Positions 1 to 64,000 of a stretch of DNA of 64,000 nt are shown piece after piece (within the stretch, counting starts at the first letter, position 1; the number at the start of each line of letters is the position of its first letter). The notes under the pieces are model-generated. The model saw only the letters and a list, made by a program, of their open reading frames with translations, ran no database searches and had not been told where the DNA came from. Made by a program: the position numbers and the translations under genes. The stretch is from NCBI GenBank assembly GCA_023134715.1, contig JAGLUP010000002.1, positions 79,906-143,905 on the forward strand, read 5' to 3'. The stretch is from Candidatus Parcubacteria bacterium. GTDB taxonomy: Bacteria > Patescibacteriota > Minisyncoccia > Minisyncoccales > JAGLUP01.

Positions 1-195
1 TTATGAAGTTAAGTAAAATAATATGCCTTATTTTTTTACTTCGATAACTCAATTTATAATACGTAGAATCTATGGAATCAAAGAACCCAAAACTAATTGG
101 AAATATCTTCTGATTGTAATAGTTTTAGCCGCGATAGTCGGCCTAATATCCTTATTTTACAAATAAAATTAAAAAAAAGAAAATCAAATAAATCT

Positions 196-501
196 ATGAA
201 AGAAAAAATTAAAGAAATTTTTACTAAAGAGGTAGGAAAACCCAAGGAAGGGTATAGTGAAAAACAGCTTGAGCATTTTTCAAGGGTAGCTTTTCAAGGA
301 TCAATAATCGGATTTTTTTTAGCATGGATAGGATTTATTATTCAAATACTTGTTTTTACTTACGCAAACCGTGCTTTAAAAAGTTCTAACACAGATACGA
401 TAAAAAGAGCAAAGAGTGCAAAAAAAATTGCTGGTGTATATTTGTTATTTTTTGTATTAGTTAATATCTATCTATCTTTTCTTGTTTTATTCTCTAATTA
501 A
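196..501 (+). CDS. small membrane protein, unknown function
   Basis: ORF track 97..501; first ATG at 196 (MKEKIKEIF...); two hydrophobic helices (IIGFFLAWIGFIIQILVF, VYLLFFVLVNIYLSFLVLF). Confidence 0.4.
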   Translation: MKEKIKEIFTKEVGKPKEGYSEKQLEHFSRVAFQGSIIGFFLAWIGFIIQILVFTYANRALKSSNTDTIKRAKSAKKIAGVYLLFFVLVNIYLSFLVLFSN

Positions 502-521
502 CGAATCTAAATAAAAATTAG

Positions 522-593
522 AATCCAACGCTTAAGATTCTTAAGAAAATAGCAAAAGCGCTTGAGGTAAGTATTGACGATTTAATAAAATAA
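522..593 (+). pseudogene. C-terminal remnant of an XRE-type helix-turn-helix protein
   Basis: My translation of 522..593 is NPTLKILKKIAKALEVSIDDLIK*, the typical tail of an XRE/Cro HTH domain. It is preceded by an in-frame TAG (519..521) and has no start codon. Confidence 0.4.
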
Positions 594-598
594 TTTTT

Positions 599-1537
599 AT
601 GACTAAGCAAGTTGATATTTCAAAACAAAAAAAAGAGTTGCTTCAAAAGTTAAAAAGTCCCTCAATATCTGATGGCTATAAAAGATATTTAGGCACTCCT
701 TTGCGCTATGCGGGTGGAAAAACTTTGGCGGTCGGACATATTGTCAATTTACTGCCAGACAAAATAGGCAGAGTCGTGTCTCCTTTTCTCGGTGGGGCAT
801 CTGTCGAAATTGCATTATCAAAAGAACTCGGCATAAAAGTTATTGGATATGACATTTTTGATATTCTTATAAATTATTGGCACTATCAGATAACTAAGCC
901 GAAAGAGTTGGCAAAAAAACTAGAGAAATTTAAGCCAACCAAAGAAGAATATGCGAGGGTTAGGGAGATAATGAAAAAACACTGGAAAGGAATAAAAAAA
1001 CTAGAAGGGCTTGATTTAGCTGCTGTTTATTATTTTAATCATAATTATTCTTATGGCCCTCATTTTCTCGGCTCTCAATCAAGTGTTTATCTCCAACCAG
1101 AAAGACACAAAACAACAGTAGAAAAAGTAAAAAACTTCGATACAAAAAACCTAAAGGTTTTTTGTAATAGTTTTGAAAAAATAATTCCGAAATATAAAAA
1201 CGATTTTCTATATTGTGACCCGCCTTATTATCTTGATGGAGATAGTAAAATGTTTATCGGAATGTATCCTCACAGAAACTTCCCAATACACCACAAGGGT
1301 TTTAAGCACGACGAACTTAGAGATCTTCTAATGGCACACAAGGGCGGGTTTATTCTCTCCTACAATGATTGTTCCACAATTAGAGAGTGGTATAAGGGCT
1401 TCAATATGATAGCCCCGTCTTGGCAATATACCTTTAGTCAGGGTGATACACGAATCGGCAAAAATAGAAATGAGAGGAATAATGGCTCTCACATTAAAAA
1501 ATCACACGAAATAATAATATGGAAACTCCCAAAATAA
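599..1537 (+). CDS. Dam-family (D12 class) N6-adenine DNA methyltransferase
   Basis: N-terminal LRYAGGK motif, SAM-binding SPFLGGAS, catalytic LYCDPPYY; 312 aa. Confidence 0.85.
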   Translation: MTKQVDISKQKKELLQKLKSPSISDGYKRYLGTPLRYAGGKTLAVGHIVNLLPDKIGRVVSPFLGGASVEIALSKELGIKVIGYDIFDILINYWHYQITKPKELAKKLEKFKPTKEEYARVREIMKKHWKGIKKLEGLDLAAVYYFNHNYSYGPHFLGSQSSVYLQPERHKTTVEKVKNFDTKNLKVFCNSFEKIIPKYKNDFLYCDPPYYLDGDSKMFIGMYPHRNFPIHHKGFKHDELRDLLMAHKGGFILSYNDCSTIREWYKGFNMIAPSWQYTFSQGDTRIGKNRNERNNGSHIKKSHEIIIWKLPK

Positions 1538-2304
1538 GAAAAACAAGAGCTTCTTCGTCAGACGAAGCAAGACGATATCGACAACAGGGGCATGACGATG
1601 CACTATTATTTGCGCTTGCCATAGGTCTAAATGAAGATTATAAAAATGACGCAAAGGCGAAAAAAGATGTGATTGATCCGTCTGGTGATTCCCATTCGGT
1701 AAAGAGTGGAGAGAAAAAATGGCAAATATTCTTATACGGTTTAACTCGTTTTGAAAACGATGCCTTTTTTCGTGTAATGAACGGAATAGGACAACTTTTG
1801 AGTAACTGCATCAAGTCTTTTCCAGAAACATATCAGGAATATGAACAAAATAAGGCAGAGGCAAAAGAGAAGTTACGCCCACATATGGTTGCACTTGCCG
1901 ATAAATTGCAAGATAAGCACAGGTTGAGAGCTTTCATTGGCAAATCAATGTTCAATGGTGGAGAAGTAAATTATTTAACTGTATATCAAGACAATAAATT
2001 TCATATTTTTTGGGGAAAGGAAGTAGAGCAAATAATGGCAGGCAATCTTGAAGTCGCTAATTCACAAGCAAGACAAGCTGGTCAATTTCCTGAACAAAAA
2101 GTTATATTTAGATTCGAAGGTACAAATCTTGCTGAACTTGAAATGCGGAACGATAGCCCTACGCACTATAGAGAAATAAGGTTTAATATGTATAAACCAA
2201 AAGCCATGAAATTACTTTTTTCAAAAATTACATTCAAACAAAATTATAATGAAAAAGTAATTTTGTATGGAGAAGCTACGAGGCATTTTGGTCGCTGGAC
2301 TTAG
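1519..2304 (+). CDS. putative cognate type II restriction endonuclease (family not recognised)
   Basis: Overlaps the methylase 3' end by 19 nt. Possible PD-(D/E)xK-like stretch IDPSGDSHSVKSGEKKW. The call rests on position only. Confidence 0.4.
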   Translation: METPKIRKTRASSSDEARRYRQQGHDDALLFALAIGLNEDYKNDAKAKKDVIDPSGDSHSVKSGEKKWQIFLYGLTRFENDAFFRVMNGIGQLLSNCIKSFPETYQEYEQNKAEAKEKLRPHMVALADKLQDKHRLRAFIGKSMFNGGEVNYLTVYQDNKFHIFWGKEVEQIMAGNLEVANSQARQAGQFPEQKVIFRFEGTNLAELEMRNDSPTHYREIRFNMYKPKAMKLLFSKITFKQNYNEKVILYGEATRHFGRWT

Positions 2305-2614
2305 ATACAGAAAAAATCCGAAAGGATATTTTGGAAAACCGAATTTGGTTTTGAAAAAGTATAAAACAGTTATTTTCATTGATTCTTGTTTTTGGCATAG
2401 CTGTAAAAAACATTGTCGTTTACCGGCGATAAGAAGAAAATATTGGACCGAAAAAATAGAAAGAAACAAAAAGCGAGACAAAGAGGTTAATCGTTATTAT
2501 AAAAAAATCGGCTGGAAAATTATCAGAGTTTGGGAACATGATTTGCAGAAAAATTACAGGAATACATTAAAGAGCAAAATAAAAAAGGTAAAAAACTTTT
2601 CGGTAGTATTGTAA
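2267..2614 (+). CDS. vsr: Vsr-like very-short-patch-repair endonuclease, N-terminally short and possibly degenerate
   Basis: LRGILVAGLRYR...GKPNLVLKKYKTVIFIDSCFWHSC...YWTEKIERNKKRD...GWKIIRVWEHDL matches the Vsr core. A stop lies 2 codons upstream of the ATG, and the ORF overlaps the preceding ORF by 38 nt. Confidence 0.7.
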   Translation: MEKLRGILVAGLRYRKNPKGYFGKPNLVLKKYKTVIFIDSCFWHSCKKHCRLPAIRRKYWTEKIERNKKRDKEVNRYYKKIGWKIIRVWEHDLQKNYRNTLKSKIKKVKNFSVVL

Positions 2615-2844
2615 TAGAAAAAACAACAGGTGGATGATAAATCAAAATGTGAAATACGACTGGACCAAATGTGCAAAAAACGATTGGAGCGACTAGGATA
2701 AATTACTTATTTAGAAAGTTTTTACTATAGAATTATGAACACCTACAAAATGCTTTATATAAAACAAGAGGATTGGGAAGCCCAACAACAAAAGCCGAGA
2801 AACTTTCGGAAAGTCATTAGAACGTTCAGTAAAGAATAAACCTT

Positions 2845-5800
2845 ATGAGTATTCCATCCCCAAAAGATTTTATGAAAAAAAGAAAACCTTACAGGTTTTC
2901 TGATTCAAAAATTGTAACGGAAAGTAAGTTAAATCGTACCATTCTTGAATATCAGTTAGATACCTTGGGAAGCAAAAAACAGGAGCAAGACTTTGAAGAG
3001 TTTGCAAGGAAACTTTGCCAATATGAAATTTGCCCTAACCTTCGACCTCAAACAGGCTCTACTGGTGGAGGCGATAGTAAGGTAGATTCAGCAACCATTC
3101 CCGTTGCTTCCCAAATACGGCTTTCTTTTTTTCAGGGACAAGATAACCAAAACAAAGAAGAATTTGCTTTTGCTTTTAGTACTCAAAAAGATTGGTCTGG
3201 TAAAGTTAGAAGCGATACTGAAGAAATACATAAAACTGGAAGAACCTACGCAAAAGTCTTTTGTGTTACAAGTAAATTTGCGCGAGATAAAACAAGGGCA
3301 ACTTTAGAAGATGGGCTATCTAAGAAACATAGTTTCCAAGTCGTTATTCTCGATAGAAATTGGATTCTCGATAAGGTATTCGCAAACAAAAGGCAAAAAC
3401 TTGCTATAGAAGAATTAAAACTTGGAGATGGACTTGAAGAGAAAAAAGAAGTTGGTCCTTTGGATCACCAACGGAAAAAACAATTTGATGAGTTGAATAC
3501 ATCCATTATAGAGGATGTTAGTAAAAATCACGTCACTATAAAAACTGTAGATAATAGTCTAGATGTGGCACTGCTAGCTGCAGAACTTGAGGAGCCAAGG
3601 CAAGATGTTGAGGGTTTATTTGAGCGTGCAATTAGGTTCGCTAAGGAGCACGGGACTGCTAACCAATACTTTACTGCTTTATATCAAAGAACGTGGACTA
3701 CTTTTTTTTGGTTTGAGGATTTTGCAATTTTTTTAAAACTTTATAATGAGGTTGAAAACCTAGCGCTTGCTTCCAAGAATATATTTTCTACTGAACGTTT
3801 AAATAATTTATGGGGTCTTCTCTCTACACTAGCTTTAACATCAGATTTGGTCTCGGACAAACTTCTTAAAGAAAAGACAAAGAGTCTTCAGGACAAACTC
3901 AATTCTCATAAAAATAACGAAGCAAATCTAAGTGCTTCAGTACATGCCGAGGCGATGCTGTGCTTCACAAATCTTTTGCAACATAGGGGTGACCCGACCG
4001 AAGTAGCAAAGACCTTTCGGCAACTCAAGGCTGTAATAGATAAGGCAAGTAATCTTATTGGTTTTCCATTTGAGATAACTTTCCAACTCTTAAACGAGAT
4101 GGATGATGTGTTTAGTGGCGAAAGTGCCTACGAGGAACTACAAGAGCATTTGGTTGAGGTGGTTACAGAAAGAGAGGGAGATCTGTCGGCTGGCGAGTTA
4201 CTTCTCAATCGTGGGATACAGCATCTTAAAGGGAAGCGAATATATAAAGCAATTGATTTTTTAGGGAGAGCCTTGAGACGTTTCTATAAAAAAGAAAGTA
4301 AGGATCAGCTCGTTCATGCCCTTTTCTTTCTCTCAATAGCCTACGAAGATGCTGGACTTCTCTGGGCGACTCGCGGTGTATTATTAAACGCCGCATCTCA
4401 TGCAACCAGTGATTTTTGGTTATACAGCAAAATAAATACGATGCAGCTCTCTTGCTATAAAAGGCTAAAAACTATTGAGCTTCTGTTGGGGCGAATAGGC
4501 TATGCATTGGAATGGCATCAATTACACCTTATTCTCGCCTCTCAACTCATAAAAACCGATGAAGAAAGGAATAAGCTCTTAGAAAAAAACCTCTACTTCG
4601 GTTCATTGATGGGATTGCTTTTAATTAAAACTCCTGACAGGGAACTGAAAATGTTAGAGAAACTGCCCGATACTCTAATGGAAATGGATTTAGACTTTAC
4701 TGCATTTGGTTTAATTTATCGTCTTGGCGGCAAGGACTTACTACCCCCGTCATTTTTAGACAAAATGAAATCTGAAGAAGTTGAGGACTTTTTCAATTCA
4801 TATCTTGCGCAACCTGCACAAGAATCTCTGCCAGACGTACCTGCATACTACGTTGAAGATACCGTTGAATTAAAGTCTAGAATTCTTGGATGCGAATATA
4901 TTGTAAAAGTGCCGAATAGTAGTCCCGAAATAGAAATTGGTGAGTATATACTCGCAGCTCTTGAAAGCTTTTTGTCTACGGCAATAGATATGAAAGCAGC
5001 TTCTAGAGACAGCAGTGTGATTGTTGCAATCTCACGAGATTCTGCACAAGGAGAAGAATTAAAATATGAGATAAAAAAGGACGGTAAATTTGGCATAGCA
5101 ATAACTTGCGGTTCTTTTAACCCACACTCTCTCTTAAAGGAAAGTCAGGAAAAGATTTCTAAGAGTATTTCAGAGATTGTTTTACAATTAGTTGGGAATA
5201 CGATTATCTTTAATGACTCTGAAACTGATTTGCTCAAGCTTTTTAAAGATGAAGAGGTTAGTTCGAGGGCTTTTAGTTTCTCTACACCAATGGTCACGCT
5301 AGGCAATGTCCTTGGGTACAATCCAAAAAGGTCAATTACTGAATGGATTAAACCTAAAGCGAAGTCCTATCCCTATATTCCGGAGAAGAGTGGGAGGCCA
5401 GTTAAAAATAAAGAATTCAAAAAGGAAGATACTGCTAAATCATCGGATATACCTATACGTCACGATGAAATAAAAAATGTTTCTATAATACGGCAACATC
5501 TTTGGGATAAGGCAGGTTGGAGCGGTGTACTTTATATAACTGTACCCGCTCATCTGCCTGTAATGGCTTTCCTGTTTAAAAATGAAGAAAAAGCAAGAGC
5601 TATATTCAAAGATTGGAAGGAAACATTTGGCGATGAAGATAAAGACGAAACAATAAGAATTTCTATGGTGAGAGGGGTTTCAGAAAAAGATCCTGCTTGG
5701 TATAGAGCTGTTGTTACAACAAACATCGACCTTGCCACGAAAAACCCAGAACATAATCGTCTTATAATTGTCTCAAGAATACACACTCTTACTCCAGATA

Positions 5801-6075
5801 CTACAGTAAACCTCGACAGATTTTCTGAAAGTTTCAAAAAGTTTGGTATTTACCTGTTAGCCCCAGCAATTATTGACGATACTAAGTCGTATCCGAGAGT
5901 TCTTACTGATATAGGAATTGTAAAAAGGAATTTTAATGATAGGCAGGCTTGGGAAATCGGTCCAAATGATTTAGACATATCGAGCATCAACGATGAGACT
6001 AAACCTATAATTCCTAAAGATATGAAAAACGCGCCGTTGCTTGAGCTCTTTAAGCAAAAAGATAAACTGAAATAA
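2845..6075 (+). CDS. 1076-aa orphan protein: possible N-terminal nuclease-like head, helical-repeat middle, unknown C-terminal domain
   Basis: Long uninterrupted ORF. N-terminal FEEFARKLCQYEICPNLRPQTGSTGGGDSKVD followed by AFAFSTQKDW resembles Mrr-type heads (weak). No Walker A motif seen. Confidence 0.6.
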   Translation: MSIPSPKDFMKKRKPYRFSDSKIVTESKLNRTILEYQLDTLGSKKQEQDFEEFARKLCQYEICPNLRPQTGSTGGGDSKVDSATIPVASQIRLSFFQGQDNQNKEEFAFAFSTQKDWSGKVRSDTEEIHKTGRTYAKVFCVTSKFARDKTRATLEDGLSKKHSFQVVILDRNWILDKVFANKRQKLAIEELKLGDGLEEKKEVGPLDHQRKKQFDELNTSIIEDVSKNHVTIKTVDNSLDVALLAAELEEPRQDVEGLFERAIRFAKEHGTANQYFTALYQRTWTTFFWFEDFAIFLKLYNEVENLALASKNIFSTERLNNLWGLLSTLALTSDLVSDKLLKEKTKSLQDKLNSHKNNEANLSASVHAEAMLCFTNLLQHRGDPTEVAKTFRQLKAVIDKASNLIGFPFEITFQLLNEMDDVFSGESAYEELQEHLVEVVTEREGDLSAGELLLNRGIQHLKGKRIYKAIDFLGRALRRFYKKESKDQLVHALFFLSIAYEDAGLLWATRGVLLNAASHATSDFWLYSKINTMQLSCYKRLKTIELLLGRIGYALEWHQLHLILASQLIKTDEERNKLLEKNLYFGSLMGLLLIKTPDRELKMLEKLPDTLMEMDLDFTAFGLIYRLGGKDLLPPSFLDKMKSEEVEDFFNSYLAQPAQESLPDVPAYYVEDTVELKSRILGCEYIVKVPNSSPEIEIGEYILAALESFLSTAIDMKAASRDSSVIVAISRDSAQGEELKYEIKKDGKFGIAITCGSFNPHSLLKESQEKISKSISEIVLQLVGNTIIFNDSETDLLKLFKDEEVSSRAFSFSTPMVTLGNVLGYNPKRSITEWIKPKAKSYPYIPEKSGRPVKNKEFKKEDTAKSSDIPIRHDEIKNVSIIRQHLWDKAGWSGVLYITVPAHLPVMAFLFKNEEKARAIFKDWKETFGDEDKDETIRISMVRGVSEKDPAWYRAVVTTNIDLATKNPEHNRLIIVSRIHTLTPDTTVNLDRFSESFKKFGIYLLAPAIIDDTKSYPRVLTDIGIVKRNFNDRQAWEIGPNDLDISSINDETKPIIPKDMKNAPLLELFKQKDKLK

Positions 6076-6099
6076 TTTTGGACGTAGGAAATTAGGGAG

Positions 6100-6131
6100 T
6101 TTGCCGATCTCTGAAATCGGCAAAAGTTTTT
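6100..6131 (+). terminator. intrinsic terminator of the 1076-aa gene
   Basis: TTTGCCGAT-ctctgaa-ATCGGCAAA followed by AGTTTTT. Confidence 0.65.
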
Positions 6132-6149
6132 AATTGCGAATATAAAACA

Positions 6150-6349
6150 GCCTGCCGCAAAAAATCGGGTAAAGCACGAAAGCTTAGCAGGCAAAAGGAA
6201 GGGGGTCCCGCCTACGCTAAAGCTTCGGACGGGCAGGATGGGGGATCCCGCCACGGCGGGATTGCCTACTAAGCTGTCCCGCGAAGCGGGACTAGCGTTT
6301 CCGCTTTCCTGCGATAGCCCCAGTAGCAGAGCGAAGCTTGCTACGGGGC
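6150..6349. repeat. cluster of GC-rich hairpins in AT-rich intergenic DNA
   Basis: GCCTGC(6150-55)/GCAGGC(6187-92); ATCCCGC-CACG-GCGGGAT (6245-62); GTCCCGC-GAA-GCGGGAC (6276-92); GCCCCAGTAGCA...TGCTACGGGGC (6317-49). Confidence 0.7.
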
Positions 6350-6352
6350 GAG

Positions 6353-6764
6353 CAGGAACACAAAACAGAAAAAATTTTCTTTTCATTAAATTAAAAATTA
6401 AAAAATTGCTGGCGAGAAAATAAAATGTGGAAAATTTTTCTGTTTTGTTTCCCGCCGTAGCGGAGCGGAGGCGGTTGCGGAAATGCTTGCCCGAGCGGAG
6501 TCCCCGATTTATCGGGGACGGAGCGAGGATAAAATACCAATCAAAATTCCGCGTCCGGATTTTCGCGAAAAAAAGTTCGGATTTCATTCAAAAGTCCCAG
6601 CATTAAAGGATAACTTAAAAAAATCGCCAAGAAGGCGGTTTTTAAATTTATTATTTTCTCGCCAGTAATTTTTTAATTTTTAATTGGATAACCAGTCGCT
6701 TCGCTCCTTGTAATTGCTTCGCAATTAAGAATAAAAAGAAAATTTTTTCTGTTTTGTGTTCCTG
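6353..6764. repeat. composite inverted-repeat (MITE-like) element carrying GC-rich hairpins and an internal terminator
   Basis: 6353-6379 is the reverse complement of 6738-6764. 6391-6423 is the reverse complement of 6651-6683 (1 mismatch). A further inverted copy of the 25-nt core lies at 6429-6453. Internal hairpins: CCGCC/GGCGG 6452-74 and GTCCCCGAT..ATCGGGGAC 6500-19. CGCC-aagaa-GGCG+T5 at 6624-43. Confidence 0.6.
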
Positions 6765-6860
6765 TCCCAAAATCTGCTTCGCAGGGCAGTCGGGCAAAAA
6801 TTCCTTCTCCTAGATATCTTTTCTTTTAATAGGAATAAATTTTTTCTGGATTTGACAAAA

Positions 6861-6896
6861 CCGAAGCACATAAAGATTATATGCTTCGGTTTTTTT
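6861..6896. terminator. bidirectional hairpin terminator (serves the - strand Kazal-repeat gene)
   Basis: CCGAAGCA-14 nt-TGCTTCGG with T7 on the + strand and T4 on the - strand. Confidence 0.55.
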
Positions 6897-7015
6897 AGAG
6901 CCGATCATAGCACTTTTACTCTATCTTATGGCAACTATTAGCAACCATTAGATCAATGCATCTATGCAACAATAGAAATTTTCGTGGCTTCCTAAAAACT
7001 TTCTGTCCTAAAATG

Positions 7016-8854
7016 CTACCAAGCCAAGAAATTCCACCAAGGTTTTTTAACAGCCAAAACCTTGCCAGTTTCAGCATCAATCTTAGATTCAACTTTCATA
7101 GAAACAGGTATCAAGAAAAACAATTTTGCTTTTTTTGTCCCTTGGATTAAATAAATCGGTTTTTTTGCTTCTTCTTTGATCTCAATTTCTTTAATTGCTT
7201 TTTGGTCGGGAGTGCCCGAAACTGCCACTGCATCTGCTGGGGAAATATTAATTGGCTTTTTGCCATCAGAGGTTTTCATTAACAATTTAGATTCCTCGAT
7301 GACTAATTCTTGAGAACATTTCACTTGAACTGAAATATTAGGTGTTTCTAATATCACTCTCCCTCCTCCAGTATGAAGAACAACATCTTGGGATTGAAAT
7401 TCACCAGCTCTGAAAAACTCAATCTTACCAGTTGAGGTATCGTAGGCAATCCCTCCTTTTTTGTCGTCTTCTTCCTCGGACTTAGCGCTACAGATGACTT
7501 GGCCAGGATATGAAGCAGTTACTTCACATTCAGCGCCTTCGGGACATTCATAATAACTGCAGGGATTTTTCTTAGCGCATCTAAGTCCCAAACCGGGAAA
7601 TCTGTAACAGTTCAAATCCATGTTTTTAGGGCAAGGATTTAACGCATCACAAGTAATATTAGTTATATCAACGCCCCACTTACATTCGCCATCATATTTT
7701 TTAACTGCATCAGCTTCCATTAAAAAACAATTATTCATGTAAGTAATTCCATCACAGCCACAAACAGGTTTATAATAATCTGGACAAGGGCTTTGCCTTA
7801 CTTCGCAAGTTCCACTGATACCCTCGCAACATCCTTTAGAAGCAATTGCGTCCTCACACTTTTCATGCAGAAAACAATCATATTCAACATAATCTGTTGA
7901 TCCACATTCATTATCAGATAAACACTCCTTTCTGCAAACTATCTGCATTGGAAATGTGAGCTGAACCAAACCTTCAAATCCCTCTGGGCAAGGATAGTAA
8001 CTAAATGGGTTATCTGCCGCACACTTTGTACCAATTCCTGGAAATTCATAACAGCCTCCAATAAATGCGCACGTTGATTTTCCATAATCACTGATATCAC
8101 AGCTTACATTTGATATTTCTTTAATACACGGTCCATCATAATTCTTGAAAACTCGGTTTCTCTTTCTAAGGCAGTCATTATCATAGGTCACACTATCGCA
8201 TCCACAAACAGGTGAAATAATAGAAGAACAGATTGTCGGAATCTCTGTACATGTTCCAGCTTCAAGATCGCAAGGAAAATAATCACAGAATTCGCTATCT
8301 GCGCAATCATTGTCTAAACGGCAGTTCCCCGCACATACTACTTCTTTTGGAATCGTGAAAAAACCTTCTTTGACAATACAGGCAGAATTTTCAGATATTA
8401 TCGAACAATTAAAGTAATTGCAGGGATCTGATTCAGCGCATCTCGTGCCAATATTCGGAAACTTAATACATTCCAAGTCGCCAGGACAACTTGCTTGAGG
8501 GTCACAATAATGGCTAGATATTTGTTCAATACATTCTCCTCTGTAGTTCCCTGAAATTCCTGAAGCTTGTCTGTGGCAATCACTTTGGTAAACTTGTCCA
8601 TCGCATCCACATACAGGCCCGACAATTTCACATTGACTAGAATCAGGCTTTCTTACGCATATACCCTCATCTTCATTACAATTTTGGAATTCACAGAATT
8701 CTGTTATATCACAATCAGAATCTAAATAACATTGGGTTGATGCTTTAGTAAAGAAAATGCCAATAAAAGAAAAAAGCACTAAAAGAAAAACTAATAGTCC
8801 TAAAAGAAAGATATTTTTTGTTTTTAGCACAATGGCTAAATTTTTTATATTCAT
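7016..8854 (-). CDS. secreted/anchored Cys-rich protein with three Kazal-like modules
   Basis: N-terminal hydrophobic anchor LLGLLVFLLVLFSFIGIFF. Three PVCGCDGxxYxxxC motifs (CGCDGQVYQSDC, CGCDSVTYDNDC, CGCDGITYMNNC), each inside a repeated ~130-aa Cys-rich unit. Confidence 0.7.
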   Translation of the reverse strand: MNIKNLAIVLKTKNIFLLGLLVFLLVLFSFIGIFFTKASTQCYLDSDCDITEFCEFQNCNEDEGICVRKPDSSQCEIVGPVCGCDGQVYQSDCHRQASGISGNYRGECIEQISSHYCDPQASCPGDLECIKFPNIGTRCAESDPCNYFNCSIISENSACIVKEGFFTIPKEVVCAGNCRLDNDCADSEFCDYFPCDLEAGTCTEIPTICSSIISPVCGCDSVTYDNDCLRKRNRVFKNYDGPCIKEISNVSCDISDYGKSTCAFIGGCYEFPGIGTKCAADNPFSYYPCPEGFEGLVQLTFPMQIVCRKECLSDNECGSTDYVEYDCFLHEKCEDAIASKGCCEGISGTCEVRQSPCPDYYKPVCGCDGITYMNNCFLMEADAVKKYDGECKWGVDITNITCDALNPCPKNMDLNCYRFPGLGLRCAKKNPCSYYECPEGAECEVTASYPGQVICSAKSEEEDDKKGGIAYDTSTGKIEFFRAGEFQSQDVVLHTGGGRVILETPNISVQVKCSQELVIEESKLLMKTSDGKKPINISPADAVAVSGTPDQKAIKEIEIKEEAKKPIYLIQGTKKAKLFFLIPVSMKVESKIDAETGKVLAVKKPWWNFLAW

Positions 8855-9068
8855 TTATTTAATCTTTGCGCTTAATTCTAATCTTTATTTCGACCTTTAT
8901 CTCATTATATAAAAATTCTACTTTAATTTCAACTCTATTACTTAATGTCTTCACTACCTTAAACAGATAGATATACTTTTCTGCCAGTCTGTCCGAAAGA
9001 TGGAAGCGAAATAGGAAGGAAATGGCTTGGAAAAGAAAAAAATTGCGTTTGCAATTTTTTGTCAAATC

Positions 9069-9099
9069 CAGAAAAAATTTTCTTTTCATTAAATTAAAA
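9069..9099 (+). repeat. 31-nt direct copy of the left arm of the 6353-6764 element
   Basis: cagaaaaaattttcttttcattaaattaaaa is identical at 6366-6396 and 9069-9099. Confidence 0.8.
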
Positions 9100-9125
9100 T
9101 AAAAATCGTCTTATTGGCGGTTTTT

Positions 9126-9146
9126 TGGTATAATGGAATAATTATG
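9126..9146 (+). promoter_or_regulatory. extended -10 promoter placed for a leaderless rarA mRNA
   Basis: TGgTATAAT (-10 at 9129-9134), 9 nt, ATG 9144; no SD. Confidence 0.55.
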
Positions 9147-10292
9147 GAACCTTTAGCGTCAAAAATCAGGCCGAAGAGATTAAGGGAATTTGTTGGTCAG
9201 GAACATTTAACAGGGGAAAGGAAACCCCTGAATATTGCTATTAAAAATAAGCACTTGTTTTCGTTTGTCTTTTGGGGACCTCCTGGAGTGGGGAAGACGA
9301 CTTTGGCGAAAATATACGCTAATGCTTTAGACGCCTCTATTTATGAGCTTTCCGCTGTTTCCGCAGGCAAGAATGATATTAGAAAAATAATTGCTGAAGA
9401 TACACAAGGAAAATCTAAGATATTAGTTCTTGATGAAATTCATCGCTTTAATAAAGCTCAACAGGATTTTCTTTTGCCTTTTGTGGAAACTGGCAAAATT
9501 ACTTTAATCGGCGCGACTACAGAGAATCCAAGTTTTGAGATTATTCCTGCTCTGCTTTCGCGATGCCGCATCTTTGTGATGGATGAGCTCACAGATAAAG
9601 AAATGGCTAAAATTATAAAAAGAACTAAGTTTAAATTAGATAAAAAAGCGAAAGATTGGTTGATTGCTATGGCGAACGGCGATGCGCGGCAAGCGATTAC
9701 AATGATAGAAAACACGAATAATTTATACGGAGAAATTACAATAGAAACATTAAAAGATACTCTCCAGTCAAAAGTTTTGCGATATGATAAAAAAGGAGAA
9801 GAACATTACACTGTTATCAGCGCTTTTATTAAAAGTATGAGAGCTGGCCAGCCAGACGCGGCTCTGTATTATTTAGCGAGGATGATAACTTCCGGCGAAG
9901 ACCCTAAATTCATTGCCAGAAGAATGGTTATTTTTGCCAGCGAAGATATCGGACTGGCGCAGCCAACTGCTTTAGTGGTAGCTAATGAAATTTTTCGGGC
10001 AGTGGAAACTATTGGACTTCCGGAATGCGGAATAAATTTAGCTGCCGGAACAGTTTATTTATGTCTTTGTAAAAAAGACAGAAGCGCTTATGAGGGTTAT
10101 TTGGCGGCGATGAAAGACGCAGAGCAATATGGGAATCTACCTGTGCCTTTGGAAATAAGAAACGCTTCAACAAAGCTAATGGAAAATTTGGGTTATGGCG
10201 AGGGATACGAAGCGTATTCAAAAAAAGATTTATTGCCTGAAAAAATAAGAGGAAAGAAATATTTTTCCCGCAAAAAGCCGGAAAATAATTAA
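9144..10292 (+). CDS. rarA: replication-associated recombination protein A (AAA+ ATPase)
   Basis: [22 protein letters not shown]; Walker [10 protein letters not shown]; [13 protein letters not shown]; [12 protein letters not shown]. The track start 9114 reads through the promoter, so ATG 9144 is preferred. Confidence 0.9.
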
Positions 10293-10299
10293 AACAAAA

Positions 10300-10596
10300 A
10301 TGAAAAATGAAAAGAAAAAATATTGGTCGGATAAGGTAACAAAATACAGCAATGCTCTTGATTTAGAGCAAAAAGTTTTTACTTTTAAAAACCCGAAAAA
10401 AATTGCTTTATCTCTTAAGAAATCAGCCGAAGAAAGCGAAAGGAGAAAAGCGAAGCCGTTTCAATCTGCAATGTCTATGTTAAATTTTTACATTAACCGC
10501 GCTGGCAAAAATTTGCCAGAAGAACAAAAAGAAATTTTAGAACAAGCCAAAATTGAATTAAGAAAAGTATTTGAAAAGAAAAATAAATTTAGTTAA
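10300..10596 (+). CDS. DUF3175-like small protein
   Basis: SAMSMLNFYINRAGKNL and AKIELRKVF match my recollection of the DUF3175 family. Confidence 0.55.
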   Translation: MKNEKKKYWSDKVTKYSNALDLEQKVFTFKNPKKIALSLKKSAEESERRKAKPFQSAMSMLNFYINRAGKNLPEEQKEILEQAKIELRKVFEKKNKFS

Positions 10597-10656
10597 AGTA
10601 GGTTGGAGAAAAGGTCGGATATTAAAAATTTAATTAAAAATAAAAAATGTAAACTT

Positions 10657-11730
10657 ATGAAAAAAATATTTGGTTTAATAATAATTTGTTCTGTTTTGGT
10701 TTTACCAGTTTTTGCTGCCACACCAGTTAATTTTGATAATTCAGGGAATCATCCTTTATCTGCTACCGATATACATTTAGTTAAAAAGGTGCCGCTTCCA
10801 CCAGTAATTGGAGAAGTAAAAGGTAATCCTCATGGTGGTCCTCCTGGGAAGAATGGAGAAAGCGGCTCCAAAGAACAAGCGGCAACTGGAACTTTAGGCA
10901 ATACAGAGGTAGGCAATAAATACGCTATTATAATTGGAATTTGTGATTATCCTGATGGAAAGAGAAATTATGATCTTTGCATATCAGATGGGGATTCCTT
11001 GCGTATGCACCAAACCCTAACTCAACTTTACGGATATGCTACTAGTAATATTGCTTTATTTAAAGACGGAGGGAATAGCAGTACAGCTTGGTTTGCTCAA
11101 ATTCCTACTAAAGATAATATTTTAAGAGCCATTAATGATTTAAGAGCGAAGGTAACCAGTTCAGATGAAGTAGTGTTCTTTTTTAGCGGTCATGGGGCAG
11201 ATGGATTAGTTAATGATGGGGACAAAGAGAGAAGAGATGAAGGAATCGTTGTGCATGATAGCGATGATGGTGAGGTTGATGGTAATTCGCAGATAGATAT
11301 TATATGGGACGGAGAGTTGAAAACAGCATTCAGCGGTTTTGCTACTGATAGGATTGTTTTCGTATTTGATAGCTGTTTAGCTGGTGGAATGAATGATGTA
11401 GCCAGTGAGGGAAGAGTTATCTCAATGGGAACCAGTGAAACCAGTGTATCTTATGTATATTCAAGTGATCTACTAAATGTAAGAGAAGATGAAATGGAAG
11501 ATGTGGATGAAAACGGACAACTAGACGGCGAAGGAGTATTCACTCGTTATTTTGTTAATAAAGGAATGTTGCAAGGTAATGCAAATGTCCACAATTATGT
11601 TAAAGTAGAAGGAGATGAGCCAGCAACGATAGAAGAGGCCTTTGATTATGCTAAGGAAATAATCCCTTCTATTTGGAAGAGGCAGAAGCCGACAATAAGT
11701 GATGATTTTATTGACGATTTGCTTTTATAA
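10657..11730 (+). CDS. secreted caspase-family (peptidase C14) protein
   Basis: Signal-like MKKIFGLIIICSVLVLPVFA. His/Cys dyad contexts FFFSGHGADG and FVFDSCLAGG. ATG 10657 preferred over the TTG at 10603. Confidence 0.7.
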   Translation: MKKIFGLIIICSVLVLPVFAATPVNFDNSGNHPLSATDIHLVKKVPLPPVIGEVKGNPHGGPPGKNGESGSKEQAATGTLGNTEVGNKYAIIIGICDYPDGKRNYDLCISDGDSLRMHQTLTQLYGYATSNIALFKDGGNSSTAWFAQIPTKDNILRAINDLRAKVTSSDEVVFFFSGHGADGLVNDGDKERRDEGIVVHDSDDGEVDGNSQIDIIWDGELKTAFSGFATDRIVFVFDSCLAGGMNDVASEGRVISMGTSETSVSYVYSSDLLNVREDEMEDVDENGQLDGEGVFTRYFVNKGMLQGNANVHNYVKVEGDEPATIEEAFDYAKEIIPSIWKRQKPTISDDFIDDLLL

Positions 11731-11759
11731 TCCTTTCTGAAAAAGGAATTAAAAAAAAC

Positions 11760-11793
11760 AAAGCCCTGATTTTATAATGGGCTTTGTTTTTTT
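11760..11793 (+). terminator. intrinsic terminator
   Basis: AAAGCCC-12 nt-GGGCTTT followed by a T-rich run. Confidence 0.7.
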
Positions 11794-11853
11794 GTTTACA
11801 AACAAACATTGAAAAAACCCGAAAAAGAGGGTAGAGTAGAAGAAGATAAAGTA

Positions 11854-12264
11854 ATGAAAAATGTTGTAAAAGTAATAATGTACACATACAGAGAAAATAA
11901 TGGAAAGAAAGAGTTTTTTGTTTTGCATAGAAAAAGGGGGGACTGTGTTGTTTTAACCGGCCATGTCAGGGACAGAGAAGAAATAAAAAATGAATCTTTA
12001 GAAGACGCGGCAAGAAGAGAAACAATTGAAGAATTAGGAGTTGAGCCGATGAATATTATTGACCTTAAAACGAAAATTTATGTTGAAATAGAAAAAAATA
12101 ACGCGGCAGGATATGAACACGCTTTCTTAATCCAAATTCCAAATAAAGATGTTCATTTTTTGGAAGGAGATGAAAAGCACAATTGGCATTCATTAGAAGA
12201 ATTAGACGCCATTTTAACATATCCAAATCAAAGGGAGTCATTAAATAAAATAAAATTAAGTTAA
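11854..12264 (+). CDS. NUDIX hydrolase
   Basis: Nudix box GHVRDREEIKNESLEDAARRETIEELGV; start uncertain (11809 TTG or 11854 ATG). Confidence 0.75.
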   Translation: MKNVVKVIMYTYRENNGKKEFFVLHRKRGDCVVLTGHVRDREEIKNESLEDAARRETIEELGVEPMNIIDLKTKIYVEIEKNNAAGYEHAFLIQIPNKDVHFLEGDEKHNWHSLEELDAILTYPNQRESLNKIKLS

Positions 12265-12265
12265 T

Positions 12266-12547
12266 ATGAAACAAAAGGGATTTGCTTTAATTTCATTATT
12301 GATAGCGCTCGCCATTATTTTAATAATTGTTTTTGGACGCGGTTATTTTGATAATACTCCCTTAAAAGATTACAAAACCGACAAAGAGAGAGGGGAAGAA
12401 GCAATCAAAAAAGCTGAAATGTTAAAACAAAAAATTGAGTGCAAAGAGAAATGCTTGTATATAAATGAAAAACAATGGCAATATATAGGTGGAAGCCATT
12501 TTGAAACTAAAGAACAATGTATTGATTATTGCTTAAGCGATAAATAA
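12266..12547 (+). CDS. small protein with a type IV pilin-like N-terminus
   Basis: MKQKGFALISLLIALAIILII resembles a prepilin leader plus hydrophobic helix, but has Ser where Glu+5 is expected. Confidence 0.4.
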   Translation: MKQKGFALISLLIALAIILIIVFGRGYFDNTPLKDYKTDKERGEEAIKKAEMLKQKIECKEKCLYINEKQWQYIGGSHFETKEQCIDYCLSDK

Positions 12548-12566
12548 GTTTTTGTACAAATAGACA

Positions 12567-12594
12567 TTGACAAATTTTTACTTTATGATATAAT
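12567..12594 (+). promoter_or_regulatory. sigma70-type promoter
   Basis: TTGACA (12567-72), 16 nt, TGaTATAAT (-10 at 12589-94); downstream SD AGGAGGTG before ATG 12622. Confidence 0.6.
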
Positions 12595-12621
12595 TAAAAT
12601 TGTTAATAGGAGGTGCTATAA

Positions 12622-12888
12622 ATGGAAAAAGAAGAAGAGGAGGAGGAGAAGGAACAATATTATCTGACGGCAAGAATTATGATAGGTGGAGGGGAGAGTT
12701 GCATGTCTCTACAAGGAGGATTTGATACTCCCGATGAAGTTATAAGTAAGGCAAATCAACTACTTGAAGGTGATCATCTTGGTTGCCCTGAACTTTCTAA
12801 ACCAGTGCAAATTTCTATGATAAAAGGCGTGATAGCTCCACTTGAAATAACAAAAACTGCTTCTATTAAAAAAGAAAATGCCCCTTAA
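12622..12888 (+). CDS. hypothetical protein with acidic N-terminus
   Basis: Strong SD AGGAGGTG 7 nt upstream; 88 aa; no recognisable family. Confidence 0.5.
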   Translation: MEKEEEEEEKEQYYLTARIMIGGGESCMSLQGGFDTPDEVISKANQLLEGDHLGCPELSKPVQISMIKGVIAPLEITKTASIKKENAP

Positions 12889-12939
12889 AATGGAAGTTCC
12901 AAAAGGTCCTTCCTTTTTTATTTTCGTTGCTTAATCGTG

Positions 12940-12987
12940 AATCCGCCTTTTCGTAGAGGCGGATTTTTGGTATAATGAAATAATATG
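12940..12987 (+). promoter_or_regulatory. hairpin-terminator plus extended -10 module, leaderless start
   Basis: AATCCGCC-ttttcgtaga-GGCGGATT, TTTGGTATAAT (-10 at 12971-76), 8 nt, ATG 12985. Confidence 0.6.
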
Positions 12988-13272
12988 AAAAGAAAATTAA
13001 ATTTGATTATAAACATTATTTCTTTTTTCGTTTTTTTGTTTTCAGCATTTTCGGGACTTATTTTGTGGAAGATTTTTCCGTCTGGCAGCGGATTTCGCGG
13101 AGGCAGGGGAATCACAGAAGATAATATTTTCTTAGGTTTATTTCGCCGCGAATGGAGCGATATTCATATATATACCAGTTTAATTTTTGCTGCATTGGTC
13201 ATTATTCATTTGATTCTTCACTGGTCCTGGATTAAAAATATTCCTAAAATAATAAGGCAAAAAAATGGCTGA
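12985..13272 (+). CDS. DUF4405-like membrane protein
   Basis: Two TM helices; WSDIHIYTSLIFAALVIIHLILHWSW resembles DUF4405. Confidence 0.5.
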   Translation: MKRKLNLIINIISFFVFLFSAFSGLILWKIFPSGSGFRGGRGITEDNIFLGLFRREWSDIHIYTSLIFAALVIIHLILHWSWIKNIPKIIRQKNG

Positions 13273-13879
13273 AATAAATAAAAAAAATTTGGAAGAATTA
13301 AAAAAAATTAAACAAGAAATTTTGGAAGGCAAGAATTGCCCCCTTTATGAATATAGAATTGAAAATGGATTTTATCCTGTCATCGGACAAGGAAATCATC
13401 AAGCGAAGATAATGTTCATCGGAGAAGCGCCAGGACTTAATGAAGCAAAAACTGGCTATCCGTTTTGCGGAAGAGCGGGAAAAATTTTAGATGAACTTTT
13501 AGATTTTGTAGATATTAAAAGAAAAGAGATCTATATTACCAATATCTTAAAAGACCGACCTCCGGGAAATCGTAATCCGAGCAGAGAAGAAATTGAGGAT
13601 TATACGCCATATTTAGAAAGACAAATAAAAGTTATAAAGCCAAAAGTAATTTGCACCTTAGGAAATTATTCTACCGCTTATATTATGGAAAAATATGGAT
13701 TAAAAGATGAAATTCAGGGAATAAGCAAAATTCGTGGAAAAATTTTTGAAACAGGCGACACATTCCAAAATATAAGAATTATTCCTCTTTATCATCCCGC
13801 GGTAGTGGCCTATAATCCTAATATGATGGGAGCCCTTAAAAAGGATTTTGAGATATTGACAGGATTAAAATTTTCATGA
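13265..13879 (+). CDS. uracil-DNA glycosylase, family 4
   Basis: GEAPGLNEAKTGYPFCGRAGKILDELL and LYHPAVVAY motifs. Confidence 0.85.
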   Translation: MAEINKKNLEELKKIKQEILEGKNCPLYEYRIENGFYPVIGQGNHQAKIMFIGEAPGLNEAKTGYPFCGRAGKILDELLDFVDIKRKEIYITNILKDRPPGNRNPSREEIEDYTPYLERQIKVIKPKVICTLGNYSTAYIMEKYGLKDEIQGISKIRGKIFETGDTFQNIRIIPLYHPAVVAYNPNMMGALKKDFEILTGLKFS

Positions 13880-14103
13880 AAACAATAAAGATATATTGTC
13901 AAAATTGCAGAACGGTTCTATATAAATACCACAAAGATAAACCAGGTCATTTGATTAAATGTTATAAAGATAGAATTTTCAAGGATTATACAGCTGGAGA
14001 TTTAAAATGTCCTCAGTGTAAGCAACAATTTGCCAGAGAAACGATGATTTATAAAAAACCAGCCAATAAAATTATTCAAGGAAAAGTTTTTGTAAAAAAA
14101 TAA
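13876..14103 (+). CDS. zinc-ribbon protein, unknown function
   Basis: CQNC...(37 aa)...CPQC; ATGA overlap with the UDG gene. Confidence 0.5.
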   Translation: MKTIKIYCQNCRTVLYKYHKDKPGHLIKCYKDRIFKDYTAGDLKCPQCKQQFARETMIYKKPANKIIQGKVFVKK

Positions 14104-14137
14104 TTTGCCTGAGAGCTTTTTTTTGGTTTTTGAATGT

Positions 14138-14154
14138 TGTATAATATAATAATG
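14138..14154 (+). promoter_or_regulatory. -10 element placed for a leaderless start
   Basis: TGTATAAT (-10 at 14140-45), 6 nt, ATG 14152. Confidence 0.45.
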
Positions 14155-14397
14155 GAAAAACCAAAAGAAAAATTTAATCAAGAAGATTATTTTGTTAGAC
14201 CTCTTTATTGTGACAAGGTTTTAGAAATTTTGAAGAAAGAATTAGAAAAGATTGAAAAATCGGGAAAAAAGAGTTTGTGGGCTTTCAGCGCCGAGAAGAC
14301 CTTGAAACATTTAGAAAAAGAAAAGGGTCTTAATTTAAGCCCTCACGATGTAGAAAATATTATCTGCGCCTTATTAAAATATATTGATAATCAATAA
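14152..14397 (+). CDS. hypothetical protein
   Basis: ORF track 14134..14397; ATG 14152 preferred because TATAAT lies inside the 5' extension. Confidence 0.45.
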   Translation: MEKPKEKFNQEDYFVRPLYCDKVLEILKKELEKIEKSGKKSLWAFSAEKTLKHLEKEKGLNLSPHDVENIICALLKYIDNQ

Positions 14398-14402
14398 AAA
14401 AA

Positions 14403-14423
14403 TCGCCAAATGGGCGGTTTTTT
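14403..14423 (+). terminator. intrinsic terminator of the AAAATCGCC..GGCGGTTTT family
   Basis: CGCC-aaatg-GGCG followed by T6. Confidence 0.6.
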
Positions 14424-14466
14424 AGCATATCCCTGCAGCTAAGCTACAGGGATTGCTTAGCAAAAT

Positions 14467-14495
14467 TTGACGCGGTTTTGGTTTTATGATATGAT
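14467..14495 (+). promoter_or_regulatory. promoter of the dapB-like gene
   Basis: TTGACG, 17 nt, TATGAT; ~100-nt leader with CTCTTTAC/GTAAAGAG hairpin; SD AGAGGTG. Confidence 0.45.
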
Positions 14496-14595
14496 TTTAG
14501 TATAAATTAGTATAGAAATTGCTCTTTACAATAAATATTGGATTGAATTGGTAAAGAGAAAGAATGAAAATATAAATAAAAAAGAGGTGATTTAA

Positions 14596-15426
14596 ATGGG
14601 AAAAAATAAAATAATGTTGGCGGGACCAGGTAATATGGGAACTATGATAGGGCGTAGGATATTGACTGAAAATGGTTTGGAGCTATCTAAGACAGCGTTG
14701 GCTGAAGATAATGGAGGAAAAATGAGATTGGGCCCAGAAGCGAATTTTTTGACTATAAAATTAGCTGGCATGGACTTTCAAAGAAGAGCGATTATAGATG
14801 AAAACCCAGATGTTATTATTGATTTTACGCATCCTGATAGTGTGAACAGAAACGCAGAGCTTTATTGCGAGCTGGGAATACCATTTATTATGGGAACAAC
14901 TGGAGGAGAACGCGGACATCTGAAAGAAACTGTTGAAGAGTCAGACATCTGCGCTGTGATTGCTCCAAATATGGCGCCGCAAATTGTGGCTTTTCAGGCA
15001 ATGATGGAATATGCGGCGAATACTTTCCCAAACGCTTTTAAAGGTTATGGTCTCGTGACAAGAGAAAGTCATCAGGAGCCCAAAAAAGATACCAGTGGAA
15101 CAGCGAAAGCTATGGCGGGTTACTATAATAAGCTTGGGATATCCTTTGAAATAGAGGATATTATAAAGGTGAGGGATCCGGTTGTTCAGAGAATAGAGCT
15201 TGGAGTTCCTGAAGAACATTTAGACGGACATGGGTGGCATAGCTATTATCTTCTTTCTGCCGATGGAAATGTGCGTTTTGAATTTAAGCACAATGTAAAT
15301 GGAAGAGAGATTTATGTAGACGGAGTAATGCTGGCTATTTCTTTTCTGCTATCTAAAATAGAGAAAAATTGCAAGGGAAAGGTTTTCTCTATGATAGATG
15401 TATTGAAAGTAGGACAAAGCCAGTAA
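14596..15426 (+). CDS. dapB: 4-hydroxy-tetrahydrodipicolinate reductase (plant-type DapB-like)
   Basis: GPGNMG nucleotide-binding N-terminus, FIMGTTGG, ESHQEPKKDTSGTAKAM, HNVNGREIY. Confidence 0.7.
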   Translation: MGKNKIMLAGPGNMGTMIGRRILTENGLELSKTALAEDNGGKMRLGPEANFLTIKLAGMDFQRRAIIDENPDVIIDFTHPDSVNRNAELYCELGIPFIMGTTGGERGHLKETVEESDICAVIAPNMAPQIVAFQAMMEYAANTFPNAFKGYGLVTRESHQEPKKDTSGTAKAMAGYYNKLGISFEIEDIIKVRDPVVQRIELGVPEEHLDGHGWHSYYLLSADGNVRFEFKHNVNGREIYVDGVMLAISFLLSKIEKNCKGKVFSMIDVLKVGQSQ

Positions 15427-15440
15427 TGGCAACAAATTTA

Positions 15441-15470
15441 TCTATTGACAGAAGTCAATAGATTTTTTTT
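15441..15470. terminator. terminator between the convergent dapB and purL genes
   Basis: TCTATTGAC-agaa-GTCAATAGA followed by T8. Confidence 0.7.
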
Positions 15471-15486
15471 ACTTAAATTTTTTATT

Positions 15487-18400
15487 TTAATTTTGGTCGC
15501 ACCATTTTCTGGCGTTTTGGAACATTTTTAGCCAAGGGGACGCCTGTAATTCTTTTTTTACCCCGTGAAATTGCTCCGCACCTCCCGGTTTACGGGAGGA
15601 TTTCACAGGGTGAATTCTCTCCGGCATCCATGGCCACTGCCATTTGAGAAAAGTTCGTTCCGGGTGCGGCATCATAGCTAAATGCCTTCCGTCTTCAGAG
15701 CAAAGCGCTGTAATTCCTTGCGCTGACCCGTTTGGATTAAACGGATATTTTTCAGTAGAATCTCCATTATCGTCTACATACGAAATCGGGGTTAATTTTT
15801 GAGCAATAGCATTTTCTAATAATTGATTGTCTGGAAACAATAATCTGCCTTCGCCGTGAGCAATCCAAACGCCTAATACAGAGTCCTGCATATCTTTTAA
15901 CATAATAGCAGGGCTTTGAGAAATTTTTACGGTTGTCCATCGCGATTCAAAGCGTTCAGAATGATTTTTTACAAATTTAGCGGGCACCCATCCCAAAAGG
16001 CCCATTAGCTGACAGCCGTTGCATACGCCTAATGAAAAAGTATTTTTGCGATTATGAAAAGCCGCAAAAATATCTCTAAGTTTGTCATTAAAGCGAATCG
16101 CGCTTGCCCAACCCTTTGCCGAACCAAGCACATCAGCGTAGGAAAATCCGCCGACAAACGCAATGCCGCGGAAATCATCAAGATTAATCTTGTCATTTAA
16201 TAAATCCAACATTGCTACATCCCAGGGCTCAAAACCAGCCATATAAAAAGCGCTGGTCATTTCTCTGTCGCCGTTGCTGCCTTCTTCTCTGATAATAGCA
16301 ATTTTAATTTTTTCGGTTTTCTCTAAAATTTCCTGCGGCGTCTGCTCGGGAGTAAAAGCAATCTTGTATTCAGGATTTTTTCTTTCATATATATTCTTTT
16401 TTTCTTCCATTGCCTGATTTTCTTTTGTTTGCAGTTTATTTAACTGATGACTGGTTTCCTCCCAGACCTGGCGAAGTTCCAGCATACTTTCGTCTAAAAT
16501 TACATTATCTTCAGAAACAATTTTAATCTTTTGGTTTATAGTTGTCTGTCCGATTAAACAAGTTATGTTTTCCAAATTATATTTTTTAATAATTTCTGTA
16601 AATTTTTCCTGAAGAGCCAAATCAACTTCCACAACAAGACCTAACTCCTCATTGAAATAATAGGGGAGTATATTGTCTGAAGACAATTTAACAGAAAGAG
16701 CTGCTCCGCAGTTTCCGGAAAATGCCATCTCAAGAATGGTTGTGATTAAGCCGCCGTCAGACCTGTCATGGCCTGAAAGAATAATTTTTTCATCAATCAT
16801 TTGCTGAATAGCGTAAAATGATTTTTTAAGAACATCTGAATCGTCAACATCAGGAGATTCATTTCCTATTTGTCCTAAACTATGGGCAAGAGCTGAACCT
16901 CCAAGCCGATTTTTATTGTTTCCAATATCAATCAGCCATAGCGCGCTTTTGCCGGGTCTTTTAATATCAGGGGTTATAACTTTATTAATATCAGGCACAT
17001 CAGCATAGGCCGATATAGTTAATTCTATGGGCGATTTTACTATTTCATCGCTTACTTTAGCGGCCATAGATAAGCTGTCTTTGCCGCCATCAACGGCAAT
17101 GCCTAAATCAATCATTATTTTTCTCATAGCGTCAGCGGCATAATATAAATTTGCTCCTTCGCCAGGTAGTTTTGCCGCCAACATCCAATTAGCCGAACAT
17201 TTTATATTGTCCAATTTCTCTATTTTTGCCCAGACAATATTAGTTAAGGCCTCTCCAACAGACATACGAGCGCCTGCTTTAGGATTTACAAGTATTTTTA
17301 TTGGCTGTTCTCCAATGGCTATTGCCGCGCCAGTATTGTGAAAATGGCTTTGCGCTATAACCGCCACATCAGAAACAGTTAGCTGTAAAGGACCGCAGCA
17401 TTGCTGTCTTGCGATAAGTCCTGTTACGCTTCTGTCAACCTTACTTGTAAGAAACCGCTTTGAACCCACAGAAACAAGGCGCAAAACATTTTCCAGCGCT
17501 TGTTTGAAGTTTAATTTTTCCAGCAATTTTAAGCTCTCTAAATTTAAAGTTTGCGTTTGGTCTTTAAATGTTTTTTGCGGCATTTTGCCTAAAATTTTAG
17601 ATAATTCAAGGTTTACTGGAAAAGAATTATCTTTTCTGTCGCGCACAATTATGCGGCCGTCTTCCGTAATCTCTCCTAATTGCTCATACTTTACTCTTTC
17701 TCTTTTACACATTTGAGCAAATTCTTGTATTCTGGAGGGCTTAATAAGCAACCCGTTTCGTTCCTGATATTCAGCGCCCCAAATTTCTAAAACAGACAAT
17801 GTTTCATCTCCAATGTTAATATTTCTTATCTCTATTCTTCCGCCGACCGGCTCAACTAATTCTGTAAGCACATTGCACGGACCGCCAGCCCCTTGGTCGT
17901 GAATGCTTATAATCGGATTATTTGCGCCAAGTTCAACACATGCCCTTACTACTCTGTTCATTTTTTGCTCCATTTCAGCGTCGCCTCGCTGTACCGCGTT
18001 AAAATCAAGCTCTGCTAAATTTTCTCCCTGAATCATACTGGACGCGGCGCTTCCTCCCATGCCTATTCTATAAGCCGGACCGCCAATCTGAATAATGAGC
18101 ATACCTTTTTCAGCCGGTTGTTTTTCTCTATGACATTCATTAATTTGACCAACTCCTCCGGTAAACATTATTGGTTTTAGCCATTCTCTTCTTTCTTTGT
18201 TTGGCAGTTTCATCCCAAAAGAACGGGTAAATCCCTGAATAAGCGGTTCGCCAAATTTGTTTCCATAATCTGAAGCGCCATTGCTCGCTTGTATTTCTAT
18301 GTTTAAAGGGCTTGCCAGATTATCTGGATAAATAAAGTTTTTATCTTCCCACGGCAAATCATATCCCGGAATATTTAAATTGCCCACGCAATATCCCGCG

Positions 18401-19308
18401 GTTCCGGCTACGATTAAAGAGCCCCTGCCTGTCGCTTGTCCATCTCTTATTCTTCCGCCGGTGCCTGTTTCAGCTCCGGGAAAAGGCGCCACGCCTGAAG
18501 GGAAATTATGGGTTTCTGCCGTAAAAGTGATGTCATAATTTAGCTTTTCTTTTTTGAAACCAGACGACTTCCCCGGAATTTTAGGAATAATAGTTATAAT
18601 TTCATTTCCCTTAATAGCGCTTGAATTATCTTTAAAAGCGATAATACTATTTTCCTTATTCGCTTTAATGGGAGCGCGCACTATGTCAAATAACGTTTCA
18701 GGCATTTCCTTTTTATCTATAATCAGCTTGCCGTTAAAAAACCAATGCCGGGAATGTTCGCTGTTTGCTTGTCCAAGCTGAAAACATTCAACATTGGTCG
18801 GGTTTCTTTTTAAATCTTTTGTAAATAAATCATAATAAAATTTTTCATCCCATTCGTCCATCCCTAAACCCATTTCTTTGTTAATCTTTTTAATCGCGGA
18901 AATGCCGTCTTTTAGCAAAGGTATTGTGTGAACTTGCTCTGGCTTAAGAGCTGTTTTAAAACTTTCAAGAGGTTTCGGATAATGGCACTCGGTCATTCTG
19001 TCATGTTCGCAAGAGGTTGCGTATCTTCTGGATTTTTCAATCCTCAAAACATTTTTTAATCCTGCGGCGCGGCAAATAGAAACAGCATTGGTTGAGAATG
19101 CTGTCGCAAAATTTAGACGCGGACCTATTTCAATTATCTTTTTATTTTCAATGTCAAAAAACGATTTGGTTTTTATGCTGTCTGCCAAAAATCCATCCGC
19201 TAAAATTTGTTTTAAAATAAGCTCCTGGCTCTGCGTAAGCTTTTCTGAAACTTCAACATTAAAACAATATTCTAATTCGTCTGAAATTTTATGATAAAAA
19301 TGATACAT
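15487..19308 (-). CDS. purL: phosphoribosylformylglycinamidine synthase, single-chain large form
   Basis: 1273 aa. FGAM synthase motifs (ETHNFPSGVAPFPGAETGTGGRIRD) and a C-terminal glutamine amidotransferase domain (GVCNGCQ, MMPHPER). Confidence 0.95.
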   Translation of the reverse strand: MYHFYHKISDELEYCFNVEVSEKLTQSQELILKQILADGFLADSIKTKSFFDIENKKIIEIGPRLNFATAFSTNAVSICRAAGLKNVLRIEKSRRYATSCEHDRMTECHYPKPLESFKTALKPEQVHTIPLLKDGISAIKKINKEMGLGMDEWDEKFYYDLFTKDLKRNPTNVECFQLGQANSEHSRHWFFNGKLIIDKKEMPETLFDIVRAPIKANKENSIIAFKDNSSAIKGNEIITIIPKIPGKSSGFKKEKLNYDITFTAETHNFPSGVAPFPGAETGTGGRIRDGQATGRGSLIVAGTAGYCVGNLNIPGYDLPWEDKNFIYPDNLASPLNIEIQASNGASDYGNKFGEPLIQGFTRSFGMKLPNKERREWLKPIMFTGGVGQINECHREKQPAEKGMLIIQIGGPAYRIGMGGSAASSMIQGENLAELDFNAVQRGDAEMEQKMNRVVRACVELGANNPIISIHDQGAGGPCNVLTELVEPVGGRIEIRNINIGDETLSVLEIWGAEYQERNGLLIKPSRIQEFAQMCKRERVKYEQLGEITEDGRIIVRDRKDNSFPVNLELSKILGKMPQKTFKDQTQTLNLESLKLLEKLNFKQALENVLRLVSVGSKRFLTSKVDRSVTGLIARQQCCGPLQLTVSDVAVIAQSHFHNTGAAIAIGEQPIKILVNPKAGARMSVGEALTNIVWAKIEKLDNIKCSANWMLAAKLPGEGANLYYAADAMRKIMIDLGIAVDGGKDSLSMAAKVSDEIVKSPIELTISAYADVPDINKVITPDIKRPGKSALWLIDIGNNKNRLGGSALAHSLGQIGNESPDVDDSDVLKKSFYAIQQMIDEKIILSGHDRSDGGLITTILEMAFSGNCGAALSVKLSSDNILPYYFNEELGLVVEVDLALQEKFTEIIKKYNLENITCLIGQTTINQKIKIVSEDNVILDESMLELRQVWEETSHQLNKLQTKENQAMEEKKNIYERKNPEYKIAFTPEQTPQEILEKTEKIKIAIIREEGSNGDREMTSAFYMAGFEPWDVAMLDLLNDKINLDDFRGIAFVGGFSYADVLGSAKGWASAIRFNDKLRDIFAAFHNRKNTFSLGVCNGCQLMGLLGWVPAKFVKNHSERFESRWTTVKISQSPAIMLKDMQDSVLGVWIAHGEGRLLFPDNQLLENAIAQKLTPISYVDDNGDSTEKYPFNPNGSAQGITALCSEDGRHLAMMPHPERTFLKWQWPWMPERIHPVKSSRKPGGAEQFHGVKKELQASPWLKMFQNARKWCDQN
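15561..15612. repeat. GC-rich nested palindrome inside the purL coding sequence
   Basis: CCCCGTGAAA...TTTCACAGGG (9/10 bp) enclosing CCTCCCG-gttta-CGGGAGG; encodes HPVKSSRKPGGAEQFHG. Confidence 0.7.
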
Positions 19309-20317
19309 ACTTATTACCTTTAATTACTTCTCCTATGAGAATCGCTTCCTTTATGTCATCGCTTGAAATAACCATTAAGCCGATACCGCAATTAAATGTT
19401 TTTAACATTTCCTGAATGGAAATATTTCCTTTTTCTTGAATATATTTAAATATCGGATTAACAGGCCACGAACCGAGCTTGATATTTATAGCGCAGCCTT
19501 CCGGCAATACGCGGGGAGGGTTTTCAATAATGCCGCCGCCAGTTATATGTACCATTCCGGCAATTTCATACTTTGAAAGCAAAGATTTAATTTGCTTAAC
19601 ATATATAGTAGTCGGCTCAAGCAGTTCTTGTCCCAAGGTTTTTCCCAAGAAAGAATGTTCTTCATCAAGTATTTTCCTTGCTTTCTCAGGGTCGTTAATA
19701 TCTATGCCAAATACTTTTCTAACCAAGCTATAGCCGTTGGAATGAACTCCGGAAGAGGGGAGTCCAAACACTTTCATTCCCGGCTTGATGTTTTTTCCTA
19801 AAATAAGAGCTTGTTTTGAATCCGCAAATCCAACCGCGAATCCAGCAAGGTCGTAATCATTGTCTTTGTACATTCCCGGCATTTCAGCCATTTCGCCGCC
19901 GAGAAGGGCTGTTTCAGCTCTTTCGCAGCCCTCTATGATGCCATTTACTATTAATGACGTTCTTTCAGGGATTTGTCTGCCCATAGCGATATAATCTAAA
20001 AAAATAGCAGGCGTTATCCCTGCTACAATAAGGTCGTTGACGCACATCGCGACCAAATCAATGCCTACTGTATCGTGTTTCTCCATAATAATAGAGAGCA
20101 TAAGCTTTGTGCCGACTCCGTCTGTGCTTGTTCCCATAACTCTTTTGTCAGGAAGCTCAACCACACCGCTAAATCCGCCTATTCCGGAAAGGATTTTTCC
20201 ATTATAATGTCTGAAGGTTTTTTGAGCTCTGTCTTTTATAAGCTCAACCGCTTTATTTCCCGCTTCTATGTCCACTCCACTATCGGAATAAGTTGTTTGT
20301 TTTTTGTTGTTAGCCAT
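19289..20317 (-). CDS. purM: phosphoribosylformylglycinamidine cyclo-ligase (AIR synthetase)
   Basis: YSDSGVDIEAGN, GIGGFSG, DGVGTK motifs; overlaps the purL start by 20 nt. Confidence 0.9.
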   Translation of the reverse strand: MANNKKQTTYSDSGVDIEAGNKAVELIKDRAQKTFRHYNGKILSGIGGFSGVVELPDKRVMGTSTDGVGTKLMLSIIMEKHDTVGIDLVAMCVNDLIVAGITPAIFLDYIAMGRQIPERTSLIVNGIIEGCERAETALLGGEMAEMPGMYKDNDYDLAGFAVGFADSKQALILGKNIKPGMKVFGLPSSGVHSNGYSLVRKVFGIDINDPEKARKILDEEHSFLGKTLGQELLEPTTIYVKQIKSLLSKYEIAGMVHITGGGIIENPPRVLPEGCAINIKLGSWPVNPIFKYIQEKGNISIQEMLKTFNCGIGLMVISSDDIKEAILIGEVIKGNKYVSFLS

Positions 20318-20419
20318 ATATTTATTTTTTCTATGTATTTATTTTAACAAAATAAAGCAGTTTATCAAAATCTGCTTCTCAAACTGGCAAAAAACCTTGT
20401 TTTTTGATATAATAAAATA

Positions 20420-21024
20420 ATGATTAATGAAAATTTCGTTATATTGGGAGTAGTTATCGGTTTTATCGGGAGTTTGAGTTACCTTCTTTCCACGATTAAG
20501 GGCAAGACAAAGCCAAATAGAGTTACCTGGTTTTTGTGGGCAATTGCGCCTCTTATTGCGTTTGCTGCTGAAATTAAAGAAGGAGTTGGCATTCAATCAT
20601 TGATGACTTTTAGTGTCGGTTTTGGCCCCCTTCTTATTTTTTGGCATCTTTCGTAAATAAAAAATCAGTATGGAAATTAAGAAGATTCGATTTTATCTGC
20701 GGCGCTTTAGCCTTGTTTGGCCTTTTATCTTGGTATATAACAAAAAACGGAAATTTTGCCATCTTCTTTTGTATTCTCGCCGATGTAGCGGCAGCGGCTC
20801 CAACGCTTCTGAAATCATATCATTTTCCAGAGACTGAAAATTACCATGTATATCTGGCAGCCGCAATAAATGCGGCAATTACACTTCTAACTATTAATAC
20901 CTGGAATTTTGCCCACTTCGGTTTTCCTTTATATATTTTAACTCTTTGCACCGCTCTCGTTCTTCTTATCAAGTTCCGAATGGGTAAAAATATTGCTAGC
21001 CCTTTTAATCGCGCTAAACCTTAA
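20420..21024 (+). pseudogene. multi-pass membrane protein split by a frameshift in a T6 run
   Basis: ORFs 20420..20656 and 20641..21024 overlap at tttttt (20637-42). One extra T would give a continuous ~205-aa ORF (..LLIFLASFVNKK..). Confidence 0.55.
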
Positions 21025-21040
21025 AATGAGACACTAAAAG

Positions 21041-21065
21041 ATGTTTAATCCCGCGGATTAAACAT
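21041..21065. terminator. perfect 11-bp hairpin after the membrane gene
   Basis: ATGTTTAATCC-cgc-GGATTAAACAT; no T-run. Confidence 0.35.
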
Positions 21066-21175
21066 TATATGATATTGGAAATTCTGTTGTAGTTTGTTAT
21101 TATAATAATAGAAGTATTAACTAAAATTGCAAAAATATTAGCCACTGATGCTTATAAGTTGATAAAAAAACAGCT

Positions 21176-21958
21176 ATGCCAATTTTTAATGATTTAAATT
21201 TAAATAATTGGAAAGAATCAGAAGTTTGGACCGACAGTCTTTGGATTATTCCCGAAAGAGATAAAACCGGAAAACATAGTGGTTTTTATCACGGCAATTT
21301 TATCCCGCAAATACCGCGCCAATTTATTTTGAGATATACAAAGAAAAACGAAATTGTTTTTGATCCATTTTTGGGAAGCGGCACAACTGTTTATGAAGCA
21401 GAAAATTTGAACAGAAATTTTATCGGCATAGATATTCAAAAAAAACTTATTGATCATGTGGGTAAAAATATTGAACCAAAAAATAATTTTTCTGATTTAA
21501 TTATTGGCGACAGTACAAAAACTGAAACCCTTGAAAAGGTAAAAGAATATTTAAAAAATCATAAAAAGAAAAATGTTCAATTGGCAATTTTGCATCCGCC
21601 TTATGCTAATATAATTAAATTTAGCGATTTAAAAGATGATTTATCAAACGCTAAATCGCTGAAAGATTTTTTAGAAAAATTTTCGCTTGTAGTTAAAAAT
21701 ACGGCAGACATTCTTGAAAAAGGACGTTATTTAGTAATTGTTATTGGTGATAAATATACGGCTGGACAATGGATACCTTTAGGGTTTTATTGTCTGAATG
21801 AAGCTCAAAAATTAGGGTTAATCTTGAAAAGTATTATAATTAAGAATATGGCGGGTAATCGCGCTAAACAAAACAAGGAAAGTATTTGGCGCTATCGGGC
21901 GTTATCAAGCGATTATTATATTTTTAAGCATGAGTATATCTTAGTTTTTAAAAATTAA
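21176..21958 (+). CDS. DNA methyltransferase (N4/N6 family) with permuted motif order
   Basis: HGNFIPQIPRQFI..VFDPFLGSGTT (normally C-terminal in beta-class enzymes) precedes ILHPPYANI and HEYILVFKN. Confidence 0.75.
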   Translation: MPIFNDLNLNNWKESEVWTDSLWIIPERDKTGKHSGFYHGNFIPQIPRQFILRYTKKNEIVFDPFLGSGTTVYEAENLNRNFIGIDIQKKLIDHVGKNIEPKNNFSDLIIGDSTKTETLEKVKEYLKNHKKKNVQLAILHPPYANIIKFSDLKDDLSNAKSLKDFLEKFSLVVKNTADILEKGRYLVIVIGDKYTAGQWIPLGFYCLNEAQKLGLILKSIIIKNMAGNRAKQNKESIWRYRALSSDYYIFKHEYILVFKN

Positions 21959-21962
21959 AATT

Positions 21963-22637
21963 ATGACAAAGAGAAATCCATTCAAAGAAAAAACAACGAG
22001 TTATGAAGATTTTAAAACGATGAGTGATTTAAAATGGCATTGCGTTAAATGTCAATTAAAATCTGGTCAAGCAAAAACTTGGCAAGTTTGGCGGCAAAGC
22101 GGTATTCAGTTAGACACAGATGAAAAAGGTAATTTTTATAAAACTATTTTTTGCGCAAAATGTAAAAATAAAACAGTTCACAGAAAGTTAAAATCATTAA
22201 AAATTTTAGAAGACACGAAAATAAGATCTGGATTACCTCAAAAATTAGCTAAAAAAATCAAAGAAGTTTTAAAATTTCAAGAAGCATTATTTTTAAGAAA
22301 AATGATACCGAGAGAATTGGAAATAGATCATAAATTTCCGCAAGTAAGGTGGAATAAAAATGAAGACGAAAATAAATCAGATATGCCAGAAAAAGAAATT
22401 AAGGATAAATTTATTCTTTTAACAAGAAGCAATAATCTTTTAAAATCTAGATATTGTGAAAAATGTTATAGAACTGCTAAAAGGGGAAATTTTCCGGGAA
22501 TTTATTTTTGGTTTAAAGGAGATGAAAAATGGGACAAAAAAATTGACAAGCATGACAAAAAAGGATGCGAAGGTTGTTTTTGGTTTAATCCTTACAAGTG
22601 GAGAGAGGAGTTAAATAAAATTGTAAAGAATAAGTAG
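21963..22637 (+). CDS. HNH (beta-beta-alpha-Me) nuclease, candidate restriction endonuclease
   Basis: ELEIDHKFP...RSNNLLKS plus Cys pairs CVKC/CAKC and CEKC/CEGC; 5 nt after the methylase. Confidence 0.55.
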   Translation: MTKRNPFKEKTTSYEDFKTMSDLKWHCVKCQLKSGQAKTWQVWRQSGIQLDTDEKGNFYKTIFCAKCKNKTVHRKLKSLKILEDTKIRSGLPQKLAKKIKEVLKFQEALFLRKMIPRELEIDHKFPQVRWNKNEDENKSDMPEKEIKDKFILLTRSNNLLKSRYCEKCYRTAKRGNFPGIYFWFKGDEKWDKKIDKHDKKGCEGCFWFNPYKWREELNKIVKNK

Positions 22638-22682
22638 TTAATAAAAAGCTTGTATAAAGTTAATTTCTATGATAAAATAAGC

Positions 22683-22898
22683 ATGAAGATAAATAGATTT
22701 AAAATTAAAGAACTTATGGCCAAAAAGAAAATTGACAATTTTTCTGAACTTGCTCGCATGCTTGGTATTTCCAAAAACCAGCTTTCAAATATTTTATCAG
22801 AAAAATATAATCCAATAAAAAGCAATGTCATTGAATTGGCTGAGTTTTTTGATGTTAACCCTGTTGATTTATTAGAGGAGGATAAAAAAGATAAATAA
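22683..22898 (+). CDS. XRE-family HTH regulator (controller-like)
   Basis: FSELARMLGISKNQLSNILS..NVIELAEFFDVNPVDLL; ATG 22683 preferred over TTG 22650. Confidence 0.75.
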   Translation: MKINRFKIKELMAKKKIDNFSELARMLGISKNQLSNILSEKYNPIKSNVIELAEFFDVNPVDLLEEDKKDK

Positions 22899-22921
22899 TA
22901 TTCAATTTTTAATTATAATTT

Positions 22922-24610
22922 ATGAAAAACAGCACACCGCAAAAGTCTGCTATAAATTCAAAAATAGAAGACTTAATCCAAGATAAATATACTTATTTGA
23001 ATGAAAGGTTAAGAAGGGGAATGGCTTTTGTTGACTTAGCAACATCCATTATTTGTGATTATGCCACCCAAAGTGAAGACATCACAGATGGCAATGACGA
23101 TAAGGGTATTGATTCAATTTTTATAGTATCTAATGAACAGGGGAAATTCATTAATATATTTAATTGCAAATCATCAGAATCAGATGATTTTTCCGAAAAA
23201 GATTTAAGTGATTTTAAGGAAGGTCTACAATATTTATTCGAAAAAAACAAAGAAGAGTATATTGAATTAGAAAATAAAAATTTACTAACCAAAATAGAAA
23301 ATATTAGGGAAGATAAAGAAAGCATACAAGAAGTTAATTGTTTTTATTGTGTTTTTCAGGGAGATGATAAAACAGATAAAAAAATAGTCAGAAAAATAAA
23401 AGAAGTAGAAAATTACTTTGTTGCTTATTTTAAATCAATTTACCCTTATTCTCAATTTTCATTAAAATTAATTTCTTCGGAAGATTTGTATTCAATTGAT
23501 ATAAAAAGAAAGCAGAATTTAAAAGATGAAACTATTGAATTAGCTTATTTTGGTGATAAAACTATATCCAGTGAAATAGAAATTGAAAAAATAAAAGGGC
23601 GCTTAGCAACTGCGAGAGGTCAAGATATCGCAAATTTAGTGAAAAAATATGGCGACGCATTATTTGAAAAAAATGTAAGAGGTTGGATGAGTTTTAGAAA
23701 ATATAATAAAGATATTTTAGAATCATGCTCTTCTGAAGACGATTCAGAATTATTTTGGTTTTTAAATAATGGTTTAACTATCGTTTGTGAGTCATGCATC
23801 CCAGATCCCGATAAAAAAATGCTAAAAATCAAAAATCTGCAAATAATAAATGGGCAACAAACATCAATAGTATTAGAAAAAGCTTCTAATAACAATAAAT
23901 TAAAAAGAGCAACTAAGATATTGCTAAAAATTTATGAAACAACTGACTCAGAAATAATAATAAAAGTTGCCAAAGCAACCAACAGTCAATTAGTAGTTAA
24001 ATCAAGAGATTTGGTTTCAAATAATTCTGAACAAATTGCCTTGCAAAATGAATTTTTAAGAAAATCATATTTTTATGAAAGACAGAGAGGCGAAAAAAAA
24101 CCTTCAAAAAAGAAAAACGTCAAAATATTTTTTAATAATTTTTTCGTAGCTCAATCTGTTTTGGCTACTGTAATTGCAAAACCTAGTTTAGCAAAAAAGA
24201 AACAAGAAGATAAAATATTCGGGGAGCCGATCTATTCAAAAATATTTAAAAAAAGAAGCTCTATCGAAATATTAGCCGCTACATTATTATGCGATTTTTG
24301 TTTTAAAAAAGGAACAAAAATAGAAAGAAAAAATGAAATAGATGAAATTAAATATTTTGCATATTTTCACATTGCTAGAATTATTTGGTTTTATGTTAAG
24401 AGTGAAAAAAATGCATTAGATAATAAAGAGATTATAAAAAGTATTGAAAATAATGAAACAAAAATAATAGAGGTAATGTATAAAAAATCAGTAATAGTAT
24501 TAAAAAAAATATTTGACGAATATAATAAAAAGGAGAAAATTTTTAGTATCGGGCATCTTTTCTCTAGATTAGATATTGAGAATGATATTAATAAAAAAAT
24601 AAATCCATGA
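22922..24610 (+). CDS. AIPR (abortive-infection phage resistance) family protein
   Basis: N-terminal ITDGNDDKGIDSIFIV...NCK and C-terminal WFLNNGLTIVCES...LQIINGQQTS, both typical of AIPR proteins. Confidence 0.8.
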   Translation: MKNSTPQKSAINSKIEDLIQDKYTYLNERLRRGMAFVDLATSIICDYATQSEDITDGNDDKGIDSIFIVSNEQGKFINIFNCKSSESDDFSEKDLSDFKEGLQYLFEKNKEEYIELENKNLLTKIENIREDKESIQEVNCFYCVFQGDDKTDKKIVRKIKEVENYFVAYFKSIYPYSQFSLKLISSEDLYSIDIKRKQNLKDETIELAYFGDKTISSEIEIEKIKGRLATARGQDIANLVKKYGDALFEKNVRGWMSFRKYNKDILESCSSEDDSELFWFLNNGLTIVCESCIPDPDKKMLKIKNLQIINGQQTSIVLEKASNNNKLKRATKILLKIYETTDSEIIIKVAKATNSQLVVKSRDLVSNNSEQIALQNEFLRKSYFYERQRGEKKPSKKKNVKIFFNNFFVAQSVLATVIAKPSLAKKKQEDKIFGEPIYSKIFKKRSSIEILAATLLCDFCFKKGTKIERKNEIDEIKYFAYFHIARIIWFYVKSEKNALDNKEIIKSIENNETKIIEVMYKKSVIVLKKIFDEYNKKEKIFSIGHLFSRLDIENDINKKINP

Positions 24611-25680
24611 ATTACATCGGCTCAAAATTATCGTTATTGGAATTTTTAGAAAATTCAATTGATAAAGTAGTTGATAAAGACTGCCGTGTTTTTTGTGATT
24701 TGTTTGCGGGAACTGGAATTGTTGGAAGTTATTTTAAGAAAAAGGGCTATAAAATAATAGCAAATGATATTCAATATTATAGTTATGTTTTAAATAGACA
24801 TTATATTGGCAACCATAAAGAATTAACTTTTTCTAAATTATCAAAAGAAATTTCAAAATTGAAAAAAATTAAAACAAAAGATCGGAAAGATTTTGTTTGC
24901 GGCTATTTGTCAAATTTGAAAGGTAAAAAAGGATTTGTCTATAAAAATTATTGTCTTGGTGGAACTAAAAATAAGAAAATACAAAGGCAATATTTCTTAG
25001 ACGCAAACGGAATGAGATGCGATGCGATAAGGCAAAAAATTGAAGAATGGAAAAAAGAAAAATTGATAAATAATAATGAATATTATTTTTTACTGGCAAG
25101 TTTAATTAAATCAATTGATAAATACGCGAATACCGCTTCTGTCTATGGCGCTTTTTTAAAAAAATTAAAAAAGTCCGCGCAGAAAAATTTAATCTTACAG
25201 CCAGCTGAATTAACTATTAATGATCAAGAACATAAAGTTTATAATAAAGATATAAATATTTTAACCAAAAAAATAAAAGGCGATATTCTATATTTAGATC
25301 CGCCTTATAATCATCGCCAATATGCAACGAATTATCATGTATTAGAAACAATTGCCAAATATGACAATCCAAAAATTTATGGAAAAACAGGTTTGCGAGA
25401 TTATCAAAATCAGAAATCGCTTTATTGCTCAAGATCGCAAGTGAAAAAAGCTTTTAAGGATTTAGTTTTGAAAGCAAAAACAAAATATATTTTTTTGAGC
25501 TACAATAATGAGGGGTTAATGACTTTGAAAGATATTAAAGCAATAATGAGCTTGCGGGGTAAATATGGTTATTTTACAAAAAAATATAACCGTTTTAAGG
25601 CGGACAAATCGGAGAATAGGAGTTTTAAAGCAAATAAAACTGTTGAATATTTACATTATGTAATTTGTAAAAATATATGA
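24607..25680 (+). CDS. N6-adenine DNA methyltransferase (FokI/NlaIII-like Dam family)
   Basis: MNYIGSKLSLL, DLFAGTGIVG, ILYLDPPYNHRQYATNYHVLE; ATGA overlaps at both ends. Confidence 0.85.
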   Translation: MNYIGSKLSLLEFLENSIDKVVDKDCRVFCDLFAGTGIVGSYFKKKGYKIIANDIQYYSYVLNRHYIGNHKELTFSKLSKEISKLKKIKTKDRKDFVCGYLSNLKGKKGFVYKNYCLGGTKNKKIQRQYFLDANGMRCDAIRQKIEEWKKEKLINNNEYYFLLASLIKSIDKYANTASVYGAFLKKLKKSAQKNLILQPAELTINDQEHKVYNKDINILTKKIKGDILYLDPPYNHRQYATNYHVLETIAKYDNPKIYGKTGLRDYQNQKSLYCSRSQVKKAFKDLVLKAKTKYIFLSYNNEGLMTLKDIKAIMSLRGKYGYFTKKYNRFKADKSENRSFKANKTVEYLHYVICKNI

Positions 25681-27977
25681 ATAAATTCAAAACATCCGCT
25701 ATTGAAATATTAAAAAATGTAAAAAAGCCCTTGCACTATAAAGAGATTACTCGACTGGCATTAAAGAGTGGGATCTTAGAGACCGAAGGTGCGACACCTG
25801 AAGCGTCAATGAATTCACAGATTGTTATGGATATCAAAAAAAGAGGATTATTTTCTGATTTCGTTAAGATTGCATCCGGTATTTTTGCGCTTAACCCTCA
25901 GAGAAAGGTTTTAAAACAAAGTCAGAAAATTAAACGGAATGGCGAGGAATCGAATAAGAAAGTGGCCACAAACTTTGAAGAAAAGATAAAACAATTTCTT
26001 GAGAATTTGGAATTTTGTGATGTTGATGGCGCAAGAGACAATTTCTTGATTAATAATATTCAAGTTGATGTTTGTGGCGGTTGGGATAATGCGTTGTTAG
26101 TTATAGAATGCAAAACAAAACAGAAGTTAGGCAAAAAAAATTTAAGAGCTGCTATAAGTGAATTTCGAGGCAAGATATTGTTATTGCAAAAAGGGCTTAA
26201 AAATCATCCGGTGTATTCTAAATATACATATTTTAAATACATTATTGTTACAAAAAATATAAGAGTTAGGAAATGCGACTATGATTTTGCCAATCAGTAT
26301 CCGAGTATATACATCTGGAATGATGATTTTTTAGAATATTACTCAAGTCTATATAATTTTATCAAACCCTATGCGAAATATGATCTTTTGGGCGAAATGA
26401 GAATCAAACCTATCCAGAAGCAACCCATTACTGTTCCTGCGTTTCAAGTTAAACTTGGGAATGTTAATGTTTATAATTTTGTCATGAATCCCAAAGATCT
26501 TCTTGAAGTTGCGTTTGTCGCTCGAAGAGAAGTCGGTATAGAGAGATATTACCAAAGAATCATAGAGAAAGAAAGATTATCTAAAATAGCAAAATATATT
26601 GAAGGCGGAGGAACTTTTCCGAACAACATCATCATATCTTTTAAAAAAGATTTAGATGTAAAATTTCACCTAAATAAGGGCCCCGATTATAGCAGTACAA
26701 ACTGGCCATATAAAGGGATATCTTATGGGATATTAGAGTTTCCAAAAGATTATAGAAATTGTTGGATTATTGACGGACAGCATAGGCTATATGCTTTTGT
26801 AAACGTAAAAAAAGATTTTTATTTTAACATGCCTATCACTGCGTTTGAACATTTAGACATAAAAGAGCAGTGCAAATTTTTTTTAGACATTAATAAAAAC
26901 CAAAAACCTGTTAGCTCTGATTTGCTTTGGGATTTAAACGGTGAAACGATTGCATCAGAGGAAGATGGTATTATATCAAATACAGTCAAGTTTCTTAACC
27001 TTGAAGACAGGGGTCCATTATTCTTTAAAATTTATTATCCTTCTACTGGCGTGAAAAAGAAATTGGATATGATAAAAATTTCTGCTTTGTGTATTGCTAT
27101 AAAAAAAAGAAAGCTGGTTGGCACAGTAACATTACAGAATATAAAAAATCCTCTTTATCACAATGACCCAGCCGAGCATATTAAAAAGTTAGGAAAATGC
27201 TTTTCAAAATATTTTAGCGTTTTAAAAAATACTTTTCCAGACAATTGGGAGCTTGCATCAAAGGGATTTATTCTTACAAATGGGGGAATTAGTGTTATGA
27301 TCGGTCTTTTTGAAAAAATATTATCTAGAATTATGCAACAAAGATCTCAAGAACCAACAAAAGAAGATTTCGATCTTTATGTGCAACCGCTTAAAAAACA
27401 ATTAGAATCAGAAAATCTTGATGATCTAAAAAAATTGAGATTAAGATGTACGAGCGAAGCCGGAAAGACAGATTTGCTGACCGAGTTCATTCTTAAGATA
27501 AGATCTGAAACGGATGATGATCAGTTTGGGGGAGAGATTCAGGTTTATAAATTAAAAGGATCATTTTTATTATTGGAAAAAAGATTGAAAAAATTAATTA
27601 AGAAAAAATTATATGATCCTAAAAATAAAGATTGGTTCAGAAATGCTACTGATGAAGATATGTATGGTCGTGCACTTAAAATAATGAAGAAAAATGGAAT
27701 TGCTGATATGAATAAAATCCATCTTCAGATAGGTTTAGGGGATTGTTTTAGCCTAATGAGAAAAAATAGCAAATTGTTCTATCCTATTTTTATAGGAGAG
27801 AATAAGCCTTTTGCAAACAAGACAATCTTTGAAGGAGCAATTAGTGTCATTAGCACAATGAGGGCTAAATTAGGAGCACATCACACAGGCACAGAGATAA
27901 GGGATAGAGAAGAGGATATATTGATAATTCATTTAGAACAAATCAATGCTTGTTTAGACAAAACATTAAATTTTTAA
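25677..27977 (+). CDS. HARE-HTH / PD-(D/E)xK-like / DGQHR (DndB-like ParB fold) / HEPN-like fusion protein
   Basis: AIEILKNVKKPLHYKEITRLAL..GIFALN; VDVCGGWDNALLVIECKTK; QRIIEKERLSKIAKYI..WIIDGQHRLYAF; C-terminal MRAKLGAHH (Rx4-6H). Confidence 0.75.
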   Translation: MNKFKTSAIEILKNVKKPLHYKEITRLALKSGILETEGATPEASMNSQIVMDIKKRGLFSDFVKIASGIFALNPQRKVLKQSQKIKRNGEESNKKVATNFEEKIKQFLENLEFCDVDGARDNFLINNIQVDVCGGWDNALLVIECKTKQKLGKKNLRAAISEFRGKILLLQKGLKNHPVYSKYTYFKYIIVTKNIRVRKCDYDFANQYPSIYIWNDDFLEYYSSLYNFIKPYAKYDLLGEMRIKPIQKQPITVPAFQVKLGNVNVYNFVMNPKDLLEVAFVARREVGIERYYQRIIEKERLSKIAKYIEGGGTFPNNIIISFKKDLDVKFHLNKGPDYSSTNWPYKGISYGILEFPKDYRNCWIIDGQHRLYAFVNVKKDFYFNMPITAFEHLDIKEQCKFFLDINKNQKPVSSDLLWDLNGETIASEEDGIISNTVKFLNLEDRGPLFFKIYYPSTGVKKKLDMIKISALCIAIKKRKLVGTVTLQNIKNPLYHNDPAEHIKKLGKCFSKYFSVLKNTFPDNWELASKGFILTNGGISVMIGLFEKILSRIMQQRSQEPTKEDFDLYVQPLKKQLESENLDDLKKLRLRCTSEAGKTDLLTEFILKIRSETDDDQFGGEIQVYKLKGSFLLLEKRLKKLIKKKLYDPKNKDWFRNATDEDMYGRALKIMKKNGIADMNKIHLQIGLGDCFSLMRKNSKLFYPIFIGENKPFANKTIFEGAISVISTMRAKLGAHHTGTEIRDREEDILIIHLEQINACLDKTLNF

Positions 27978-28273
27978 TATTTCTAACTTAGCGTTCTAGA
28001 ACGCCAACCCAACGCCAACTTTTCCAACCAATTTTCTTTCATTTTTTCTCTTTCTTTCTTTTTCCTGTTTCCCCTTTTAACCCCTATTTTACACTATAAA
28101 TACACTTACCACTCCCGAGGGGCGAGGATGCGAACGGAGAGATAACGGAGTGAGCGTCCGAGCCCGAGGATACAATAAGTCAGGGGAAATTTAGTGGATA
28201 GCTATAAATACTAAATTAAATAAAATTAAACCAAGTAAAAAATTGAAGAAAAATTGATTGAGGAATAAAATTT

Positions 28274-28915
28274 ATGCAGAAAGAAAATTTTTTACCATGT
28301 TTTTATGACCCAGAATTAAGAGAAAGATTGTGGTATTTATTTAATTACGCAGAAAAGGAAGCGCAAAAATTCGCAGAAGTTAATAATAATTGGGTTGGTA
28401 TTAAATGTGTTATGGCCGGGTGTGCGGAAAAATGGAATCTTGTAAAAGATAATACTATTTACGCAGAAATTCAAATAGTAGTGAACGAGAATAATATGGC
28501 TGTTTTATTTCACGAAATTTTTCATTCAGCATTTCATAAATCTTTTCTTTGGCATAAAGATGGTATGTGGGGCGATGCATTTTGTGATAGTTTCAGGTAT
28601 TTTATGGAAGAAAAATTATTGAAAGAAGGTGAAAGAAGTAAATTTTTTAGAGAAATGTGCGAATGTTTAAATTTAAACTCACAAGGAATCCAAGATAAAT
28701 TTTCTGATGATAAATGTCATAATTTAAAATACAAAATTCCTACATCAATCATAATTAAAAAAGTGAATAGAGATTATGACAAATTTAAAAATCTATGGAA
28801 CGAATTAAAAAAAGAATACGACAGAAAACAGAGTGCTTTTCTCGAAGATTATTTTGAATTTGAGATGAAAAAGAATTTAGCGAATTTTGGGCAAGCGAGC
28901 GATCTAATCATTTAA
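28274..28915 (+). CDS. hypothetical protein with HExxH metallopeptidase-like motif
   Basis: LFHEIFHSAFH; no other family features recognised. Confidence 0.45.
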   Translation: MQKENFLPCFYDPELRERLWYLFNYAEKEAQKFAEVNNNWVGIKCVMAGCAEKWNLVKDNTIYAEIQIVVNENNMAVLFHEIFHSAFHKSFLWHKDGMWGDAFCDSFRYFMEEKLLKEGERSKFFREMCECLNLNSQGIQDKFSDDKCHNLKYKIPTSIIIKKVNRDYDKFKNLWNELKKEYDRKQSAFLEDYFEFEMKKNLANFGQASDLII

Positions 28916-29115
28916 AAAAGATTGCTCAAGCCGAGAATATCTCATTAGATAAATTTGAGCAATTAATTGGCGAGTATTTATATACCCAAAAATTACCTCG
29001 CGGACAAGCTATCGCAGACTTATTGCCAGAACAACCAAGAATTTTAGAACGAAAAGGCATCATCAATCGCATCAAGGGCGCAATTGAGAACATTGTTGAT
29101 ATGTTTGAATGGTAA
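28915..29115 (+). pseudogene. possible C-terminal remnant of a type I restriction enzyme R subunit (HsdR)
   Basis: Start-less reading frame gives ..KIAQAENISLDKFEQLIGEYLYTQKLPRGQAIADLLPEQPRILERKGIINRIKGAIENIVDMFEW*, resembling HsdR C-terminal tails. From memory, unverified. Confidence 0.4.
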
Positions 29116-29151
29116 TGATAGTCTTTTTCAGAAAAATAAATAAAAATTATT

Positions 29152-29856
29152 ATGATTGATTTTAATAAATATGAAATTTTAACCTTTGATTGTTATGGAA
29201 CACTCATTGATTGGGAGGGCGGTATTTTAACAGCGCTAAAACCAGTTTTTGTGAATCATAATATAAATCTTAACGATAATCAGATTCTCGAGCTTTATGC
29301 CGAATTTGAATCAGAAATAGAAAAAGGCGAATTTATAAAATATAAAGAAGTCCTCAGAGAAATAATGCAAAAATTCGGCAACAGGCTTGGATTTACACCC
29401 TCATCTTTTGAAAAGGATTGCTTGGTTAATTCGTTAGGGGATTGGAAGCCATTTCCCGATACAGTTGAAGCATTACAAGCCCTGAAGAAAAAATTTAAGT
29501 TAGCTATTATTTCCAATATAGATGATGACTTGTTCGCTCTTTCTGCAAAACATCTTATTGTTAAATTCGATTATGTTATAACCGCAGAGCAGGTAAAAAG
29601 CTATAAACCATCATTAGAAAATTTCAAATTTGCTATTGATAAAATGGGCATTGCTCCTGAAAAAATTTTACATATCGCGCAAAGTATTTATCATGATATT
29701 ATCCCGGCAAAAGCATTAGGTTTATCAAGTGTTTGGGTCAACAGAAAAAAAGACAAAGAAGGTTCTGGAGCAACGCCTTCAGCTACCAGTCAGCCCGATT
29801 TTGAAGTGCCGAACTTAAAAACATTGGTTCATATTATGAACTTAGATTTAAAATAA
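29152..29856 (+). CDS. HAD-superfamily hydrolase, 2-haloacid dehalogenase-like
   Basis: FDCYGTLIDWE motif I, ISNIDDD, YKP, and AQSIYHDI. Confidence 0.7.
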   Translation: MIDFNKYEILTFDCYGTLIDWEGGILTALKPVFVNHNINLNDNQILELYAEFESEIEKGEFIKYKEVLREIMQKFGNRLGFTPSSFEKDCLVNSLGDWKPFPDTVEALQALKKKFKLAIISNIDDDLFALSAKHLIVKFDYVITAEQVKSYKPSLENFKFAIDKMGIAPEKILHIAQSIYHDIIPAKALGLSSVWVNRKKDKEGSGATPSATSQPDFEVPNLKTLVHIMNLDLK

Positions 29857-29860
29857 GATT

Positions 29861-30589
29861 ATGCTCAAAAATGGGAGAAATTTATTAAAGATTGTTTTGG
29901 GAGGATTGGTGGTTTTGTTTTCTTTGTTGTTTGGGTTTGATATTTATCAAAATCAATCTGAGCTTTCTGATATTGTGGAGGTTGAAGAAGTTGAGGCGGA
30001 AGTGGAGGAGGTGATTGACGGGGACACTATCAGGGTGAAAGATATTAAAACCGGAGAGGTTTTTAATGTTCGCTATCTGGGAATTGATACTCCGGAGCTT
30101 AATGGTCCAGGTTATGAAACTTGCTTTTCTTCTCAGGCAAAAGAAAGAAATGAGGAACTGGTTTTAGACAGAAAAGTGATTTTAGAATTTGATATTGATA
30201 AATATGATAGATTTGGCAGAACCTTGGCCTATGTCTATGTTTTGGACGAAGATGGAGAAAAAGAAACATTTATTAACCTGGAACTTTTACAAGAGGGCTA
30301 TGCCCGATTTTACCTTGATAAGCAGAATGTTTTTTATCAGGATGAATTTGTTCAAGCGGCTCTTTCTGCTCAGGAAGGTTTTTTAGGGATTTGGGGTTCT
30401 TGCGGAGAATCTCAATTTGATGGAGAATGCGTAATTAAAGGTAATATAAACGACGCGGGTAAAAAATATTATCATCTTCCCGGAGATAAATATTATTCTA
30501 AAACTAAAGTCAATTTACTTAAAGAGGATAAATGGCTTTGCTCTATTGAAGAAGCAGAAGCTAAAAACTTTCACAGAGCCAACCAGTGA
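29861..30589 (+). CDS. membrane-anchored thermonuclease (SNase) homologue
   Basis: VIDGDTIRV..VRYLGIDTPE..DRFGRTLAYVY..LLQEGYA plus C-terminal GNIN..KYYHLPG..WLCSIEEAEAKNF module. Confidence 0.8.
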   Translation: MLKNGRNLLKIVLGGLVVLFSLLFGFDIYQNQSELSDIVEVEEVEAEVEEVIDGDTIRVKDIKTGEVFNVRYLGIDTPELNGPGYETCFSSQAKERNEELVLDRKVILEFDIDKYDRFGRTLAYVYVLDEDGEKETFINLELLQEGYARFYLDKQNVFYQDEFVQAALSAQEGFLGIWGSCGESQFDGECVIKGNINDAGKKYYHLPGDKYYSKTKVNLLKEDKWLCSIEEAEAKNFHRANQ

Positions 30590-30592
30590 AGA

Positions 30593-30632
30593 TTGAAAAT
30601 GTCATGATTACGATTTTGAAATGTCATGATTA
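30593..30632 (+). repeat. two direct repeats TTGAAA(A)TGTCATGATTA
   Basis: 30593-30610 and 30615-30632, spaced ~22 nt start to start, each containing TCATGA. Confidence 0.6.
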
Positions 30633-30844
30633 TTTGTTAAACCATTAATATGAAAACAATTTGAGTTTGCCGTGGAAAATTATTTTAAATAATAAAATAA
30701 AAAATTATGATGAGTTAAATGGCGCTACTGCGGCGGTTGGCAGTCAGTTGTCCGCGGAGATTAGCTCCGTGAAAAAAATTAATGTTCGAAAAATCGCCGA
30801 GGGGGCGGTTTTATTTGTAATGTCAAGTATTCTTACTTATCCAC

Positions 30845-30885
30845 TTGACAAGGTTTCTTTACATAGTATATAATGAGTATATATG
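30845..30885 (+). promoter_or_regulatory. promoter giving a leaderless XRE-Panacea mRNA
   Basis: TTGACA (30845-50), 18 nt, TATAAT (30869-74), 8 nt, ATG 30883. Confidence 0.6.
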
Positions 30886-31668
30886 GCTAAAGACCTATTT
30901 AAAAAAATTAAAGCATTGCGCGAAAGAAATAATTTTTCGCAAGGGTATTTGGCGGGGGAGCTTGGCATGTCCCGCCCAACCTACACGCAAATTGAAAAAG
31001 GCGAACGTGAACTCACCATAACCGAAGCAAAAAAGCTTGCGGGGATTTTTAGCATGTCTCTTAATGATTTTTTGCAGGACAAATTAACAGAACGCGAAGT
31101 TGTTTTGGAAAAAGAAAAAAAAGGCGGCGAAGCGCCAAAACCGGAAATGAGAATTATCATGCCGCGGGCGAATGTAAAAAAATTTAAAGAAGTCCTGCTT
31201 TATGTTTTGGAGAAAATTGGCGCTCGGCCAAACATTGGCGAAACAGCGATTTATAAACTGCTCTATTTTATTGATTTTGATTATTACGAAAAATTTGAGG
31301 AGCAGTTGATTGGCGCCAAATACATTAAAAATCACTTTGGTCCGACGCCGATTGAGTTTAAAAAAATAACTGAGCAGATGATAGAAAAAGGCGAGATAGA
31401 AAAAATCAAAAGCAAATATTTCCAACACGAACAAAAGAAATATTTGCCGAGAAGAGCTGCCGACTTAAAAATTTTGTCAGCCCAAGAAATTCAGCATATA
31501 GACGAGGTCTTGTCGCGTTTAGCTTGGAAAAACGCCTCAGAATTAAGCAATTATTCACATTCCGACACTCCATGGAGAGTTCATCAGATTGGCGAAGAAA
31601 TCAGTTATGAAACTGTTTTTTACCGCGATGACGACCATTCAGTAAGAAACTATGAAGATGAACTTTAG
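30883..31668 (+). CDS. XRE-HTH fused to a Panacea (DUF4065, SocA-like) antitoxin domain
   Basis: QGYLAGELGMSRPTYTQIEKGE; IYKLLYFIDFDYYEKFEEQLIGAKYIKNHFGPTP. Confidence 0.75.
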   Translation: MAKDLFKKIKALRERNNFSQGYLAGELGMSRPTYTQIEKGERELTITEAKKLAGIFSMSLNDFLQDKLTEREVVLEKEKKGGEAPKPEMRIIMPRANVKKFKEVLLYVLEKIGARPNIGETAIYKLLYFIDFDYYEKFEEQLIGAKYIKNHFGPTPIEFKKITEQMIEKGEIEKIKSKYFQHEQKKYLPRRAADLKILSAQEIQHIDEVLSRLAWKNASELSNYSHSDTPWRVHQIGEEISYETVFYRDDDHSVRNYEDEL

Positions 31669-32011
31669 AAATACCCAAGAATTTCAAAAAGATTTTAAAA
31701 AATTATCCAAAAAATTCAAAACTTTGGACAGCGATTTGGCGGAGTTTAAGAAAGTTTTAAACGAGGCGCCATTGGGCATCGGTAAGCATTTTAATATTGT
31801 TACGAAGACCGACTCCATATCTATTGTTAAGGCCAGACTTTTTTGCAGAAGTTTGAGAAAAAAAGATTTAAGAATTATTTATACCTACATTGAAAACCAT
31901 CAAACAGTGGAACTGATCGGCATTGAATTTATTGAAATGTATTTTAAGGGAAATAAAGAGAACGAGGATAGAAAGAGAATAAAAGATTATTTGAAATTTT
32001 TTGATTTTTAA
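31652..32011 (+). CDS. RelE/ParE-superfamily-like toxin
   Basis: 119 aa, overlaps the antitoxin gene by 17 nt; FQKDFKKLSKKFKTL..; basic beta-rich C-terminal half. Confidence 0.5.
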   Translation: MKMNFRNTQEFQKDFKKLSKKFKTLDSDLAEFKKVLNEAPLGIGKHFNIVTKTDSISIVKARLFCRSLRKKDLRIIYTYIENHQTVELIGIEFIEMYFKGNKENEDRKRIKDYLKFFDF

Positions 32012-32205
32012 ACCCCAGCAAATTAAATTTAAAAATCGTGGATGCGGCTTTTGGTAGAGGCGGTTTTTTTGTTTTCAGGGGAGTAAAAAATTTGACAGAG
32101 GTTAGAAAGTTTGCTTGAATAAAAATACTCAAAACAATGATCTTTTAAAATTACATATGGAGAGTTTTGAAGAATTGAAAAGTTATTGAAAATAAAACTT
32201 GAAAA

Positions 32206-33129
32206 ATGAAAATGAATGAATTTGGATGGAAAAGGATTAAAAGAAATAAAAGGATACTAAGTTGGAAAATACGAAACGCTGTTTGGCAGAAATATAACAA
32301 AGCTACTTTTGAGCCGGAAGGAAAACTGAAAGCTCGTTTCTGGAAATGGATATATGATTGCTTAAGAGGACATTTTAGCATAAGAACTAAGCATGGAGTT
32401 TTCGGAATTTTCTGGCATGGATTTGCAAATTTTGATATAGAATTAGGGCACTTTTTTAGGACAACAGTAGATTACAGGCATAAAAAGATTTTGATTAGTT
32501 TTGTCAGGGATTATTATAAAAATAATTTTCTTGTGGGAGGTAAAGGTCAGGCATATCATCGGTGGCTGTTTGGTCACACCTTAGGAATGGAATATGGAAA
32601 TGACAAAGCTAATCGCTACAGTGAATGGCACTGTGGAAGATATACTCCTTATGCCTCAGGAATAAATACAAAAAAGACAGGAAAACTTTTTGGCTTGATC
32701 GGCTATGGAAATGAGAAAAAGAAAGAACCAATTTTCAGTTTTGAACAACCTATTTTTCCATGGATAACCTCTGAATATGCGGAAAAAAATGGATGGTATG
32801 TTTGTTCTTGCAGTAAAGAAAATAAATGCCCAGGAGGAGAATGTGAATTTGCTATCAGTGATGATAGAGTAATACCTTGTTTACCAAGACATCTTTTAAG
32901 GCCAGGAGATGTAGTGATATTTTTTGACTACATTGAAGAAGGGGACAGATATTATCTTTTGAATAAGGAAGACATAAGAGAATGGAAAGAGGGGTCGTTC
33001 AGCTTGCTGCCATATGGAATAGTGGTGCGAGCGCCAGAAAAACCTCCAGCCAGTTTGTCAGAAAATTTTATTAATATTCTGAAAACGAAATTAGTAGAAT
33101 TAAAAATGATTAAATCATTTTTAATTTGA
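32206..33129 (+). CDS. hypothetical protein
   Basis: 307-aa ORF; Trp/His-rich; no family recognised. Confidence 0.45.
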   Translation: MKMNEFGWKRIKRNKRILSWKIRNAVWQKYNKATFEPEGKLKARFWKWIYDCLRGHFSIRTKHGVFGIFWHGFANFDIELGHFFRTTVDYRHKKILISFVRDYYKNNFLVGGKGQAYHRWLFGHTLGMEYGNDKANRYSEWHCGRYTPYASGINTKKTGKLFGLIGYGNEKKKEPIFSFEQPIFPWITSEYAEKNGWYVCSCSKENKCPGGECEFAISDDRVIPCLPRHLLRPGDVVIFFDYIEEGDRYYLLNKEDIREWKEGSFSLLPYGIVVRAPEKPPASLSENFINILKTKLVELKMIKSFLI

Positions 33130-33186
33130 GGACAACTGTCCTCAAACAATAATTAAGTTGTAAAATTAAAAAGTAAATAACGGAAA

Positions 33187-33381
33187 ATGAAAAAAATATC
33201 TAATTGGATACATGGATTTGACGACAAAGGAAAAGATTTATCGAAATGTGTTAAAGATTTTCTACATTGCCATACTTTATGGTACGGAAATGGAGGACCA
33301 TGCTCAAATTGCACTGGTCGTGAAATATGCTTAAAATTGAAAGAGGAAGGTTCTCTTGACCAACCATTTAATATGGATTAA
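33187..33381 (+). CDS. small Cys-rich hypothetical protein
   Basis: 64 aa with C..(4)..C and CSNC motifs; followed by a terminator. Confidence 0.4.
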   Translation: MKKISNWIHGFDDKGKDLSKCVKDFLHCHTLWYGNGGPCSNCTGREICLKLKEEGSLDQPFNMD

Positions 33382-33392
33382 AAAATGCAAAC

Positions 33393-33420
33393 AGAGCTTT
33401 TGATTAAGCTCTTTTTTTTT
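33393..33420 (+). terminator. intrinsic terminator
   Basis: AGAGCTT-ttgatt-AAGCTCT followed by T9. Confidence 0.75.
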
Positions 33421-33447
33421 GTTTTGGCTAGAAAATTGGATAAAAAA

Positions 33448-33475
33448 GCGGTTTTTTGGTATAATGAAAATAATG
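33448..33475 (+). promoter_or_regulatory. GCGGTTTTTTGGTATAAT module with a leaderless 17-codon sORF
   Basis: -10 at 33460-65, 7 nt, ATG 33473; sORF MKKFSPTKKTKPFKTRH* (33473..33526). Confidence 0.45.
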
Positions 33476-33564
33476 AAAAAATTTTCACCAACAAAGAAGA
33501 CAAAGCCGTTTAAGACCCGACATTAAACAATAAACAATTAATATTTTCTTAGCATATAATTAAA

Positions 33565-34410
33565 ATGGAACTCTGGATATTATTAGGAATATTAAGTTAT
33601 TTATCATACGCGATTTCTACATCTATAGACAAATGCCTAATGAATCATGGATGGAATCCTTTAGTGACTAATACAGTTAAGATGTTTTTTGACGGACTGA
33701 TATTGCTGATTATAGGTTTAATATTTTTTAATTTAAGCTTTACTTCTGAGCTATTAATTTACTCCCTTTTACTCGGATTTTTGTACGCGTTTTCTGGGAT
33801 TTTATATTTTAAATGTTTAAAATACAAAGATGTGGGAGAAGTCGTTCCATATCTTCAATCTTTTACAATCCTATTGGTTTTTATAGGTTCAATTTTTCTA
33901 TTTTCTGAATCGGTGAACTCTTATAATTATATTGGAATTTTATTAATCATAATCGGGGTATATTTAGTTCTGTTAAAAGATGGGTTGAAGATTCCAAAAA
34001 TAGATAAAATCTTATTTTTTATCTTCTTAATTGTTATTCTAAACACTGGCTACATATTAGTAGTAAAAAGCTCGCTTCATAATATTGAACCGATAAATAT
34101 TGCTATAATGATGTATTTTTCAACTACGCTTGTTTTATTAGGTTTCTCTATCTTTCACAGTAAACAAAAAGAAATATTTAAGGTTAAAAATCTGAAAATA
34201 ATTCCTGCCGCATTCTTCGGCGCATTGGGCACATTATTTTTATATTCAGCGCTATCTATTGGAAATGCATCAAAGGTATATCCTTTGGCGGGATTAGAAT
34301 CAGTTTTTGTCTTCATAATTGCAACTATTTTTTTAAAAGAAAAATTCTTTTTGTACAGATTTATCGGCACAATTATTGTTTTTGCCGGAATATATTTAAT
34401 TTGTATATGA
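33565..34410 (+). CDS. EamA/DMT-family transporter
   Basis: ~10 TM helices in two halves, 281 aa. Confidence 0.65.
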   Translation: MELWILLGILSYLSYAISTSIDKCLMNHGWNPLVTNTVKMFFDGLILLIIGLIFFNLSFTSELLIYSLLLGFLYAFSGILYFKCLKYKDVGEVVPYLQSFTILLVFIGSIFLFSESVNSYNYIGILLIIIGVYLVLLKDGLKIPKIDKILFFIFLIVILNTGYILVVKSSLHNIEPINIAIMMYFSTTLVLLGFSIFHSKQKEIFKVKNLKIIPAAFFGALGTLFLYSALSIGNASKVYPLAGLESVFVFIIATIFLKEKFFLYRFIGTIIVFAGIYLICI

Positions 34411-34443
34411 AAAAATCCTTATTAACAAAAAAATAAAAAAAAT

Positions 34444-35442
34444 ATGTCGGATTTATTGGAAAATTTCAAATTGCCATTAGTTAACGCGCACTGCCATGCC
34501 GCAATGATTGCTTTTAAAGGATTAGCAGAAGACAAGCCGCTCAAAGAATGGTTGGAAAAATACATTTGGCCATTGGAAAGAAAAATGGTAAATAAAGAAA
34601 TGGTAAAAACAGAAACGAAAAAAGCGATTAAAGAAATGAAGAGAAATAAAATCGCTTTTTTCGCTGATATGTATTTTTTTGAAGACCAGGTTGCTGAAGC
34701 CGCAATAGAGGAGAATATGCCGGTTCTTATCGGAGAGGTCTTGCTGGACTTTCCAACGCCGAGTTATAAAAATTTTAATGAAGGACTGCTTATTACTGAA
34801 AAATTATTAGATAAATATAAAAATCATTGTTTAATAAAAACCTCGGTGGCTCCTCATTCAATTTATACTGTAAGCTCTGAACATCTTGTTGAAGCCAAAA
34901 AATTAGCTAAAAAATATAATGTAATTTATCATATTCATTGTTCTGAAACCAAACAAGAATTTGATGATTGTTTAAAAAAATACAACAAAACGCCGGTTCA
35001 ATATTTAGAAAAATTAGGAGTATTAGACGAAAAAACTCTTTTAGCCCATTGCGTCTGGTTAGATGATAAAGATATAAAAATATTATCAAAAAGAAAAGTT
35101 AAAGTGGCTCACTGCCCTTTAAGTAATTCTAAACTTGGTTCTGGTATTGCTCCAATTGTTAAATTACTAAAAAACAATGTTTTAGTATGCCTTGGAACTG
35201 ACGGAGCTGGCAGTTCTAATAGATTAGACATCTGGGAGGCCGGCAAATACGCCGCTTTATCGCAAAAAGCAATTAATTTAGACCCGACTGTTTTACCAAT
35301 TAAAGAAGTTATTAAAATGCTCACGATTAATGGAATGAAAGCTTTGGGATTAGAAATTCTAAACGGAAAGAATATAAAACAATGGGAAAAAGAACTACAA
35401 AAAAATAATTACTCTTTTTTATATAGTTCAAACTTTTCATAA
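34444..35442 (+). CDS. amidohydrolase (MTA/SAH deaminase / chlorohydrolase-like)
   Basis: VNAHCHAAMIAFKGLAEDKPLKEWL, HIHCSET, LAHCVWL, LGTDGAGSSN. Confidence 0.7.
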   Translation: MSDLLENFKLPLVNAHCHAAMIAFKGLAEDKPLKEWLEKYIWPLERKMVNKEMVKTETKKAIKEMKRNKIAFFADMYFFEDQVAEAAIEENMPVLIGEVLLDFPTPSYKNFNEGLLITEKLLDKYKNHCLIKTSVAPHSIYTVSSEHLVEAKKLAKKYNVIYHIHCSETKQEFDDCLKKYNKTPVQYLEKLGVLDEKTLLAHCVWLDDKDIKILSKRKVKVAHCPLSNSKLGSGIAPIVKLLKNNVLVCLGTDGAGSSNRLDIWEAGKYAALSQKAINLDPTVLPIKEVIKMLTINGMKALGLEILNGKNIKQWEKELQKNNYSFLYSSNFS

Positions 35443-35460
35443 TAAAATTAGCTTAAAATT

Positions 35461-36306
35461 ATGGATTCATCATATGTTATTAATTTAAGCGGGGAGAAGG
35501 AGCAATTTTCTTTTCAGAAAGTATATAGGTCGGCTAAGCGAGCCGGAGCTTCTGCGCAATTGGCTCAAAAAATCGCTGAAATAATTGAAAAACAGGCATA
35601 TCCTGGAATTAAAACTTCTGAAATTTTCAAAAAAGTAAAACAATTACTTGGTCAAGAAAGCCCAAAGGCGGCTTTGAAATTTAATTTAAAAAAAGCTATG
35701 CAAAAATTAGGGCCCACTGGTTTTATTTTTGAAAAATTTGTCGGTGAAATTTTTGAAAAATTGGGCTATAAAGTAAAAATTAATCAATTTCTGCCTGGTG
35801 GCTGTATCCGGGATTATGAAATAGATTTTATAGCCCAAAAAAATAAATTATTATATGTAGGGGAGTGTAAATACCGAAATTTGCCCGGCGAAAGAGTGGG
35901 GTCCAAAGACGCTTTGGCTAATTTTGCACGATTTTCAGATATTTTAAATGGGCCATATTTTAAATCAAATCAGTATAAAAATTTCAAAATAAAAACAATA
36001 ATGGTCGCTAATACAAAATTCACTAAAAGAGCCATAGATTATTCTGCCTGCGTGGGCGCTGAACTTTTGGGATGGAGATATCCAAAAAACAAAGGATTAG
36101 AATATTTAATTGAAAGCCAAAAACTTTATCCAATTACAATCCTGCCTTCTTTAAATAATTATTTGGCTGACTATTTAGTTTCAAAAAAAATAATGCTGGC
36201 TCAAGATGTTTTAAAAATTAACGCGGAAAATCTGGCAAGTAAATTAAAAATACCAAAAAACAAAATTCAACGCCTCATACAAGAAGCAAAAACTTTATTA
36301 AAATGA
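35461..36306 (+). CDS. ATP-cone domain fused to an Mrr-type restriction endonuclease domain
   Basis: N-terminal VINLSGEKEQFSFQKVYRS..; FEKFVGEIFEKLGYKV..YEIDFIA..YVGECKYR. Confidence 0.65.
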   Translation: MDSSYVINLSGEKEQFSFQKVYRSAKRAGASAQLAQKIAEIIEKQAYPGIKTSEIFKKVKQLLGQESPKAALKFNLKKAMQKLGPTGFIFEKFVGEIFEKLGYKVKINQFLPGGCIRDYEIDFIAQKNKLLYVGECKYRNLPGERVGSKDALANFARFSDILNGPYFKSNQYKNFKIKTIMVANTKFTKRAIDYSACVGAELLGWRYPKNKGLEYLIESQKLYPITILPSLNNYLADYLVSKKIMLAQDVLKINAENLASKLKIPKNKIQRLIQEAKTLLK

Positions 36307-37598
36307 AAAAAGCAAATTTAATTTTAATGGTAATAGTGTTGAGCAGTTTGGCTGTTTTTATTTTATGGCTTGAAGCCAATGATAATAAAAAAATAATTGA
36401 AAAAAATGATGATGAGATAGAGATAGTAAATGAAATAAAGGCAGAAAATGAAATAGGTGATGAAGAAAAAAATAAAGATAAAGATGAGGCAAGCGAGATT
36501 ATTGCTCTTGAACCTCTGACTTCAGAAGAAATAAATGAAATTATTGAAGCAGGCGTGAATTGGCTCAAACAGTCGCAAGAGCCAAACGGGCATTTTTATT
36601 ATGAATACTCGCCAATAGCAGATAGTTATTCAAAGCAAGACCTTATGGTAAGGCAAACAGGCGCTCTTTATATCTTGGGAGAAATTTTAAAAAAAGACAA
36701 AGAAAATAAATACAATCTTAAAGATGCTGTTGTCAAAGCAATTGATTATTTTGAGAAAAACTCAAAATCAGGAGAAATAAACGGCTATGAATTCCGCTGT
36801 GTTTTGAGAAATACTCATATGTGTTCGCTGGGAGGAACAAGTTTAACTCTTATAGGAATAATAGATTTAATAGAAACATATCCTGAACTGAAAAATGAAT
36901 ACAAGGAGCTTATGACTGATTATTTAAACCATATTTTGGCAATGAAAAAGCCGGAGCAAGGTTTTAGAGGATTTTATTACTTAAACGGACATCCGTCAGA
37001 AACAGAATCGCATTTTTCTAACGGAGAAGCATTTTTAGCTTTAGCTAAATATTATAAATATAATCCTACTGCTGAAGTTAAAAAAGTAATAGATGATTCC
37101 TTTGATTATTTTGAGGCAAAATATAACGAGGTTTATGATTGTAATTTTTACCTCTGGGGAATGGGAGCGATAAAAGATTTATCTATTGCTGAACCAACAG
37201 ATAAGTATTATGATTTTGTAAAAGCATATACTGATTGGCGTGTCTCGGCGTATAAAAACAGAAGAGCGTCTCTGGGAAATAAATGCGCTTATATTGAAGG
37301 CGTTATCAGCGCTTATTCAGTCATAGAGCCAAATCTTACTGAAGAAGAAGAAAAATATTATCTGGAAGAAATAAATTTCTGGCTGGCAAAAAGCAGGGAA
37401 CTGCAGGCCGACGATTCTGGATTTCTTAATTTAAAATATGGCAATCAAACTTATGACTTAAAAGTTTTAAAGCCGGAAAAAGCTCATGGCGGTTTTCTTA
37501 CTGGATTAAATAATCCATACCAAAGAATTGATTTCACTCAGCACTGCCTAAGCAGTTATCTTCAAAAACTAACAGACATTGATAACAAAGGTTTATAA
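36303..37598 (+). CDS. membrane-anchored hypothetical protein
   Basis: N-terminal TM helix, acidic low-complexity linker, WLKQSQEPNGHF repeat-like motif; family uncertain. Confidence 0.45.
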   Translation: MKKANLILMVIVLSSLAVFILWLEANDNKKIIEKNDDEIEIVNEIKAENEIGDEEKNKDKDEASEIIALEPLTSEEINEIIEAGVNWLKQSQEPNGHFYYEYSPIADSYSKQDLMVRQTGALYILGEILKKDKENKYNLKDAVVKAIDYFEKNSKSGEINGYEFRCVLRNTHMCSLGGTSLTLIGIIDLIETYPELKNEYKELMTDYLNHILAMKKPEQGFRGFYYLNGHPSETESHFSNGEAFLALAKYYKYNPTAEVKKVIDDSFDYFEAKYNEVYDCNFYLWGMGAIKDLSIAEPTDKYYDFVKAYTDWRVSAYKNRRASLGNKCAYIEGVISAYSVIEPNLTEEEEKYYLEEINFWLAKSRELQADDSGFLNLKYGNQTYDLKVLKPEKAHGGFLTGLNNPYQRIDFTQHCLSSYLQKLTDIDNKGL

Positions 37599-37627
37599 AT
37601 ATAAATAAATATGAATAGAAAATACCA

Positions 37628-39088
37628 ATGGATAAAATGATAAACTTAAGAATACATCACTTTTATGATATCCTTCGTAGTTTTGGACAGAATAAAAAAA
37701 TAAAACCTCATCCTCATTTACATTCATTTCATAAGGTGGCGGAATTAGTTCGTCATAATCCTAATTTAAAAATAAAAATCACTATAAGTTGCGATAGCAT
37801 TTGCGAAAACTGTATACATTATAAAAATGGAACTTGTGATGATTTGATAACTCATAGAAAAGATTTTAGCTCAAAAGAAGCATTAAATAATTATATTGAC
37901 AAACGAATAATGAAAAAATGTTTATTAAAAAAAGGCGATATATTAACAGTCCGTCAATTATGTGAGAAAGCAGAATTATATTTAGATAACATAGAATTTA
38001 TTTATTCAGGCAATGACTTAGGGCATACAAAAAAACGAAAAAATAATGTCATTGATGGATTGAAATATTACAATAAAATTATGGTTAAAAATAAAAAGAA
38101 AGAAAAATTGAATAAAGGGGAAATAATTATTTATAAAACTTCTCAAAAAGAGATTGAACTAAGGGTGCGGTTGGAAAAAGAGACAATATGGCTTGATGCG
38201 CATCAAATGGCACAGGTTTTTAATATTGACAGAACTGTTATAGTCAAGCATATAGGAAATATTTACAAATCAAAAGAATTAAGAAAAAAATCAACCTGTG
38301 TAAAAATTGCACAGGTTGCTGCGGACGGTAAAATCCGGCAAATGAATTTGTATAATCTAGATATGGTAATTTCTGTTGGCTACCGTATAAATTCGCAAAG
38401 AGCAACGCAATTTAGAATTTGGGCAACCAGAATTTTAAAACAGCATATTTTACAGGGCTATACTATAAATGAAAAAAGATTATTGGAAGCGCGAAATAAA
38501 TTTAATCAATTACGGGAAATAATTAATTTTTTACAGCAAAAATCAAAAGCAAAATTATTGCATGGACAGGAAAAAGAGATTTTAAATTTACTCGCTAATT
38601 ATTCAAAAACACTTACTCTTTTAGAACAATACGATAAAAGCAAACTTGAAACCGTTCGCGGTAAAAAATCAAAATTTATTTTAGAATATGATAAATGCTT
38701 AGAAATTATTGTCAAAATTAAAAAAGAATTGGTTGATAAAAAAGAAGCTGGAGAACTCTTTGGCAGCGAGGTCTCCCATAAACTTGAAAGTGTGGCTAAA
38801 AACCTCTATCAAACCTTTGATAGTAAAGAACTTTATAAAACAATTGAAGAAAAAGCAGCGAATTTACTTTACCTAATTATCAAAGACCATCCTTTTGTTG
38901 ACGGCAATAAACGGATTGGTTCATTTTTGTTTGTTTATTTCTTAGATAAAAATAATTATTTATATCGCGAGACAGGAGAAAAGAAAATAAATGACAACGC
39001 TCTGACAGCTTTGGCTCTTTTGATAGCTCAAAGCGAACCAAGAGAAAAAGATCAAATGATCGCGCTGATTACCCAATTATTAAAATAA
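37628..39088 (+). CDS. DUF1284-like / RhuM / Fic-DOC fusion protein
   Basis: LRIHHFYDILRSFG..CDSICENCIHYKNGTC; RhuM core NLYNLDMVISVGYRINSQRATQFRIWAT; Fic/DOC motif HPFVDGNKRIGS. Confidence 0.65.
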   Translation: MDKMINLRIHHFYDILRSFGQNKKIKPHPHLHSFHKVAELVRHNPNLKIKITISCDSICENCIHYKNGTCDDLITHRKDFSSKEALNNYIDKRIMKKCLLKKGDILTVRQLCEKAELYLDNIEFIYSGNDLGHTKKRKNNVIDGLKYYNKIMVKNKKKEKLNKGEIIIYKTSQKEIELRVRLEKETIWLDAHQMAQVFNIDRTVIVKHIGNIYKSKELRKKSTCVKIAQVAADGKIRQMNLYNLDMVISVGYRINSQRATQFRIWATRILKQHILQGYTINEKRLLEARNKFNQLREIINFLQQKSKAKLLHGQEKEILNLLANYSKTLTLLEQYDKSKLETVRGKKSKFILEYDKCLEIIVKIKKELVDKKEAGELFGSEVSHKLESVAKNLYQTFDSKELYKTIEEKAANLLYLIIKDHPFVDGNKRIGSFLFVYFLDKNNYLYRETGEKKINDNALTALALLIAQSEPREKDQMIALITQLLK

Positions 39089-39172
39089 CCTTTGTAATTA
39101 TATGACAAAATTTCAAAAAAGGGTATAATAAATTAAACTTAAAGGTCGTTAATGTAATAAATAATCAATTAA

Positions 39173-39232
39173 CCCCCCTCTTTTAGGATTTATGTTCTAT
39201 GTCTATGTATTGAAAAGTAAGAAAGAGGGGGG
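39173..39232 (+). promoter_or_regulatory. 5'-UTR hairpin that sequesters the SD region
   Basis: CCCCCCTCTTT (39173-83) pairs with AAAGAGGGGGG (39222-32); 38-nt loop with CTATGT repeats; ATG at 39248. Confidence 0.5.
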
Positions 39233-39247
39233 GGTAAAATAAAAAAT

Positions 39248-40240
39248 ATGAAATATTTAAAATTTTTGCTAATTATATCATTGCTTTGTGTGGCTGTAAG
39301 CTCTGACGCAGTAGTTTCCTTAGATGGAAAACAGCTAAGCCCGCAGAATATTGATTCATCTATGGATTTAAAAGTAAGCGCGCCGAAAGTAAACGTCTAT
39401 ATTGAAACTGAAAAAATAGCCCCGAAAGAAATAAAAGTTTATCTTCCTACTGTAAAAGATGTGGCAGTTGAAGTCAAAAAAGAAATAGACAACTTGAGTA
39501 TTCATCCAGATATAATATTTAATCCTGATTTTTCTGAGATTACTAATTTAAAAATTAATCCTGTGGTTGAGAAAGAAAAAGTAATTTACAAACTTGAATT
39601 GCCGACTGATACTGCTATCTATAAAGAAAAAAATATTATTCAACCGATATTTGACTTAAGGATAGACAAACCTGTTGAATTTAGAATAAAAAGCCAGCAA
39701 ATTGAAATAGGCAATGAACAAATAATAGATTATAAAAAAGTCATATCTAAAATTGAAGGCGAAAAAGCTTTTTCCGGGATTAACATAGAAGTTCAATCAA
39801 TGGCAAGAAAAGAAATGCACAACATAGAGGTTGTTCCAAAAGTAAATTCTGCTGTTTTTAAATTTACACACCGAGAACAAACGGTCTCAATGCCTGTATA
39901 TTCTGATTTTAAAGTAGAAAATAAAAAACTGTATTTGATTGAAAACAAAAAAATACATAATTTGAAAGTTTTGCCAACAGAAATTTATTCATCAGTTCAT
40001 AGTATCGCGGAGAAAAATCCAAAAGTAATAATAAACTTAATTGATTTGAAAGTTGAAAACGATAAACCAGTTTATGACTTAAGAGTGGAAGAACCATTCA
40101 AACTTCTCTGGCTTATACCAATGAAAATACAAACTAAATATCTTATTAACCCTGCAGATGGAAGCGTGAACGAAAAAGAAAAACCATGGTATTCATTTTT
40201 AGGCAGCAGCATTAAGCTGTTTGAAAATCTGTCTTTCTAA
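39248..40240 (+). CDS. secreted hypothetical protein
   Basis: Signal-like N-terminus. C-terminal LLWLIPMKIQ..NPADGSV..KPWYSFLG shared with the Kazal-repeat protein. Confidence 0.5.
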   Translation: MKYLKFLLIISLLCVAVSSDAVVSLDGKQLSPQNIDSSMDLKVSAPKVNVYIETEKIAPKEIKVYLPTVKDVAVEVKKEIDNLSIHPDIIFNPDFSEITNLKINPVVEKEKVIYKLELPTDTAIYKEKNIIQPIFDLRIDKPVEFRIKSQQIEIGNEQIIDYKKVISKIEGEKAFSGINIEVQSMARKEMHNIEVVPKVNSAVFKFTHREQTVSMPVYSDFKVENKKLYLIENKKIHNLKVLPTEIYSSVHSIAEKNPKVIINLIDLKVENDKPVYDLRVEEPFKLLWLIPMKIQTKYLINPADGSVNEKEKPWYSFLGSSIKLFENLSF

Positions 40241-41595
40241 TGGACGCAAAATTAAAATATCAAATAATTCCAATAACGCTTATTTTTATTGGGGTTTTAT
40301 TATTTGGCGGATATAAATTTTACCAAATAAATCAAAATTTGGAAGTTCTTAAATTAGAAAAAATTAGGCAGGAAAAAATTGCTGAAGAAAAAATAACCGC
40401 TCTTAAAGAAAAATTGGCTGAACAAGAAATTCAAAACGCATTTTTGGAAAAAGAAAAGCCCGACCCCATTGAAATAGCTAAAAGATTTAATAAAGAATAT
40501 GCTGCCAGAAAAAAAGTTTTAGAACTCTCAAATAATACCAAGGGAGTTTATATGACCAAGCTTATTGCTAACTCCAGACCTCAAGATTTAACAGCCAGAA
40601 AAATTTTACAAGATATTAAAAAACTTTTAGACGAAACCGAGCTTAACGCTGTAGTAATAGATGTAAAAGAAGTAGATGGATTTGAATTATCAGATTCTCT
40701 GAAAAAATTGATTAAAGAGCTGCATAAAAAAGATATTTGGGTTATTGCGCGCTTTGTGGCTTTTCGCGATTCTGCTTTAATTAAAGAAAGACCAGAGCTT
40801 TATCTTAAAAAACAAGACGGCGCTCTTTGGCAGGATGAAAAAGGATATTTTTGGCTTGACCCTGCCAGCTCCCAGGTTCAAAAATATCTTCTTGATTTAT
40901 GCTATGAAGTAATTGATTTTGAATTTGATGAAATTCAATTTGATTATATTCGTTTTCCAGCCAAAGATAGGGGAGCGGTTTATCCGATTTATAATAAAAA
41001 TGATGAAAAACGCGAAGCTATCAGAAATTTCTTTTTAAAAATACGAAACAACCTGCGAGCTTATAAACCAGACATCATTCTTTCTGTTGACCTTTTTGGA
41101 GAAACAGCCACTCGTTTTGTTTCTTCGGAAATAGGCCAGGACTTGGCTGACGCTGTTGATATCTTTGATTATGTGTCTTTTATGCTTTATCCCAGTCATT
41201 TCTTCCAAGGATTTCAAGTAGGGGGTGTTTATTTTCCTTATGAAAATGAAGATATTACCAAGGTGGTTTCCAGCAATCCATATCAGGTAATTTTAAGATC
41301 AATTTTTTCCGGCTCTGATTATCTTTCTTTGTCTTATTCTGAAAACAAGCTGCAGCCGCAATGCCCCGGCAAAGGTTTTTCTTTTTTGTTCTGTCCTCAG
41401 GCAAAAATTCGTCCCTGGCTTCAGGATTTTGATTTAAAATCTGACACATCAAGAGGGATTTTTTATGACGCTGAAAAAATAAAAGCCCAAATTAAAGCGG
41501 CAGAGGACTCGGACGCTTCTGGCTGGCTCATCTGGGACCCTTCAAATATTTATACAAGCACCAAAAAAGCGCTAAAAGATGAAATAATAAAGTAA
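40240..41595 (+). CDS. putative TIM-barrel glycoside hydrolase-like protein (DUF4015-like)
   Basis: N-terminal TM helix; NAVVIDVKE, WVIARFVAFRD, FDEIQFDYIRFP. Confidence 0.45.
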   Translation: MDAKLKYQIIPITLIFIGVLLFGGYKFYQINQNLEVLKLEKIRQEKIAEEKITALKEKLAEQEIQNAFLEKEKPDPIEIAKRFNKEYAARKKVLELSNNTKGVYMTKLIANSRPQDLTARKILQDIKKLLDETELNAVVIDVKEVDGFELSDSLKKLIKELHKKDIWVIARFVAFRDSALIKERPELYLKKQDGALWQDEKGYFWLDPASSQVQKYLLDLCYEVIDFEFDEIQFDYIRFPAKDRGAVYPIYNKNDEKREAIRNFFLKIRNNLRAYKPDIILSVDLFGETATRFVSSEIGQDLADAVDIFDYVSFMLYPSHFFQGFQVGGVYFPYENEDITKVVSSNPYQVILRSIFSGSDYLSLSYSENKLQPQCPGKGFSFLFCPQAKIRPWLQDFDLKSDTSRGIFYDAEKIKAQIKAAEDSDASGWLIWDPSNIYTSTKKALKDEIIK

Positions 41596-41599
41596 AAAT

Positions 41600-41887
41600 A
41601 TGAAAATTTATATAGAAAAAAATAAATTTAATGAAAGTTTATACAGCTTTATGAGAGATTGCGGATATATGCCTTTTCATGACAGCTATATAAGGCCTTT
41701 AATTCCAAGCGGCTATCCTCGCTTCCATATTTACACAAGCGAAACAGATGAACAATATATTCTCAATCTGCATATTGACCAAAAAAAACCAAGCTATGGA
41801 AAGCAAGCCGCGCACAGCGCGGAATATGACGGGCAAATTGTAGAACAAGAAGCAAGAAGAATACAAAACAACATTGACCAGCTTTAA
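41600..41887 (+). CDS. hypothetical protein
   Basis: 95-aa ORF followed by a terminator. Confidence 0.45.
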   Translation: MKIYIEKNKFNESLYSFMRDCGYMPFHDSYIRPLIPSGYPRFHIYTSETDEQYILNLHIDQKKPSYGKQAAHSAEYDGQIVEQEARRIQNNIDQL

Positions 41888-41901
41888 AAACCAAGTAAAA
41901 G

Positions 41902-41925
41902 ACAGAGATGGCTTCTCTGTTTTTT
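41902..41925 (+). terminator. intrinsic terminator
   Basis: ACAGAGA-tggct-TCTCTGT followed by T5. Confidence 0.7.
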
Positions 41926-41961
41926 ATTGCTTAGAATTAGACAATAAAAAAATAGAAAAAC

Positions 41962-43485
41962 ATGAATAAAACAACAAAAATTAAAAATCCAGTATTTGTT
42001 TTGCGAAATGCTTCAAAATCCTATGGCAACCAGGACTTGTTTTCAGATGCCAATTTAACAGTAAATTTTAATCATCGGATTGCGATTGTCGGGCCGAATG
42101 GCATAGGCAAAAGCGCTCTCTTAAAAACAATTATTGGATTAGAAGAATTAGACGATGGGAATATAATAAAAAATAAAGATTTGAAAATTGGTTATCTGTC
42201 TCAGGAAACTCACTGGAAATCGCTTGAGAATACTCTTTCGCAAGAAATTAATTCTGAAAATTTAAAAGAGAATAAATTAAATAACAATTATCGTTATAAG
42301 GGACTGGTTGAGAAGTTCTTGGATGGTTTTGGTTTTTCCAAAGAAAGTTTTCAAAGAAAAATTAAAACATTGAGCGGCGGAGAAAGAACAAAGTTAGCAT
42401 TAGCTAAAATTTTAGCTTTTGAGCCAAATTTATTGGTTTTAGACGAACCCACGAATCACCTTGATTTAGAAACAATAGAGTGGCTGGAAGAACTTTTATT
42501 AAAATGGAAACAAGCGATAATTTGCGTATCCCATGATAGATATTTCTTAGATAAAATATGCGACAAGACATTTGAGCTGACTAAGAAAGGATTAGATAAG
42601 TATTATTGCGCTTATTCTGAACATCTTAAAGAAAAAGATAAACGTTTTGAGAGAAAAGAAAGAGAGTATAAAAATCAGCAGAAATATTTTAAGAAGCAGC
42701 AGATTTTTATTGATCGTTTTAGGGCAAAAGCATGCGCGGCAAAGGCTGTCCGGAGCAGGATTAAACAATTAGGAAAATTAGAGCAGGCTGAAAAACCTGA
42801 AACGTTCAGAGATATAAAAATTGGTTTTGATATTGGAATAAAAACCTGTACAAAAGTTTTGGAAATAAACAATTTAATAGTTGGCAGAAAACAAGCGCCT
42901 TTGTTTAAAACATCTGGCAGAATAGAAGTAAATTGGGGAGATAAGATTGGAATTATAGGTAAAAATGGCGCTGGAAAGTCTACTTTATTAAAAAGTATTT
43001 TGAATATGAACGAGCTTGTAAAAGGAAAAATTAATACTGGGCAAGGGATAGAAATAGGTTATTACGCTCAGGCGCATGAGGAGCTGGACCCTAAAAAAAC
43101 CATAATGGAAGAGATTGCGTCTAAAACTACAGCTCAAGAAGAAAAAATCAGGAGTGTTCTGGGATGCCTTTTGTTTACTCAAAATCAAGTTTCAAAAAAG
43201 ATTGACAGTTTAAGCGGAGGCGAGCGCGCAAGAGTTGCTTTGGCTGAACTGATATTAGAGAAATCAAACTTTCTCTTGTTAGACGAGCCAACTAATCATT
43301 TAGATTTGCCAAGCAAAGAAGTTGTAACCAATATGTTAAAAGAATTTAAGGGCGCAATTCTTTTGGTTTCTCATGATAGATATATTTTGAATAATGTATG
43401 TAATATGATTTGGGAGATAAGTGATGGAAAATTAAAGAGATATATAGGAAATTACGAAGATTATCGCTACAATCTCAATCTTTAG
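41962..43485 (+). CDS. ABC-F family ATPase
   Basis: Two ABC cassettes (GPNGIGKS / GKNGAGKS, LSGGERTKLALA / LSGGERARVALA) joined by a basic linker; no TM domain. Confidence 0.85.
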   Translation: MNKTTKIKNPVFVLRNASKSYGNQDLFSDANLTVNFNHRIAIVGPNGIGKSALLKTIIGLEELDDGNIIKNKDLKIGYLSQETHWKSLENTLSQEINSENLKENKLNNNYRYKGLVEKFLDGFGFSKESFQRKIKTLSGGERTKLALAKILAFEPNLLVLDEPTNHLDLETIEWLEELLLKWKQAIICVSHDRYFLDKICDKTFELTKKGLDKYYCAYSEHLKEKDKRFERKEREYKNQQKYFKKQQIFIDRFRAKACAAKAVRSRIKQLGKLEQAEKPETFRDIKIGFDIGIKTCTKVLEINNLIVGRKQAPLFKTSGRIEVNWGDKIGIIGKNGAGKSTLLKSILNMNELVKGKINTGQGIEIGYYAQAHEELDPKKTIMEEIASKTTAQEEKIRSVLGCLLFTQNQVSKKIDSLSGGERARVALAELILEKSNFLLLDEPTNHLDLPSKEVVTNMLKEFKGAILLVSHDRYILNNVCNMIWEISDGKLKRYIGNYEDYRYNLNL

Positions 43486-43572
43486 TTTTTTAAAAAATCT
43501 TAATCTTAATTCCGCGCAGTGGTATTTGGGTCTGTTTTGTAGGTCTAAGGTCGGGTCTTAAACTATCTAAAT

Positions 43573-43694
43573 TTGACAAAATTGCGCTGATACGGTATAT
43601 TTAAAATAACAATGGAGGATAAAAAGTTGAATTTTCAACTTTTAAAAATAAGTTCATTGTAAATAAAATAATGAAATGAAAAAGAGGTGTAAAA
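43573..43694 (+). promoter_or_regulatory. promoter plus conserved structured leader, copy 1
   Basis: TTGACA-17-TATATT; AATAACAATGGAGGAT; hairpin AAAAGTTGA-attt-TCAACTTTT (43622-43); TTCATT/AATGAA (43653-75); SD AGAGGTG. Confidence 0.6.
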
Positions 43695-44192
43695 ATGGAT
43701 GAAAATGAAATAAAAAACGAAATAGAAACGGATGTTTCTGATATTCCTTCAGGAGCAGCATTGAAAGCAATTAAATATTTTACGGATGATTATTTAACGC
43801 AGGGCGAATTACAAGAAAAAACAAGAGACGACCAAAAACCTGTTGCTATAGCAATAGTGAATAAAAGCGGTAATTTAATAGCTTTTATTGGTATGGATAA
43901 GGTGAATCCGATTGATGTAGAATTGAGTATTGCTAAGGCCTGCGCAGCTCAGAAGTTTGAAGCAGATACTATTGACCTAAGAGATCTGAGGCGTTTAACA
44001 TCTAATCGACCTTACCTCTATGGGGGAGGAATTACCATAAGAAACATGGAAGGAAAAGTCATCGGAGCAATAGGCGTAAGCGGTAGAGATACTGGAGAAG
44101 AAAACCATAAAATAGTAGTTGATGAGGCTCTGTATCATTTAAAAACAGTTTTGATCTCGCAAAAAAAAATGAGGGACCATATTAAGAGATGA
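43695..44192 (+). CDS. GlcG/HbpS-like (DUF336) protein
   Basis: PVAIAIVNKSGNLIAF..., GGGITIRNMEGKVIGAIGVSGRD. Confidence 0.7.
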   Translation: MDENEIKNEIETDVSDIPSGAALKAIKYFTDDYLTQGELQEKTRDDQKPVAIAIVNKSGNLIAFIGMDKVNPIDVELSIAKACAAQKFEADTIDLRDLRRLTSNRPYLYGGGITIRNMEGKVIGAIGVSGRDTGEENHKIVVDEALYHLKTVLISQKKMRDHIKR

Positions 44193-44194
44193 TA

Positions 44195-44231
44195 AGAGGA
44201 GAAATCAAAAATAAATTTTCCTCTTTTTTTT
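44195..44231 (+). terminator. intrinsic terminator
   Basis: AGAGGAGAAA...TTTCCTCT followed by T8. Confidence 0.6.
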
Positions 44232-44250
44232 ATTGTATGTTTAAACTCAA

Positions 44251-44280
44251 ATACTTTACCTGCGGCCGCAGGTAAAGTAT
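44251..44280. repeat. 30-nt perfect palindrome with a central GCGGCCGC
   Basis: ATACTTTACCTGCGGCCGCAGGTAAAGTAT. Confidence 0.8.
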
Positions 44281-44331
44281 AATAATTTTAAAAACTTCGA
44301 ATATCAGCAATATTTTTATATTCTGTTAGGT

Positions 44332-44374
44332 CGGCTTTTAGTAAAGCCGGTTTTTTGGTAGAATAAAGTATATG
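44332..44374 (+). promoter_or_regulatory. hairpin plus TTTTTTGGTAGAAT module with a leaderless 18-codon sORF
   Basis: CGGCTT-ttagta-AAGCCG, T6, GGTAGAAT (-10 at 44359-64), 7 nt, ATG 44372 (MDYMNNLKNKLEYKKEGH*, to 44428). Confidence 0.5.
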
Positions 44375-44511
44375 GATTATATGAATAATTTAAAAAATAA
44401 ACTTGAATACAAAAAAGAAGGGCATTAACCTTCGGACGAACCTTAGGTGTGTCCCTTCATCGTGATGTTTTTATTATATTAAATTACAAGACATATTGTC
44501 AATAGCTATCA

Positions 44512-45261
44512 ATGAAATCTGTTATTCAATTAAAAAAAGAGTTAAAAAAAATATCCAGTCCTGAGCAGGCGAAAATTTCTGAACGGTTTTGTAAAACTGG
44601 AAAAGGCGAATATGCTGAAGGAGAAATTTTCCTGGGAATTAAGGTTCCAGACCAAAGAAAAATTTCCAGCAATTATCAAAATCTTTCTTTAAAAGAAATA
44701 GGCCGGCTGCTTGATAGTAAAATCCATGAATATCGCCTTACTGCTTTATTTATTCTGATTAAAAAATATGAAAAAGCAGATGCTCAAGAAAAAAAGAAAA
44801 TCTTTGATTTTTATTTAAAACAAACTAAAAATATAAATAACTGGGGTTTAGTGGATATTTCCGCTCCAAAAATTGTCGGAGATTATCTTTTAGATAATCC
44901 TCGCGATGTTTTATATAAACTCGCAAAATCCCCGCCCAAGGCGGGTCCCCGACGAGTCGGGGAAAAAAATCTGTGGGAGAAAAGAATCGCGATAATAGCG
45001 TGTTTTACTTTTATAAAAAATAATGATTTTAAGGACGCATTAAAAATCTCTAAAATACTTATTAAAGATGAACACGATTTAATTCATAAAGCAGTTGGCT
45101 GGATGCTGAGGGAAGTTGGAAAAAGAAACCAACAAATAGAAGAAGAATTTTTAAAAAAACACTGCAAGCAAATGCCGAGAGTTATGTTGAGATACTCTAT
45201 TGAAAAATTTGATGAAGACAAAAGAAAATTTTATATGAAGTTTTCCACTGGTAAATTATAA
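44512..45261 (+). CDS. DNA alkylation repair protein (AlkD/AlkC-type HEAT-like repeat glycosylase family)
   Basis: HEYRLTALFILI, NNWGLVDISAPKIVGDYL, LWEKRIAIIA, IHKAVGWMLREVGK. Confidence 0.75.
   Translation: MKSVIQLKKELKKISSPEQAKISERFCKTGKGEYAEGEIFLGIKVPDQRKISSNYQNLSLKEIGRLLDSKIHEYRLTALFILIKKYEKADAQEKKKIFDFYLKQTKNINNWGLVDISAPKIVGDYLLDNPRDVLYKLAKSPPKAGPRRVGEKNLWEKRIAIIACFTFIKNNDFKDALKISKILIKDEHDLIHKAVGWMLREVGKRNQQIEEEFLKKHCKQMPRVMLRYSIEKFDEDKRKFYMKFSTGKL
44931..44963. repeat. 33-nt GC-rich tandem double hairpin, in frame inside the alkD-like gene
   Basis: CCCGCC-caa-GGCGGG then TCCCCGAC-ga-GTCGGGGA; 11 codons; falls within SPPKAGPRRVGEKN. Confidence 0.75.
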
Positions 45262-45282
45262 AAAAAGTGTTAATCTAAATAA

Positions 45283-48200
45283 ATGTACGAGCAATTCTCT
45301 AATCTTGATCAACCCGAAAAAATATCGCGCTCTAAAAAATCAAAGATTTTTGCTTTGATTGCAATAGCCGCTTTGATAATTGGCGGTTTTTATTTTTGGA
45401 GTAAAAAACAAGAAACAGCTAAACCATATATCCAGGGCTATCGTCTGGTTAATGAAAAAATTTCGCAATCAGCCGCAATCGCAATTTACCTGCCAGACGG
45501 TCTTGAAAAATCAAACACTGAAAAAAATATTGAATTCTTTCCAGAGATTGAAGGCAATTGGCTAAAATCTGACCAAGGAAGAGAGATTATTTTCAAACCA
45601 AAAGAAAAACTGGAGCTAAACAGGTATTATTCGGTAGAACTAACATTAAGTCAATTAGATGAAATCTCTGCCCAATCCATCCAATTTGTCTCAGCTCAAT
45701 CAGAAGCAGGGGAAAGCATTATTAAAGCTGATTTTCTGGTAGTTGAAAATCCAGAGATAATTGCTATTTTTCCCAAAGAAAATTCAGAAGCGCCGGAAAA
45801 TTCAGAAATTACCATTGTTTTTAACCGACCAATGGTGCCTTTAACTACTCTTGGCTATTTGGAAGAAAAAGATATCCCTGTGGAGATTACTCCGGCAACC
45901 GAAGGAAGATTTAAATGGATTACTACAAGAAATTTACAATTTATTCCCAAAGAACGACTAAAAAGAGCTTCTAATTATAAAGTTAAAATAAAATCAGGAA
46001 TGGTCTCAATGGACAATTTAGAAGTAAGAGGGCAAGAAATTGAATTTTTTACGAGAAAACTAAGATATCTTAATTTGACACAAGGCAGAATCATTTACAA
46101 CCAGCCCATTTCTATTTATTTTAATCAGCCAGTGGATTTAGAAAAAATTAAAAATGAAATATCATTAGAAAATATTACTACCGGAGAAAAAACGCCATTT
46201 ATTATTGAATATGCTGAAGGACAAAACCAAAATGAACTTAAAGAAAAAAAGGACGAAGTATTTGGAAATATAAATATTTCTGATGTAACCGCCGCTGTAT
46301 TTAATAAACTTGGATTTGAGTGGCCTTTTAATAAAGATGAAAAAGAAAAACAAGCCAATGAATCAATAATCCGAATTTATAACAAAAAAGATAAATTTGG
46401 CAGAGAAAAATTTTGGGATTTTGCGAATAGCTACTCTTTAAAAATAAATAAATCCTATCCTATTGAGGGAGATATTATATTGAATGAAATGCGAATTGTT
46501 AATGTTAATGTATCAGATGTTATTGAGAGAATTAGCGCTGAATCAGAAAGAACTAAATATGCCGCTCCTGATTTTTTTGACCCTCAAGGAAAGCTCTGGA
46601 TAAATTTTTATGAAGAAATTGATTTAAATAAAAGTGAAATTAATGTCCAAAAACTAAAGCATATTGGTTACGGAGAAAAATGTAAAGACGAAACGCAAAC
46701 AATTTCCAGTAATATAGAATGTGAAAAAATAGCAGACAAGAAAAAAATCCTTATAACCTTTGAACAGGAAAAAATAGGATTAGGGGAAACATTAGAAATC
46801 AATTTTAAGAAAATAGTTAATCTTTCCAACCTTACTATAAACAGAGAACCAATTATAAAACACATTATTTCTTATCCAAAGTTTAAGCTCTTAAAAACTT
46901 CTCCTGAAAATAATTCAAGCCAGACAAATCTTACTGAATTTATTATTTGCAGCAACTCTCCTATTTCAGCTCCTGCCAGAGAGGATTATAAAAATTATCT
47001 TAAAGCTAATTTAGATTATGAGATAAATTATTGGGGAAATTCCTGGAGGGTCGGTTATATATCTTCGCGTGAAGTATGCGATATAGATGAATTCCACACC
47101 AGCATTAAATATGGATTAATGCCTCTGGCTGATTATTCTTTAGAATTAAAATTAGAAGATGTTTTTGAACAAAAACTTTCACGCTCTTTAAAATTTTCTA
47201 CCGGCGCAATGCCAAGCTTTCATTTGAATTTTTATCATTTACAGAAAAATTATAATGTAACTTCGCCTGAAAAAACCAAGCTTACCTACGCTGCAGAAAA
47301 TATGGATTATGTGAATATAGAAATTTGTAAATTAAGTCCTTTAAATTTTCTCTATTATTTAGATAAAAAACCTAAGTATTATGAATCTGGCAGAAGTATT
47401 TTAAATTGCCAAGAGATTGTCAGAGATAAAATTTATCTGCCGGAAAAATACTGGATTAAAAATTATTTTAAAATAGATATCAATGATTATTTTAAGGAAC
47501 CTCTTGGCCATTATATTCTAACTCTTTCTCATCCTAATTATAGAAGACAATGGGGTGAAAAGCGTCAAGTTTATGAAAGAAGCTATTTAACTATAACTAA
47601 TTTAGCAGTGGCTGAGAAAAAAATTAATTCTCAATACGCAAATTATGGAACAAATGAGACCTTAAACGCAAAACAATTAAACGAACTTCGCAATTTTTAT
47701 TGGGTAACTAATCTTGATAATTTAGAGCCGGTTCCCAACGCTTCAATAAAGCTTTATCAAAAAAACTTAACTCCGGCAGGAACTTATACCACCAATGACA
47801 AGGGAATTGCTCTTACTCAAGTAATTACAGATTTACAAGGGGTGATTATAAGCAAAGGGAAAGACAGTACTGTTATTCCTCGTTATGAAAGCAGATTAGA
47901 TTATGCAAGCAGCGCGTTTTCCGCTAAAAAGATTTATTTATACACTGATAAGCCGATTTATCGCCCGGGTCAGGAAGTTTTTCTTAAGGGCATTTATAGA
48001 ATCGGCTATGATGGGAGCTATGAAATTTATTCAGGAAAGAAAGTTAATTTAAAAGTTTATAACAGCAAAGGCGATGAAATTTTAAATAAGGATTTAGAAA
48101 TTAATGATTTTGGCACATTGAACACCAACCTTATTCTGGACAAAGGAGCTCCTCTGGGAATGTACCGAGCATGTATAGATAAATTTAGCTGTATTTATTT

Positions 48201-51200
48201 TGATATTCAAGAATATGTTCCGGCTCCTTTTGAAATAAAAATTGAAACTGATGAACAAGAATATATTTCTAAAGATACGGTAGATTTAGAAATAGAGGCA
48301 AATTATTATTTTGGAGTGCCGTTGGAAGGAGGAACAGTAAGCTATACTATTAGCAGCCAGGATTATTATTTTGACCGTTTTTCTAACGGCTGGTTTAATT
48401 TTGGTTCCGGATGGTATTATCGCTATCCTCATTATTACGGCGAAAAATTTATTTTAAGAAACGAAACATCTCTTGACGCTAATGGCAAAGCGAAAATTTC
48501 CCAGTTATTTGATTTGCAAAAACTTTTTAAGAATAAAGAAGACAGGAAAAGTAAAATTATTGTAGTTGATATAACAATAAGAAATCCTCAAGGCCAAAGT
48601 GTTTCCGCTCAAAAATCTTTTATTGTGCATAACGGCGAATTTTATTTAGGTCTAAAAGCTGACAAATCATTTGGGCCGAAGAATGAAAAATTTAATCTGA
48701 AAATAAAAACAGTTGATACTCAAGGCAAGGAGACCAAAATAAAAAATATTACCTTGAATCTTTATAAAGTAAAGTGGATTTACAATAAAAGATTGGGCTC
48801 AGACGGCGGCTATCATTATGAATGGGAAAAACAAAAGGACTTAGTTAAGACCTATAATTTTAATACAAATAATCAAGGAAACTTTACTCAGGAATTGAAG
48901 ATAAGCCAAGAGGGAAGTTATGAGGCAGAGGCAGAAGCAGAAGATAAAAGAGGCAATTTAATTTCGAGCTCGTATAATCTTTATATCTATGGCGCAAAAC
49001 AGGTGAGCATTAAACCGACTAAAGATACTAAATTAGAAATTGAAGCTGAAAAAACTGATTTAAAAGTAGGAGAAACAGCAAAAATTATAATTAAATCCCC
49101 TTATGAAAAAGCTAAGGCCCTTATTTCGATTGAAAGAGGTAAAATCTTTGATTATGAAATAAAAAATATAAAAGGCAACCTTTATAGCTATGAATTTAAA
49201 ATTAAAGAAGAGCATCTGCCAAATGTTTATGTTTCGGTTTTACTTCTTTCTTCTGAACCGGAAATTAAATTTGGGAAAATTGAATTTAAAATCAATACCG
49301 AGAGAAAAGAACTTAACATAGAGGTTAAGTCCAATAAAACACAATATTTGCCCGGAGAAAAGGTAGCTTTGGATATATTAGTAAAAGATTATAAAGGCAG
49401 ACCTGTTTCCGCGGAGCTTTCTCTGGCAGTGGTAGATCTTAGCGTTTTAGCTCTTAAAGGTAATCCTAAAAAAAATCCTTTAATATTTTTCTATGGCGGT
49501 TTTCCATTAACCGTTTCTACCGCTTCAAATATTAAAAACATTTTAATAGAATTTCCAATTGCGACTAAAGGCGGAGGAGGAGGGGCAGATGAAGCGCTGG
49601 CTAAGAAAAAACGTGGAATATTTAAAGAAACAGCGTTCTGGCAAGCAGTAGTCAGGACCGATGAAAATGGGAAGGCCTTAGTTGAATTTATTCTGCCTGA
49701 CAATCTTACCACCTGGCAGGCCGAAACAATAGGATTAACCAAAGATACCAAGTTTGGCGTTAATTACCAGGAATTTCTTACTAAAAAAGAATTAATGCTG
49801 GTTCCTTTAAAACCTCGGTTTGTGGTTCCGGGAGACACTTTTTACATAGGAGCAAAAATATTTAATCAAAGCAAAGATAAGCAAAAATTAAACGTTAAAT
49901 TTGACAGCCAAACCTTAATTTTAGAAAACGATAAAATAGAAAAGAAAATTACAATCAATTCAAATAAGACCGATACTGTTTATTTCCAAATAAAAGCGCC
50001 TCCTCAATTTGAAATCGGAGAACACAAATTTATTCTTTCTGTTAAAAACCAAAAGTTAGAAGATACGGTGGAGCAATCAATTAATATCACGAGAAATAAT
50101 ACGTATGAAGTTACGGCTACGGCTAATTATACTCAAAACAATGTCAGCAAAGAATATGTTTTTCTTCCTGACGATATAGTTAAAGATAGAGGCAACCTTT
50201 CTTTAAAAGCCAGCGCTACTTTGGCTGTGTTCCTTTCTGATTCTCTTAACTACTTGTTAAAATATCCTTATGGCTGTTCAGAGCAAATAGCCAGTAAATT
50301 AAACGCGATTGCCATTGTCCAAAAAGGCCTTAACCTGCCGAATATCAGTGATAAATTTAACTTGGAAAAAATCAAATATAGGGATAAAGAATATTCTATA
50401 CCAGAAGTAGTAGAAATTGGGCTGGCTGAACTTTATAACAACCAGCGAAGCGACGGGGGATTCTCTTATTGGAAACACGGAAAATCTGATTTTTATTTAA
50501 CCCTGCATTTAACAGATACGCTTCATAATCTTTCTTTGGCTGGATTTGAAATTAATCAAAACAGCTTAGAAAGAGCGGCTGATTATCTTGACAAAGAAAT
50601 CAGAAAAGGAAAATGGAAATATGAAAATGAATCGCAATATAAAAATAGGATAATTTTAACTTCTTATACTTTATTTAGGTTGCCTAATTTTAAGGATAAC
50701 TACTTTCTAAAACAAAAAATAATTCAAATAGCGCAAAATGATTTATTTATCCAAGAGCAAATAAGCAATAATAGTTTGGCTTATCTTGCAATATTATCAA
50801 CAAAAGATTTTGACGCGAATTTAAAAAATAAAATTTTTACTGTCTTAGATAATAGAATTAATATAGATTCCAGAGGCGCTTTCCTTGAAACCAATAAAAA
50901 TATAATTTGGCGATATTATGAAACTTCAATTAAAAATACAGCGCTGTATTTAAAAGCGCTTGCCGTTGACAAAAGAGATAACCAAATTTTAGATAAAGTT
51001 TTAAGATGGCTTTTAAACAGCAGGGCAAAAGATGGAGCATGGGGCTCAACTAATAACACAATTACTGTTGTTGATTCATTTACTGATTTCTTAGTATGGA
51101 AAAAAGAAACTGAATCAAACTTTGGTTTAGATTTATTTATTAATGAACAAAAACAGGGCGATTTTAATTTCAATCCAGAAACAATCTTAGACCAATTTAG

Positions 51201-51789
51201 AAAAAAGATTTCTTTGTCAGATTTAAAATTTGGTAAAAATAATACTATTGAATTTTTAAAAACTAATCACAATAATCTACCTAATAATCTTTATTATGAC
51301 TTGGCTTTGAAATATTATCTTCCTGCTGACCAAATTCCTCCTCGAGATGAAGGATTTAGCATCAGTAAAGAGTTTTATAAATTAGATGATAAAGAAAACA
51401 AAAACCCGCTGAGAGAAGCCAAAGTAGGAGATGTTCTTAGGGGACATATTCAAATAACAATACCGACATCCAGAAATTTTACGGCTATTGAAGATTATAT
51501 TCCGGCTGGAATGGAAATTGTTAATCTAAGTTTAGCAACTGAAGAAAAATCTTTAAGATTACAAGAAAAAGAATTACAAGGAAGAGAGCTGCGTCCTGAT
51601 TTTAAGGAAATCCGCGATGACAGAGTTTTCCTTTTCAAAGAAACTCTTAAGCCAGGGGTATATGAATTTGATTATTATGTAAGGGCCTTAATAAAGGGCA
51701 AATTTATTCATTTGCCTGCAATAGCTTCAGAAATGTATTTTCCGGAAAACTTTGGCCGAACCGCCGGAACATATTTTGAAATAAAATAG
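45283..51789 (+). CDS. bacterial alpha-2-macroglobulin family protein with thioester motif
   Basis: 2168 aa, N-terminal anchor, repeated Ig-like MG-type regions, YPYGCSEQIASKL (CxEQ thioester). Confidence 0.85.
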   Translation: MYEQFSNLDQPEKISRSKKSKIFALIAIAALIIGGFYFWSKKQETAKPYIQGYRLVNEKISQSAAIAIYLPDGLEKSNTEKNIEFFPEIEGNWLKSDQGREIIFKPKEKLELNRYYSVELTLSQLDEISAQSIQFVSAQSEAGESIIKADFLVVENPEIIAIFPKENSEAPENSEITIVFNRPMVPLTTLGYLEEKDIPVEITPATEGRFKWITTRNLQFIPKERLKRASNYKVKIKSGMVSMDNLEVRGQEIEFFTRKLRYLNLTQGRIIYNQPISIYFNQPVDLEKIKNEISLENITTGEKTPFIIEYAEGQNQNELKEKKDEVFGNINISDVTAAVFNKLGFEWPFNKDEKEKQANESIIRIYNKKDKFGREKFWDFANSYSLKINKSYPIEGDIILNEMRIVNVNVSDVIERISAESERTKYAAPDFFDPQGKLWINFYEEIDLNKSEINVQKLKHIGYGEKCKDETQTISSNIECEKIADKKKILITFEQEKIGLGETLEINFKKIVNLSNLTINREPIIKHIISYPKFKLLKTSPENNSSQTNLTEFIICSNSPISAPAREDYKNYLKANLDYEINYWGNSWRVGYISSREVCDIDEFHTSIKYGLMPLADYSLELKLEDVFEQKLSRSLKFSTGAMPSFHLNFYHLQKNYNVTSPEKTKLTYAAENMDYVNIEICKLSPLNFLYYLDKKPKYYESGRSILNCQEIVRDKIYLPEKYWIKNYFKIDINDYFKEPLGHYILTLSHPNYRRQWGEKRQVYERSYLTITNLAVAEKKINSQYANYGTNETLNAKQLNELRNFYWVTNLDNLEPVPNASIKLYQKNLTPAGTYTTNDKGIALTQVITDLQGVIISKGKDSTVIPRYESRLDYASSAFSAKKIYLYTDKPIYRPGQEVFLKGIYRIGYDGSYEIYSGKKVNLKVYNSKGDEILNKDLEINDFGTLNTNLILDKGAPLGMYRACIDKFSCIYFDIQEYVPAPFEIKIETDEQEYISKDTVDLEIEANYYFGVPLEGGTVSYTISSQDYYFDRFSNGWFNFGSGWYYRYPHYYGEKFILRNETSLDANGKAKISQLFDLQKLFKNKEDRKSKIIVVDITIRNPQGQSVSAQKSFIVHNGEFYLGLKADKSFGPKNEKFNLKIKTVDTQGKETKIKNITLNLYKVKWIYNKRLGSDGGYHYEWEKQKDLVKTYNFNTNNQGNFTQELKISQEGSYEAEAEAEDKRGNLISSSYNLYIYGAKQVSIKPTKDTKLEIEAEKTDLKVGETAKIIIKSPYEKAKALISIERGKIFDYEIKNIKGNLYSYEFKIKEEHLPNVYVSVLLLSSEPEIKFGKIEFKINTERKELNIEVKSNKTQYLPGEKVALDILVKDYKGRPVSAELSLAVVDLSVLALKGNPKKNPLIFFYGGFPLTVSTASNIKNILIEFPIATKGGGGGADEALAKKKRGIFKETAFWQAVVRTDENGKALVEFILPDNLTTWQAETIGLTKDTKFGVNYQEFLTKKELMLVPLKPRFVVPGDTFYIGAKIFNQSKDKQKLNVKFDSQTLILENDKIEKKITINSNKTDTVYFQIKAPPQFEIGEHKFILSVKNQKLEDTVEQSINITRNNTYEVTATANYTQNNVSKEYVFLPDDIVKDRGNLSLKASATLAVFLSDSLNYLLKYPYGCSEQIASKLNAIAIVQKGLNLPNISDKFNLEKIKYRDKEYSIPEVVEIGLAELYNNQRSDGGFSYWKHGKSDFYLTLHLTDTLHNLSLAGFEINQNSLERAADYLDKEIRKGKWKYENESQYKNRIILTSYTLFRLPNFKDNYFLKQKIIQIAQNDLFIQEQISNNSLAYLAILSTKDFDANLKNKIFTVLDNRINIDSRGAFLETNKNIIWRYYETSIKNTALYLKALAVDKRDNQILDKVLRWLLNSRAKDGAWGSTNNTITVVDSFTDFLVWKKETESNFGLDLFINEQKQGDFNFNPETILDQFRKKISLSDLKFGKNNTIEFLKTNHNNLPNNLYYDLALKYYLPADQIPPRDEGFSISKEFYKLDDKENKNPLREAKVGDVLRGHIQITIPTSRNFTAIEDYIPAGMEIVNLSLATEEKSLRLQEKELQGRELRPDFKEIRDDRVFLFKETLKPGVYEFDYYVRALIKGKFIHLPAIASEMYFPENFGRTAGTYFEIK

Positions 51790-51792
51790 CTT

Positions 51793-51813
51793 CCACGGAG
51801 CTTAGCTCCGTGG
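51793..51813 (+). terminator. hairpin after the macroglobulin gene
   Basis: CCACGGAGC-tta-GCTCCGTGG; no T-run. Confidence 0.4.
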
Positions 51814-51823
51814 GTCCAAGCTA

Positions 51824-51926
51824 TTGACAAATTTCGCTTTTATGGTATAATTATAAATATTAGGAGAGAGAAACTGATTTTAATTATTCACGAAAAACAG
51901 ACCTCTCCTTTGGATGTCTGTTTTTC
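51824..51926 (+). ncRNA. promoter plus short terminated transcript (sRNA or attenuator)
   Basis: TTGACA (51824-29), 16 nt, TGgTATAAT (51846-51). AGGAGAG (51862-68) is complementary to CTCTCCT (51903-09), which lies in the loop of the terminator AAAAACAGAC/GTCTGTTTTT (51893-925). Confidence 0.45.
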
Positions 51927-51938
51927 TTTATCTCTCAT

Positions 51939-52124
51939 CAGCTCTTTGAAACAAAAAAATAACCCGTCAAAAGTCCTTCGGGCAATTAGGCGGGCAAAAA
52001 AGAAAGAGAAACCCGCCTTTGTTTAAACTTCGGCGAGGCAAGGCATTCTCCTGCTGATTGAGGTTCTAATTTTTGGACCCCAGCCAGCAGGAGAATGATA
52101 TTTTATCCCTGCGAGGTGAAAAAG
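51939..52124 (+). promoter_or_regulatory. conserved structured leader, cassette A
   Basis: 74 nt identical to 52655-52728. CTCCTGCTG (52048-56) pairs with CAGCAGGAG (52085-93) and GGTTC/GGACC lies inside. SD GAGGTG. Confidence 0.6.
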
Positions 52125-52496
52125 ATGGAATTACGTAATTTAATAGAAAGGGCAACCATTGCAGGATTGATTAAATGGGAACCTACAGAAGAGCAAGAAG
52201 TAAGAGAGAATGGTCGTATAATGCGAGGATATAAGGCAAATGTCGGAAACTTTGAGATTCGAACTATTGTTCGAAAAACTAAAAAGAAATCTTTTTGGGG
52301 TCCCACTTTTGTTTATGGAGTTGCTATAAAAGATAACTCAGGAAGAGAGAAAATTTTGACTAGTGACCCGAAAGAGCTTCCCGGAAAAAAAGAAGAATAT
52401 ATTTGCGTTATTGTATGGGGAGTCCAGCATGAGGTAGAAAATAAAGACTTGCTTACTGCCATTAAACAACAACTAGCCCAAATGACCATGTCTTAA
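52125..52496 (+). CDS. small hypothetical protein (cassette A)
   Basis: ATG 52125 sits 6 nt after the conserved GAGGTG. The track start 52095 lies inside the conserved leader. Confidence 0.5.
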   Translation: MELRNLIERATIAGLIKWEPTEEQEVRENGRIMRGYKANVGNFEIRTIVRKTKKKSFWGPTFVYGVAIKDNSGREKILTSDPKELPGKKEEYICVIVWGVQHEVENKDLLTAIKQQLAQMTMS

Positions 52497-52505
52497 CTTG
52501 ACACA

Positions 52506-52613
52506 CTTTCTCTTTCTTTATTTTTTCGAGCTCAGAATAACAAACTTGATAAGAATTTACCGAGACCCGACCTCGGTAAATTCATAAAAAGTGGGGTTGT
52601 GGGTTGGAAAAAG
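52506..52613 (+). repeat. conserved 3' trailer, cassette A
   Basis: CTTTCTCTTTCTTTATTTTTTCGAG (52506-30); hairpin TTTACCGAG..CTCGGTAAA; GTGGGGTTGTGGGTTGGAAAAAG (52591-613). Confidence 0.65.
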
Positions 52614-52654
52614 CCCTGAACTACATAGAATTCAGGGTAAAGCGAAAATAAAAA

Positions 52655-52866
52655 CAGCTCTTTGAAACAAAAAAATAACCCGTCAAAAGTCCTTCGGGCA
52701 ATTAGGCGGGCAAAAAAGAAAGAGAAACAACCGAGAAGCCATCCCGGTAGACATTTCTGTAGATTGTTCTCCTGCTGATTGAGGTTCTAAATGTAACGAG
52801 AACTGTTCTCGTTACATTGGACCCCAGCCAGCAGGAGGATAATATTATTCCTGCGAGGTGAAAAAG
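52655..52866 (+). promoter_or_regulatory. conserved structured leader, cassette B
   Basis: Same blocks as A. The GGTTC/GGACC helix carries an extra 12-bp perfect hairpin (52791-52817). Confidence 0.6.
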
Positions 52867-53100
52867 ATGGGAGATAAAACGAAAATTACGGGAAAAATGA
52901 CTGAAGAGAGAAAATGGGAAATTGGCTATAAAGCTCTGAAAGAAAAATTTAAGAGTTCTGCGGGCGCTGGACTTATTGGGAAAAATGTTAAAAGAGAAGT
53001 AGGCAATATAAGCCAAGCTATTGAGGTCGACATAGACGAGCTAATGGAGTTTGCGGAAATTATGACCAGAGAGCTTGTCGATGAGACCTATAGCAAATAA
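52867..53100 (+). CDS. small hypothetical protein (cassette B)
   Basis: ATG 52867 sits 6 nt after the conserved GAGGTG; 77 aa; unrelated to the cassette A protein. Confidence 0.5.
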   Translation: MGDKTKITGKMTEERKWEIGYKALKEKFKSSAGAGLIGKNVKREVGNISQAIEVDIDELMEFAEIMTRELVDETYSK

Positions 53101-53230
53101 AAAAACAAAAGAGAAGGCAAGGTTGAAGCGTTGCTTCCTAAAAGGGTAATTGTGCTTCCTTTGTGAAGTATTATCACAAAGCAAAGACAGAACAAGAACC
53201 TCTCCTCCCTTCCTATTATTTTTTTTAAAA

Positions 53231-53289
53231 CTTTTCTCTTTCTTTATTTTTTCGAGTCCATAAACTGTGGGGTTGTGGGTTGGAAAAAG
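53231..53289 (+). repeat. conserved 3' trailer, cassette B
   Basis: CTTTTCTCTTTCTTTATTTTTTCGAG (53231-56) and GTGGGGTTGTGGGTTGGAAAAAG (53267-89). Confidence 0.65.
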
Positions 53290-53307
53290 GTAAAATAAAA
53301 AATAAAT

Positions 53308-55374
53308 TTATTCGTTGACTATGATGGTTATTGTTTGCCGGGAGCTATTAGCGCTCTCGGCTTTTATTTTGTATAATCCGATTTCTTGAGGAATAAAAAT
53401 AGCGGTCTGGCCTTGGTCTAAAAATTTTCCATCAAGAATCCACTTAACTCTTTCTTTAGCTTTTAAAATTATTTTTGTGTTATTTTCCAGCAAGAAAGTA
53501 TCTCCATGATGAGGACTTAAGATTAAATCAAAATCTTGTTCTTTTAAAATGTTTTGTGATTTTTCATAATCATCATTTGGTAGACCATATTCAATATCAA
53601 TGCCATTGTAAAATTCTTCTAAAAGATTAAATTCAAAAGGAGTTTTTTTATTATATTCTGAATTAAGAAGCAACTCCATTGTCTCTGCCCATATCCTGCC
53701 CGCGCCAACTTGGCCAGTAATGCTTTCCATTGGCGTATTATCAGCGTTTCCCACCCATACGCCGACTAAAAAATCAGGGGTGTAACCAATTACCCAACTG
53801 TCGTGAAAATCCCGGGAAGTCCCGGTTTTTAGAGCGTAATTTTTCTGAAATAAATTAAAATCGCTTTTTAATCCGAATTGCTCAATGCCTGTTTTTCTAT
53901 CGTTTAAAATTATATTAATTAACTGAATATATTCCGGCTCGGTTATTTTTTTTGGTAAAGATAAACTATTATTATTTTGAAAAATTTTCAATTCTTTTAA
54001 AATTCCATTGTTAGGGAAGATAGTGAAATATTTGGCTAAATCTAATAAGCTCATTTCTAATGACCCAAGAGCTATTCCCAGTTGATAATTATTTAAATCT
54101 TGAACCGGTTTAATCTCTAATTCTTTTTCTAAAAAATTATAAAAATTTTCTAATTCAATGTATTCCAAAACCTTTACTGCTGGAACGTTTAAACTATTAC
54201 TTAAAGCGTAATGCAGGTTCACTTCGCCGCGATATTTATAATCAAAATTTTTAGGATAAAGAGGAAAGCCGATAGCAGTAATATATTTATATTCTCTGTC
54301 ATCCACTAAAGTATAAGGCCTTAAACCTTTTTCAAACGCTTTGAGATAAATAAAGGGTTTAATGGTTGAACCAATGGGTCTTGGCTTTGTCAACATATTA
54401 ATTTGATTTCCTGATTCAAAAGATTTTGGAGCAGGCGAACCAATTAAAGCCAATAATTCACTCTCCGGAAGTTTAATTATGACAACAGCTCCGCTGTTAG
54501 CGTTTTTTGGTTTTAAATCTTGTATATTTCTTTTGACAATTTCTCTTATTTTCTCAGTTAGCTGTTTATCTATGGTTGCTTGCTGGATTTGAGAATGATT
54601 ATTAATTAAATCTTGAAGCTCAAAATAAGAATCGCTGGAATGAGAATATTTTTGCATATTTTCTTTTATAACAAAAACGTCTTGAAAAATAATACTTTGG
54701 CTGTCTGTATTTAATCTTTGAGTTAAGAATAAAGCAATTTCTTTATTTTTAATTTTGGCTGGATTATTTTGAGTAGGACTGCTGATACTCGCAAGGAGCT
54801 GTAGAATCTGTCCTTGAGTTAGCATGTCCGGCGATAAATTAAAATAAAGCTGGCTTGCCTCTGACAATCCCTGAACCTGATTTCCAAAATAAATAGAATT
54901 AGCATACATTTTTAAAATAGTTTCTTTGCTTTGGAAAATTTCTAAACTTAAGCTATAAAATGCCTCAATAATTTTATTTTTTAAATTTCTGTCTGATTCT
55001 TTTTCTAAAAGAATTTTTACTATTTGCTGGGTAATAGTGCTGGAAGCTCTTTTCCTGCCAAAATTAAAATACCCCAAGCCAGCTTGAAACGCGGCCCAGG
55101 GATTAACGCCAAAATGATAATAGAAATACCTGTCTTCTTTTTCAATTAAAAGTTTTTTAAATTCAGAAGGAACTTCATCTAAATATTCAGCCCAATATCC
55201 TTTTTTGTTTGGTTTAATAAAAATTATTTCTCCTGCTCTGTCTTTGATTATTATAGAATTTTGCTGATTATAAACATCTATTAATTGTTTTTGCGCGACA
55301 TAAGCAAATATCAAAAAACAGGCAAAACCAATGCCTAAAATTATTAAAAATGTTTTGAAATTATATTTCAGCAT
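53308..55374 (-). CDS. pbpC: bifunctional penicillin-binding protein, PBP1C-like
   Basis: GT51 motifs EDRYFYYHFGVN and ASTITQQ; transpeptidase STIKPF, SLN, KTGTS; C-terminal Ig-like tail typical of PbpC. Confidence 0.75.
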   Translation of the reverse strand: MLKYNFKTFLIILGIGFACFLIFAYVAQKQLIDVYNQQNSIIIKDRAGEIIFIKPNKKGYWAEYLDEVPSEFKKLLIEKEDRYFYYHFGVNPWAAFQAGLGYFNFGRKRASSTITQQIVKILLEKESDRNLKNKIIEAFYSLSLEIFQSKETILKMYANSIYFGNQVQGLSEASQLYFNLSPDMLTQGQILQLLASISSPTQNNPAKIKNKEIALFLTQRLNTDSQSIIFQDVFVIKENMQKYSHSSDSYFELQDLINNHSQIQQATIDKQLTEKIREIVKRNIQDLKPKNANSGAVVIIKLPESELLALIGSPAPKSFESGNQINMLTKPRPIGSTIKPFIYLKAFEKGLRPYTLVDDREYKYITAIGFPLYPKNFDYKYRGEVNLHYALSNSLNVPAVKVLEYIELENFYNFLEKELEIKPVQDLNNYQLGIALGSLEMSLLDLAKYFTIFPNNGILKELKIFQNNNSLSLPKKITEPEYIQLINIILNDRKTGIEQFGLKSDFNLFQKNYALKTGTSRDFHDSWVIGYTPDFLVGVWVGNADNTPMESITGQVGAGRIWAETMELLLNSEYNKKTPFEFNLLEEFYNGIDIEYGLPNDDYEKSQNILKEQDFDLILSPHHGDTFLLENNTKIILKAKERVKWILDGKFLDQGQTAIFIPQEIGLYKIKAESANSSRQTITIIVNE

Positions 55375-55405
55375 ATTCAGGCACTTTCATTATATTTCAA
55401 ATTTC

Positions 55406-55425
55406 TGCTATAATCAAATAATATG
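55406..55425 (+). promoter_or_regulatory. extended -10 promoter, leaderless start
   Basis: TGcTATAAT (-10 at 55409-14), 8 nt, ATG 55423. Confidence 0.5.
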
Positions 55426-56817
55426 AACTGGAAATATATTTTAATTATAATGATTTTAGCTTCTGCGGCTGGGTGGGGGATTTTAGCTTCTAAAAAACAA
55501 GCGGCAAGAGAGATAGATGCTCCTGCTTATGTTTTAGATATAAAAAAGCCGGCCGGCACTGAAAGGGGCGAGCATTCTGGACGGGAAGAAAAATTAGTTG
55601 AGCTTAAATTATTTGATGAAATAAGGCAGGAATTAATTTTTAAAAAAACAGATTTTCTGGAAATTAATCTTGCAGAGATGAAGATAACTCTTTACAAAGA
55701 AGGCCTTGCGGAAAAAAAAGTTTCTATTTTAACCAAAGGAGACCCTCAGAGCTGGGGAGGATCAGCTGCTGGATTATACAAAATTATGTCCGGCAATAAA
55801 TCCAGTTTTTCAATTGTCTCAGACGTTTATATGCCATACGCTCTTCGTTATTACGGAAAATATTATCTTCACGGAGAGCCATATTATTCTTGGGGAGAAA
55901 AACTAATCTCTTCGGTTTCTGGAGGATGTCTCCGTTTGGAAAACAAAGACGCGAAAACTATTTATGAATTAACCGAAATAAATATGCCTGTTTTAGTGAT
56001 AGACAAAAAAAGAGATTTTTATGAATATCCAAACGAAAAAATATCTAAGCTTCCAAAGCTTTCCGCTCAAAGTTATTTAGCCGCAGACATGGATTCAGGA
56101 TATATCCTGGCTGAAAAAAAATCTGAAGAACAACTGCCAATAGCTTCTTTGACCAAGCTGATGACAGCTGTGGTTTTAGCTGAAAATATTGATTTAAGAA
56201 AATCTATTTTAATAAAGGAAGAAATGCTTAAAGCATATGGATCTTCTGACGGATTAACAGCTGGTAAAAGATTTAGAGTAGTAGAATTATTTTATCCGCT
56301 TTTAACAGAATCATCTAATAATGCGGCTGAAGTTCTTAGTTATTTTTTAGGCGAAGAAAAAACTATTAGGTTGATGAACGAAAAAACCAAATCTATTTTA
56401 ATGGAGCAGACAAGATTTGTTGATACCTCTGGCTTTGGTTCTGAAAATATTAGCACTGCCAAAGACCTATTTTATTTAGGCAGATATATTTTAAATAATC
56501 GTCCTCCTGTTTTAAAAATAACCAGAGGAGGAGAAGTTCAAAGTTTTGGAAAAATAAATTTTGAAATTAAAAATTTATGGAATAAAAACATTTTTGGCAA
56601 TGATGCAACCTTTATTGGAGGAAAAACCGGTTTTATTGAAGAGTCTAAAAATACAGGTCTTTTTATTTTCCGTTTTACAGACAAAAACAATAATGAACGC
56701 AATATAGCAATTATTCTTTTGGGTTCTGAAAATATTAAAAGCGATACCCAAAAAATTTACATCTGGCTCCAAAATAATTACTTTGTAAAACAAGACCTTG
56801 CTTTTAATGAAAAATAA
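55423..56817 (+). CDS. L,D-transpeptidase (YkuD) fused to a D-alanyl-D-alanine carboxypeptidase (S11)
   Basis: YYLHGEPYY...SGGCLRLEN; then ASLTKLMTA (SxxK), ESSNNAAE (SxN), GGKTGF (KTG). Confidence 0.75.
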   Translation: MNWKYILIIMILASAAGWGILASKKQAAREIDAPAYVLDIKKPAGTERGEHSGREEKLVELKLFDEIRQELIFKKTDFLEINLAEMKITLYKEGLAEKKVSILTKGDPQSWGGSAAGLYKIMSGNKSSFSIVSDVYMPYALRYYGKYYLHGEPYYSWGEKLISSVSGGCLRLENKDAKTIYELTEINMPVLVIDKKRDFYEYPNEKISKLPKLSAQSYLAADMDSGYILAEKKSEEQLPIASLTKLMTAVVLAENIDLRKSILIKEEMLKAYGSSDGLTAGKRFRVVELFYPLLTESSNNAAEVLSYFLGEEKTIRLMNEKTKSILMEQTRFVDTSGFGSENISTAKDLFYLGRYILNNRPPVLKITRGGEVQSFGKINFEIKNLWNKNIFGNDATFIGGKTGFIEESKNTGLFIFRFTDKNNNERNIAIILLGSENIKSDTQKIYIWLQNNYFVKQDLAFNEK

Positions 56818-56833
56818 AGTAAAATAGAGGTAT

Positions 56834-57310
56834 ATGAAAAAAGTTATCCCGTCAATCATTTTTTTAATCGCTGTTATTTTTATTTTTTATTTTCTATCTC
56901 AAAATTTAGATAATAAAATTACAGAGAATAATCAGCCGCAAGAAATGGAATTAAATAATGAATTAGATAATAATAAATCTGAAGATTTAAAAATAGAAAT
57001 CTTAAAACAGGGGACCGGGCAGGAAGCTAAAAATGGAGACAGGGTTACCGTGCATTATACCGGGACTTTAGAAGATGGAACAAAATTTGACTCAAGTTTA
57101 GACAGGGAACAGCCATTTGTTTTCACATTAGGAGCCGGAGAAGTTATAAAGGGCTGGGATTTGGGTGTTTTGGGAATGAAAAAAGAAGAAAAACGAAAAT
57201 TAATAATTCCGTCAGAGCTTGGGTACGGCGAGAGAGGCGCGGCTGGCGGAGCAATACCTCCAAACGCAACTCTTATTTTCGAAGTTGAACTTTTGAGCAT
57301 TCACAAATGA
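56834..57310 (+). CDS. FKBP-type peptidyl-prolyl cis-trans isomerase
   Basis: [45 protein letters not shown]. Confidence 0.9.
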
Positions 57311-58515
57311 TTGAATATATAATATTATTTTTTTTAATTTTGCTTTCGGCTTTTTTTTCTTGTTCAGAAACAGCCCTGTTTTCGCTTAGCCCTGTCAAAG
57401 TAAGAATGATGATGGAGCAAAAGAAAAAAGGAGCAGGCATTTTATATAAATTAAAGCGAAATCCGAGAAAATTAATTGTTACTATACTATTGGGAAATAA
57501 TGTAGTAAACATTGCCGCTTCCGCTTTAGCAACTATAATATCTACGGAATTATTTGGTTCTCAAGGAGTCGGAATCGCCATAGGCATAATGACTCTTCTA
57601 ATCTTGGTTTTTGGCGAAATTATTCCTAAATCAATGGCAGTGGCAAAAGCGGAAAAAATATCTTTGATCATCGCCAAACCGATTTCATTTATTATGTATC
57701 TATTGTGGCCATTTGTTTGGATTCTTGAACAAACAGCAAAAATGATTAGCTCAACACAAGTCCTGGTTTCAGAAGAAGAAATAAAAACTATGGCAATGAT
57801 GGGTTTAGAATCCGGGATAATAAAAAAACAAGAAGAAAAAATTATTGAAAGAGCTGTTGAATTCGCTGATATTAACACAGAGGATGTTATGACTCCAAGA
57901 ATTGATATGTTTTGCTTAAACGGCAAATTAAATTTAGATGAAGCCCTGTCAGACATCATCGCGAGTCCATTCAGCAGAATTCCCATCTACATAGAAGATA
58001 AAGATAATATAATAGGAATTTTATATGTTAAAGATGTTTTAAAACATATAGCTGAAAAAGACAGAAATATTAAATTGGCTCAACTGACAAAAAAACCATT
58101 TATTGTTCCGGAAAAAATGAGCATCAATAAGCTGTTCAAAGAATTCCAATATAAACATATTCATATTGCCATTGTGGTCAATGAACATGGGGAGGTGGTT
58201 GGAGTAACAACAATGGAAGATTTGTTGGAAGAATTAGTGGGAGAAATTATAGATGAATCAGACCTTAACAAAGAATTAATTATGCGCATAGACAAAAAAA
58301 CTATTTTAGTTGATGGAGACACTGAAATAGACGACATTAATGATTTTTTTAATATTAAACTCCCCGGAAAAATTACAGACACAATCAGCGCTGTAATTTT
58401 AGAAAAAATACAAAAAATTCCTCAAAAAGGCGAAAAAATTAAAATTAATAATTTTACTCTCACTGTTGAAGCTGTTACGCCAAGAGAAATAAAAAAAGTT
58501 AAAATTGAAAAATAA
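57307..58515 (+). CDS. CNNM/CorC-family membrane protein (DUF21 plus CBS pair plus CorC_HlyC)
   Basis: N-terminal TM domain, [38 protein letters not shown]. Confidence 0.8.
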
Positions 58516-58537
58516 TTATTACTAACTTATTTTAATC

Positions 58538-58573
58538 CGTAACAAATCTCGCCGATCGGCGAGATTTGTTATG
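58538..58573 (+). terminator. long palindromic hairpin, copy 1
   Basis: AACAAATCTCGCCGATCGGCGAGATTTGTT is perfect (58541-70), followed by TTTTG. Confidence 0.65.
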
Positions 58574-58611
58574 TTTTGTGCGTTTAATAGTCGAGTTTTG
58601 AATTATTTAAT

Positions 58612-58742
58612 TTGACAAACAGCATATTATTTGTTATTGTTAGAATAACAATAAACGATGAGTGATAGAAAAAGTTAAATTTAACTTTTCTTAAACGAGT
58701 TCATTGTAAATAAAATAATGAAATGAAAAAGGAGGTAATAAA
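58612..58742 (+). promoter_or_regulatory. promoter plus conserved structured leader, copy 2
   Basis: TTGACA, TGtTAGAAT (58638-46); hairpin AAAAGTTAA/TTAACTTTT (58670-89); TTCATT/AATGAA (58700-22); SD GGAGGT. Confidence 0.6.
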
Positions 58743-59234
58743 ATGGGTAAAAGAGTGGATAAAGAAATTGCAAATATGGATAAAAAAATAGAAACGGATG
58801 TTTCTGATATTTCTACAGAAGCGGCAGAGGAAATAATTAGAAAATTTATAAGAGAAGAGTGGATGCGCGCAACGAAAGAAGCTGGAGAAAATGAGTTCGA
58901 CATGGTGAAACATAAAGAAAAAAAACCCGTTGCCATGGCAATAGTAGATAGAAACGGCAAGCTAAAAGCTTTCATTAGTCTGGATGGAACAATTCCAACG
59001 GCTTCGGAACAGAGTATTCTTAAGGCCTACGAAACTTTTACATTTAGGGCAAATGCCATGTATTTCTCTAATGGAGGAATTCTGGTAAAAAATACCAAAG
59101 GTCAAGTTATCGGAGCGATAGGAGTGAACGGTAGAGACTCAATGCGAGAAAACCATGAATTAGCTATCCTTGCCCTGGAGATATTTGAAAGCTTTCAACG
59201 CACTATAAAAATGAAAATTAGAAACCAAAAATAA
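58743..59234 (+). CDS. GlcG/HbpS-like (DUF336) protein, paralogue of 43695..44192
   Basis: KKPVAMAIVDRNGKLKAF, GGILVKNTKGQVIGAIGVNGRD; shares the IETDVSDI N-terminal stretch at nucleotide level. Confidence 0.7.
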   Translation: MGKRVDKEIANMDKKIETDVSDISTEAAEEIIRKFIREEWMRATKEAGENEFDMVKHKEKKPVAMAIVDRNGKLKAFISLDGTIPTASEQSILKAYETFTFRANAMYFSNGGILVKNTKGQVIGAIGVNGRDSMRENHELAILALEIFESFQRTIKMKIRNQK

Positions 59235-59274
59235 GGTTTCTCTTTTTTTATTTTGTAAAAATAAAATCAGCAAA

Positions 59275-59318
59275 CCGGCTTTTAGTAAAGGCGGTTTTTT
59301 GGTAGAATAAAGATAATG
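59275..59318 (+). promoter_or_regulatory. hairpin plus TTTTTTGGTAGAAT module, leaderless start
   Basis: CCGGCTT-ttagta-AAGGCGG (6/7 bp), T6, GGTAGAAT (-10 at 59303-08), 7 nt, ATG 59316. Confidence 0.6.
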
Positions 59319-59657
59319 AAAAAATATACATTACTTATTAGAAAAGAAGATAAAGAAATATTTAATTCAATAAAAAGCGGGGATAAAATAATAGAAACTC
59401 GCGCTGCGACTAAAAAATATCAGAACATTAAAAATGGAGATATTTTAGTTTTTGTATGCGAAAAAGAAAAAATTGAGAAAGAAGTAGATACAGTAAATTT
59501 TTTCAAAAACATAGAAGATATGCTAAAGATTATTAATTTTAAAAAAATAATTCCATTTGCTTTTTCAAAAAAAGAAATAAAAAATATTCTTTATAGTTTT
59601 CCAAATAATCGTGAAAAAATAGAAAAATTTGGATTGATTGCGTTAGAATTAAAATAA
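59316..59657 (+). CDS. ASCH-like (PUA-fold) domain protein
   Basis: FNSIKSGDKIIETRAATKKYQNIKNGDILVF resembles the ASCH N-terminal motif. Confidence 0.45.
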   Translation: MKKYTLLIRKEDKEIFNSIKSGDKIIETRAATKKYQNIKNGDILVFVCEKEKIEKEVDTVNFFKNIEDMLKIINFKKIIPFAFSKKEIKNILYSFPNNREKIEKFGLIALELK

Positions 59658-59672
59658 TATGCTAATTTAAAT

Positions 59673-59710
59673 CCGTAACAAATCAGGTCGATCGACCTGA
59701 TTTGTTACGG
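59673..59710 (+). terminator. long palindromic hairpin, copy 2
   Basis: CCGTAACAAATCAGGTCGATCGACCTGATTTGTTACGG, 38 nt, perfect. Confidence 0.65.
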
Positions 59711-59730
59711 TTTGATTAAAGAGTTTTTAT

Positions 59731-59837
59731 TTGACAAAATTGTGTTAATGTAATATATTTAAAATAACAATGGAGGATGAAAAAGCTGAAATTCAGTTTT
59801 TTTAAGTGAGTTCATTGAAAAAAGGGTGATTAAAAAA
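59731..59837 (+). promoter_or_regulatory. promoter plus conserved structured leader, copy 3
   Basis: TTGACA-17-TATATT; AATAACAATGGAGGAT; hairpin AAAAGCTGA/TCAGTTTT (59781-801); TTCATT (59811-16). Confidence 0.6.
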
Positions 59838-60224
59838 ATGACTGGAATAATGGCGGGAGAAATAGTAAAAAACATAAAAACAGGAAACATTGGAGTTGTT
59901 GTAGTTGATTCATACAAAGTTTGTGGAGACAACGAAATTCCAGTAGTTTATGAAGGACTTACGGCTTTTTGCGGAACCAATGCTGAAAATTTAAAAGTTA
60001 TTAAACCAGAGACTCCAATAGCTGATCCTGAAAAATGTGGAGCAGGTTTAGGTGAAAAATGTTGTATTTTTCTTTCTGTCGACCCAGATGGTTTCAAATG
60101 TGAAAGATTCACTGAGATTAGAAACGATATTCTTTCAAGAAAAGATGAAATGAAAGCAAAAAGACATCCAAAAAAAATGTTTCCCGATTGTTATTTAGAT
60201 TCTAAAAATATTGGCAAGGGTTAA
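59838..60224 (+). CDS. Cys-rich hypothetical protein
   Basis: ATG 59838 sits 7 nt after GGGTGAT; the track start 59826 is a GTG inside the SD. Confidence 0.5.
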   Translation: MTGIMAGEIVKNIKTGNIGVVVVDSYKVCGDNEIPVVYEGLTAFCGTNAENLKVIKPETPIADPEKCGAGLGEKCCIFLSVDPDGFKCERFTEIRNDILSRKDEMKAKRHPKKMFPDCYLDSKNIGKG

Positions 60225-60305
60225 CTCAAATATATAGAAAGGAATATCTAAAAAAGATATTCCGTTTATTTTTTTAGATTTTTTCTAAAACAAAAAATTA
60301 GCGAT

Positions 60306-60349
60306 CCGCCTTTCAGTAAGGGCGGTTTTTTGGTAGAATAAAGATAATG
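60306..60349 (+). promoter_or_regulatory. hairpin plus TTTTTTGGTAGAAT module, leaderless start
   Basis: CCGCC-tttcagtaag-GGCGG, T6, GGTAGAAT (-10 at 60334-39), 7 nt, ATG 60347. Confidence 0.6.
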
Positions 60350-60946
60350 GCTAAATTAAAAAAGCTAATAGAAAAATTTTCAGGAAGCTACATATTAATA
60401 AGCGTTGTTGGACCGCATGCTGGCGAATTAGAAAAAGAAATATTCCAACGCAAAATTAAAGATATTGATAATGTCGGATTTACGTTTTGGATAATTAGAT
60501 CTTTCCAAGCAAAATTAGAAATGGTACAAACTATTTGCAAAAAAGCAAAAATTGAAAATAAAAATGTATTTTGTATTTTTATTAAACCCTCAATAAAAGG
60601 AGGGGCAACGCCTACAAAAAACAGCTTATCAGCAAAATATTATTCCCAAGATAAAAAGCAATGGAAAAAAATACCAAACAGATTGAGTCCTGTTACTGGA
60701 AAAATTGACAAGACCAGCTATGCTTTATTATTTAATAAATTAGAATTAATTAGTGATGAAATTGATTTATGGAATTATGCTGATTTTTTTAATCAAGAAA
60801 AACCTATAAGAATATTTCGGGGCGGTTCAACTTTATGCGCAATTAAAAAAGATGTAAAAAACCAAAACAATAAGATTAAATCTCGTTATAGAAAAATAAT
60901 CGCCATTGGAAAACTTTCTAAACCATTTTGCGTCTGGTTAAAATAA
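60347..60946 (+). CDS. hypothetical protein
   Basis: 199-aa ORF; no family recognised. Confidence 0.45.
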   Translation: MAKLKKLIEKFSGSYILISVVGPHAGELEKEIFQRKIKDIDNVGFTFWIIRSFQAKLEMVQTICKKAKIENKNVFCIFIKPSIKGGATPTKNSLSAKYYSQDKKQWKKIPNRLSPVTGKIDKTSYALLFNKLELISDEIDLWNYADFFNQEKPIRIFRGGSTLCAIKKDVKNQNNKIKSRYRKIIAIGKLSKPFCVWLK

Positions 60947-60977
60947 TAAATTGTCAAAAATTGACTTTTTAAAAAAA

Positions 60978-63971
60978 ATGCCTCAACTGAAAAAACTTAA
61001 TCCAGAGCAGGAGAAGGCCGTTAAATGGAAAGACGGGCCGGTTTTGATTATTGCCGGCGCTGGAACCGGAAAAACCACAGCACTGACCCGCAGAATAGCT
61101 TGGCTTATAGAGCAAAAAATAGCTAAACCAGAAGAAATACTTGGCTTAACCTTTACAGAGAAAGCCGCGGAAGAAATGGATAATAGAGTTAATCAGCTTT
61201 TACCTATCGGATACAGCGAGTTATGGATATCTACTTTTCATTCTTTTTGCGACAGAATCCTCAAGCAACACGGCCTGGACATAGGGCTTTCAACTGACTT
61301 TAAAGTATTAGATGATGTGCAGTCCTGGCTTTTATTCAGGCAGAACTTATCTCAATTTAATTTAGATTATTACCGCCCTCTGGGCAATCCAACAAAATTT
61401 ATCCGTGTTTTGCTTAACCATTTCTCCAGATGCAAAGATGAAGAAATATGTCCCGAGGATTATCTGAAATACAGCGATGATTTACGGCTTAATATGGACG
61501 AGATAGCAGTGGGAAGCAAGGCCATAAAAAGTAAAGACAAAAAAGAAATAGCTCAAATCCAGCAGGAAGCAGACAGAATAAAAGAGGTGGCTGAGGCATA
61601 TTTTCTTTATCAAAAACTTTTATTAGACAATAATTCTTTGGATTTCGGAGACCTTATTAATTATTGTTTAAAATTATTTAAAACAAGGCCAAAAATTTTA
61701 GAAAAATACCGAAAACAGTTTAAATATATTTTAGTAGATGAATTTCAGGACACTAATTGGGCGCAATATGAATTAGTAAAATTATTGGCCTTTCCCAAAA
61801 ATAATTTAGCTGTCTCGGCAGATGATGACCAATCTCTCTATCTCTGGAGGGGAAGTTCTTTTAATAATGTCCTGCGGTTTAGGAAAGATTTTCCAGATAC
61901 CAAAGAAATAATTTTAATTAGAAATTATCGCTCTCCTCAAAATATACTGGATTTATCATATAAATTTATTCAACTGAATAATCCTAATCGTCTGGAATAT
62001 CAGCTTAATGAGGCAGGAAAAATCAATAAAAAACTGATTGCTTGTGAAAAAGACAAAGGTGTTATTGAAGTTCTTTGCTTTAAGACATTGGAACAAGAAG
62101 CAAGGGGAGTGGTAGAAAAAATAGCTCAGATTTTAAAACAAGATAAAGAAGCAAATTTTAATGATTTTGCTATTTTAGTAAGAGCTAATAATAATGCTCA
62201 ACCATTCTGCAAGGAATTAGAAAGAAATGGTTTTCCTTACCAATTTTTGGCCTCAAAAGGCCTGTATTCTAAACCAGTAATTCTGGATATTATTTCATAT
62301 TTAAAACTTTTAAATAACTGCTATGAAAATTCAGCTTTTTATCGGGTACTGAACTGTCCTTGTTTTAAAATTTCTTCAGAAGAGATAGCTAAAATTACCC
62401 AACACAGCCATCGCAAAGGACAATCTATTTATGAGACACTTCAGCAAATTCCCTTAAGTTCTGAACTTAATTTTCTTTTAGGGCTGATTAAAAAACATAG
62501 AGCTGAAGTTAAGAAAAAAAATATTAGTGAAATTTTTGTGCTTTTTTTGAAAGAATCAGGATATTTAAAAAAACTTGTAAAAAAAGAAAAAGAAACAGAG
62601 CTTAATTTAATAAACCAATTTTACAATAAAATTAAAAAATTTGAACAATCCCAAGCTGACCCGATTTTAAATAGTTTTATAGAACAGCTTAATTTAGAGC
62701 TGGAATCGGGAGAACAGGGCTCCTTAGAAATTGACGCTCAGGAAGGGCCTGATATGATAAAAATCCTTACTATTCATAAAGCCAAGGGACTGGAATTTAA
62801 ATATGTTTTTTTGGTTAATTTAGTAGATAAACGTTTTCCTTCTTTAGAAAGGAAAGAACCAATTGAAATTCCAGAAAAACTAATAAAAGAGATAATCCCG
62901 GAAGGAGATATTCACTTGCAAGAAGAAAGAAGATTGTTTTATGTTGGAATGACCAGAGCTAAAAAGGGATTGTTTTTTGCTTGGGCTGATGATTATGGAG
63001 GAAATAGGAAGAAGAAGCCGTCACGGTTTTTAATAGAGTGCGGTTTAGAGAAAGATGGAAAAGAAATAAAAGAAACTTTAATGCATGAAATCCACTCAGC
63101 CCAAACCCGCCACAACTTCGCAGATGTTGGCGGGAGCGTTGCGGGCAAGAATTCAAAAAAATCTTTGATTCCTTCTTATTTTTCTTACAGCCAAATAGCT
63201 GCTTTTCAAAAATGTCCCCTTCAATATAAATTTGCTCATATTTTAAAAATCCCGAGGCAGGGCTCTGCCGCTTTCAGTTTTGGAAGAACAATGCATCAAA
63301 CTTTGTATGAATTTTTAAAAACAATTCAACAAGGAGCTGACGCCAGACAGGCAAGCATTTTCCCAGACACAAATGAGCCAAAATCTTCAGAAGAAAAAAC
63401 TTGTTTAAATTTTCAAAACTTATTAGAGATTTATAAAAAGAATTGGATTGATGAATGGTATGAGAACAAACCGCAAAAAGAAAAATACTTTAAACAAGGG
63501 AAAAAATCTCTTAAAATTTTTTATAATGATTTTTTAAAAAATCAGCCGAACATTCAGATTATAAACAAAAAACCAGCTCTGGAGCAAAGTTTTAATCTTA
63601 AAATAGGGGATTGGTCTTTAATAGGAAAAATAGACAGAATAGACGCTCTTTCAAATAAAAATAAAGTGGAAATTATAGATTATAAAACAGGGAAAGCTAA
63701 AGATAAATTAAAACCAGAGGAAAAACAACAGCTCTTAATCTATCAAATAGCAACTGAAGAATCTTTGGGATTAAATCCTGTTAAACTCACTTATTATTAC
63801 TTGGAAAACTGCAAGACCATTTCTTTTTTAAGCAGTGAAAAAGAAAAACAAAATTTTAAAGAAAAATTATTAGAATTACTCAACAAAATTAAAAATAGCG
63901 ATTTTAAACCAACTCCCGGTTGGAATTGTAGATTTTGCGATTTTAAGGACATCTGCGAATATAAGCAGTAA
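60978..63971 (+). CDS. UvrD/PcrA-type helicase with a C-terminal Cas4/AddB-like PD-(D/E)xK nuclease
   Basis: LNPEQEKAV, AGAGTGKTT, VDEFQDTN, VGMTRAK; C-terminal CPLQYKF.., IDRID..IIDYKTGK, CRFCDFKDIC. ATG 60978 preferred over TTG 60951. Confidence 0.85.
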   Translation: MPQLKKLNPEQEKAVKWKDGPVLIIAGAGTGKTTALTRRIAWLIEQKIAKPEEILGLTFTEKAAEEMDNRVNQLLPIGYSELWISTFHSFCDRILKQHGLDIGLSTDFKVLDDVQSWLLFRQNLSQFNLDYYRPLGNPTKFIRVLLNHFSRCKDEEICPEDYLKYSDDLRLNMDEIAVGSKAIKSKDKKEIAQIQQEADRIKEVAEAYFLYQKLLLDNNSLDFGDLINYCLKLFKTRPKILEKYRKQFKYILVDEFQDTNWAQYELVKLLAFPKNNLAVSADDDQSLYLWRGSSFNNVLRFRKDFPDTKEIILIRNYRSPQNILDLSYKFIQLNNPNRLEYQLNEAGKINKKLIACEKDKGVIEVLCFKTLEQEARGVVEKIAQILKQDKEANFNDFAILVRANNNAQPFCKELERNGFPYQFLASKGLYSKPVILDIISYLKLLNNCYENSAFYRVLNCPCFKISSEEIAKITQHSHRKGQSIYETLQQIPLSSELNFLLGLIKKHRAEVKKKNISEIFVLFLKESGYLKKLVKKEKETELNLINQFYNKIKKFEQSQADPILNSFIEQLNLELESGEQGSLEIDAQEGPDMIKILTIHKAKGLEFKYVFLVNLVDKRFPSLERKEPIEIPEKLIKEIIPEGDIHLQEERRLFYVGMTRAKKGLFFAWADDYGGNRKKKPSRFLIECGLEKDGKEIKETLMHEIHSAQTRHNFADVGGSVAGKNSKKSLIPSYFSYSQIAAFQKCPLQYKFAHILKIPRQGSAAFSFGRTMHQTLYEFLKTIQQGADARQASIFPDTNEPKSSEEKTCLNFQNLLEIYKKNWIDEWYENKPQKEKYFKQGKKSLKIFYNDFLKNQPNIQIINKKPALEQSFNLKIGDWSLIGKIDRIDALSNKNKVEIIDYKTGKAKDKLKPEEKQQLLIYQIATEESLGLNPVKLTYYYLENCKTISFLSSEKEKQNFKEKLLELLNKIKNSDFKPTPGWNCRFCDFKDICEYKQ
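63099..63146. repeat. GC-rich nested palindrome inside the helicase-nuclease linker
   Basis: GCCC(63099-102)/GGGC(63143-46) enclosing CCCGCC(63106-11)/GGCGGG(63129-34); lies within the stretch SAQTRHNFADVGGSVAGKN. Confidence 0.55.
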
Positions 63972-64000
63972 AAAAAAGAAACGAATGTTATTCATCCGCT

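Follow-up and report, generated by a model that had tools for sequence, protein, structure and literature searches.

The alkD gene and its insert

The stretch of DNA analyzed here, called the window, comprises 64,000 nucleotides (64 kb) and harbors a gene for an AlkD-family DNA alkylation repair protein. Within this gene lies an insert of 33 nt, which matches a family of palindromic double hairpins named element E below. Members of this family were scored with R1, a covariance model of element E with 38 positions. The features at the locus are as follows.

44512..45261, forward strand: gene of an AlkD-family DNA alkylation repair protein (open reading frame of 249 amino acids; Pfam PF08713 DNA_alkylation)
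44927..44967, forward strand: full match to the covariance model of element E including the conserved flanks (cmsearch with R1)
44929..44930, forward strand: left junction, TC of a Ser codon; relatives lacking the insert have TC^A AAA AAT as empty site
44931..44945, forward strand: hairpin 1, CCCGCC-caa-GGCGGG, canonical sequence (perfect-hairpin scan)
44946..44963, forward strand: hairpin 2, TCCCCGAC-ga-GTCGGGGA, perfect but diverged from TCCGCC-Tnn-GGCGGA (perfect-hairpin scan)
44964..44969, forward strand: right junction, the A-run AAAAAA continuing the Lys-Asn codons, which coincides with the A-rich 3' flank of the family

The host gene belongs to the AlkD/DNA_alkylation family by Pfam assignment as well as by fold. 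Its product matches PF08713 over residues 7-233 (E-value 3e-58) and is a 100% match to P0001 of NCBI, a protein with the label Candidatus Parcubacteria bacterium. In the PDB, it matches the sequence of 3jxz (E-value 3e-7). The AF2 model (pLDDT 90.9) superposes on AlkD of B. cereus with a TM of 0.72-0.83 and Foldseek returns a probability of 1.00, in line with an AlkD-like HEAT-repeat fold.

The insert at 44931-44963 was described in an earlier note, made from the letters alone, as a GC-rich double hairpin placed in frame in an alkD-like gene, and the sequence is as claimed: two adjacent perfect GC hairpins form 11 codons free of stops in a window of 33% GC. The encoded stretch reads ...LYKLAKS-PPKAGPRRVGE-KNLWEKR, the middle block being the insert. 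Folded as DNA, it yields two hairpins of -14.3 kcal/mol (z = -4.2), which none of 200 shuffles equaled. In the AlphaFold model the insert, residues 141-151, occupies a low-confidence loop (pLDDT below 50) between helices 132-138 and 154-169, so that the proposed loop position is borne out. The 33-nt insert is a tolerated, precise, in-frame insertion in a surface loop of alkD, and the 11 extra residues are probably translated in AlkD and disordered. An intrinsic terminator was rejected, since the insert lies inside an open reading frame and is followed by an A-run rather than a T-run.

Markov simulations contain 0.57 perfect GC-rich hairpins and 0.00 adjacent pairs, whereas the window has 10 and one, respectively. 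Under R1 (cmsearch, filters off) the insert scores 35.6 bits with an E-value of 1.1e-7. This is the sole significant match in 64 kb, so that the alkD copy is the only member of element E in the window. Two further R1 matches were not significant; the one at 12942-12963 is an ordinary terminator-like hairpin and that at 63106-63134 a long-loop hairpin. The hairpins at 6245-6519, which the same note had assigned to the family of the insert, were rejected as members, since they reach 6.2 bits (E-value 4.4) over half of the model and the 8-mer behind the proposed kinship is weakly over-represented. Concerning the stems said to be shared, CCCGCC is indeed common to both places, but TCCCGCC is absent from alkD, which reads TCCCCGCC. 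The 8-mer GTCCCCGA does occur in alkD and in the hairpin at 6500-6519, but is weak evidence of kinship: it has 3 matches compared to 0.35 expected, two of them being both arms of one hairpin. The 6245-6519 block looks like a separate structured region.

Element E, a family of palindromic double hairpins

Element E is a palindromic double hairpin of 30 nt, composed of CC[A/C]GCC-nAA-GGC[T/G]GG and TCCGCC-Tnn-GGCGGA. In its general form YCMGCC-nnn-GGCKGR is followed by its near reverse complement, resulting in two 15-nt hairpins within a near-perfect palindrome of 30 bp. The criteria for element E were two adjacent 6-bp GC hairpins, 3-nt loops, a T at -2, a 3' A-run and a significant R1 score. 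In the window, hairpin 2 has an 8-bp stem and a 2-nt loop, and the model aligns its outer three pairs (UCC...GGA) alone. Here, hairpin 2 is not the near reverse complement of hairpin 1, the loops being caa and ga and the stems CCCGCC and TCCCCGAC. This makes the copy in the window a degenerate one.

Genome collections were scanned with the first 21 nt fixed and the second hairpin free, which gave at least 125 distinct matches. Among the matches listed, 99 have a complete second hairpin, 81 with exactly GGCGGA. The matches listed are spread over more than 100 contigs, whose labels are Patescibacteria, Omnitrophota, Kiritimatiellae/Planctomycetes and others; these host taxa are taken from MAG records, and some of the labels are possibly wrong. 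An initial metagenome pattern, AAATCCCNGCCNAAGGCNGG, was discarded, as most of its matches were ordinary terminators in unrelated genomes and about 15 were informative.

Within the stems, position 3/13 is complementary in 97 of 99 copies (p about 1e-26), the pair being C:G in 56 and A:U in 37 of the 97. Furthermore, loop nucleotide 7 pairs with loop nucleotide 24 in 79/97 copies, compared to about 47% expected (p about 3e-12). Judged by this covariation, paired changes preserve the hairpins. The stem sequence has been conserved even between genomes that differ widely, and copies are found in both orientations. The consensus flanks are T-rich on the 5' and A-rich on the 3' side on both strands, with A at +31, +32 and +33 in 80, 79 and 53%, respectively. 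Up to 5 copies per locus occur (within 8 kb, L143), and copies of one genome have common lineage-specific repeat flanks. Outside alkD, the flanks often carry lineage-specific short tandem repeats.

All true matches stem from MAG or SAG records of uncultivated lineages, and the plasmids, phages and complete E. coli genomes searched contained no true match. This distribution would fit a sequencing or assembly artefact common to metagenome assemblies. Such an origin has a practically negligible probability, since the copies come from independent projects and assemblers, vary in a compensatory manner, show a frame bias in genes, lie at one and the same position in orthologues of different samples and have a conserved gene context. 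Phages were dismissed as vector of element E as well (2 matches in IMG/VR, none in INPHARED).

Rfam at its gathering threshold gave no matches in the window and rRNA and tRNA only in 18 loci bearing element E; an E-value scan around the insert returned matches at chance level. A search of the literature by concept, DNA string and encoded peptides found no description of element E, which apparently represents an undescribed repeat family. This agrees with the earlier note, whose author was aware of no description of such behavior, known from Rickettsia, for lineages like this one.

The alkD site in homologous genes

The insert is present at the alkD site in 6 of the 120 closest homologues, the window protein included, while at least 87 of the remaining ones have S-x-N at the insertion point in a site-pattern comparison, in which 27 of the 120 misfit the pattern and were left unclassified. 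The usual sequence around this point is LAKS-x-NLWE. As judged from this alignment, the insertion is lineage-specific, as the note had suspected, and missing from most homologues.

Filled and empty sites were compared for the window and L001 against L005 and L006, for L002 against L250 and for L007 against L251. In all pairs, the hairpin or hairpins lie at the identical junction, with neither a target-site duplication nor a duplicated flank. The net gain is 33 nt in the window and 30 nt each in L001 and L002; L007 has kept a single degenerate hairpin with a net gain of 12 nt. In L001-L004, hairpin 1 at this site is CCAGCC...GGCTGG, a compensatory change from C:G to A:T. Hairpin 2 reads TCCCGC-aag-GCGGGA in L001 and TTCGCC-ttg-GGCGAA in L002, the copy of the latter having complementary loops (caa/ttg). 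Under R1, L002 scores 46.3 bits and L001 35.3 bits, next to the window copy given above; sites with hairpin 1 alone reach 21-24 bits, and the empty sites scanned have no match.

Insert-bearing AlkD proteins are 87-88% identical to insert-free ones and 67-72% identical to those of other insert-bearing clades. At least three separate clades of alkD thus carry element E at this one site. Recombination between alkD alleles could be an alternative source of this recurrence.

Quasi-palindrome correction is an established mechanism, which can make and keep perfect hairpins without selection. The hairpins could accordingly have arisen in place by template switching or slippage at the A-rich AAATCAAAAAAT, their likeness to those elsewhere being convergence. 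Hairpin 2, which differs among the alkD lineages and is always perfect, would fit such an origin, and the short tandem repeats often flanking element E elsewhere are suggestive of slippage. However, convergence cannot give a full-length match to a 38-position model at an E-value of 1e-7, distant alkD clades have identical hairpin 1 sequences at one site, and the 12 stem pairs recur unchanged in more than 100 copies among the matches listed, whose contexts are unrelated. The R1 results bring this explanation close to refuted, and we assign it hardly any likelihood.

Copies inside housekeeping genes

The earlier note had suggested that one repeat family can insert into coding sequence, where the resulting peptide is tolerated. 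Besides the R1 match of the alkD insert, this is supported by 37 of 78 copies, about half, which lie in frame in open reading frames of at least 150 codons. The coding copies fall into frame classes of 24, 9 and 4 (chi-square, p 1.5e-4), the favored frames encoding peptides of Gly, Ala, Pro and Ser; the peptide patterns used in the tests on encoded peptides were chosen after the data had been seen. Housekeeping genes carrying element E include those of RecG, RecR, PolA, UvrA, PriA, DnaG, TGT, MiaA, MnmA, MetRS, ArgRS and others. TGT with element E, for example, has exactly 10 residues more than PDB 2ash. About half of the copies are hence in frame in housekeeping genes, with a bias to Gly/Ala/Pro/Ser frames. 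Since a bias toward benign frames is expected only if the copies are translated, this argues for translation.

This bias also weighs against an element that is removed from the RNA like an intron, or bypassed during translation, leaving AlkD without extra residues. CPR rRNA genes carry intervening sequences, and element E is also found within the D loop and the anticodon loop of tRNA genes, which are typical positions of archaeal tRNA introns. However, the tRNA copies carrying it are fragments beside intact tRNA genes. In addition, the unit lengths are all multiples of three (15, 18, 30 and 33 nt), and element E has no conserved unpaired nucleotides suited to a catalytic core and no match in Rfam. 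Removal or bypass is therefore very improbable.

Among the hosts of element E, 9 of 36 are genes of DNA replication or repair (p about 0.008 against 10%). This resembles neisserial uptake sequences, for which a bias toward genome-maintenance genes is reported. Element E could therefore be a recognition sequence maintained by the host, either an uptake-type signal or the palindromic site of a dimeric protein, with copies wherever coding permits. Its near-perfect palindrome of 30 bp, the conserved stem sequence, the occurrence in both orientations and the frame bias of the intragenic copies would be in line with this. Nevertheless, the density is too low and uneven for an uptake signal, with 1 copy in 64 kb of the window, 0 in the 20.7 kb of L006 and 5 in the 8 kb of L143. 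Presence among close alkD homologues is patchy, and the common repeat flanks within one genome are those expected of copied units. Together with the gene context described below, this makes a host-maintained site rather unlikely.

Association with GIY-YIG nuclease genes and tRNA-Ser genes

Element E is also found directly upstream of genes for GIY-YIG nucleases of about 80 amino acids, which adjoin tRNA-Ser genes. In loci centered on element E, 9 of 16 small GIY-YIG open reading frames lie within 100 nt of a copy (p about 1e-7), and GIY-YIG is the sole recurrent Pfam family among the 90 open reading frames within 400 nt. Transposases, RAYT (Y1) and integrases were sought among these 90 and none was found. 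A cluster of EF-Tu, EF-G and IF2 genes near element E was set aside as merely common paralogues.

Among 120 GIY-YIG homologues, 26 have a called N-terminal extension, and 22 of these 26 resemble translated element E. Three GIY-YIG genes picked blind to their flanks all have a match upstream of the ATG, the 30-nt core ending 5-24 nt before it and one of the matches being weak (17 bits); in all three, tRNA-Ser follows 8-95 nt downstream. In these modules, element E adjoins broken and duplicated pieces of tRNA-Ser. The small proteins consist of the catalytic domain alone, a DNA-binding domain not being evident.

Element E is thus physically linked to modules of a GIY-YIG gene and a tRNA-Ser gene, and this tight adjacency to GIY-YIG genes and broken tRNA-Ser copies argues against a host-maintained recognition sequence. 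GIY-YIG genes and element E are both associated with tRNA-Ser genes and with fragments of tRNA, so that their link could be an indirect one. The 64-kb window contains neither a GIY-YIG open reading frame nor a tRNA gene, and the alkD copy is a solo element. As the window has just a single copy over its 64 kb and lacks a GIY-YIG gene, it shows no activity in its own genome. Since hairpin 2 has drifted and other copies, a GIY-YIG gene and a tRNA gene are missing from the window, the alkD copy looks like an old relic.

A possible mode of spread

The best overall explanation, which we consider reasonably probable, is that the alkD insert is a diverged copy of element E, translated and tolerated, and that the family would spread selfishly. 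Element E would be selfish DNA, which spreads by being copied into new sites. The GIY-YIG nucleases of about 80 amino acids may cut at or near element E or at hairpin-forming DNA, and element E, alone or along with the nuclease gene, would be copied into the cut site as the break is repaired. Copies would persist only where the encoded peptide is harmless, and either intrastrand template switching or selection for recognition may keep the hairpins perfect. GIY-YIG cutting followed by repair copying is put forward tentatively as the preferred mechanism of mobilization, with the nuclease as a candidate enzyme.

A wider reading is somewhat more doubtful. Here, element E would be the minimal non-autonomous form of a mobile element of an as yet undescribed kind. 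The stand-alone GIY-YIG protein of about 80 amino acids would recognize the 30-bp palindrome or a cruciform and cut there or at other DNA prone to form hairpins, such as the loops of tRNA genes. During repair of the break, the 30-nt palindrome would be pasted into new sites, either alone or together with the nuclease gene and a replacement tRNA-Ser. Among ultra-small or uncultivated bacteria, such a system may have passed from phylum to phylum, and it may be seeding 10-residue Gly/Pro/Ala loops into essential proteins.

For the window alone the consequence is modest, namely a single old insertion, which a surface loop of alkD has tolerated. If the proposed explanation holds true, in-frame colonization of essential genes as by Rickettsia palindromic elements (RPEs) would not be peculiar to Rickettsia; it would be widespread among Patescibacteria, Omnitrophota and PVC lineages, with a driver just 30 nt long. 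In the annotation of MAGs, it would be visible as false N-terminal extensions of GIY-YIG genes, split tRNA-Ser genes and 10-residue inserts of the type PAxGGSAxGG or QPKAGPPxAE in housekeeping proteins. Furthermore, the copies would represent a natural catalogue of insertion-tolerant loop positions in conserved enzymes, and a testable candidate function would become available for the stand-alone GIY-YIG proteins, which are abundant and unexplained in these phyla.

Comparison with known systems

MITEs and PATEs, which derive from IS elements, resemble element E in being small, non-autonomous repeats that have the symmetry of inverted repeats, occur in many copies and sometimes lie inside genes. 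PATEs of IS200/IS605 also insert without target duplication. Typical MITEs, however, have 50-500 bp; element E is far shorter, no parent IS or transposase is seen, and the target-site duplication of MITEs is absent at the alkD site.

The REP/BIME sequences with their RAYT (REPINs) are likewise short, GC-rich, imperfect palindromes of about 20-40 nt in many copies, and their mobilization in trans is thought to come from a single-domain nuclease gene flanked by repeats. REPs are extragenic and have a conserved 5' GTAG-type tetranucleotide and HUH/Y1 RAYT genes. In contrast, element E is about half intragenic, lacks a GTAG-type motif and Y1, and has a GIY-YIG gene instead.

The GC clusters of yeast mitochondria and the mitochondrial double-hairpin elements of Allomyces are small GC-rich hairpins in AT-rich genomes as well. 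They are intergenic, with insertions sometimes in coding or rRNA sequences, and occur alongside homing-endonuclease genes. These elements, likened here by description, are organellar and eukaryotic and differ from element E in sequence and size.

Phage T4 SegB is an example of the free-standing GIY-YIG homing endonucleases; its gene is described as lying in a tRNA cluster, where the product cleaves, and as spreading by repair-mediated copying (PMC2330249). The modules of element E, GIY-YIG and tRNA-Ser, in which tRNA-Ser pieces are broken and duplicated, look as if homing of this kind had produced them. Seg proteins, however, have DNA-binding domains and are encoded by phages, the proteins linked to element E have only about 80 amino acids, and the window lacks a Seg-like gene. 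We know of no solo hairpin repeat family beside Seg genes.

For RPEs, in-frame insertion into coding sequence is established in Rickettsia. Like element E, they are palindromic repeats, often in frame in unrelated housekeeping genes, translated and tolerated as an extra peptide, and in both cases no mobilizing enzyme has been demonstrated. A review on MITEs treats the in-frame gene insertion of RPEs as exceptional (PMC10969869). Element E has the same feature of in-frame insertion into unrelated genes, as seen for the 37/78 copies, and of a surface position, as seen for the alkD loop. The two are set apart by their descriptions: about ten RPE families are found in Rickettsia only, in contrast to the Patescibacteria, Omnitrophota, PVC lineages and others hosting element E, and only the latter is linked to GIY-YIG and tRNA-Ser genes. 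RPEs also have a long palindromic fold of about 100-150 bp, compared to 33 nt for the insert and 30 nt for the unit of element E. Because of this different length and the different hosts, the best reading is that element E behaves in an RPE-like manner but is not an RPE.

The insert in the alkD gene

The insert and its host gene lie as follows.

44512-45261, plus strand: host ORF, 249 aa, DNA_alkylation/AlkD family (Pfam PF08713, E value 3e-58)
44931-44963: insert, CCCGCCcaaGGCGGG directly followed by TCCCCGACgaGTCGGGGA

An NCBI protein labelled Candidatus Parcubacteria bacterium matches the encoded protein at 100% identity. The earlier note had described a double hairpin lying in frame in a DNA-repair gene, and this was confirmed: the 33 nt correspond to 11 stop-free codons and fold as single-stranded DNA into exactly two hairpins (-14.3 kcal/mol, z = -4.2). 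The window has a GC content of 33% and contains 10 perfect GC-rich hairpins versus 0.57 expected from Markov simulations; the insert is its sole adjacent pair of such hairpins (0.00 expected in these simulations). Neither tRNA genes (ARAGORN) nor Rfam families were found across the whole 64 kb.

A 2168-aa ORF (45283-51789) begins 22 nt past the stop codon of alkD, and a 9-bp GC hairpin lies behind it (51793-51813). Elsewhere, at 15000-21000, GC is raised to 0.38-0.41, the GC skew is reversed and long minus-strand ORFs are present (15487-19308 and 19289-20317). This region may represent a strand switch or foreign DNA.

Filled and empty sites in alkD relatives

The window protein reads LAKS-PPKAGPRRVGE-KNLWE at the insert site. 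Among its 120 closest homologues, at least 87 display LAKS-x-NLWE, the form without insert, while 27 fall outside the site pattern used and are unclassified. Five others carry extra residues at the same site: QPKAGPARRE (P0002), QPKAGSPWAK (P0005), QPKAG (P0006 and P0011) and QPKVG (P0023). The insert is therefore lineage-specific, as the earlier note had surmised. Proteins with an insert are spread over at least three clades, each of which shares 87-88% identity with insert-free proteins versus 67-72% with the other insert-bearing clades.

In nucleotide terms, empty sites (L005, L006, L250, L251) read TC^A AAA AAT and filled sites read TC, the hairpin(s) and A AAA AAT; comparison of the two revealed no target duplication. 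For hairpin 1, the window has CCCGCC..GGCGGG and the other filled alkD loci have CCAGCC..GGCTGG, a compensatory change. Hairpin 2 has a lineage-specific sequence that is a perfect hairpin every time (TCCCCGAC-ga-GTCGGGGA; TCCCGC-aag-GCGGGA; TTCGCC-ttg-GGCGAA). That these hairpins arose by local mutation at the alkD site is highly improbable.

An AlphaFold2 model of the window protein (pLDDT 90.9) displays the AlkD fold, with a TM score of 0.72-0.83 to B. cereus AlkD. Here, residues 141-151 connect helices 132-138 and 154-169, and pLDDT falls below 50 at residues 144-151. The insert thus lies in a low-confidence connection between two helices, in agreement with the surface loop anticipated.

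A family of palindromic double hairpins

A first scan of metagenomes, using hairpin 1 and the alkD left flank as query, returned mostly ordinary terminators, along with some 15 loci in which the double hairpin recurs in unrelated surroundings. A second scan covered GTDB with one genome for each species and fixed no more than the initial 21 nt (CCNGCCNAAGGCNGGTCCGCC); it yielded at least 120 loci and at least 125 distinct sequence matches. The unconstrained remainder forms a second hairpin in 99 of the 125 matches listed, being exactly GGCGGA in 81. The resulting 30-nt repeat, here called E, has the consensus T-n-CC[A/C]GCC-nAA-GGC[T/G]GG-TCCGCC-Tnn-GGCGGA-AA(A), with stem variants including TCAGCC/GGCTGA. 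That E is an artefact has a negligible probability.

Stem positions 3 and 13 are complementary in 97 of 99 copies (C:G in 56 and A:U in 37 in the alignment), and loop nucleotide 7 pairs with loop nucleotide 24 in 79/97 versus about 47% expected. Since loops and stems are complementary, hairpin 2 approximates hairpin 1 in reverse complement, and E is a near-perfect palindrome over its full 30 bp. Some copies carry a further GC hairpin nested in the hairpin 2 loop (L176:6796-6854, L216:443-500, L223:1699-1756, L151:6310-6353, L199:7918-7988 and L211:1943-2013); therefore, E can grow or serve as a target in its turn.

A covariance model, R1, was built on 97 copies. In the window, the alkD insert is its sole significant match in 64 kb (35.6 bits, E value 1.1e-7). 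Among alkD relatives, R1 scores 46.3 bits in L002, 35.3 bits in L001 and 21-24 bits for single-hairpin forms, and gives no match at empty alkD sites. The alkD insert is a lone and somewhat degenerate copy of E.

The earlier note had also counted the hairpins at 6245-6519 as relatives of the insert. This was not supported: R1 gives 6.2 bits (E value 4.4), and the 8-mer GTCCCCGA that they have in common with the insert shows only weak over-representation. These hairpins lie in a GC-rich intergenic block (6170-6540), ruled out as an E-family member by R1, which folds far better than shuffled sequences (z = -7.4), displays several GNRA-like capped hairpins, sits in long AT-rich inverted repeats (6353-6434/6640-6764) and has no Rfam match. 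The proposal was right in spirit and wrong on relatives within the window; a repeat family landing in genes was borne out by R1 and more than 100 listed copies, on a scope far wider than proposed.

Distribution and flanks of E

By record title, E is found in many Patescibacteria classes, Omnitrophota, Kiritimatiellae, Planctomycetia, Victivallales, Chloroflexota and several 'uncultured' proteobacterial MAGs; these labels are MAG record titles, some of which may be wrong. GC of the loci ranges from 0.29 to 0.68. Cultured-type taxa gave few scan matches and none with a complete E. Searches of PLSDB plasmids, INPHARED phages and complete E. coli genomes revealed no E, which is also nearly absent from IMG/VR (2 matches) and has no Rfam entry; neither the DNA string nor its encoded peptides appear in the searched literature.

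R1 adds diverged copies within these 8-kb loci, with a maximum of five in L143. Tandem repeats of 6-8 nt, specific to the lineage, often flank E; examples are aaaagtt, atactga and caggtt (L142, L150, L154 and L185 of one Omnitrophota genome, where inverted arrays surround E; L161, L187, L205, L176, L198, L128). Within genes these flanks are also translated, as in RecR of L176. E as a host recognition or uptake-type signal is rather unlikely.

E inside genes

Among E loci of at most 52% GC, 37/78 copies lie within ORFs of at least 150 codons.

Reading frames of E within ORFs
Forward 0: PAxGGSAxGG, 11 copies
Reverse 0: SAxGGPAxGW, 13 copies
Forward 2: QPKAGPPxAE, the frame of the alkD insert, 8 copies
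Reverse 2: similar, Pro/Lys/Ala-rich, 1 copy
Forward 1 and reverse 1: Arg/Leu-rich, 4 copies

Grouped as 24/9/4, the frames are biased (chi-square p = 1.5e-4), as would be expected were the copies translated and selected. Removal of E at the RNA level is very unlikely. The L130 TGT has exactly 10 residues more than PDB 2ash, and the L176 RecR about 28 more than 3vdp, corresponding to E and its repeat flanks.

At least four RecG genes carry E, and the insertion point, LLHG-x-M^K, is identical in three of them. Further hosts are RecR, PolA, UvrA, PriA, DnaG, ScpB, an Xth-like nuclease, TGT, MiaA, MnmA, TilS, two Dus, MetRS, ArgRS, Obg, CarB, HypF and several glycosyltransferases (the sample includes L035, L131, L133, L135, L152, L174, L176, L226 and L243). 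DNA replication/repair accounts for 9/36 host genes and tRNA modification or translation for nine more; the former may be enriched (p ~0.008 against an assumed 10%, gene length ignored).

Association with GIY-YIG nuclease genes and tRNA-Ser

The top recurrent family among clustered ORFs within 2.5 kb of E comprises proteins that are about 80-90 aa long and carry a GIY-YIG catalytic domain (Pfam E value 7e-17). In E-centred loci, E lies within 100 nt of 9/16 small GIY-YIG ORFs versus about 6% expected (p ~1e-7). GIY-YIG is the sole recurrent Pfam family among the 90 ORFs that do not host E and lie up to 400 nt away from it; these ORFs include no transposase, integrase or Y1 enzyme.

Of 100 E copies, 17 have a tRNA gene no more than 600 nt away versus about 5% expected. 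The usual layout is a tRNA-Ser 5' fragment, E, the 4-7 nt that continue the tRNA, 5-21 nt, the GIY-YIG ORF and an intact tRNA-Ser. In the broken copy, E occupies the D loop (GGCC^GAGT), the T arm or the anticodon loop (CTTG^AAAAC), the last in two unrelated loci. One of these, L255-L260 (about 1380-2480), contains two tandem modules of E, GIY-YIG gene and tRNA-Ser (anticodons tga then gct) and an older tRNA-Ser split by the insert, with E in the anticodon loop of the remnant as in L234. In L138 (6451-6860), a GIY-YIG ORF lies between two E copies of opposite orientation, both at GGTGGCC^GAGTGG of duplicated tRNA 5' fragments.

The link was also assessed from the protein side, independently of E, starting from one GIY-YIG protein and covering 120 of its homologues. 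In 26/120, the called gene has an N-terminal extension of 12 residues or more, and 22/26 of these extensions resemble translated E by loose patterns chosen post hoc (e.g., APAQGWSALGGE, RPKADQPRAGE, SARGGPALGWE), often after ERWL, the tRNA-Ser 5' end. Gene callers often place the start of these small genes (P0121-P0240) too far upstream, reading through the tRNA fragment and E, which has no stop, and thereby yielding spurious N-terminal peptides such as MERWLRPKADQPRAG. Three extension-free genes were picked blind for a flank check, and all had an R1 match upstream, 5-24 nt from the 30-nt core to the ATG, and a tRNA-Ser starting 8-95 nt past the gene end. The scores were 33.9 bits, 25.7-38.5 bits (over six contigs encoding the same protein) and a weak 17 bits.

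Interpretation and comparison with known systems

The E family behaves like selfish DNA, because it is multi-copy, patchy among close homologues and has flanks common to copies within a genome, and because its linkage to a nuclease gene occurs in arrangements resembling homing into tRNA-Ser genes. Tentatively, we favor break repair started by the GIY-YIG nuclease as a possible route of movement. The missing target duplication would fit either repair-mediated copying or precise insertion of the IS200/IS605 type. Either template-switch correction or selection for recognition could maintain the hairpins in perfect form. The alkD copy would be tolerated because of its flexible surface loop and benign frame. 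Whether E represents a new mobilisation mechanism is doubtful.

E resembles Rickettsia palindromic elements (RPEs) in being in-frame, tolerated and palindromic, but differs in length and host and is therefore not an RPE. A 2024 review of MITEs describes the in-frame behavior of RPEs as exceptional and mentions neither the host phyla of E nor GIY-YIG (PMC10969869). REP/RAYT systems are similar in logic, but REPs are extragenic and accompanied by RAYT genes, and E differs in both location and enzyme. E also brings to mind mitochondrial GC clusters and double-hairpin elements. Finally, the modules of E, GIY-YIG gene and tRNA-Ser recall free-standing GIY-YIG homing genes such as segB in the tRNA cluster of T4.

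Follow-up and report, generated by a model that had tools for sequence, protein, structure and literature searches.

The 64-kb stretch of DNA analysed here, from a Parcubacteria (CPR) genome (64,000 nucleotides; the window, to whose positions coordinates refer unless another contig is named) contains two tandem small-gene cassettes, unit A (51939-52613) and unit B (52655-53289). They lie between a bacterial alpha-2-macroglobulin gene on the left (45283-51789, + strand) and a gene for a PbpC-type PBP on the right (pbpC; 53308-55374, - strand), a placement that had been proposed from the sequence alone and was confirmed by gene annotation. In relatives, represented by nine contigs that carry seven close homologues of PbpC, these two genes are convergent and usually abut. 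Therefore, the 1.5-kb array is an insertion relative to these relatives. The sequence-only reading had described six points of layout common to the two units, and all six hold at the coordinates listed below. The likeness between A and B is far above chance. No additional flank copies were found within the 64-kb window outside the two units, the number of matches expected from shuffles being 0. The features of the array are as follows.

51824..51851, +, promoter heading the array, consensus sigma-70 TTGACA-16-(TG)GTATAAT, present as TTGACA-16-TGGTATAAT
51860..51938, +, ORF-less nested hairpin directly 3′ of the promoter and upstream of unit A
51939..52012, +, unit A leader block, 74/74 nt identity with unit B
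52044..52097, +, unit A leader hairpin, ~21 bp with two 1x1 mismatches
52113..52127, +, unit A ribosome-binding site GAGGTG, 6-nt spacer and ATG of ORF A, common to A and B
52125..52496, +, ORF A, 123 aa, rare uncharacterised family with conserved W18 and TSDP..PG.K
52506..52533, +, unit A trailer pyrimidine tract and UUUUUUCGAGCUC, complementary to leader elements
52522..52612, +, unit A trailer hairpin U5C-G-AGCUCA ... UGGGUU-G-GA5 with a long variable interior
52614..52654, +, inter-unit spacer, small hairpin CCCTGAAC..GTTCAGGG, then AAAGCGAAAATAAAAA
52655..52728, +, unit B leader block, same sequence as the unit A block
52763..52843, +, unit B leader hairpin, stem as in A
52855..52869, +, unit B ribosome-binding site GAGGTG, spacer and ATG of ORF B, common to A and B
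52867..53100, +, ORF B, 77 aa, orphan, predicted three-helix bundle
53232..53259, +, unit B trailer pyrimidine tract and UUUUUUCGAGUCC, complementary to the leader purine tract
53248..53301, +, unit B trailer hairpin U5C-G-AGUCCA..UGGGUU-G-GA5G, then the tail GTAAAATAAAAA
53337..53361, +, terminator-like hairpin and U-run within the 3′ end of pbpC, which is convergent

The promoter matches the consensus at 12/12 positions and has an extended -10, and the promoter-like site between units A and B has 9/12 matches only. The nested hairpin at 51860-51938, composed of a purine tract (AGGAGAGAGAAAC), an 11-bp inner stem, a U-rich run and a pyrimidine tract, has a folding energy of -22.9 kcal/mol (z = -3.2) and could be an attenuator or the remnant of a cargo-less cassette. 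The hairpin at 53337-53361 is likely the end of the array transcript.

Leaders, trailers and cargo of the two units

The leader block is identical at 74/74 nt in the two units (51939-52012 and 52655-52728), carries the hairpin CCCGUC..GGCGGG and finishes in AAAAAAGAAAGAGAAAC, as originally described. In unit A, it consists of the start motif CAGCTCTTTGAAAC with an A-run (51939-51962), the hairpin insert CCCGTC..GGCGGG (51963-51994) and a purine tract (51996-52011). A role of the block hairpin as a terminator/antiterminator switch was rejected, as the CCCGCC partner is found in unit A only. The variable segments that follow (52013-52043 in A, 52729-52762 in B) are unrelated, and the conserved part before the ORFs, a hairpin block and the block CCTGCGAGGTGAAAAAGATGG, is common to A and B. 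The leader hairpin of unit A folds with -32.2 kcal/mol (z = -7.3 against shuffles), and that of unit B, whose loop holds an extra perfect 14-bp palindrome (52790-52818), with -47.5 kcal/mol (z = -11.5). On the 3′ side, the trailer sequence GTGGGGTTGTGGGTTGGAAAAAG is identical in both units, and the trailer tract of unit A is complementary, in order, to the leader elements AGAAAGAGAAA, AAAAAAUAA and AGCUC. The A-rich tail of the inter-unit spacer reappears after unit B, beyond which the 3′ likeness runs on as AAAGGTAAAATAAAAA.

The two ORFs enclosed by these flanks are unrelated (BLASTP E = 1.6), in line with the sequence-only reading. Both are real genes with native codon usage, the codon scores being 0.353 for ORF A and 0.413 for ORF B versus 0.359 +/- 0.094 for long genes. 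The ORF A family comprises 35 remote homologues of 30-45% identity, which sit mostly on 1-2.6-kb contigs, and relatives were absent from the viral contigs searched with this family. The homologue search with ORF B matched ORF B itself only. Neither product generated a match in Pfam, PHROGs or PADLOC, nor did a PDB profile search for cargo function, and phage and plasmid collections contained no BLAST match to the DNA or to either ORF. The structure model of ORF A (mean pLDDT 59) was too uncertain for a fold search; the model of ORF B (mean pLDDT 72) retrieved generic three-helix matches only (E > 2).

Recurrence of the flanks on other contigs

The flank design recurs on three further contigs, each from a sample of its own, which gives seven complete cassettes and one extra trailer from four metagenomic sources including the window. 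Besides units A and B, these are two cassettes on contig L016 (20556-21190, + strand; 6266-5775, - strand), one on L148, and two full cassettes with three trailers on L150. As L148 and L150 were reached solely through protein homology to ORF A, their flanks are an independent confirmation of the design. Every cassette contains the start motif yAGCUCUUUGAAA, a purine tract, an ORF, a complementary pyrimidine tract and the hairpin U5C-stem-GA5G, and in 6/7 a further hairpin, unrelated in sequence between cassettes, lies ahead of the ribosome-binding site. The hairpin of the 74-nt block is missing from all cassettes other than those of the window. The G-rich block was considered as a G-quadruplex and this was rejected, since the other cassettes do not conserve it.

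Five cargo types were found in the cassettes, namely family A, the orphan ORF B and three other proteins, of 156 aa (secreted), 83 aa and 110 aa (weakly B116-like). The flank motifs are retained around cargo homologues of 40-45% amino-acid identity, and unrelated cargo occurs in the same flanks in other genomes. Flanks are near-identical within one genome and diverged between genomes, and the likeness between units stops exactly after GAAAAAG. The window carries its two cassettes behind one consensus promoter, the L148 cassette is headed by a similar promoter (TTGACA..TATGGTATAAT), and L150 holds three consecutive abutting cassettes with unrelated cargo and no promoter between them. CAGCTC as an obligatory transcription start was rejected because its distance from the -10 box varies (7 nt downstream in both L016 cassettes, 20 nt in L148 and 87 nt in unit A of the window; internal in L150).

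An Rfam cmscan, proposed together with the sequence-only reading, found no explanatory family for the window or the related loci, with chance-level miRNA/snoRNA matches only, far below threshold, at gathering and permissive settings. Among the pattern searches, the hairpin DNA pattern had 0 matches in genome contigs and viral contigs, AATAAAAACAGCTCTTT had 120 matches in genome contigs, all by chance with a pattern too unspecific, and CAGCTCTTTRRAAYAAWAAAAAT had one chance match in metagenome contigs, inside a glycosyltransferase ORF; further scans of viral contigs gave chance matches only, in coding or G/T-rich regions. With the flanks found elsewhere, differing cargo and no explanatory Rfam family, the reading withstood the checks that had been set beforehand.

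Local hairpins and leader-trailer complementarity

The trailer hairpin was found in 8/8 trailers from the four sources, all with outer arms TTTTTTC ... GAAAAAG (top) and CTTTTTC ... GAAAAAA (bottom) and without an AAC/GTT core. Pair counting over the eight trailers, in a hairpin alignment that was hand-made around the structure and so leans towards it, gave 90.6% of cells paired, with 6/12 pairs changing on both sides; 0/500 shuffles were as good, and slid alignments were 32-65% paired. The base of the unit A trailer stem shows covariation. The trailer hairpins are stronger on the sense strand than on the antisense strand in unit A (-35.6, z = -6.3, versus -20.7), in unit B (-13.4 versus -4.6) and in summed energies (-154.8 versus -113.9), and the same bias was observed for the leader hairpins (summed -189.7 versus -152.7; sense stronger in 6/6). 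This greater stability on the sense strand points to RNA. The hairpins between units A and B are not followed by a U-run.

The pyrimidine block of the trailers had been described as complementary to the purine run of the leader, and this was borne out, both tracts being 16 nt long and 94% complementary. Complementarity between purine and pyrimidine tracts was observed in 7/7 cassettes from the four sources, with cassette-specific sequences, and the cognate leader-trailer duplexes reach -17 to -25 kcal/mol (z = -2.1 to -6.0 versus composition-matched shuffles). Co-folding of the leader block and trailer gave a ddG of -17.9 in unit A, compared with -5.1 +/- 2.1 for shuffled trailers, and of -15.0 in unit B, with 0/200 shuffles as good in either case; the block hairpin is retained between two intermolecular helices. 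When whole cassettes (490-675 nt) were folded, the purine-pyrimidine helix was part of the minimum-energy structure in 5/7, with 10-14 expected long-helix pairs in four of these five and 5.0 in the first L150 cassette (L150-1). The long helix has 7.1/16 expected pairs in unit A; in unit B it lies outside the minimum-energy fold, with 1.75/16. The long-range duplex itself shows a small difference between sense and antisense. Cassette-specific covariation of the long helix is suggestive rather than proven, because non-cognate tracts cross-pair almost equally and only for L148 and the second L150 cassette (L150-2) does the cognate partner rank first in its row. Cognate versus non-cognate duplex energies were thus rejected as proof of such covariation, being not discriminating. 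In L148, the pyrimidine tract pairs with the ribosome-binding site, and in the other 6/7 cassettes its partner is a separate upstream purine tract. Pairing alone does not account for the strong conservation of the start motif AGCUCUUUGAAA.

Interpretation of the conserved frame

Pairing between the two UTRs of an mRNA has precedents. The B. subtilis hbs mRNA contains a 14-bp 5′/3′-UTR pairing that modulates RNase Y cleavage (PMC5737220), the 3′ UTR of S. aureus icaR paired with its 5′ UTR is an RNase III substrate (PMC3868564), and pyrimidine-rich tracts pair in vivo with purine-rich ribosome-binding-site sequences across hundreds of nucleotides (PMC12697547). The cassettes resemble icaR and hbs in that a pyrimidine-rich stretch of the 3′ UTR can pair with a purine-rich stretch of the 5′ UTR several hundred nt away in one mRNA. 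The duplexes, of 11-19 bp, are comparable in length to the 14 bp of hbs, and action of RNase III, Y or J would likewise be expected. However, icaR and hbs are one-gene cases, whereas the cassettes share a conserved frame that is reused for at least five cargo types, unrelated to each other and from four metagenomic sources, with a conserved start motif, a conserved 3′ hairpin and tandem occurrence. Their usual pairing partner also differs from the ribosome-binding site, icaR-type Shine-Dalgarno pairing being seen in L148 only. The stems flanking 16S and 23S rRNA likewise form by long-distance pairing, serve as RNase III substrates and release the enclosed RNA from a longer transcript. The cassettes share with them complementary sequences that can pair over a long distance on either side of a unit, but enclose a small protein-coding ORF, and cleavage here is putative.

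The flanks appear to form a so far undescribed mRNA scaffold that is reused for accessory genes. The explanation that we favour, with moderate confidence, is that the units are portable 5′/3′-UTR frames that would close, insulate and tune each cistron. The 5′ UTR of the proposed frame comprises yAGCUCUUUGAAA, an A-rich/purine tract, a variable hairpin (6/7) and a strong ribosome-binding site exactly before the start codon, and the 3′ UTR the complementary pyrimidine tract, UUUUUUC-G-AGCYC and a variable hairpin closing on G-GAAAAAG. After transcription, the UTRs would pair in vivo across 400-550 nt, closing the cistron as a panhandle beside the stable 3′ hairpin, and this closure would define and insulate each cistron, whether it has its own promoter or lies in a promoter-less array. 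The length of the duplex suffices for a putative RNase III-type processing site, with GG|AAAUAGCUC as a candidate processing point in the transcript. The paired ends may resist 5′- and 3′-end-dependent RNases, which could benefit expression, and the hairpin near the ribosome-binding site may set the translation level. The conserved frames could also provide homology for swapping cargo ORFs or for homogenising frames within a genome, which would explain identical flanks around unrelated genes. A shared cis-regulatory RNA with 5′-3′ UTR pairing was one of the explanations given in the sequence-only reading, and it gains support from the recurrent complementarity in seven cassettes from four sources, the full-length minimum-energy folds and the structures stronger on the sense strand.

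The same RNA frame could act with the opposite sign, the 3′-UTR pyrimidine tract being an icaR-like, anti-Shine-Dalgarno-like silencer that masks a purine-rich ribosome-loading sequence, triggers decay and keeps possibly harmful accessory genes low. The L148 tract, in which GAGGUGAAAAAAGA pairs with UCUUUUU..CAUCCUC of the trailer at the ribosome-binding site, the Shine-Dalgarno-like purine tracts of other cassettes (AAGGAAGG, GGAAGAGG, GGGAGAGAG), the icaR precedent (PMC3868564) and the repression and destabilisation of B. subtilis mRNAs by distant anti-SD-like tracts (PMC12697547) are consistent with silencing. However, 6/7 cassettes pair through the upstream tract and not the functional ribosome-binding site, a site that is either free, as in the window, or enclosed by a local hairpin of its own, and the window tract AAAAAAGAAAGAGAAA is without a GG core, so that silencing is unlikely, if still worth considering. 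Ordinary tandem duplication, with gene conversion of flanks that have no special function and replacement of one ORF, would fit the 100% identical 74-nt block of A and B, which points to recent copying or conversion. Yet the motifs persist across cargo homologues of 40-45% identity and around unrelated cargo in other genomes, and they do so with compensatory changes in the stem, which indicates purifying selection on structure. Simple duplication, already dismissed in the sequence-only reading, is thus a very improbable explanation.

The remaining explanations place the function of the flanks in DNA. The U5C-x-stem..stem-x-GA5G hairpin could be a folded single-strand recombination site like integron attC, used by a dedicated recombinase. 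As in integrons, the promoter-less cassettes of L150 abut each other with unrelated cargo, the sites are near-identical in one genome and divergent from one genome to another, as known for chromosomal integrons, and each ORF is followed on its 3′ side by an imperfect palindrome whose outer arms are conserved and whose interior varies. Its conserved outer stem, central mismatch, less conserved inner stem and loop of 4 to ~60 nt, the end of inter-unit likeness exactly after GAAAAAG, the insertion of the window array between convergent genes, and the short contigs that carry most family-A genes, expected if repeats break assemblies, are in keeping with this. Against it, the RYYYAAC/GTTRRRY core (R''/R') is absent, and a long conserved 5′ leader with a ribosome-binding site fused to the start codon lies within the conserved part, unlike in integron cassettes. 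The structures favour the sense strand, the leader hairpins and long-range helix depending on sense-strand G.U pairs, and include ORF-spanning helices. No recombinase domain was found among the called genes within +/-10 kb and no IntI nearby, and circular or empty-site forms were not seen. Integron cassette arrays without an integrase exist, and the missing IntI is therefore not decisive. The mobile or recombining cassette suggested in the sequence-only reading thus retains circumstantial support, from the insertion relative to relatives and the promoter-less array; the search for a recombinase, a target-site duplication, an attC-like core or an excised form found none, and we regard a DNA-level cassette system as quite improbable. 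A MITE-like non-autonomous transposon with captured small ORFs, bounded by terminal inverted repeats CAGCTCTTTGAAAC..A-run and T-run..CGAGCTC, agrees with the intergenic position of the array, its insertion relative to relatives, and inverted repeats I4 and I7 that are 71-72% complementary, with AGCTC facing GAGCT. However, conservation extends 60-90 nt past the right repeat (hairpin and GGAAAAAG), which makes the inverted repeats subterminal, and the right repeat reads AGTCC instead of GAGCT in 3/7 cassettes. Target-site duplications are absent at 51938/51939 and 53301/53302, transposase relatives are absent nearby, and besides the cassettes listed, no dispersed copies were found across the 64-kb window and ~250 kb of related loci. 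Such a transposon is highly unlikely. The cassettes also differ from IS200/IS605-derived palindrome elements in that no sequence relationship exists between their 5′ and 3′ hairpins, and no TnpA/TnpB relatives were found within +/-10 kb of the array.

In the variable, hyperplastic regions of T4-type phage genomes, regulatory modules termed PeSLs (promoter-early stem-loop) flank small ORFs, and recombination between modules explains indels and replacements of the cargo (PMC2839356, PMC4122927). Here too, short conserved modules bracket small, mostly unknown ORFs that differ between related genomes. A PeSL is a terminator stem-loop plus early promoter of ~50-70 bp in phage genomes, whereas the window-type frame consists of a 5′ UTR and a 3′ UTR with 180-370 nt per junction, long-range complementarity and a hairpin without a U-run, can form promoter-less arrays and lies in a bacterial chromosome. 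The PeSL composite of promoter and terminator is lacking at the window and L150 junctions and is present on a further contig, L149, where three copies of a PeSL-like variant, made up of terminator, hairpin and promoter, flank an ORF A homologue.

A speculative and rather improbable extension of the portable mRNA frame is that the cassettes represent a new CPR gene-cassette platform, moved or reshuffled via the U5C..GA5G hairpin and the yAGCTCTTTGAAA junction through a DNA or RNA intermediate, each with an expression frame that excises, closes or circularises its cistron. Such a platform would be a functional integron analogue with RNA insulation. As for the portable mRNA frame itself, the anatomy of the element is now defined, which makes it directly testable. 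If the conserved reusable UTR pair is what it appears to be, bacteria would have evolved a portable expression scaffold with a logic resembling that of the insulators engineered in synthetic biology. The frame could inform why such loci fragment metagenome assemblies, and how CPR genomes acquire and express orphan accessory genes.

The cassette array at the A2M-pbpC junction

Two tandem cassettes, each with a leader, an ORF and a trailer, lie between a bacterial alpha-2-macroglobulin gene (A2M; 2168 aa, + strand) and the gene of a PbpC-type PBP (pbpC, - strand), where the sequence-only reading had placed them, in a Candidatus Parcubacteria MAG with Nealsonbacteria among its closest PbpC relatives:

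Unit A: 51939-52613, + strand, cassette with ORF A (52125..52496, 123 aa)
Unit B: 52655-53289, + strand, cassette with ORF B (52867..53100, 77 aa)

Reading of 51600-53700 and a repeat finder reproduced the reported 74-nt identical block (51939-52012 = 52655-52728), and the repeat finder returned from both units the reported conserved leader block (hairpin block CTCCTGCTGATTGAGGTTC ... GGACCCCAGCCAGCAGGAG and a second piece, CCTGCGAGGTGAAAAAGATGG) and the trailer blocks TTTCTCTTTCTTTATTTTTTCGAG and GTGGGGTTGTGGGTTGGAAAAAG. As had been claimed, the purine tract of the leader is complementary to the pyrimidine tract of the trailer (94% across 16 nt), and the two ORFs are unrelated. The shared blocks had no further copy elsewhere in the window, with 0 matches expected from shuffles. 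The leader hairpins are highly significant (z = -7.3 in A and -11.5 in B), and that of unit B carries an additional perfect 14-bp palindrome (52790-52818, AATGTAACGAGAAC T GTTCTCGTTACATT) exactly in the loop, which lengthens the stem and leaves it otherwise undisturbed.

Seven PbpC homologues (69-74% identity) on nine contigs were sampled for synteny, and A2M and pbpC were convergent in all loci. The two genes adjoin or are at most 133 nt apart in most loci (L015, L016, L018, L143-L147), and are separated by one unrelated gene in L019 and two in L142. In the window the stop codons of A2M and pbpC lie 1518 nt apart, and this stretch, which contains the array, is therefore an insertion at a junction that varies among relatives. 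In L143 (10001-12018), pbpC is in two pieces (593 aa and 52 aa), either a frameshift or pseudogene or a product of misassembly. Within the 3' coding end of the window's pbpC, a + strand hairpin with a U-run (53337-53361) resembles a terminator, and array transcripts probably extend ~50 nt antisense into this gene. A small GC-clamped hairpin with AACTACA in its loop directly follows the GAAAAAG end of a cassette in two instances only (window 52614-52637, CCCTGAACTACATAGAATTCAGGG; L016 21190-21212, GGGAAAACTACAACACTACCC).

A seven-part design with variable cargo

ORF A and ORF B generated no match in Pfam, PHROGs or PADLOC, and each retrieved itself alone in a word-indexed search of 5.8 billion proteins. 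A full HMMER scan yielded 35 remote homologues of ORF A (30-45% identity, 109-158 aa) aligning at full length, in clusters of one or two sequences mostly on 1-2.6 kb contigs; family A is therefore real, rare and uncharacterised. ORF B was still an orphan in the searches run, and is predicted to be a three-helix bundle (single-sequence AlphaFold2, mean pLDDT 72). Codon-usage scores of both (0.353 for ORF A, 0.413 for ORF B) were typical of the long genes of the genome (0.359 +/- 0.094), and the off-frames were negative.

Comparison with other contigs revealed the same flank design in L016, L148 and L150. Sensitive BLAST of the window insert against the related loci recovered a weakly similar cassette in L016, which carries a second one on the opposite strand; a survey of ~250 kb of related loci turned up no further copies. 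Contigs with ORF A homologues, chosen by protein identity alone, also carry flanks of this design: L148 has just one cassette, which has a terminator as well as a TTGACA..TGGTATAAT promoter, and L150 (L151 is identical) has a promoter-less array of three abutting cassettes, with the junction between GGCTCAAAAAAGG and AAATAGCTCTTTGAAAT. The parts are, in order:

Part 1: start motif yAGCTCTTTGAAA, then A-rich sequence
Part 2: purine tract
Part 3: strong hairpin, missing in L148 only, its sequence unrelated from cassette to cassette
Part 4: ribosome-binding site and ATG
Part 5: ORF
Part 6: pyrimidine tract, 0 to ~130 nt past the ORF, complementary to the purine tract of its own cassette
Part 7: TTTTTTC-G-AGCYC (or AGTCC), variable hairpin interior, then G-GAAAAAG(G)

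In cassettes L016-1, L150-1 and L150-2, the ribosome-binding site lies within the 3' arm of the leader hairpin. Five cargo types were found:

Family A: three cassettes
ORF B: window unit B
156-aa protein: signal peptide and C-terminal anchor
83-aa protein
110-aa protein: weakly similar to STIV B116-like proteins and a PHROG

The 156-aa cargo (L016 20656-21126) carries its signal peptide at the N terminus and, at the C terminus, a ..PGFETFITMISFVIVIIAMRRKK tail that appears similar to a PGF-CTERM-type sorting signal, which would be unusual for a bacterium.

Several other loci carry related or repeated elements. In L149 (480-1872), an ORF A homologue (41% identity) lies in a different repeated flank, a module present three times that also flanks a 71-aa membrane protein (phrog_705, E = 5.8e-10). 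This module, which resembles PeSL, consists of a terminator-like hairpin, an anti-SD-like box (CACCCTTATCACCTCCTC, matching the anti-Shine-Dalgarno end of 16S rRNA) and a hairpin (CCCGAGGTCGC..GCGAC.TTTCGGG) fused to a TTGACA..TATAAT promoter. L015 300-440 (- strand) contains CAGCTCTAAGC.., directly after it a purine tract and a complementary pyrimidine tract with no ORF between (AAAAAGGGCAAAAAGAA AAA TTCTTTTTCCCTTCTTTTT), and a terminator; it may be a cargo-less cassette or merely a hairpin. At L015 5598-5668 (- strand), a TTGACA promoter at a diaminopimelate-decarboxylase-like housekeeping gene is followed by GGTTCTTTAAGAAATGAAAAAGG, a sequence similar to the cassette start motif; some of this motif may therefore belong to a consensus that these bacteria generally have near promoters. 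Within the window, three intergenic leaders (43486-43694, 58516-58742, 59658-59825) have a long conserved sequence in common (TTTGACAAA..promoter, AACAATGGAGGATAAAAAGTTGAATTTTCAACTTTT hairpin, GTTCATTGTAAATAAAATAATGAAATGAAAAAGAGGTG) upstream of two HbpS-like genes and a small ORF, and may represent a second repeated leader or regulatory RNA. The genome has many small genes, each with its own consensus promoter; gaps at 12548-12984, 13880-14595, 22638-22921 and 33130-33564 contain short ORFs with good ribosome-binding sites, too short for the 90-aa cutoff of the gene listing (for example, TAGGAGGTGCTATAAATGGAAAAAGAAG.. at ~12610).

Trailer hairpin and leader-trailer pairing

The trailer hairpin is present in 8/8 trailers. 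At its base, 90.6% of cells were paired and 6 of 12 pairs had changed on both sides in a hand alignment fitted to the structure, so that these counts lean towards that structure; 0/500 shuffles matched the observed pair counts, and slid registers gave 32-65% pairing. Summed energies favored the sense strand for the trailer hairpins (-154.8 versus -113.9 kcal/mol antisense; sense better in 6/8) and the leader hairpins (-189.7 versus -152.7 kcal/mol; 6/6). This bias, which arises from G.U pairs, points to RNA, or at any rate to the top strand, rather than to double-stranded DNA.

Predicted duplexes between the leader and trailer of one cassette (cognate pairs) had energies of -17 to -25 kcal/mol (z = -2.1 to -6.0 against composition-matched shuffled trailers). 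When the 74-nt block and trailer of the window were co-folded, the block retained its own hairpin, flanked by a 13-bp purine-pyrimidine helix and an AGCUC:GAGCU helix, and binding ddG was -17.9 in unit A and -15.0 in unit B, where shuffles gave -5.1 +/- 2.1 (0/200 as good). By direct reading, the successive unit A trailer segments CUUUCUCUUUCU, UUAUUUUUU and, after a C, GAGCU are complementary, in order, to AGAAAGAGAAA, AAAAAAUAA and AGCUC in the leader. The ORF-spanning helix appeared in the minimum-energy fold of 5/7 whole cassettes (490-675 nt folded), with 10-14 expected pairs in four and 5.0 in L150-1; it was partial in window unit A (7.1/16 expected pairs) and weak in unit B (1.75/16). 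As non-cognate tracts pair nearly as strongly as cognate ones in this small sample, covariation of the long helix is only suggestive. A C/T-rich tract resembling the trailer pyrimidine tract (..CTTTTCCAACC..TTTCTCTTTCTTTCTTTTTCC..), followed by a GC-rich, apparently structured stretch (CCCGAGGGGCGAGGATGCGAACGGAGAG..CCGAGCCCGAGG), is also located 3' of a 766-aa gene at window 27978-28170.

Possible exchange through the flanks and a proposed RNA frame

Identity between the A and B flanks runs right to the ATG; in other genomes, the cassettes of family A retain only the motifs, a pattern that fits the sharing of flanks by unrelated ORFs through concerted evolution or exchange via the flanks. PeSL regulatory cassettes of T4-type phages, in which exchange through flanking modules has been shown (PMC2839356, PMC4122927), are similar in the role proposed here for the flanks in exchange of the ORFs they enclose. 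The cassette-type mobile unit of the sequence-only reading has circumstantial support: the insertion at the junction and the promoter-less abutting array agree with it, but attC core boxes are missing and no recombinase lies within 10 kb. The same absences, and a conserved 5' leader without counterpart in integrons, count against a dedicated integron-like mechanism, a less likely possibility. In its favour are the promoter-less abutting array, a hairpin whose outer arms are conserved around a variable interior, similarity that stops exactly past GAAAAAG, and flanks that are homogeneous inside one genome. Where the repeats lie, and the missing target-site duplication, rule against a MITE.

An Rfam scan gave no match and no family that accounts for the leaders, and searches of phage, plasmid and viral collections and of the literature likewise gave none. 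The other proposal of the sequence-only reading, a cis-regulatory RNA with 5'-3' UTR pairing, is the best-supported one given the predicted duplexes, folds and sense-strand bias: a portable UTR frame that would work in sense mRNA. Opposite in sign is a serious rival, in which the frame is an icaR-like silencer; this fits L148, where the tract pairs with the very ribosome-binding site. Beyond its role as an RNA device, the frame may be a mobility device as well.

The portable UTR frame is built from known kinds of parts, namely UTR-UTR pairing and regulatory cassettes that enclose variable ORFs; no description of their combination as a conserved reusable frame in CPR bacteria was found in the literature searched. 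RNase Y cleavage of hbs is modulated by 14 bp of pairing between its 5' and 3' UTRs (PMC5737220); icaR forms an RNase III substrate when its 3' UTR pairs with its 5' UTR (PMC3868564); and pyrimidine-rich tracts pair in vivo with purine-rich 5' sequences across hundreds of nucleotides (PMC12697547). In the portable-frame reading, the 5' and 3' UTRs would close each cistron as a panhandle beside a stable 3' hairpin; by analogy with these three precedents, this closure would define, insulate and stabilise the cistron, and the hairpin near the ribosome-binding site would tune its translation.

Follow-up and report, generated by a model that had tools for sequence, protein, structure and literature searches.

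The cspA mRNA of Staphylococcus aureus carries a long hairpin upstream of its Shine-Dalgarno (SD) sequence, which hinders ribosome binding; cleavage of this hairpin by RNase III leaves a shorter 5' hairpin and results in a more stable mRNA and better translation (PMC3386247). Base pairing between the 5' and 3' untranslated regions (UTRs) within one mRNA has been described for icaR, also from S. aureus, in which the 3' UTR pairs with the SD itself (PMC3868564). The leaders of two small genes in a 64-kb stretch of Parcubacteria DNA, called the window throughout to mean the whole stretch that was analysed, can be compared with both systems. As in cspA, itself a small and highly expressed gene, the SD is closely preceded by a long hairpin. 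As in icaR, a pyrimidine-rich 3' UTR is complementary to a purine-rich 5' UTR, although the pairing partner here is a purine tract upstream of the leader helix rather than the SD. The original prediction took the hairpin to be riboswitch-like, with an expression platform next to the ribosome-binding site. The analysis described here indicates instead that it is a real and very stable sense-strand RNA hairpin of an ordinary kind, a structural leader hairpin, and that the scaffold in which it lies is conserved across several Parcubacteria.

The two copies of the helix belong to adjacent cassettes, A and B, and are located as follows.

52044..52097, plus strand: leader helix A, 21 bp with two A/C mismatches and an 8-nt loop; -33.5 kcal/mol, z -7.2
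52759..52848, plus strand: leader helix B, 36-40 pairs; -48.6 kcal/mol, z -10.4
52763..52843, plus strand: part of helix B, the same 21-bp core, including an extended base
52790..52818, plus strand: part of helix B, a perfect 13-bp tip hairpin

The pairing that had been proposed for this region was recovered in full. The outer arms are CTCCTGCTG, at 52048-52056 and 52769-52777, and CAGCAGGAG, at 52085-52093 and 52829-52837; the inner GGTTC/GGACC helix forms in both cassettes, and the loop of A is 8 nt long (52067-52074). The perfect hairpin described for B has palindrome arms of 14 nt (52790-52803 and 52805-52818) and folds with 13 bp, so the earlier figure of 12 bp was conservative. The whole helix exceeds the earlier description, with 21 pairs in A and 36-40 in B, and its ends are CATTCTCC and GGAGAATG. 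Each copy contains two A/C mismatches, which are symmetric 1x1 mismatches and not bulges. Shuffled sequences fold at -13.7 +/- 2.7 kcal/mol for A (-33.5 observed) and at -17.6 +/- 3.0 kcal/mol for B (-48.6 observed), and none of 200 shuffles was as low in either case. The extra 13-bp tip in B is best read as a tolerated palindromic extension of the loop.

Only two copies of the helix were found in the 64-kb window, both inside the duplicated cassette, and no further copies were found in about 3 kb of sequence beyond it. Given that these two copies are nearly identical, covariation within the finding itself amounts to three pairs, all of them at the helix base and all three still paired. C52044-G52097 in A corresponds to U52765-A52841 in B, a double change that keeps pairing, whereas A52045-U52096 to G52766-U52840 and U52047-A52094 to U52768-G52838 are one-sided changes to G-U, a pairing available only to RNA of the sense strand. 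The sense strand of helix B folds at -48.6 kcal/mol and the antisense strand at -42.5 kcal/mol. A double-stranded DNA operator was rejected, since the spacing of the half-sites differs by 23 nt between A and B and the base changes keep pairing by way of G-U; an operator fits these data poorly. The earlier proposal of an RNA structure rather than a protein-binding DNA site is therefore supported by the spacing difference, by the G-U pairs and by the better folding of the sense strand in the analogous helices of other genomes, described below.

Each helix is one part of a longer array of elements, listed here in 5' to 3' order with the leader helices omitted.

51824..51851, plus strand: sigma-70 consensus promoter of cassette A (TTGACA, 16 nt, TGgTATAAT), 12/12 matches with TG extension
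51862..51938, plus strand: ORF-less module behind the promoter, fold -22.9 kcal/mol, z -3.3; purine tract AGGAGAGAGAAAC (51862-51874), hairpin (51892-51926), U/pyrimidine-rich tail (51927-51938)
51939..52012, plus strand: 74-nt 5' block of cassette A, 100% identical to 52655-52728; box CAGCTCTTTGAAAC, hairpin CCCGUC..GGCGGG (51963-51994), purine (R) tract AAAAAAGAAAGAGAAAC (51996-52012)
52106..52127, plus strand: conserved block with pre-SD repeat (U)CCCUGC, SD GAGGUGA (52113-52119) and ATG of ORF A (52125); alternative hairpin -9.4 kcal/mol
52125..52496, plus strand: ORF A, 123 aa, KAS79_00730, of an uncharacterised Parcubacteria protein family
52507..52526, plus strand: pyrimidine (Y) tract A, UUUCUCUUUCUUUAUUUUUU, with inverted repeats; pairs with the R tract in the whole-cassette centroid fold
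52522..52612, plus strand: 3' hairpin A (UUUUUUC..stem..GGAAAAA), -35.6 kcal/mol, z -4.2, with an inserted palindrome at 52544-52592
52604..52654, plus strand: inter-cassette spacer with a promoter-like TTGGAA, 16 nt, TAGAAT (52604-52631), 9/12 match
52655..52728, plus strand: 74-nt 5' block of cassette B, with box, hairpin (52679-52710) and R tract (52712-52728)
52849..52869, plus strand: pre-SD repeat UCCUGC (52849-52854), SD GAGGUGA (52855-52861) and ATG of ORF B (52867)
52867..53100, plus strand: ORF B, 77 aa, KAS79_00735, a predicted three-helix bundle
53233..53252, plus strand: Y tract B
53248..53288, plus strand: 3' hairpin B, a member of the conserved 3' hairpin family

The 5' UTR is structured and about 230-270 nt long. 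A variable stretch of 33-38 nt separates the 74-nt block from the leader helix, and the block (T)CCTGCGAGGTGAAAAAGATGG, 3' of the helix, holds the SD and start codon in each cassette. The hairpin of the 74-nt block folds on the sense strand only (z -2.5, against -0.5 for the antisense). The complete identity of the two 74-nt blocks is attributed to recent duplication and not to constraint. A conserved peptide encoded in the block (38-aa TTG ORFs at 51910 and 52662) was considered and rejected, as these ORFs lack an SD and do not begin or end at the same points in the two copies. The pyrimidine tract common to the cassettes is TTTCTCTTTCTTTATTTTTT, complementary to the purine tract, and the closing hairpin of each cassette ends in GGAAAAAG. 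Whole-cassette centroid folds of both A and B keep the leader helix and pair the purine tract with the pyrimidine tract, and in the ORF-less module a purine tract likewise pairs with a pyrimidine tail around a hairpin. The spacer between the cassettes contains an extra hairpin (52614-52637) that overlaps the promoter-like site and has no counterpart downstream of cassette B.

The flanks of the two cassettes are near-identical while ORFs A and B are unrelated. Both encode hydrophilic proteins. A word-indexed search with ORF A returned only itself, but full phmmer against 1.84 billion representatives gave 35 homologues of 110-158 aa with 30-45% identity; no homologue of ORF B was found. Neither ORF has a Pfam, PHROG or PADLOC match, a profile of the ORF A family found nothing in Pfam or among PDB sequences, and AlphaFold models of both, of low to moderate confidence, gave no significant Foldseek match to the PDB. 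The cassettes are flanked by a gene for a 2168-aa alpha-2-macroglobulin (A2M) and a convergent PBP1C gene, the latter with homologues in Nealsonbacteria. The gap between A2M and PBP1C is 0-133 nt in three relatives whose PBP is 70-74% identical, and therefore the 1.5-kb stretch at 51790-53307 is regarded as a lineage-specific insertion. The whole insertion found no match by blastn among phages and plasmids.

An insertion with identical flanks around unrelated ORFs raises the question of whether the helix is a DNA-level element, that is, the footprint of a mobile or recombinogenic element that is MITE-like, integron-attC-like or the product of palindrome growth by template switching. Such an origin would explain why unrelated ORFs sit inside the same scaffold, and the perfect palindromic inserts at three hairpin tips (52790-52818, 52544-52592 and 52614-52637) do resemble recent DNA events. 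The helix, however, is not flanked by a target-site duplication, it has neither RYYYAAC/GTTRRRY core sites nor extrahelical bases, and additional copies are missing from the window and from every collection searched; no recombinase is present among the Pfam-annotated genes at 42.1-64.0 kb of the window, and the G-U pairs and the sense/antisense asymmetry indicate selection on RNA. As an account of the helix, this reading is improbable. The palindromic tip inserts themselves probably did arise at the DNA level, which leaves the G-U pairs unexplained.

Integron attC sites, with their variable terminal structure, offer a comparison at the DNA level: the window element is likewise an imperfect palindrome, of 54-90 nt, with a variable tip, and it accompanies tandem cassettes of unrelated orphan ORFs with near-identical non-coding flanks. 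In contrast to attC sites, the window helix lies 5' of the ORF and beside the SD, the last cassette of the window has no downstream copy, and no integrase was found among the Pfam-annotated genes at 42.1-64.0 kb. An attC site was rejected given that the R''/R' core sites (RYYYAAC and GTTRRRY) are absent, that the 1x1 mismatches are not bulges and that the helix precedes the ORF. A MITE was also rejected, given that no direct repeat flanks the helix and that the only two copies lie inside the duplicated cassette.

The genomic context of ORF A homologues was used to reach related cassettes in three other Parcubacteria loci, L021, L023 and L025. The order shared with the window is a CAGCTCTTTGAAA-like box, a purine tract, a leader hairpin, an SD, the ORF, a complementary pyrimidine tract and a 3' hairpin. 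The 5' box, with the consensus (C/T)AG(C/T)TCTTT.AAA followed by the purine tract, occurs twice in the window, twice in L023, and in L015 and L025; L021 has the box only. The 5' side of the L021 homologue reads TTGACA, 17 nt, TGgTATAAT, then CAGCTCTTTGA, 11 nt and GAGGTGAAAAAAGAcaATG, and its ORF is followed by a pyrimidine tract and then TTTTTTCGAGCTCAC..GTGAGCTGGAAAAAG. Therein the box, SD and 3' hairpin are as in the window, and the leader helix and the hairpin of the 74-nt block are absent. In L023, both the ORF A homologue and the hydrolase gene that follows it have a box, long hairpin, SD, ORF, pyrimidine tract and 3' hairpin, and the purine tracts end in AAAAAC. L025 is an array of small genes with the same modules, in which the hairpin before the ORF A homologue is only 6 bp. 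No scaffold was found in L022 and L028, which have other lineage-specific repeated promoter and terminator modules instead.

The 3' hairpin is conserved as a structured element. An alignment of seven sequences from four genomes has 18 consensus pairs, seven of them with compensatory changes (RNAalifold), in the form UUUUUUC-stem-CAUAAU..UUGUG-stem-GAAAAAG, with the pyrimidine tract before it. The 3' hairpin of cassette A has the same base pairs as this family plus an insert. A covariance model, R1, was built from the 3' hairpin copies; cassette B scores 52.6 bits, a match by construction given that it is a training sequence. Outside the training set, R1 found one extra copy, at 31 bits, in L015, a close relative of the window organism, and thereby located a complete solitary cassette. 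There, a promoter is followed by AGTTCTTTTGAAAC and the purine tract AGGGAGAGAGAAA; a 23-bp hairpin and AGGAGGA precede an ORF of 83 aa, and downstream of this ORF lie a pyrimidine tract, the 3' hairpin and a terminator. The hairpin of the 74-nt block is absent from L015, L021, L023 and L025. The purine and pyrimidine tracts are complementary even though their sequences differ, over 13 bp in the window, 18 bp in L015, and 12 and 11 bp in L023. The duplex energies of cognate and non-cognate pairs overlap, and this comparison is not decisive because the tracts are of low complexity and the segments differ in length. The scaffold is conserved across several Parcubacteria, with genuine covariation in its 3' hairpin; it has no match in Rfam, and no report of it was found in a targeted literature search.

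Pairing between the ends of a transcript has a further precedent in the hok mRNA, in which 5'-3' pairing results in fold-back inhibition and which encodes a small hydrophobic toxin and is accompanied by an antisense RNA. A comparable fold-back is predicted here, but a hok-like type I toxin mRNA was rejected, given that ORFs A and B are hydrophilic, at 123 and 77 aa, and that no antisense gene was identified.

Between the R tract and the SD there is a hairpin of 21 bp in window cassette A, 21 bp plus extensions in cassette B, 23 bp in L015, 26 bp in L023 gene 1, 24-25 bp in L023 gene 2 and 6 bp in L025, with none in L021. In every cassette, 6-15 nt separate the leader helix from the SD downstream of it. 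The helices of L015 and L023 are homologous to each other, and the paralogous helices of L023 have 13 identical pairs, four one-sided changes and five double changes, with pairing kept. A covariance model of the L015/L023 helices, R2, did not match the window helix when the window was searched with filters off. The window helix has no sequence homologue, and therefore its equivalence to the helices of L015 and L023 rests on position and shape. Of five helices, four fold better on the sense than on the antisense strand (for instance, at -37.1 against -22.3, and at -24.8 against -13.6), with marked asymmetry in the helices of L023 gene 1 and L015. The L021 and L028 homologues have no leader hairpin, so the hairpin is dispensable for the gene family. 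In the best reading of these observations, what is selected at this position is pairing on the sense strand and a length close to two helical turns, rather than the sequence; the leader hairpin would therefore be a generic structural element and not a ligand sensor.

This pattern is the reverse of that expected of an aptamer and bears directly on the riboswitch proposal, in which the helix, perhaps with the 74-nt block, would be the sensor of a ligand- or temperature-responsive leader and the GCAGGA/UCCUGC pairing its expression platform. The likeness to Rfam riboswitch families lies in the long structured 5' UTR near the SD, the distal stem of variable length and the alternative pairing of the 3' arm, which recurs beside the SD; the 74-nt block, moreover, is perfectly conserved, with a hairpin specific to the sense strand. 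That identity, however, reflects recent duplication, as noted above. The window helix has none of the defining riboswitch features that can be judged from sequence: neither a junction, a pseudoknot nor a conserved unpaired core was found in it, and it is a plain single hairpin with a non-conserved loop or tip. The genes downstream of the scaffold are not of one pathway but comprise the uncharacterised ORFs A and B, a hydrolase and other small ORFs. The equivalent hairpins in related cassettes are of unrelated sequence (L015, L023, L025) or missing (L021, L028); sequence is not conserved at the leader position from one genome to another. Even the candidate sensor is inconstant, with both the helix and the 74-nt hairpin absent in L021 and the latter absent in L015, L023 and L025 as well.

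Database searches gave no support to a riboswitch. An Rfam 15 cmscan of the whole window returned nothing at the gathering score, and relaxing the threshold to E up to 10 at 51780-53320 returned only chance matches to miRNA hairpins. The exact seed GGACCCCAGCCAGCAGGAG had 11 GC-rich chance matches in species-representative genomes, none with the 5' arm. Exact-seed scans of viral contigs gave either no match or one chance match within a coding region, a gapped inner-helix pattern had no match in metagenomes, and a 20-mer of the 74-nt block had one chance match in an unrelated Bacteroidetes-like contig. Exact-seed relatives of the helix are thus absent from the genome, metagenome, viral, phage and plasmid collections. 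With selection on pairing, unrelated downstream genes and no junction, a riboswitch is ruled out as far as computation can do so. We conclude that the leader helix is very probably not a riboswitch, that a ligand- or temperature-sensing leader is highly improbable, and that the helix should not be listed as a riboswitch candidate.

The alternative pairing proposed for the 3' arm fared better than expected. The predicted pairing of GCAGGA in the 3' arm with UCCUGC just 5' of the SD is present in both cassettes, at -9.4 kcal/mol in A and -9.8 kcal/mol in B, and the pre-SD stretch of the window repeats part of the 5' arm of the helix (UCCUGC). At the same place L015 has an 8-nt repeat of its 5' arm, AGGAUAGC, and L023 gene 1 has a 9/12 repeat before the SD; nothing comparable to the repeat or the alternative pairing was found in L023 gene 2. 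Hairpins of the 3' arm with the pre-SD repeat beat 98-99% of shuffles in four of five cases, a pattern that was noticed post hoc, and the shuffle fractions for L015 and L023 gene 1 are 0.008-0.016. The alternative pairing does not behave as an expression platform, given that the energies are unbalanced (-9.4 and -9.8 against -33.5 and -48.6 kcal/mol), that the SD is never sequestered but is predicted to be unpaired in the folds of A and B alike and free in either state, and that no U tract follows the B helix. As the main helix is made first during transcription and outweighs it by 24-39 kcal/mol, the alternative pairing would matter only after removal of the 5' arm.

The sequence that follows each helix also bears on transcription attenuation, in which the helix would be a weak intrinsic terminator between a strong promoter and the ORF. 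The stem is GC-rich and in A is followed by AUAUUUUAU, and upstream in A the pairing GGCGGG..CCCGCC followed by UUUGUUU is also terminator-like. Yet in B the sequence after the helix reads AUUAUUCC and lacks a U tract, the helices of L015 and L023 are followed by CAAAGG, ACGCUA and GUGAAAA, neither window helix was reported by a terminator scan, and no antiterminator partner was found for the 5' arm. The attenuator fits poorly and is very improbable.

With these readings set aside, the helix is most likely a structural mRNA element of a conserved UTR scaffold that functions in processing, stability or translation. More specifically, it may be a sense-strand hairpin of about two turns that serves as an RNase III-type target or as a stability stem, a reading to which we give slightly less than an even chance. 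A duplex of about 21-26 bp could be the target of a double-strand-specific endonuclease of the RNase III type, or a stability or insulation stem. Cleavage would detach the part of the 5' UTR that holds the 5'-3' closing helix, which would be formed by pairing of the purine and pyrimidine tracts and would close the mRNA 5' to 3'. Once the 5' arm was removed, the 3' arm could refold with the short repeat abutting the SD, and the mature mRNA would then consist of a small 5' hairpin followed directly by a free SD, as in the cspA leader.

The duplex lengths are consistent with such a target. A stem of the RNase III type is a duplex of about 20 bp or more, or two turns, with few or no interruptions; helix A has 21 bp, helix B has 36-40 bp, and their counterparts in other genomes, at 23, 24-25 and 26 bp, also reach this length. 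The comparison with cspA extends to the duplex of about two turns, which fits a double-strand-specific nuclease, and to the shorter 5'-terminal hairpin that is possible after cleavage, which here would join the 3' arm to the pre-SD repeat. The sequence is unrelated to that of cspA, cleavage is something we only infer here, and the window hairpin differs in being embedded in a scaffold with 5'-3' UTR pairing. Whereas the long cspA hairpin hinders ribosome binding (PMC3386247), the SD here is predicted to be free both before and after processing. A six-frame scan of the window and of the related loci, which together cover only a small fraction of the genome, revealed no ERLEFLGD-type RNase III signature.

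In the early and late mRNAs of phage T7, intercistronic RNase III sites share a conserved sequence and a characteristic internal loop, and hairpins of the REP type act as intercistronic stabilisers. As in those systems, strong hairpins are repeated between tandem, probably co-transcribed genes, with a leader hairpin and a conserved 3' hairpin flanking each ORF; the likeness is one of shape and not of sequence. The T7 sites differ from the leader position here, which has no shared sequence and no phage context.

The main rival of the processing model is a passive stabilising or insulating stem that is never cleaved, and that insulates the SD from the purine and pyrimidine tracts upstream, stacks on the long-range R:Y helix and slows 5'-to-3' or endonucleolytic decay. 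An unpaired SD in the predicted folds of both cassettes is what such a stem would give, as is its place 6-15 nt upstream of the SD in every cassette, and a hairpin length that ranges from 0 to 40 bp suits a non-specific role. On the other hand, insulation alone needs no stem of such stability, and a passive stem would explain neither why four independent helices cluster at 21-26 bp nor why the pre-SD repeat recurs. This rival is possible, if on the unlikely side.

A broader reading of the processing model can be put forward, which as a whole we consider rather unlikely: an undescribed "closed-loop" mRNA cassette, widespread in Parcubacteria, would be a portable promoter/UTR scaffold for unrelated small ORFs, insertable at new chromosomal sites and switched on by processing of the leader helix. 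Its five parts would be the 5' box, the purine:pyrimidine tract pair, the two-turn leader hairpin, the pre-SD repeat and the covarying 3' hairpin. The ORF-less module at 51862-51938 could then give a small RNA that competes, through its purine tract, for the 3' pyrimidine tracts.

Post-transcriptional control is almost unstudied in the Candidate Phyla Radiation, whose members cannot be grown on their own and, with their tiny genomes, encode many small proteins of uncharacterised function. Model R1 is a simple handle for finding cassettes of this type in metagenomes. If the scaffold is real, it would provide these organisms with a lineage-specific route to stable, well-translated mRNAs for small genes, and perhaps also to gene mobility.

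Perfect palindromic inserts occupy three hairpin tips or spacers of cassettes A and B, the two tandem small-gene units, at positions 52790-52818, 52544-52592 and 52614-52637, and each is missing from the other cassette copy. This arrangement suggests recent palindrome growth at the DNA level or, alternatively, tiny palindromic insertions. The gap between the convergent A2M and PBP1C genes, which flank the cassettes in the window, carries its own structures at the corresponding locus of a relative (L014), among them CCCTGCCTCG..CGAGGCAGGG. The A2M-PBP1C site seems liable to gain structured inserts.

L014 7971-8105, A2M-PBP1C intergenic region with nested GC-rich hairpins
Window 51862-51938, ORF-less module directly 3' of the perfect promoter of cassette A
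Window 51816-51827, L021 860-879, L022 4414-4433 and 4883-4902, motif CCAAGCTATTGA(ACCATTAC)

The ORF-less module consists of a purine tract, AGGAGAGAGAAAC, a hairpin with 14-nt arms (51892-51926) and a U/pyrimidine-rich tail, with which the purine tract pairs in the predicted fold. Possible identities for the module are a short sRNA, an attenuator resembling a terminator, and a remnant cassette. The motif CCAAGCTATTGA(ACCATTAC), common to three different Parcubacteria contigs, adjoins the -35 box of strong promoters on the upstream side or is fused to it; an upstream promoter element and a regulator site are both possible readings.

Elsewhere in the window, the following features were found:

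27978-28273, long intergenic region with C-rich repeats, a pyrimidine tract and a GC-rich stretch
12931-13016, 32032-32072, 44319-44404, 59263-59348 and 60294-60379, repeated intergenic terminator-promoter module
43622-43782 and 58669-58848, leaders of two HbpS-like paralogues, ~81% identical
58526-58578 and 59662-59714, repeated hairpin AATCCGTAACAAATC..GATTTGTTA

The long region contains the repeats CCAACCCAACGCCAAC, a pyrimidine tract (28044-28063) similar to the 3' pyrimidine tract of the cassettes, and a GC-rich stretch (~28100-28190) in an otherwise AT-rich genome; it has no match in Rfam and may be a structured RNA. In the repeated module, the terminator hairpin CGGCTTTTAGTAAAGCCGG is followed at once by TTTTTTGGTAGAAT, an extended -10 promoter, such that terminators appear fused to the next promoter in this genome. 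The similar HbpS-like leaders and the repeated hairpin are additional within-genome repeats of regulatory DNA.

Homologues of ORF A, the cassette A gene, also lie amid small genes in other Parcubacteria (L028 500-1640; L022 4260-5480). The modules flanking these genes are repeated and lineage-specific, differing between lineages: the L028 module is a hairpin, GCCCGAGGT..ACTTTTCGGGC, fused to TTGACA, and that of L022 comprises GGTTCCAAGTTCGTCCCACCG repeats. Small genes bordered by repeated regulatory modules seem to be a general trait of these bacteria.
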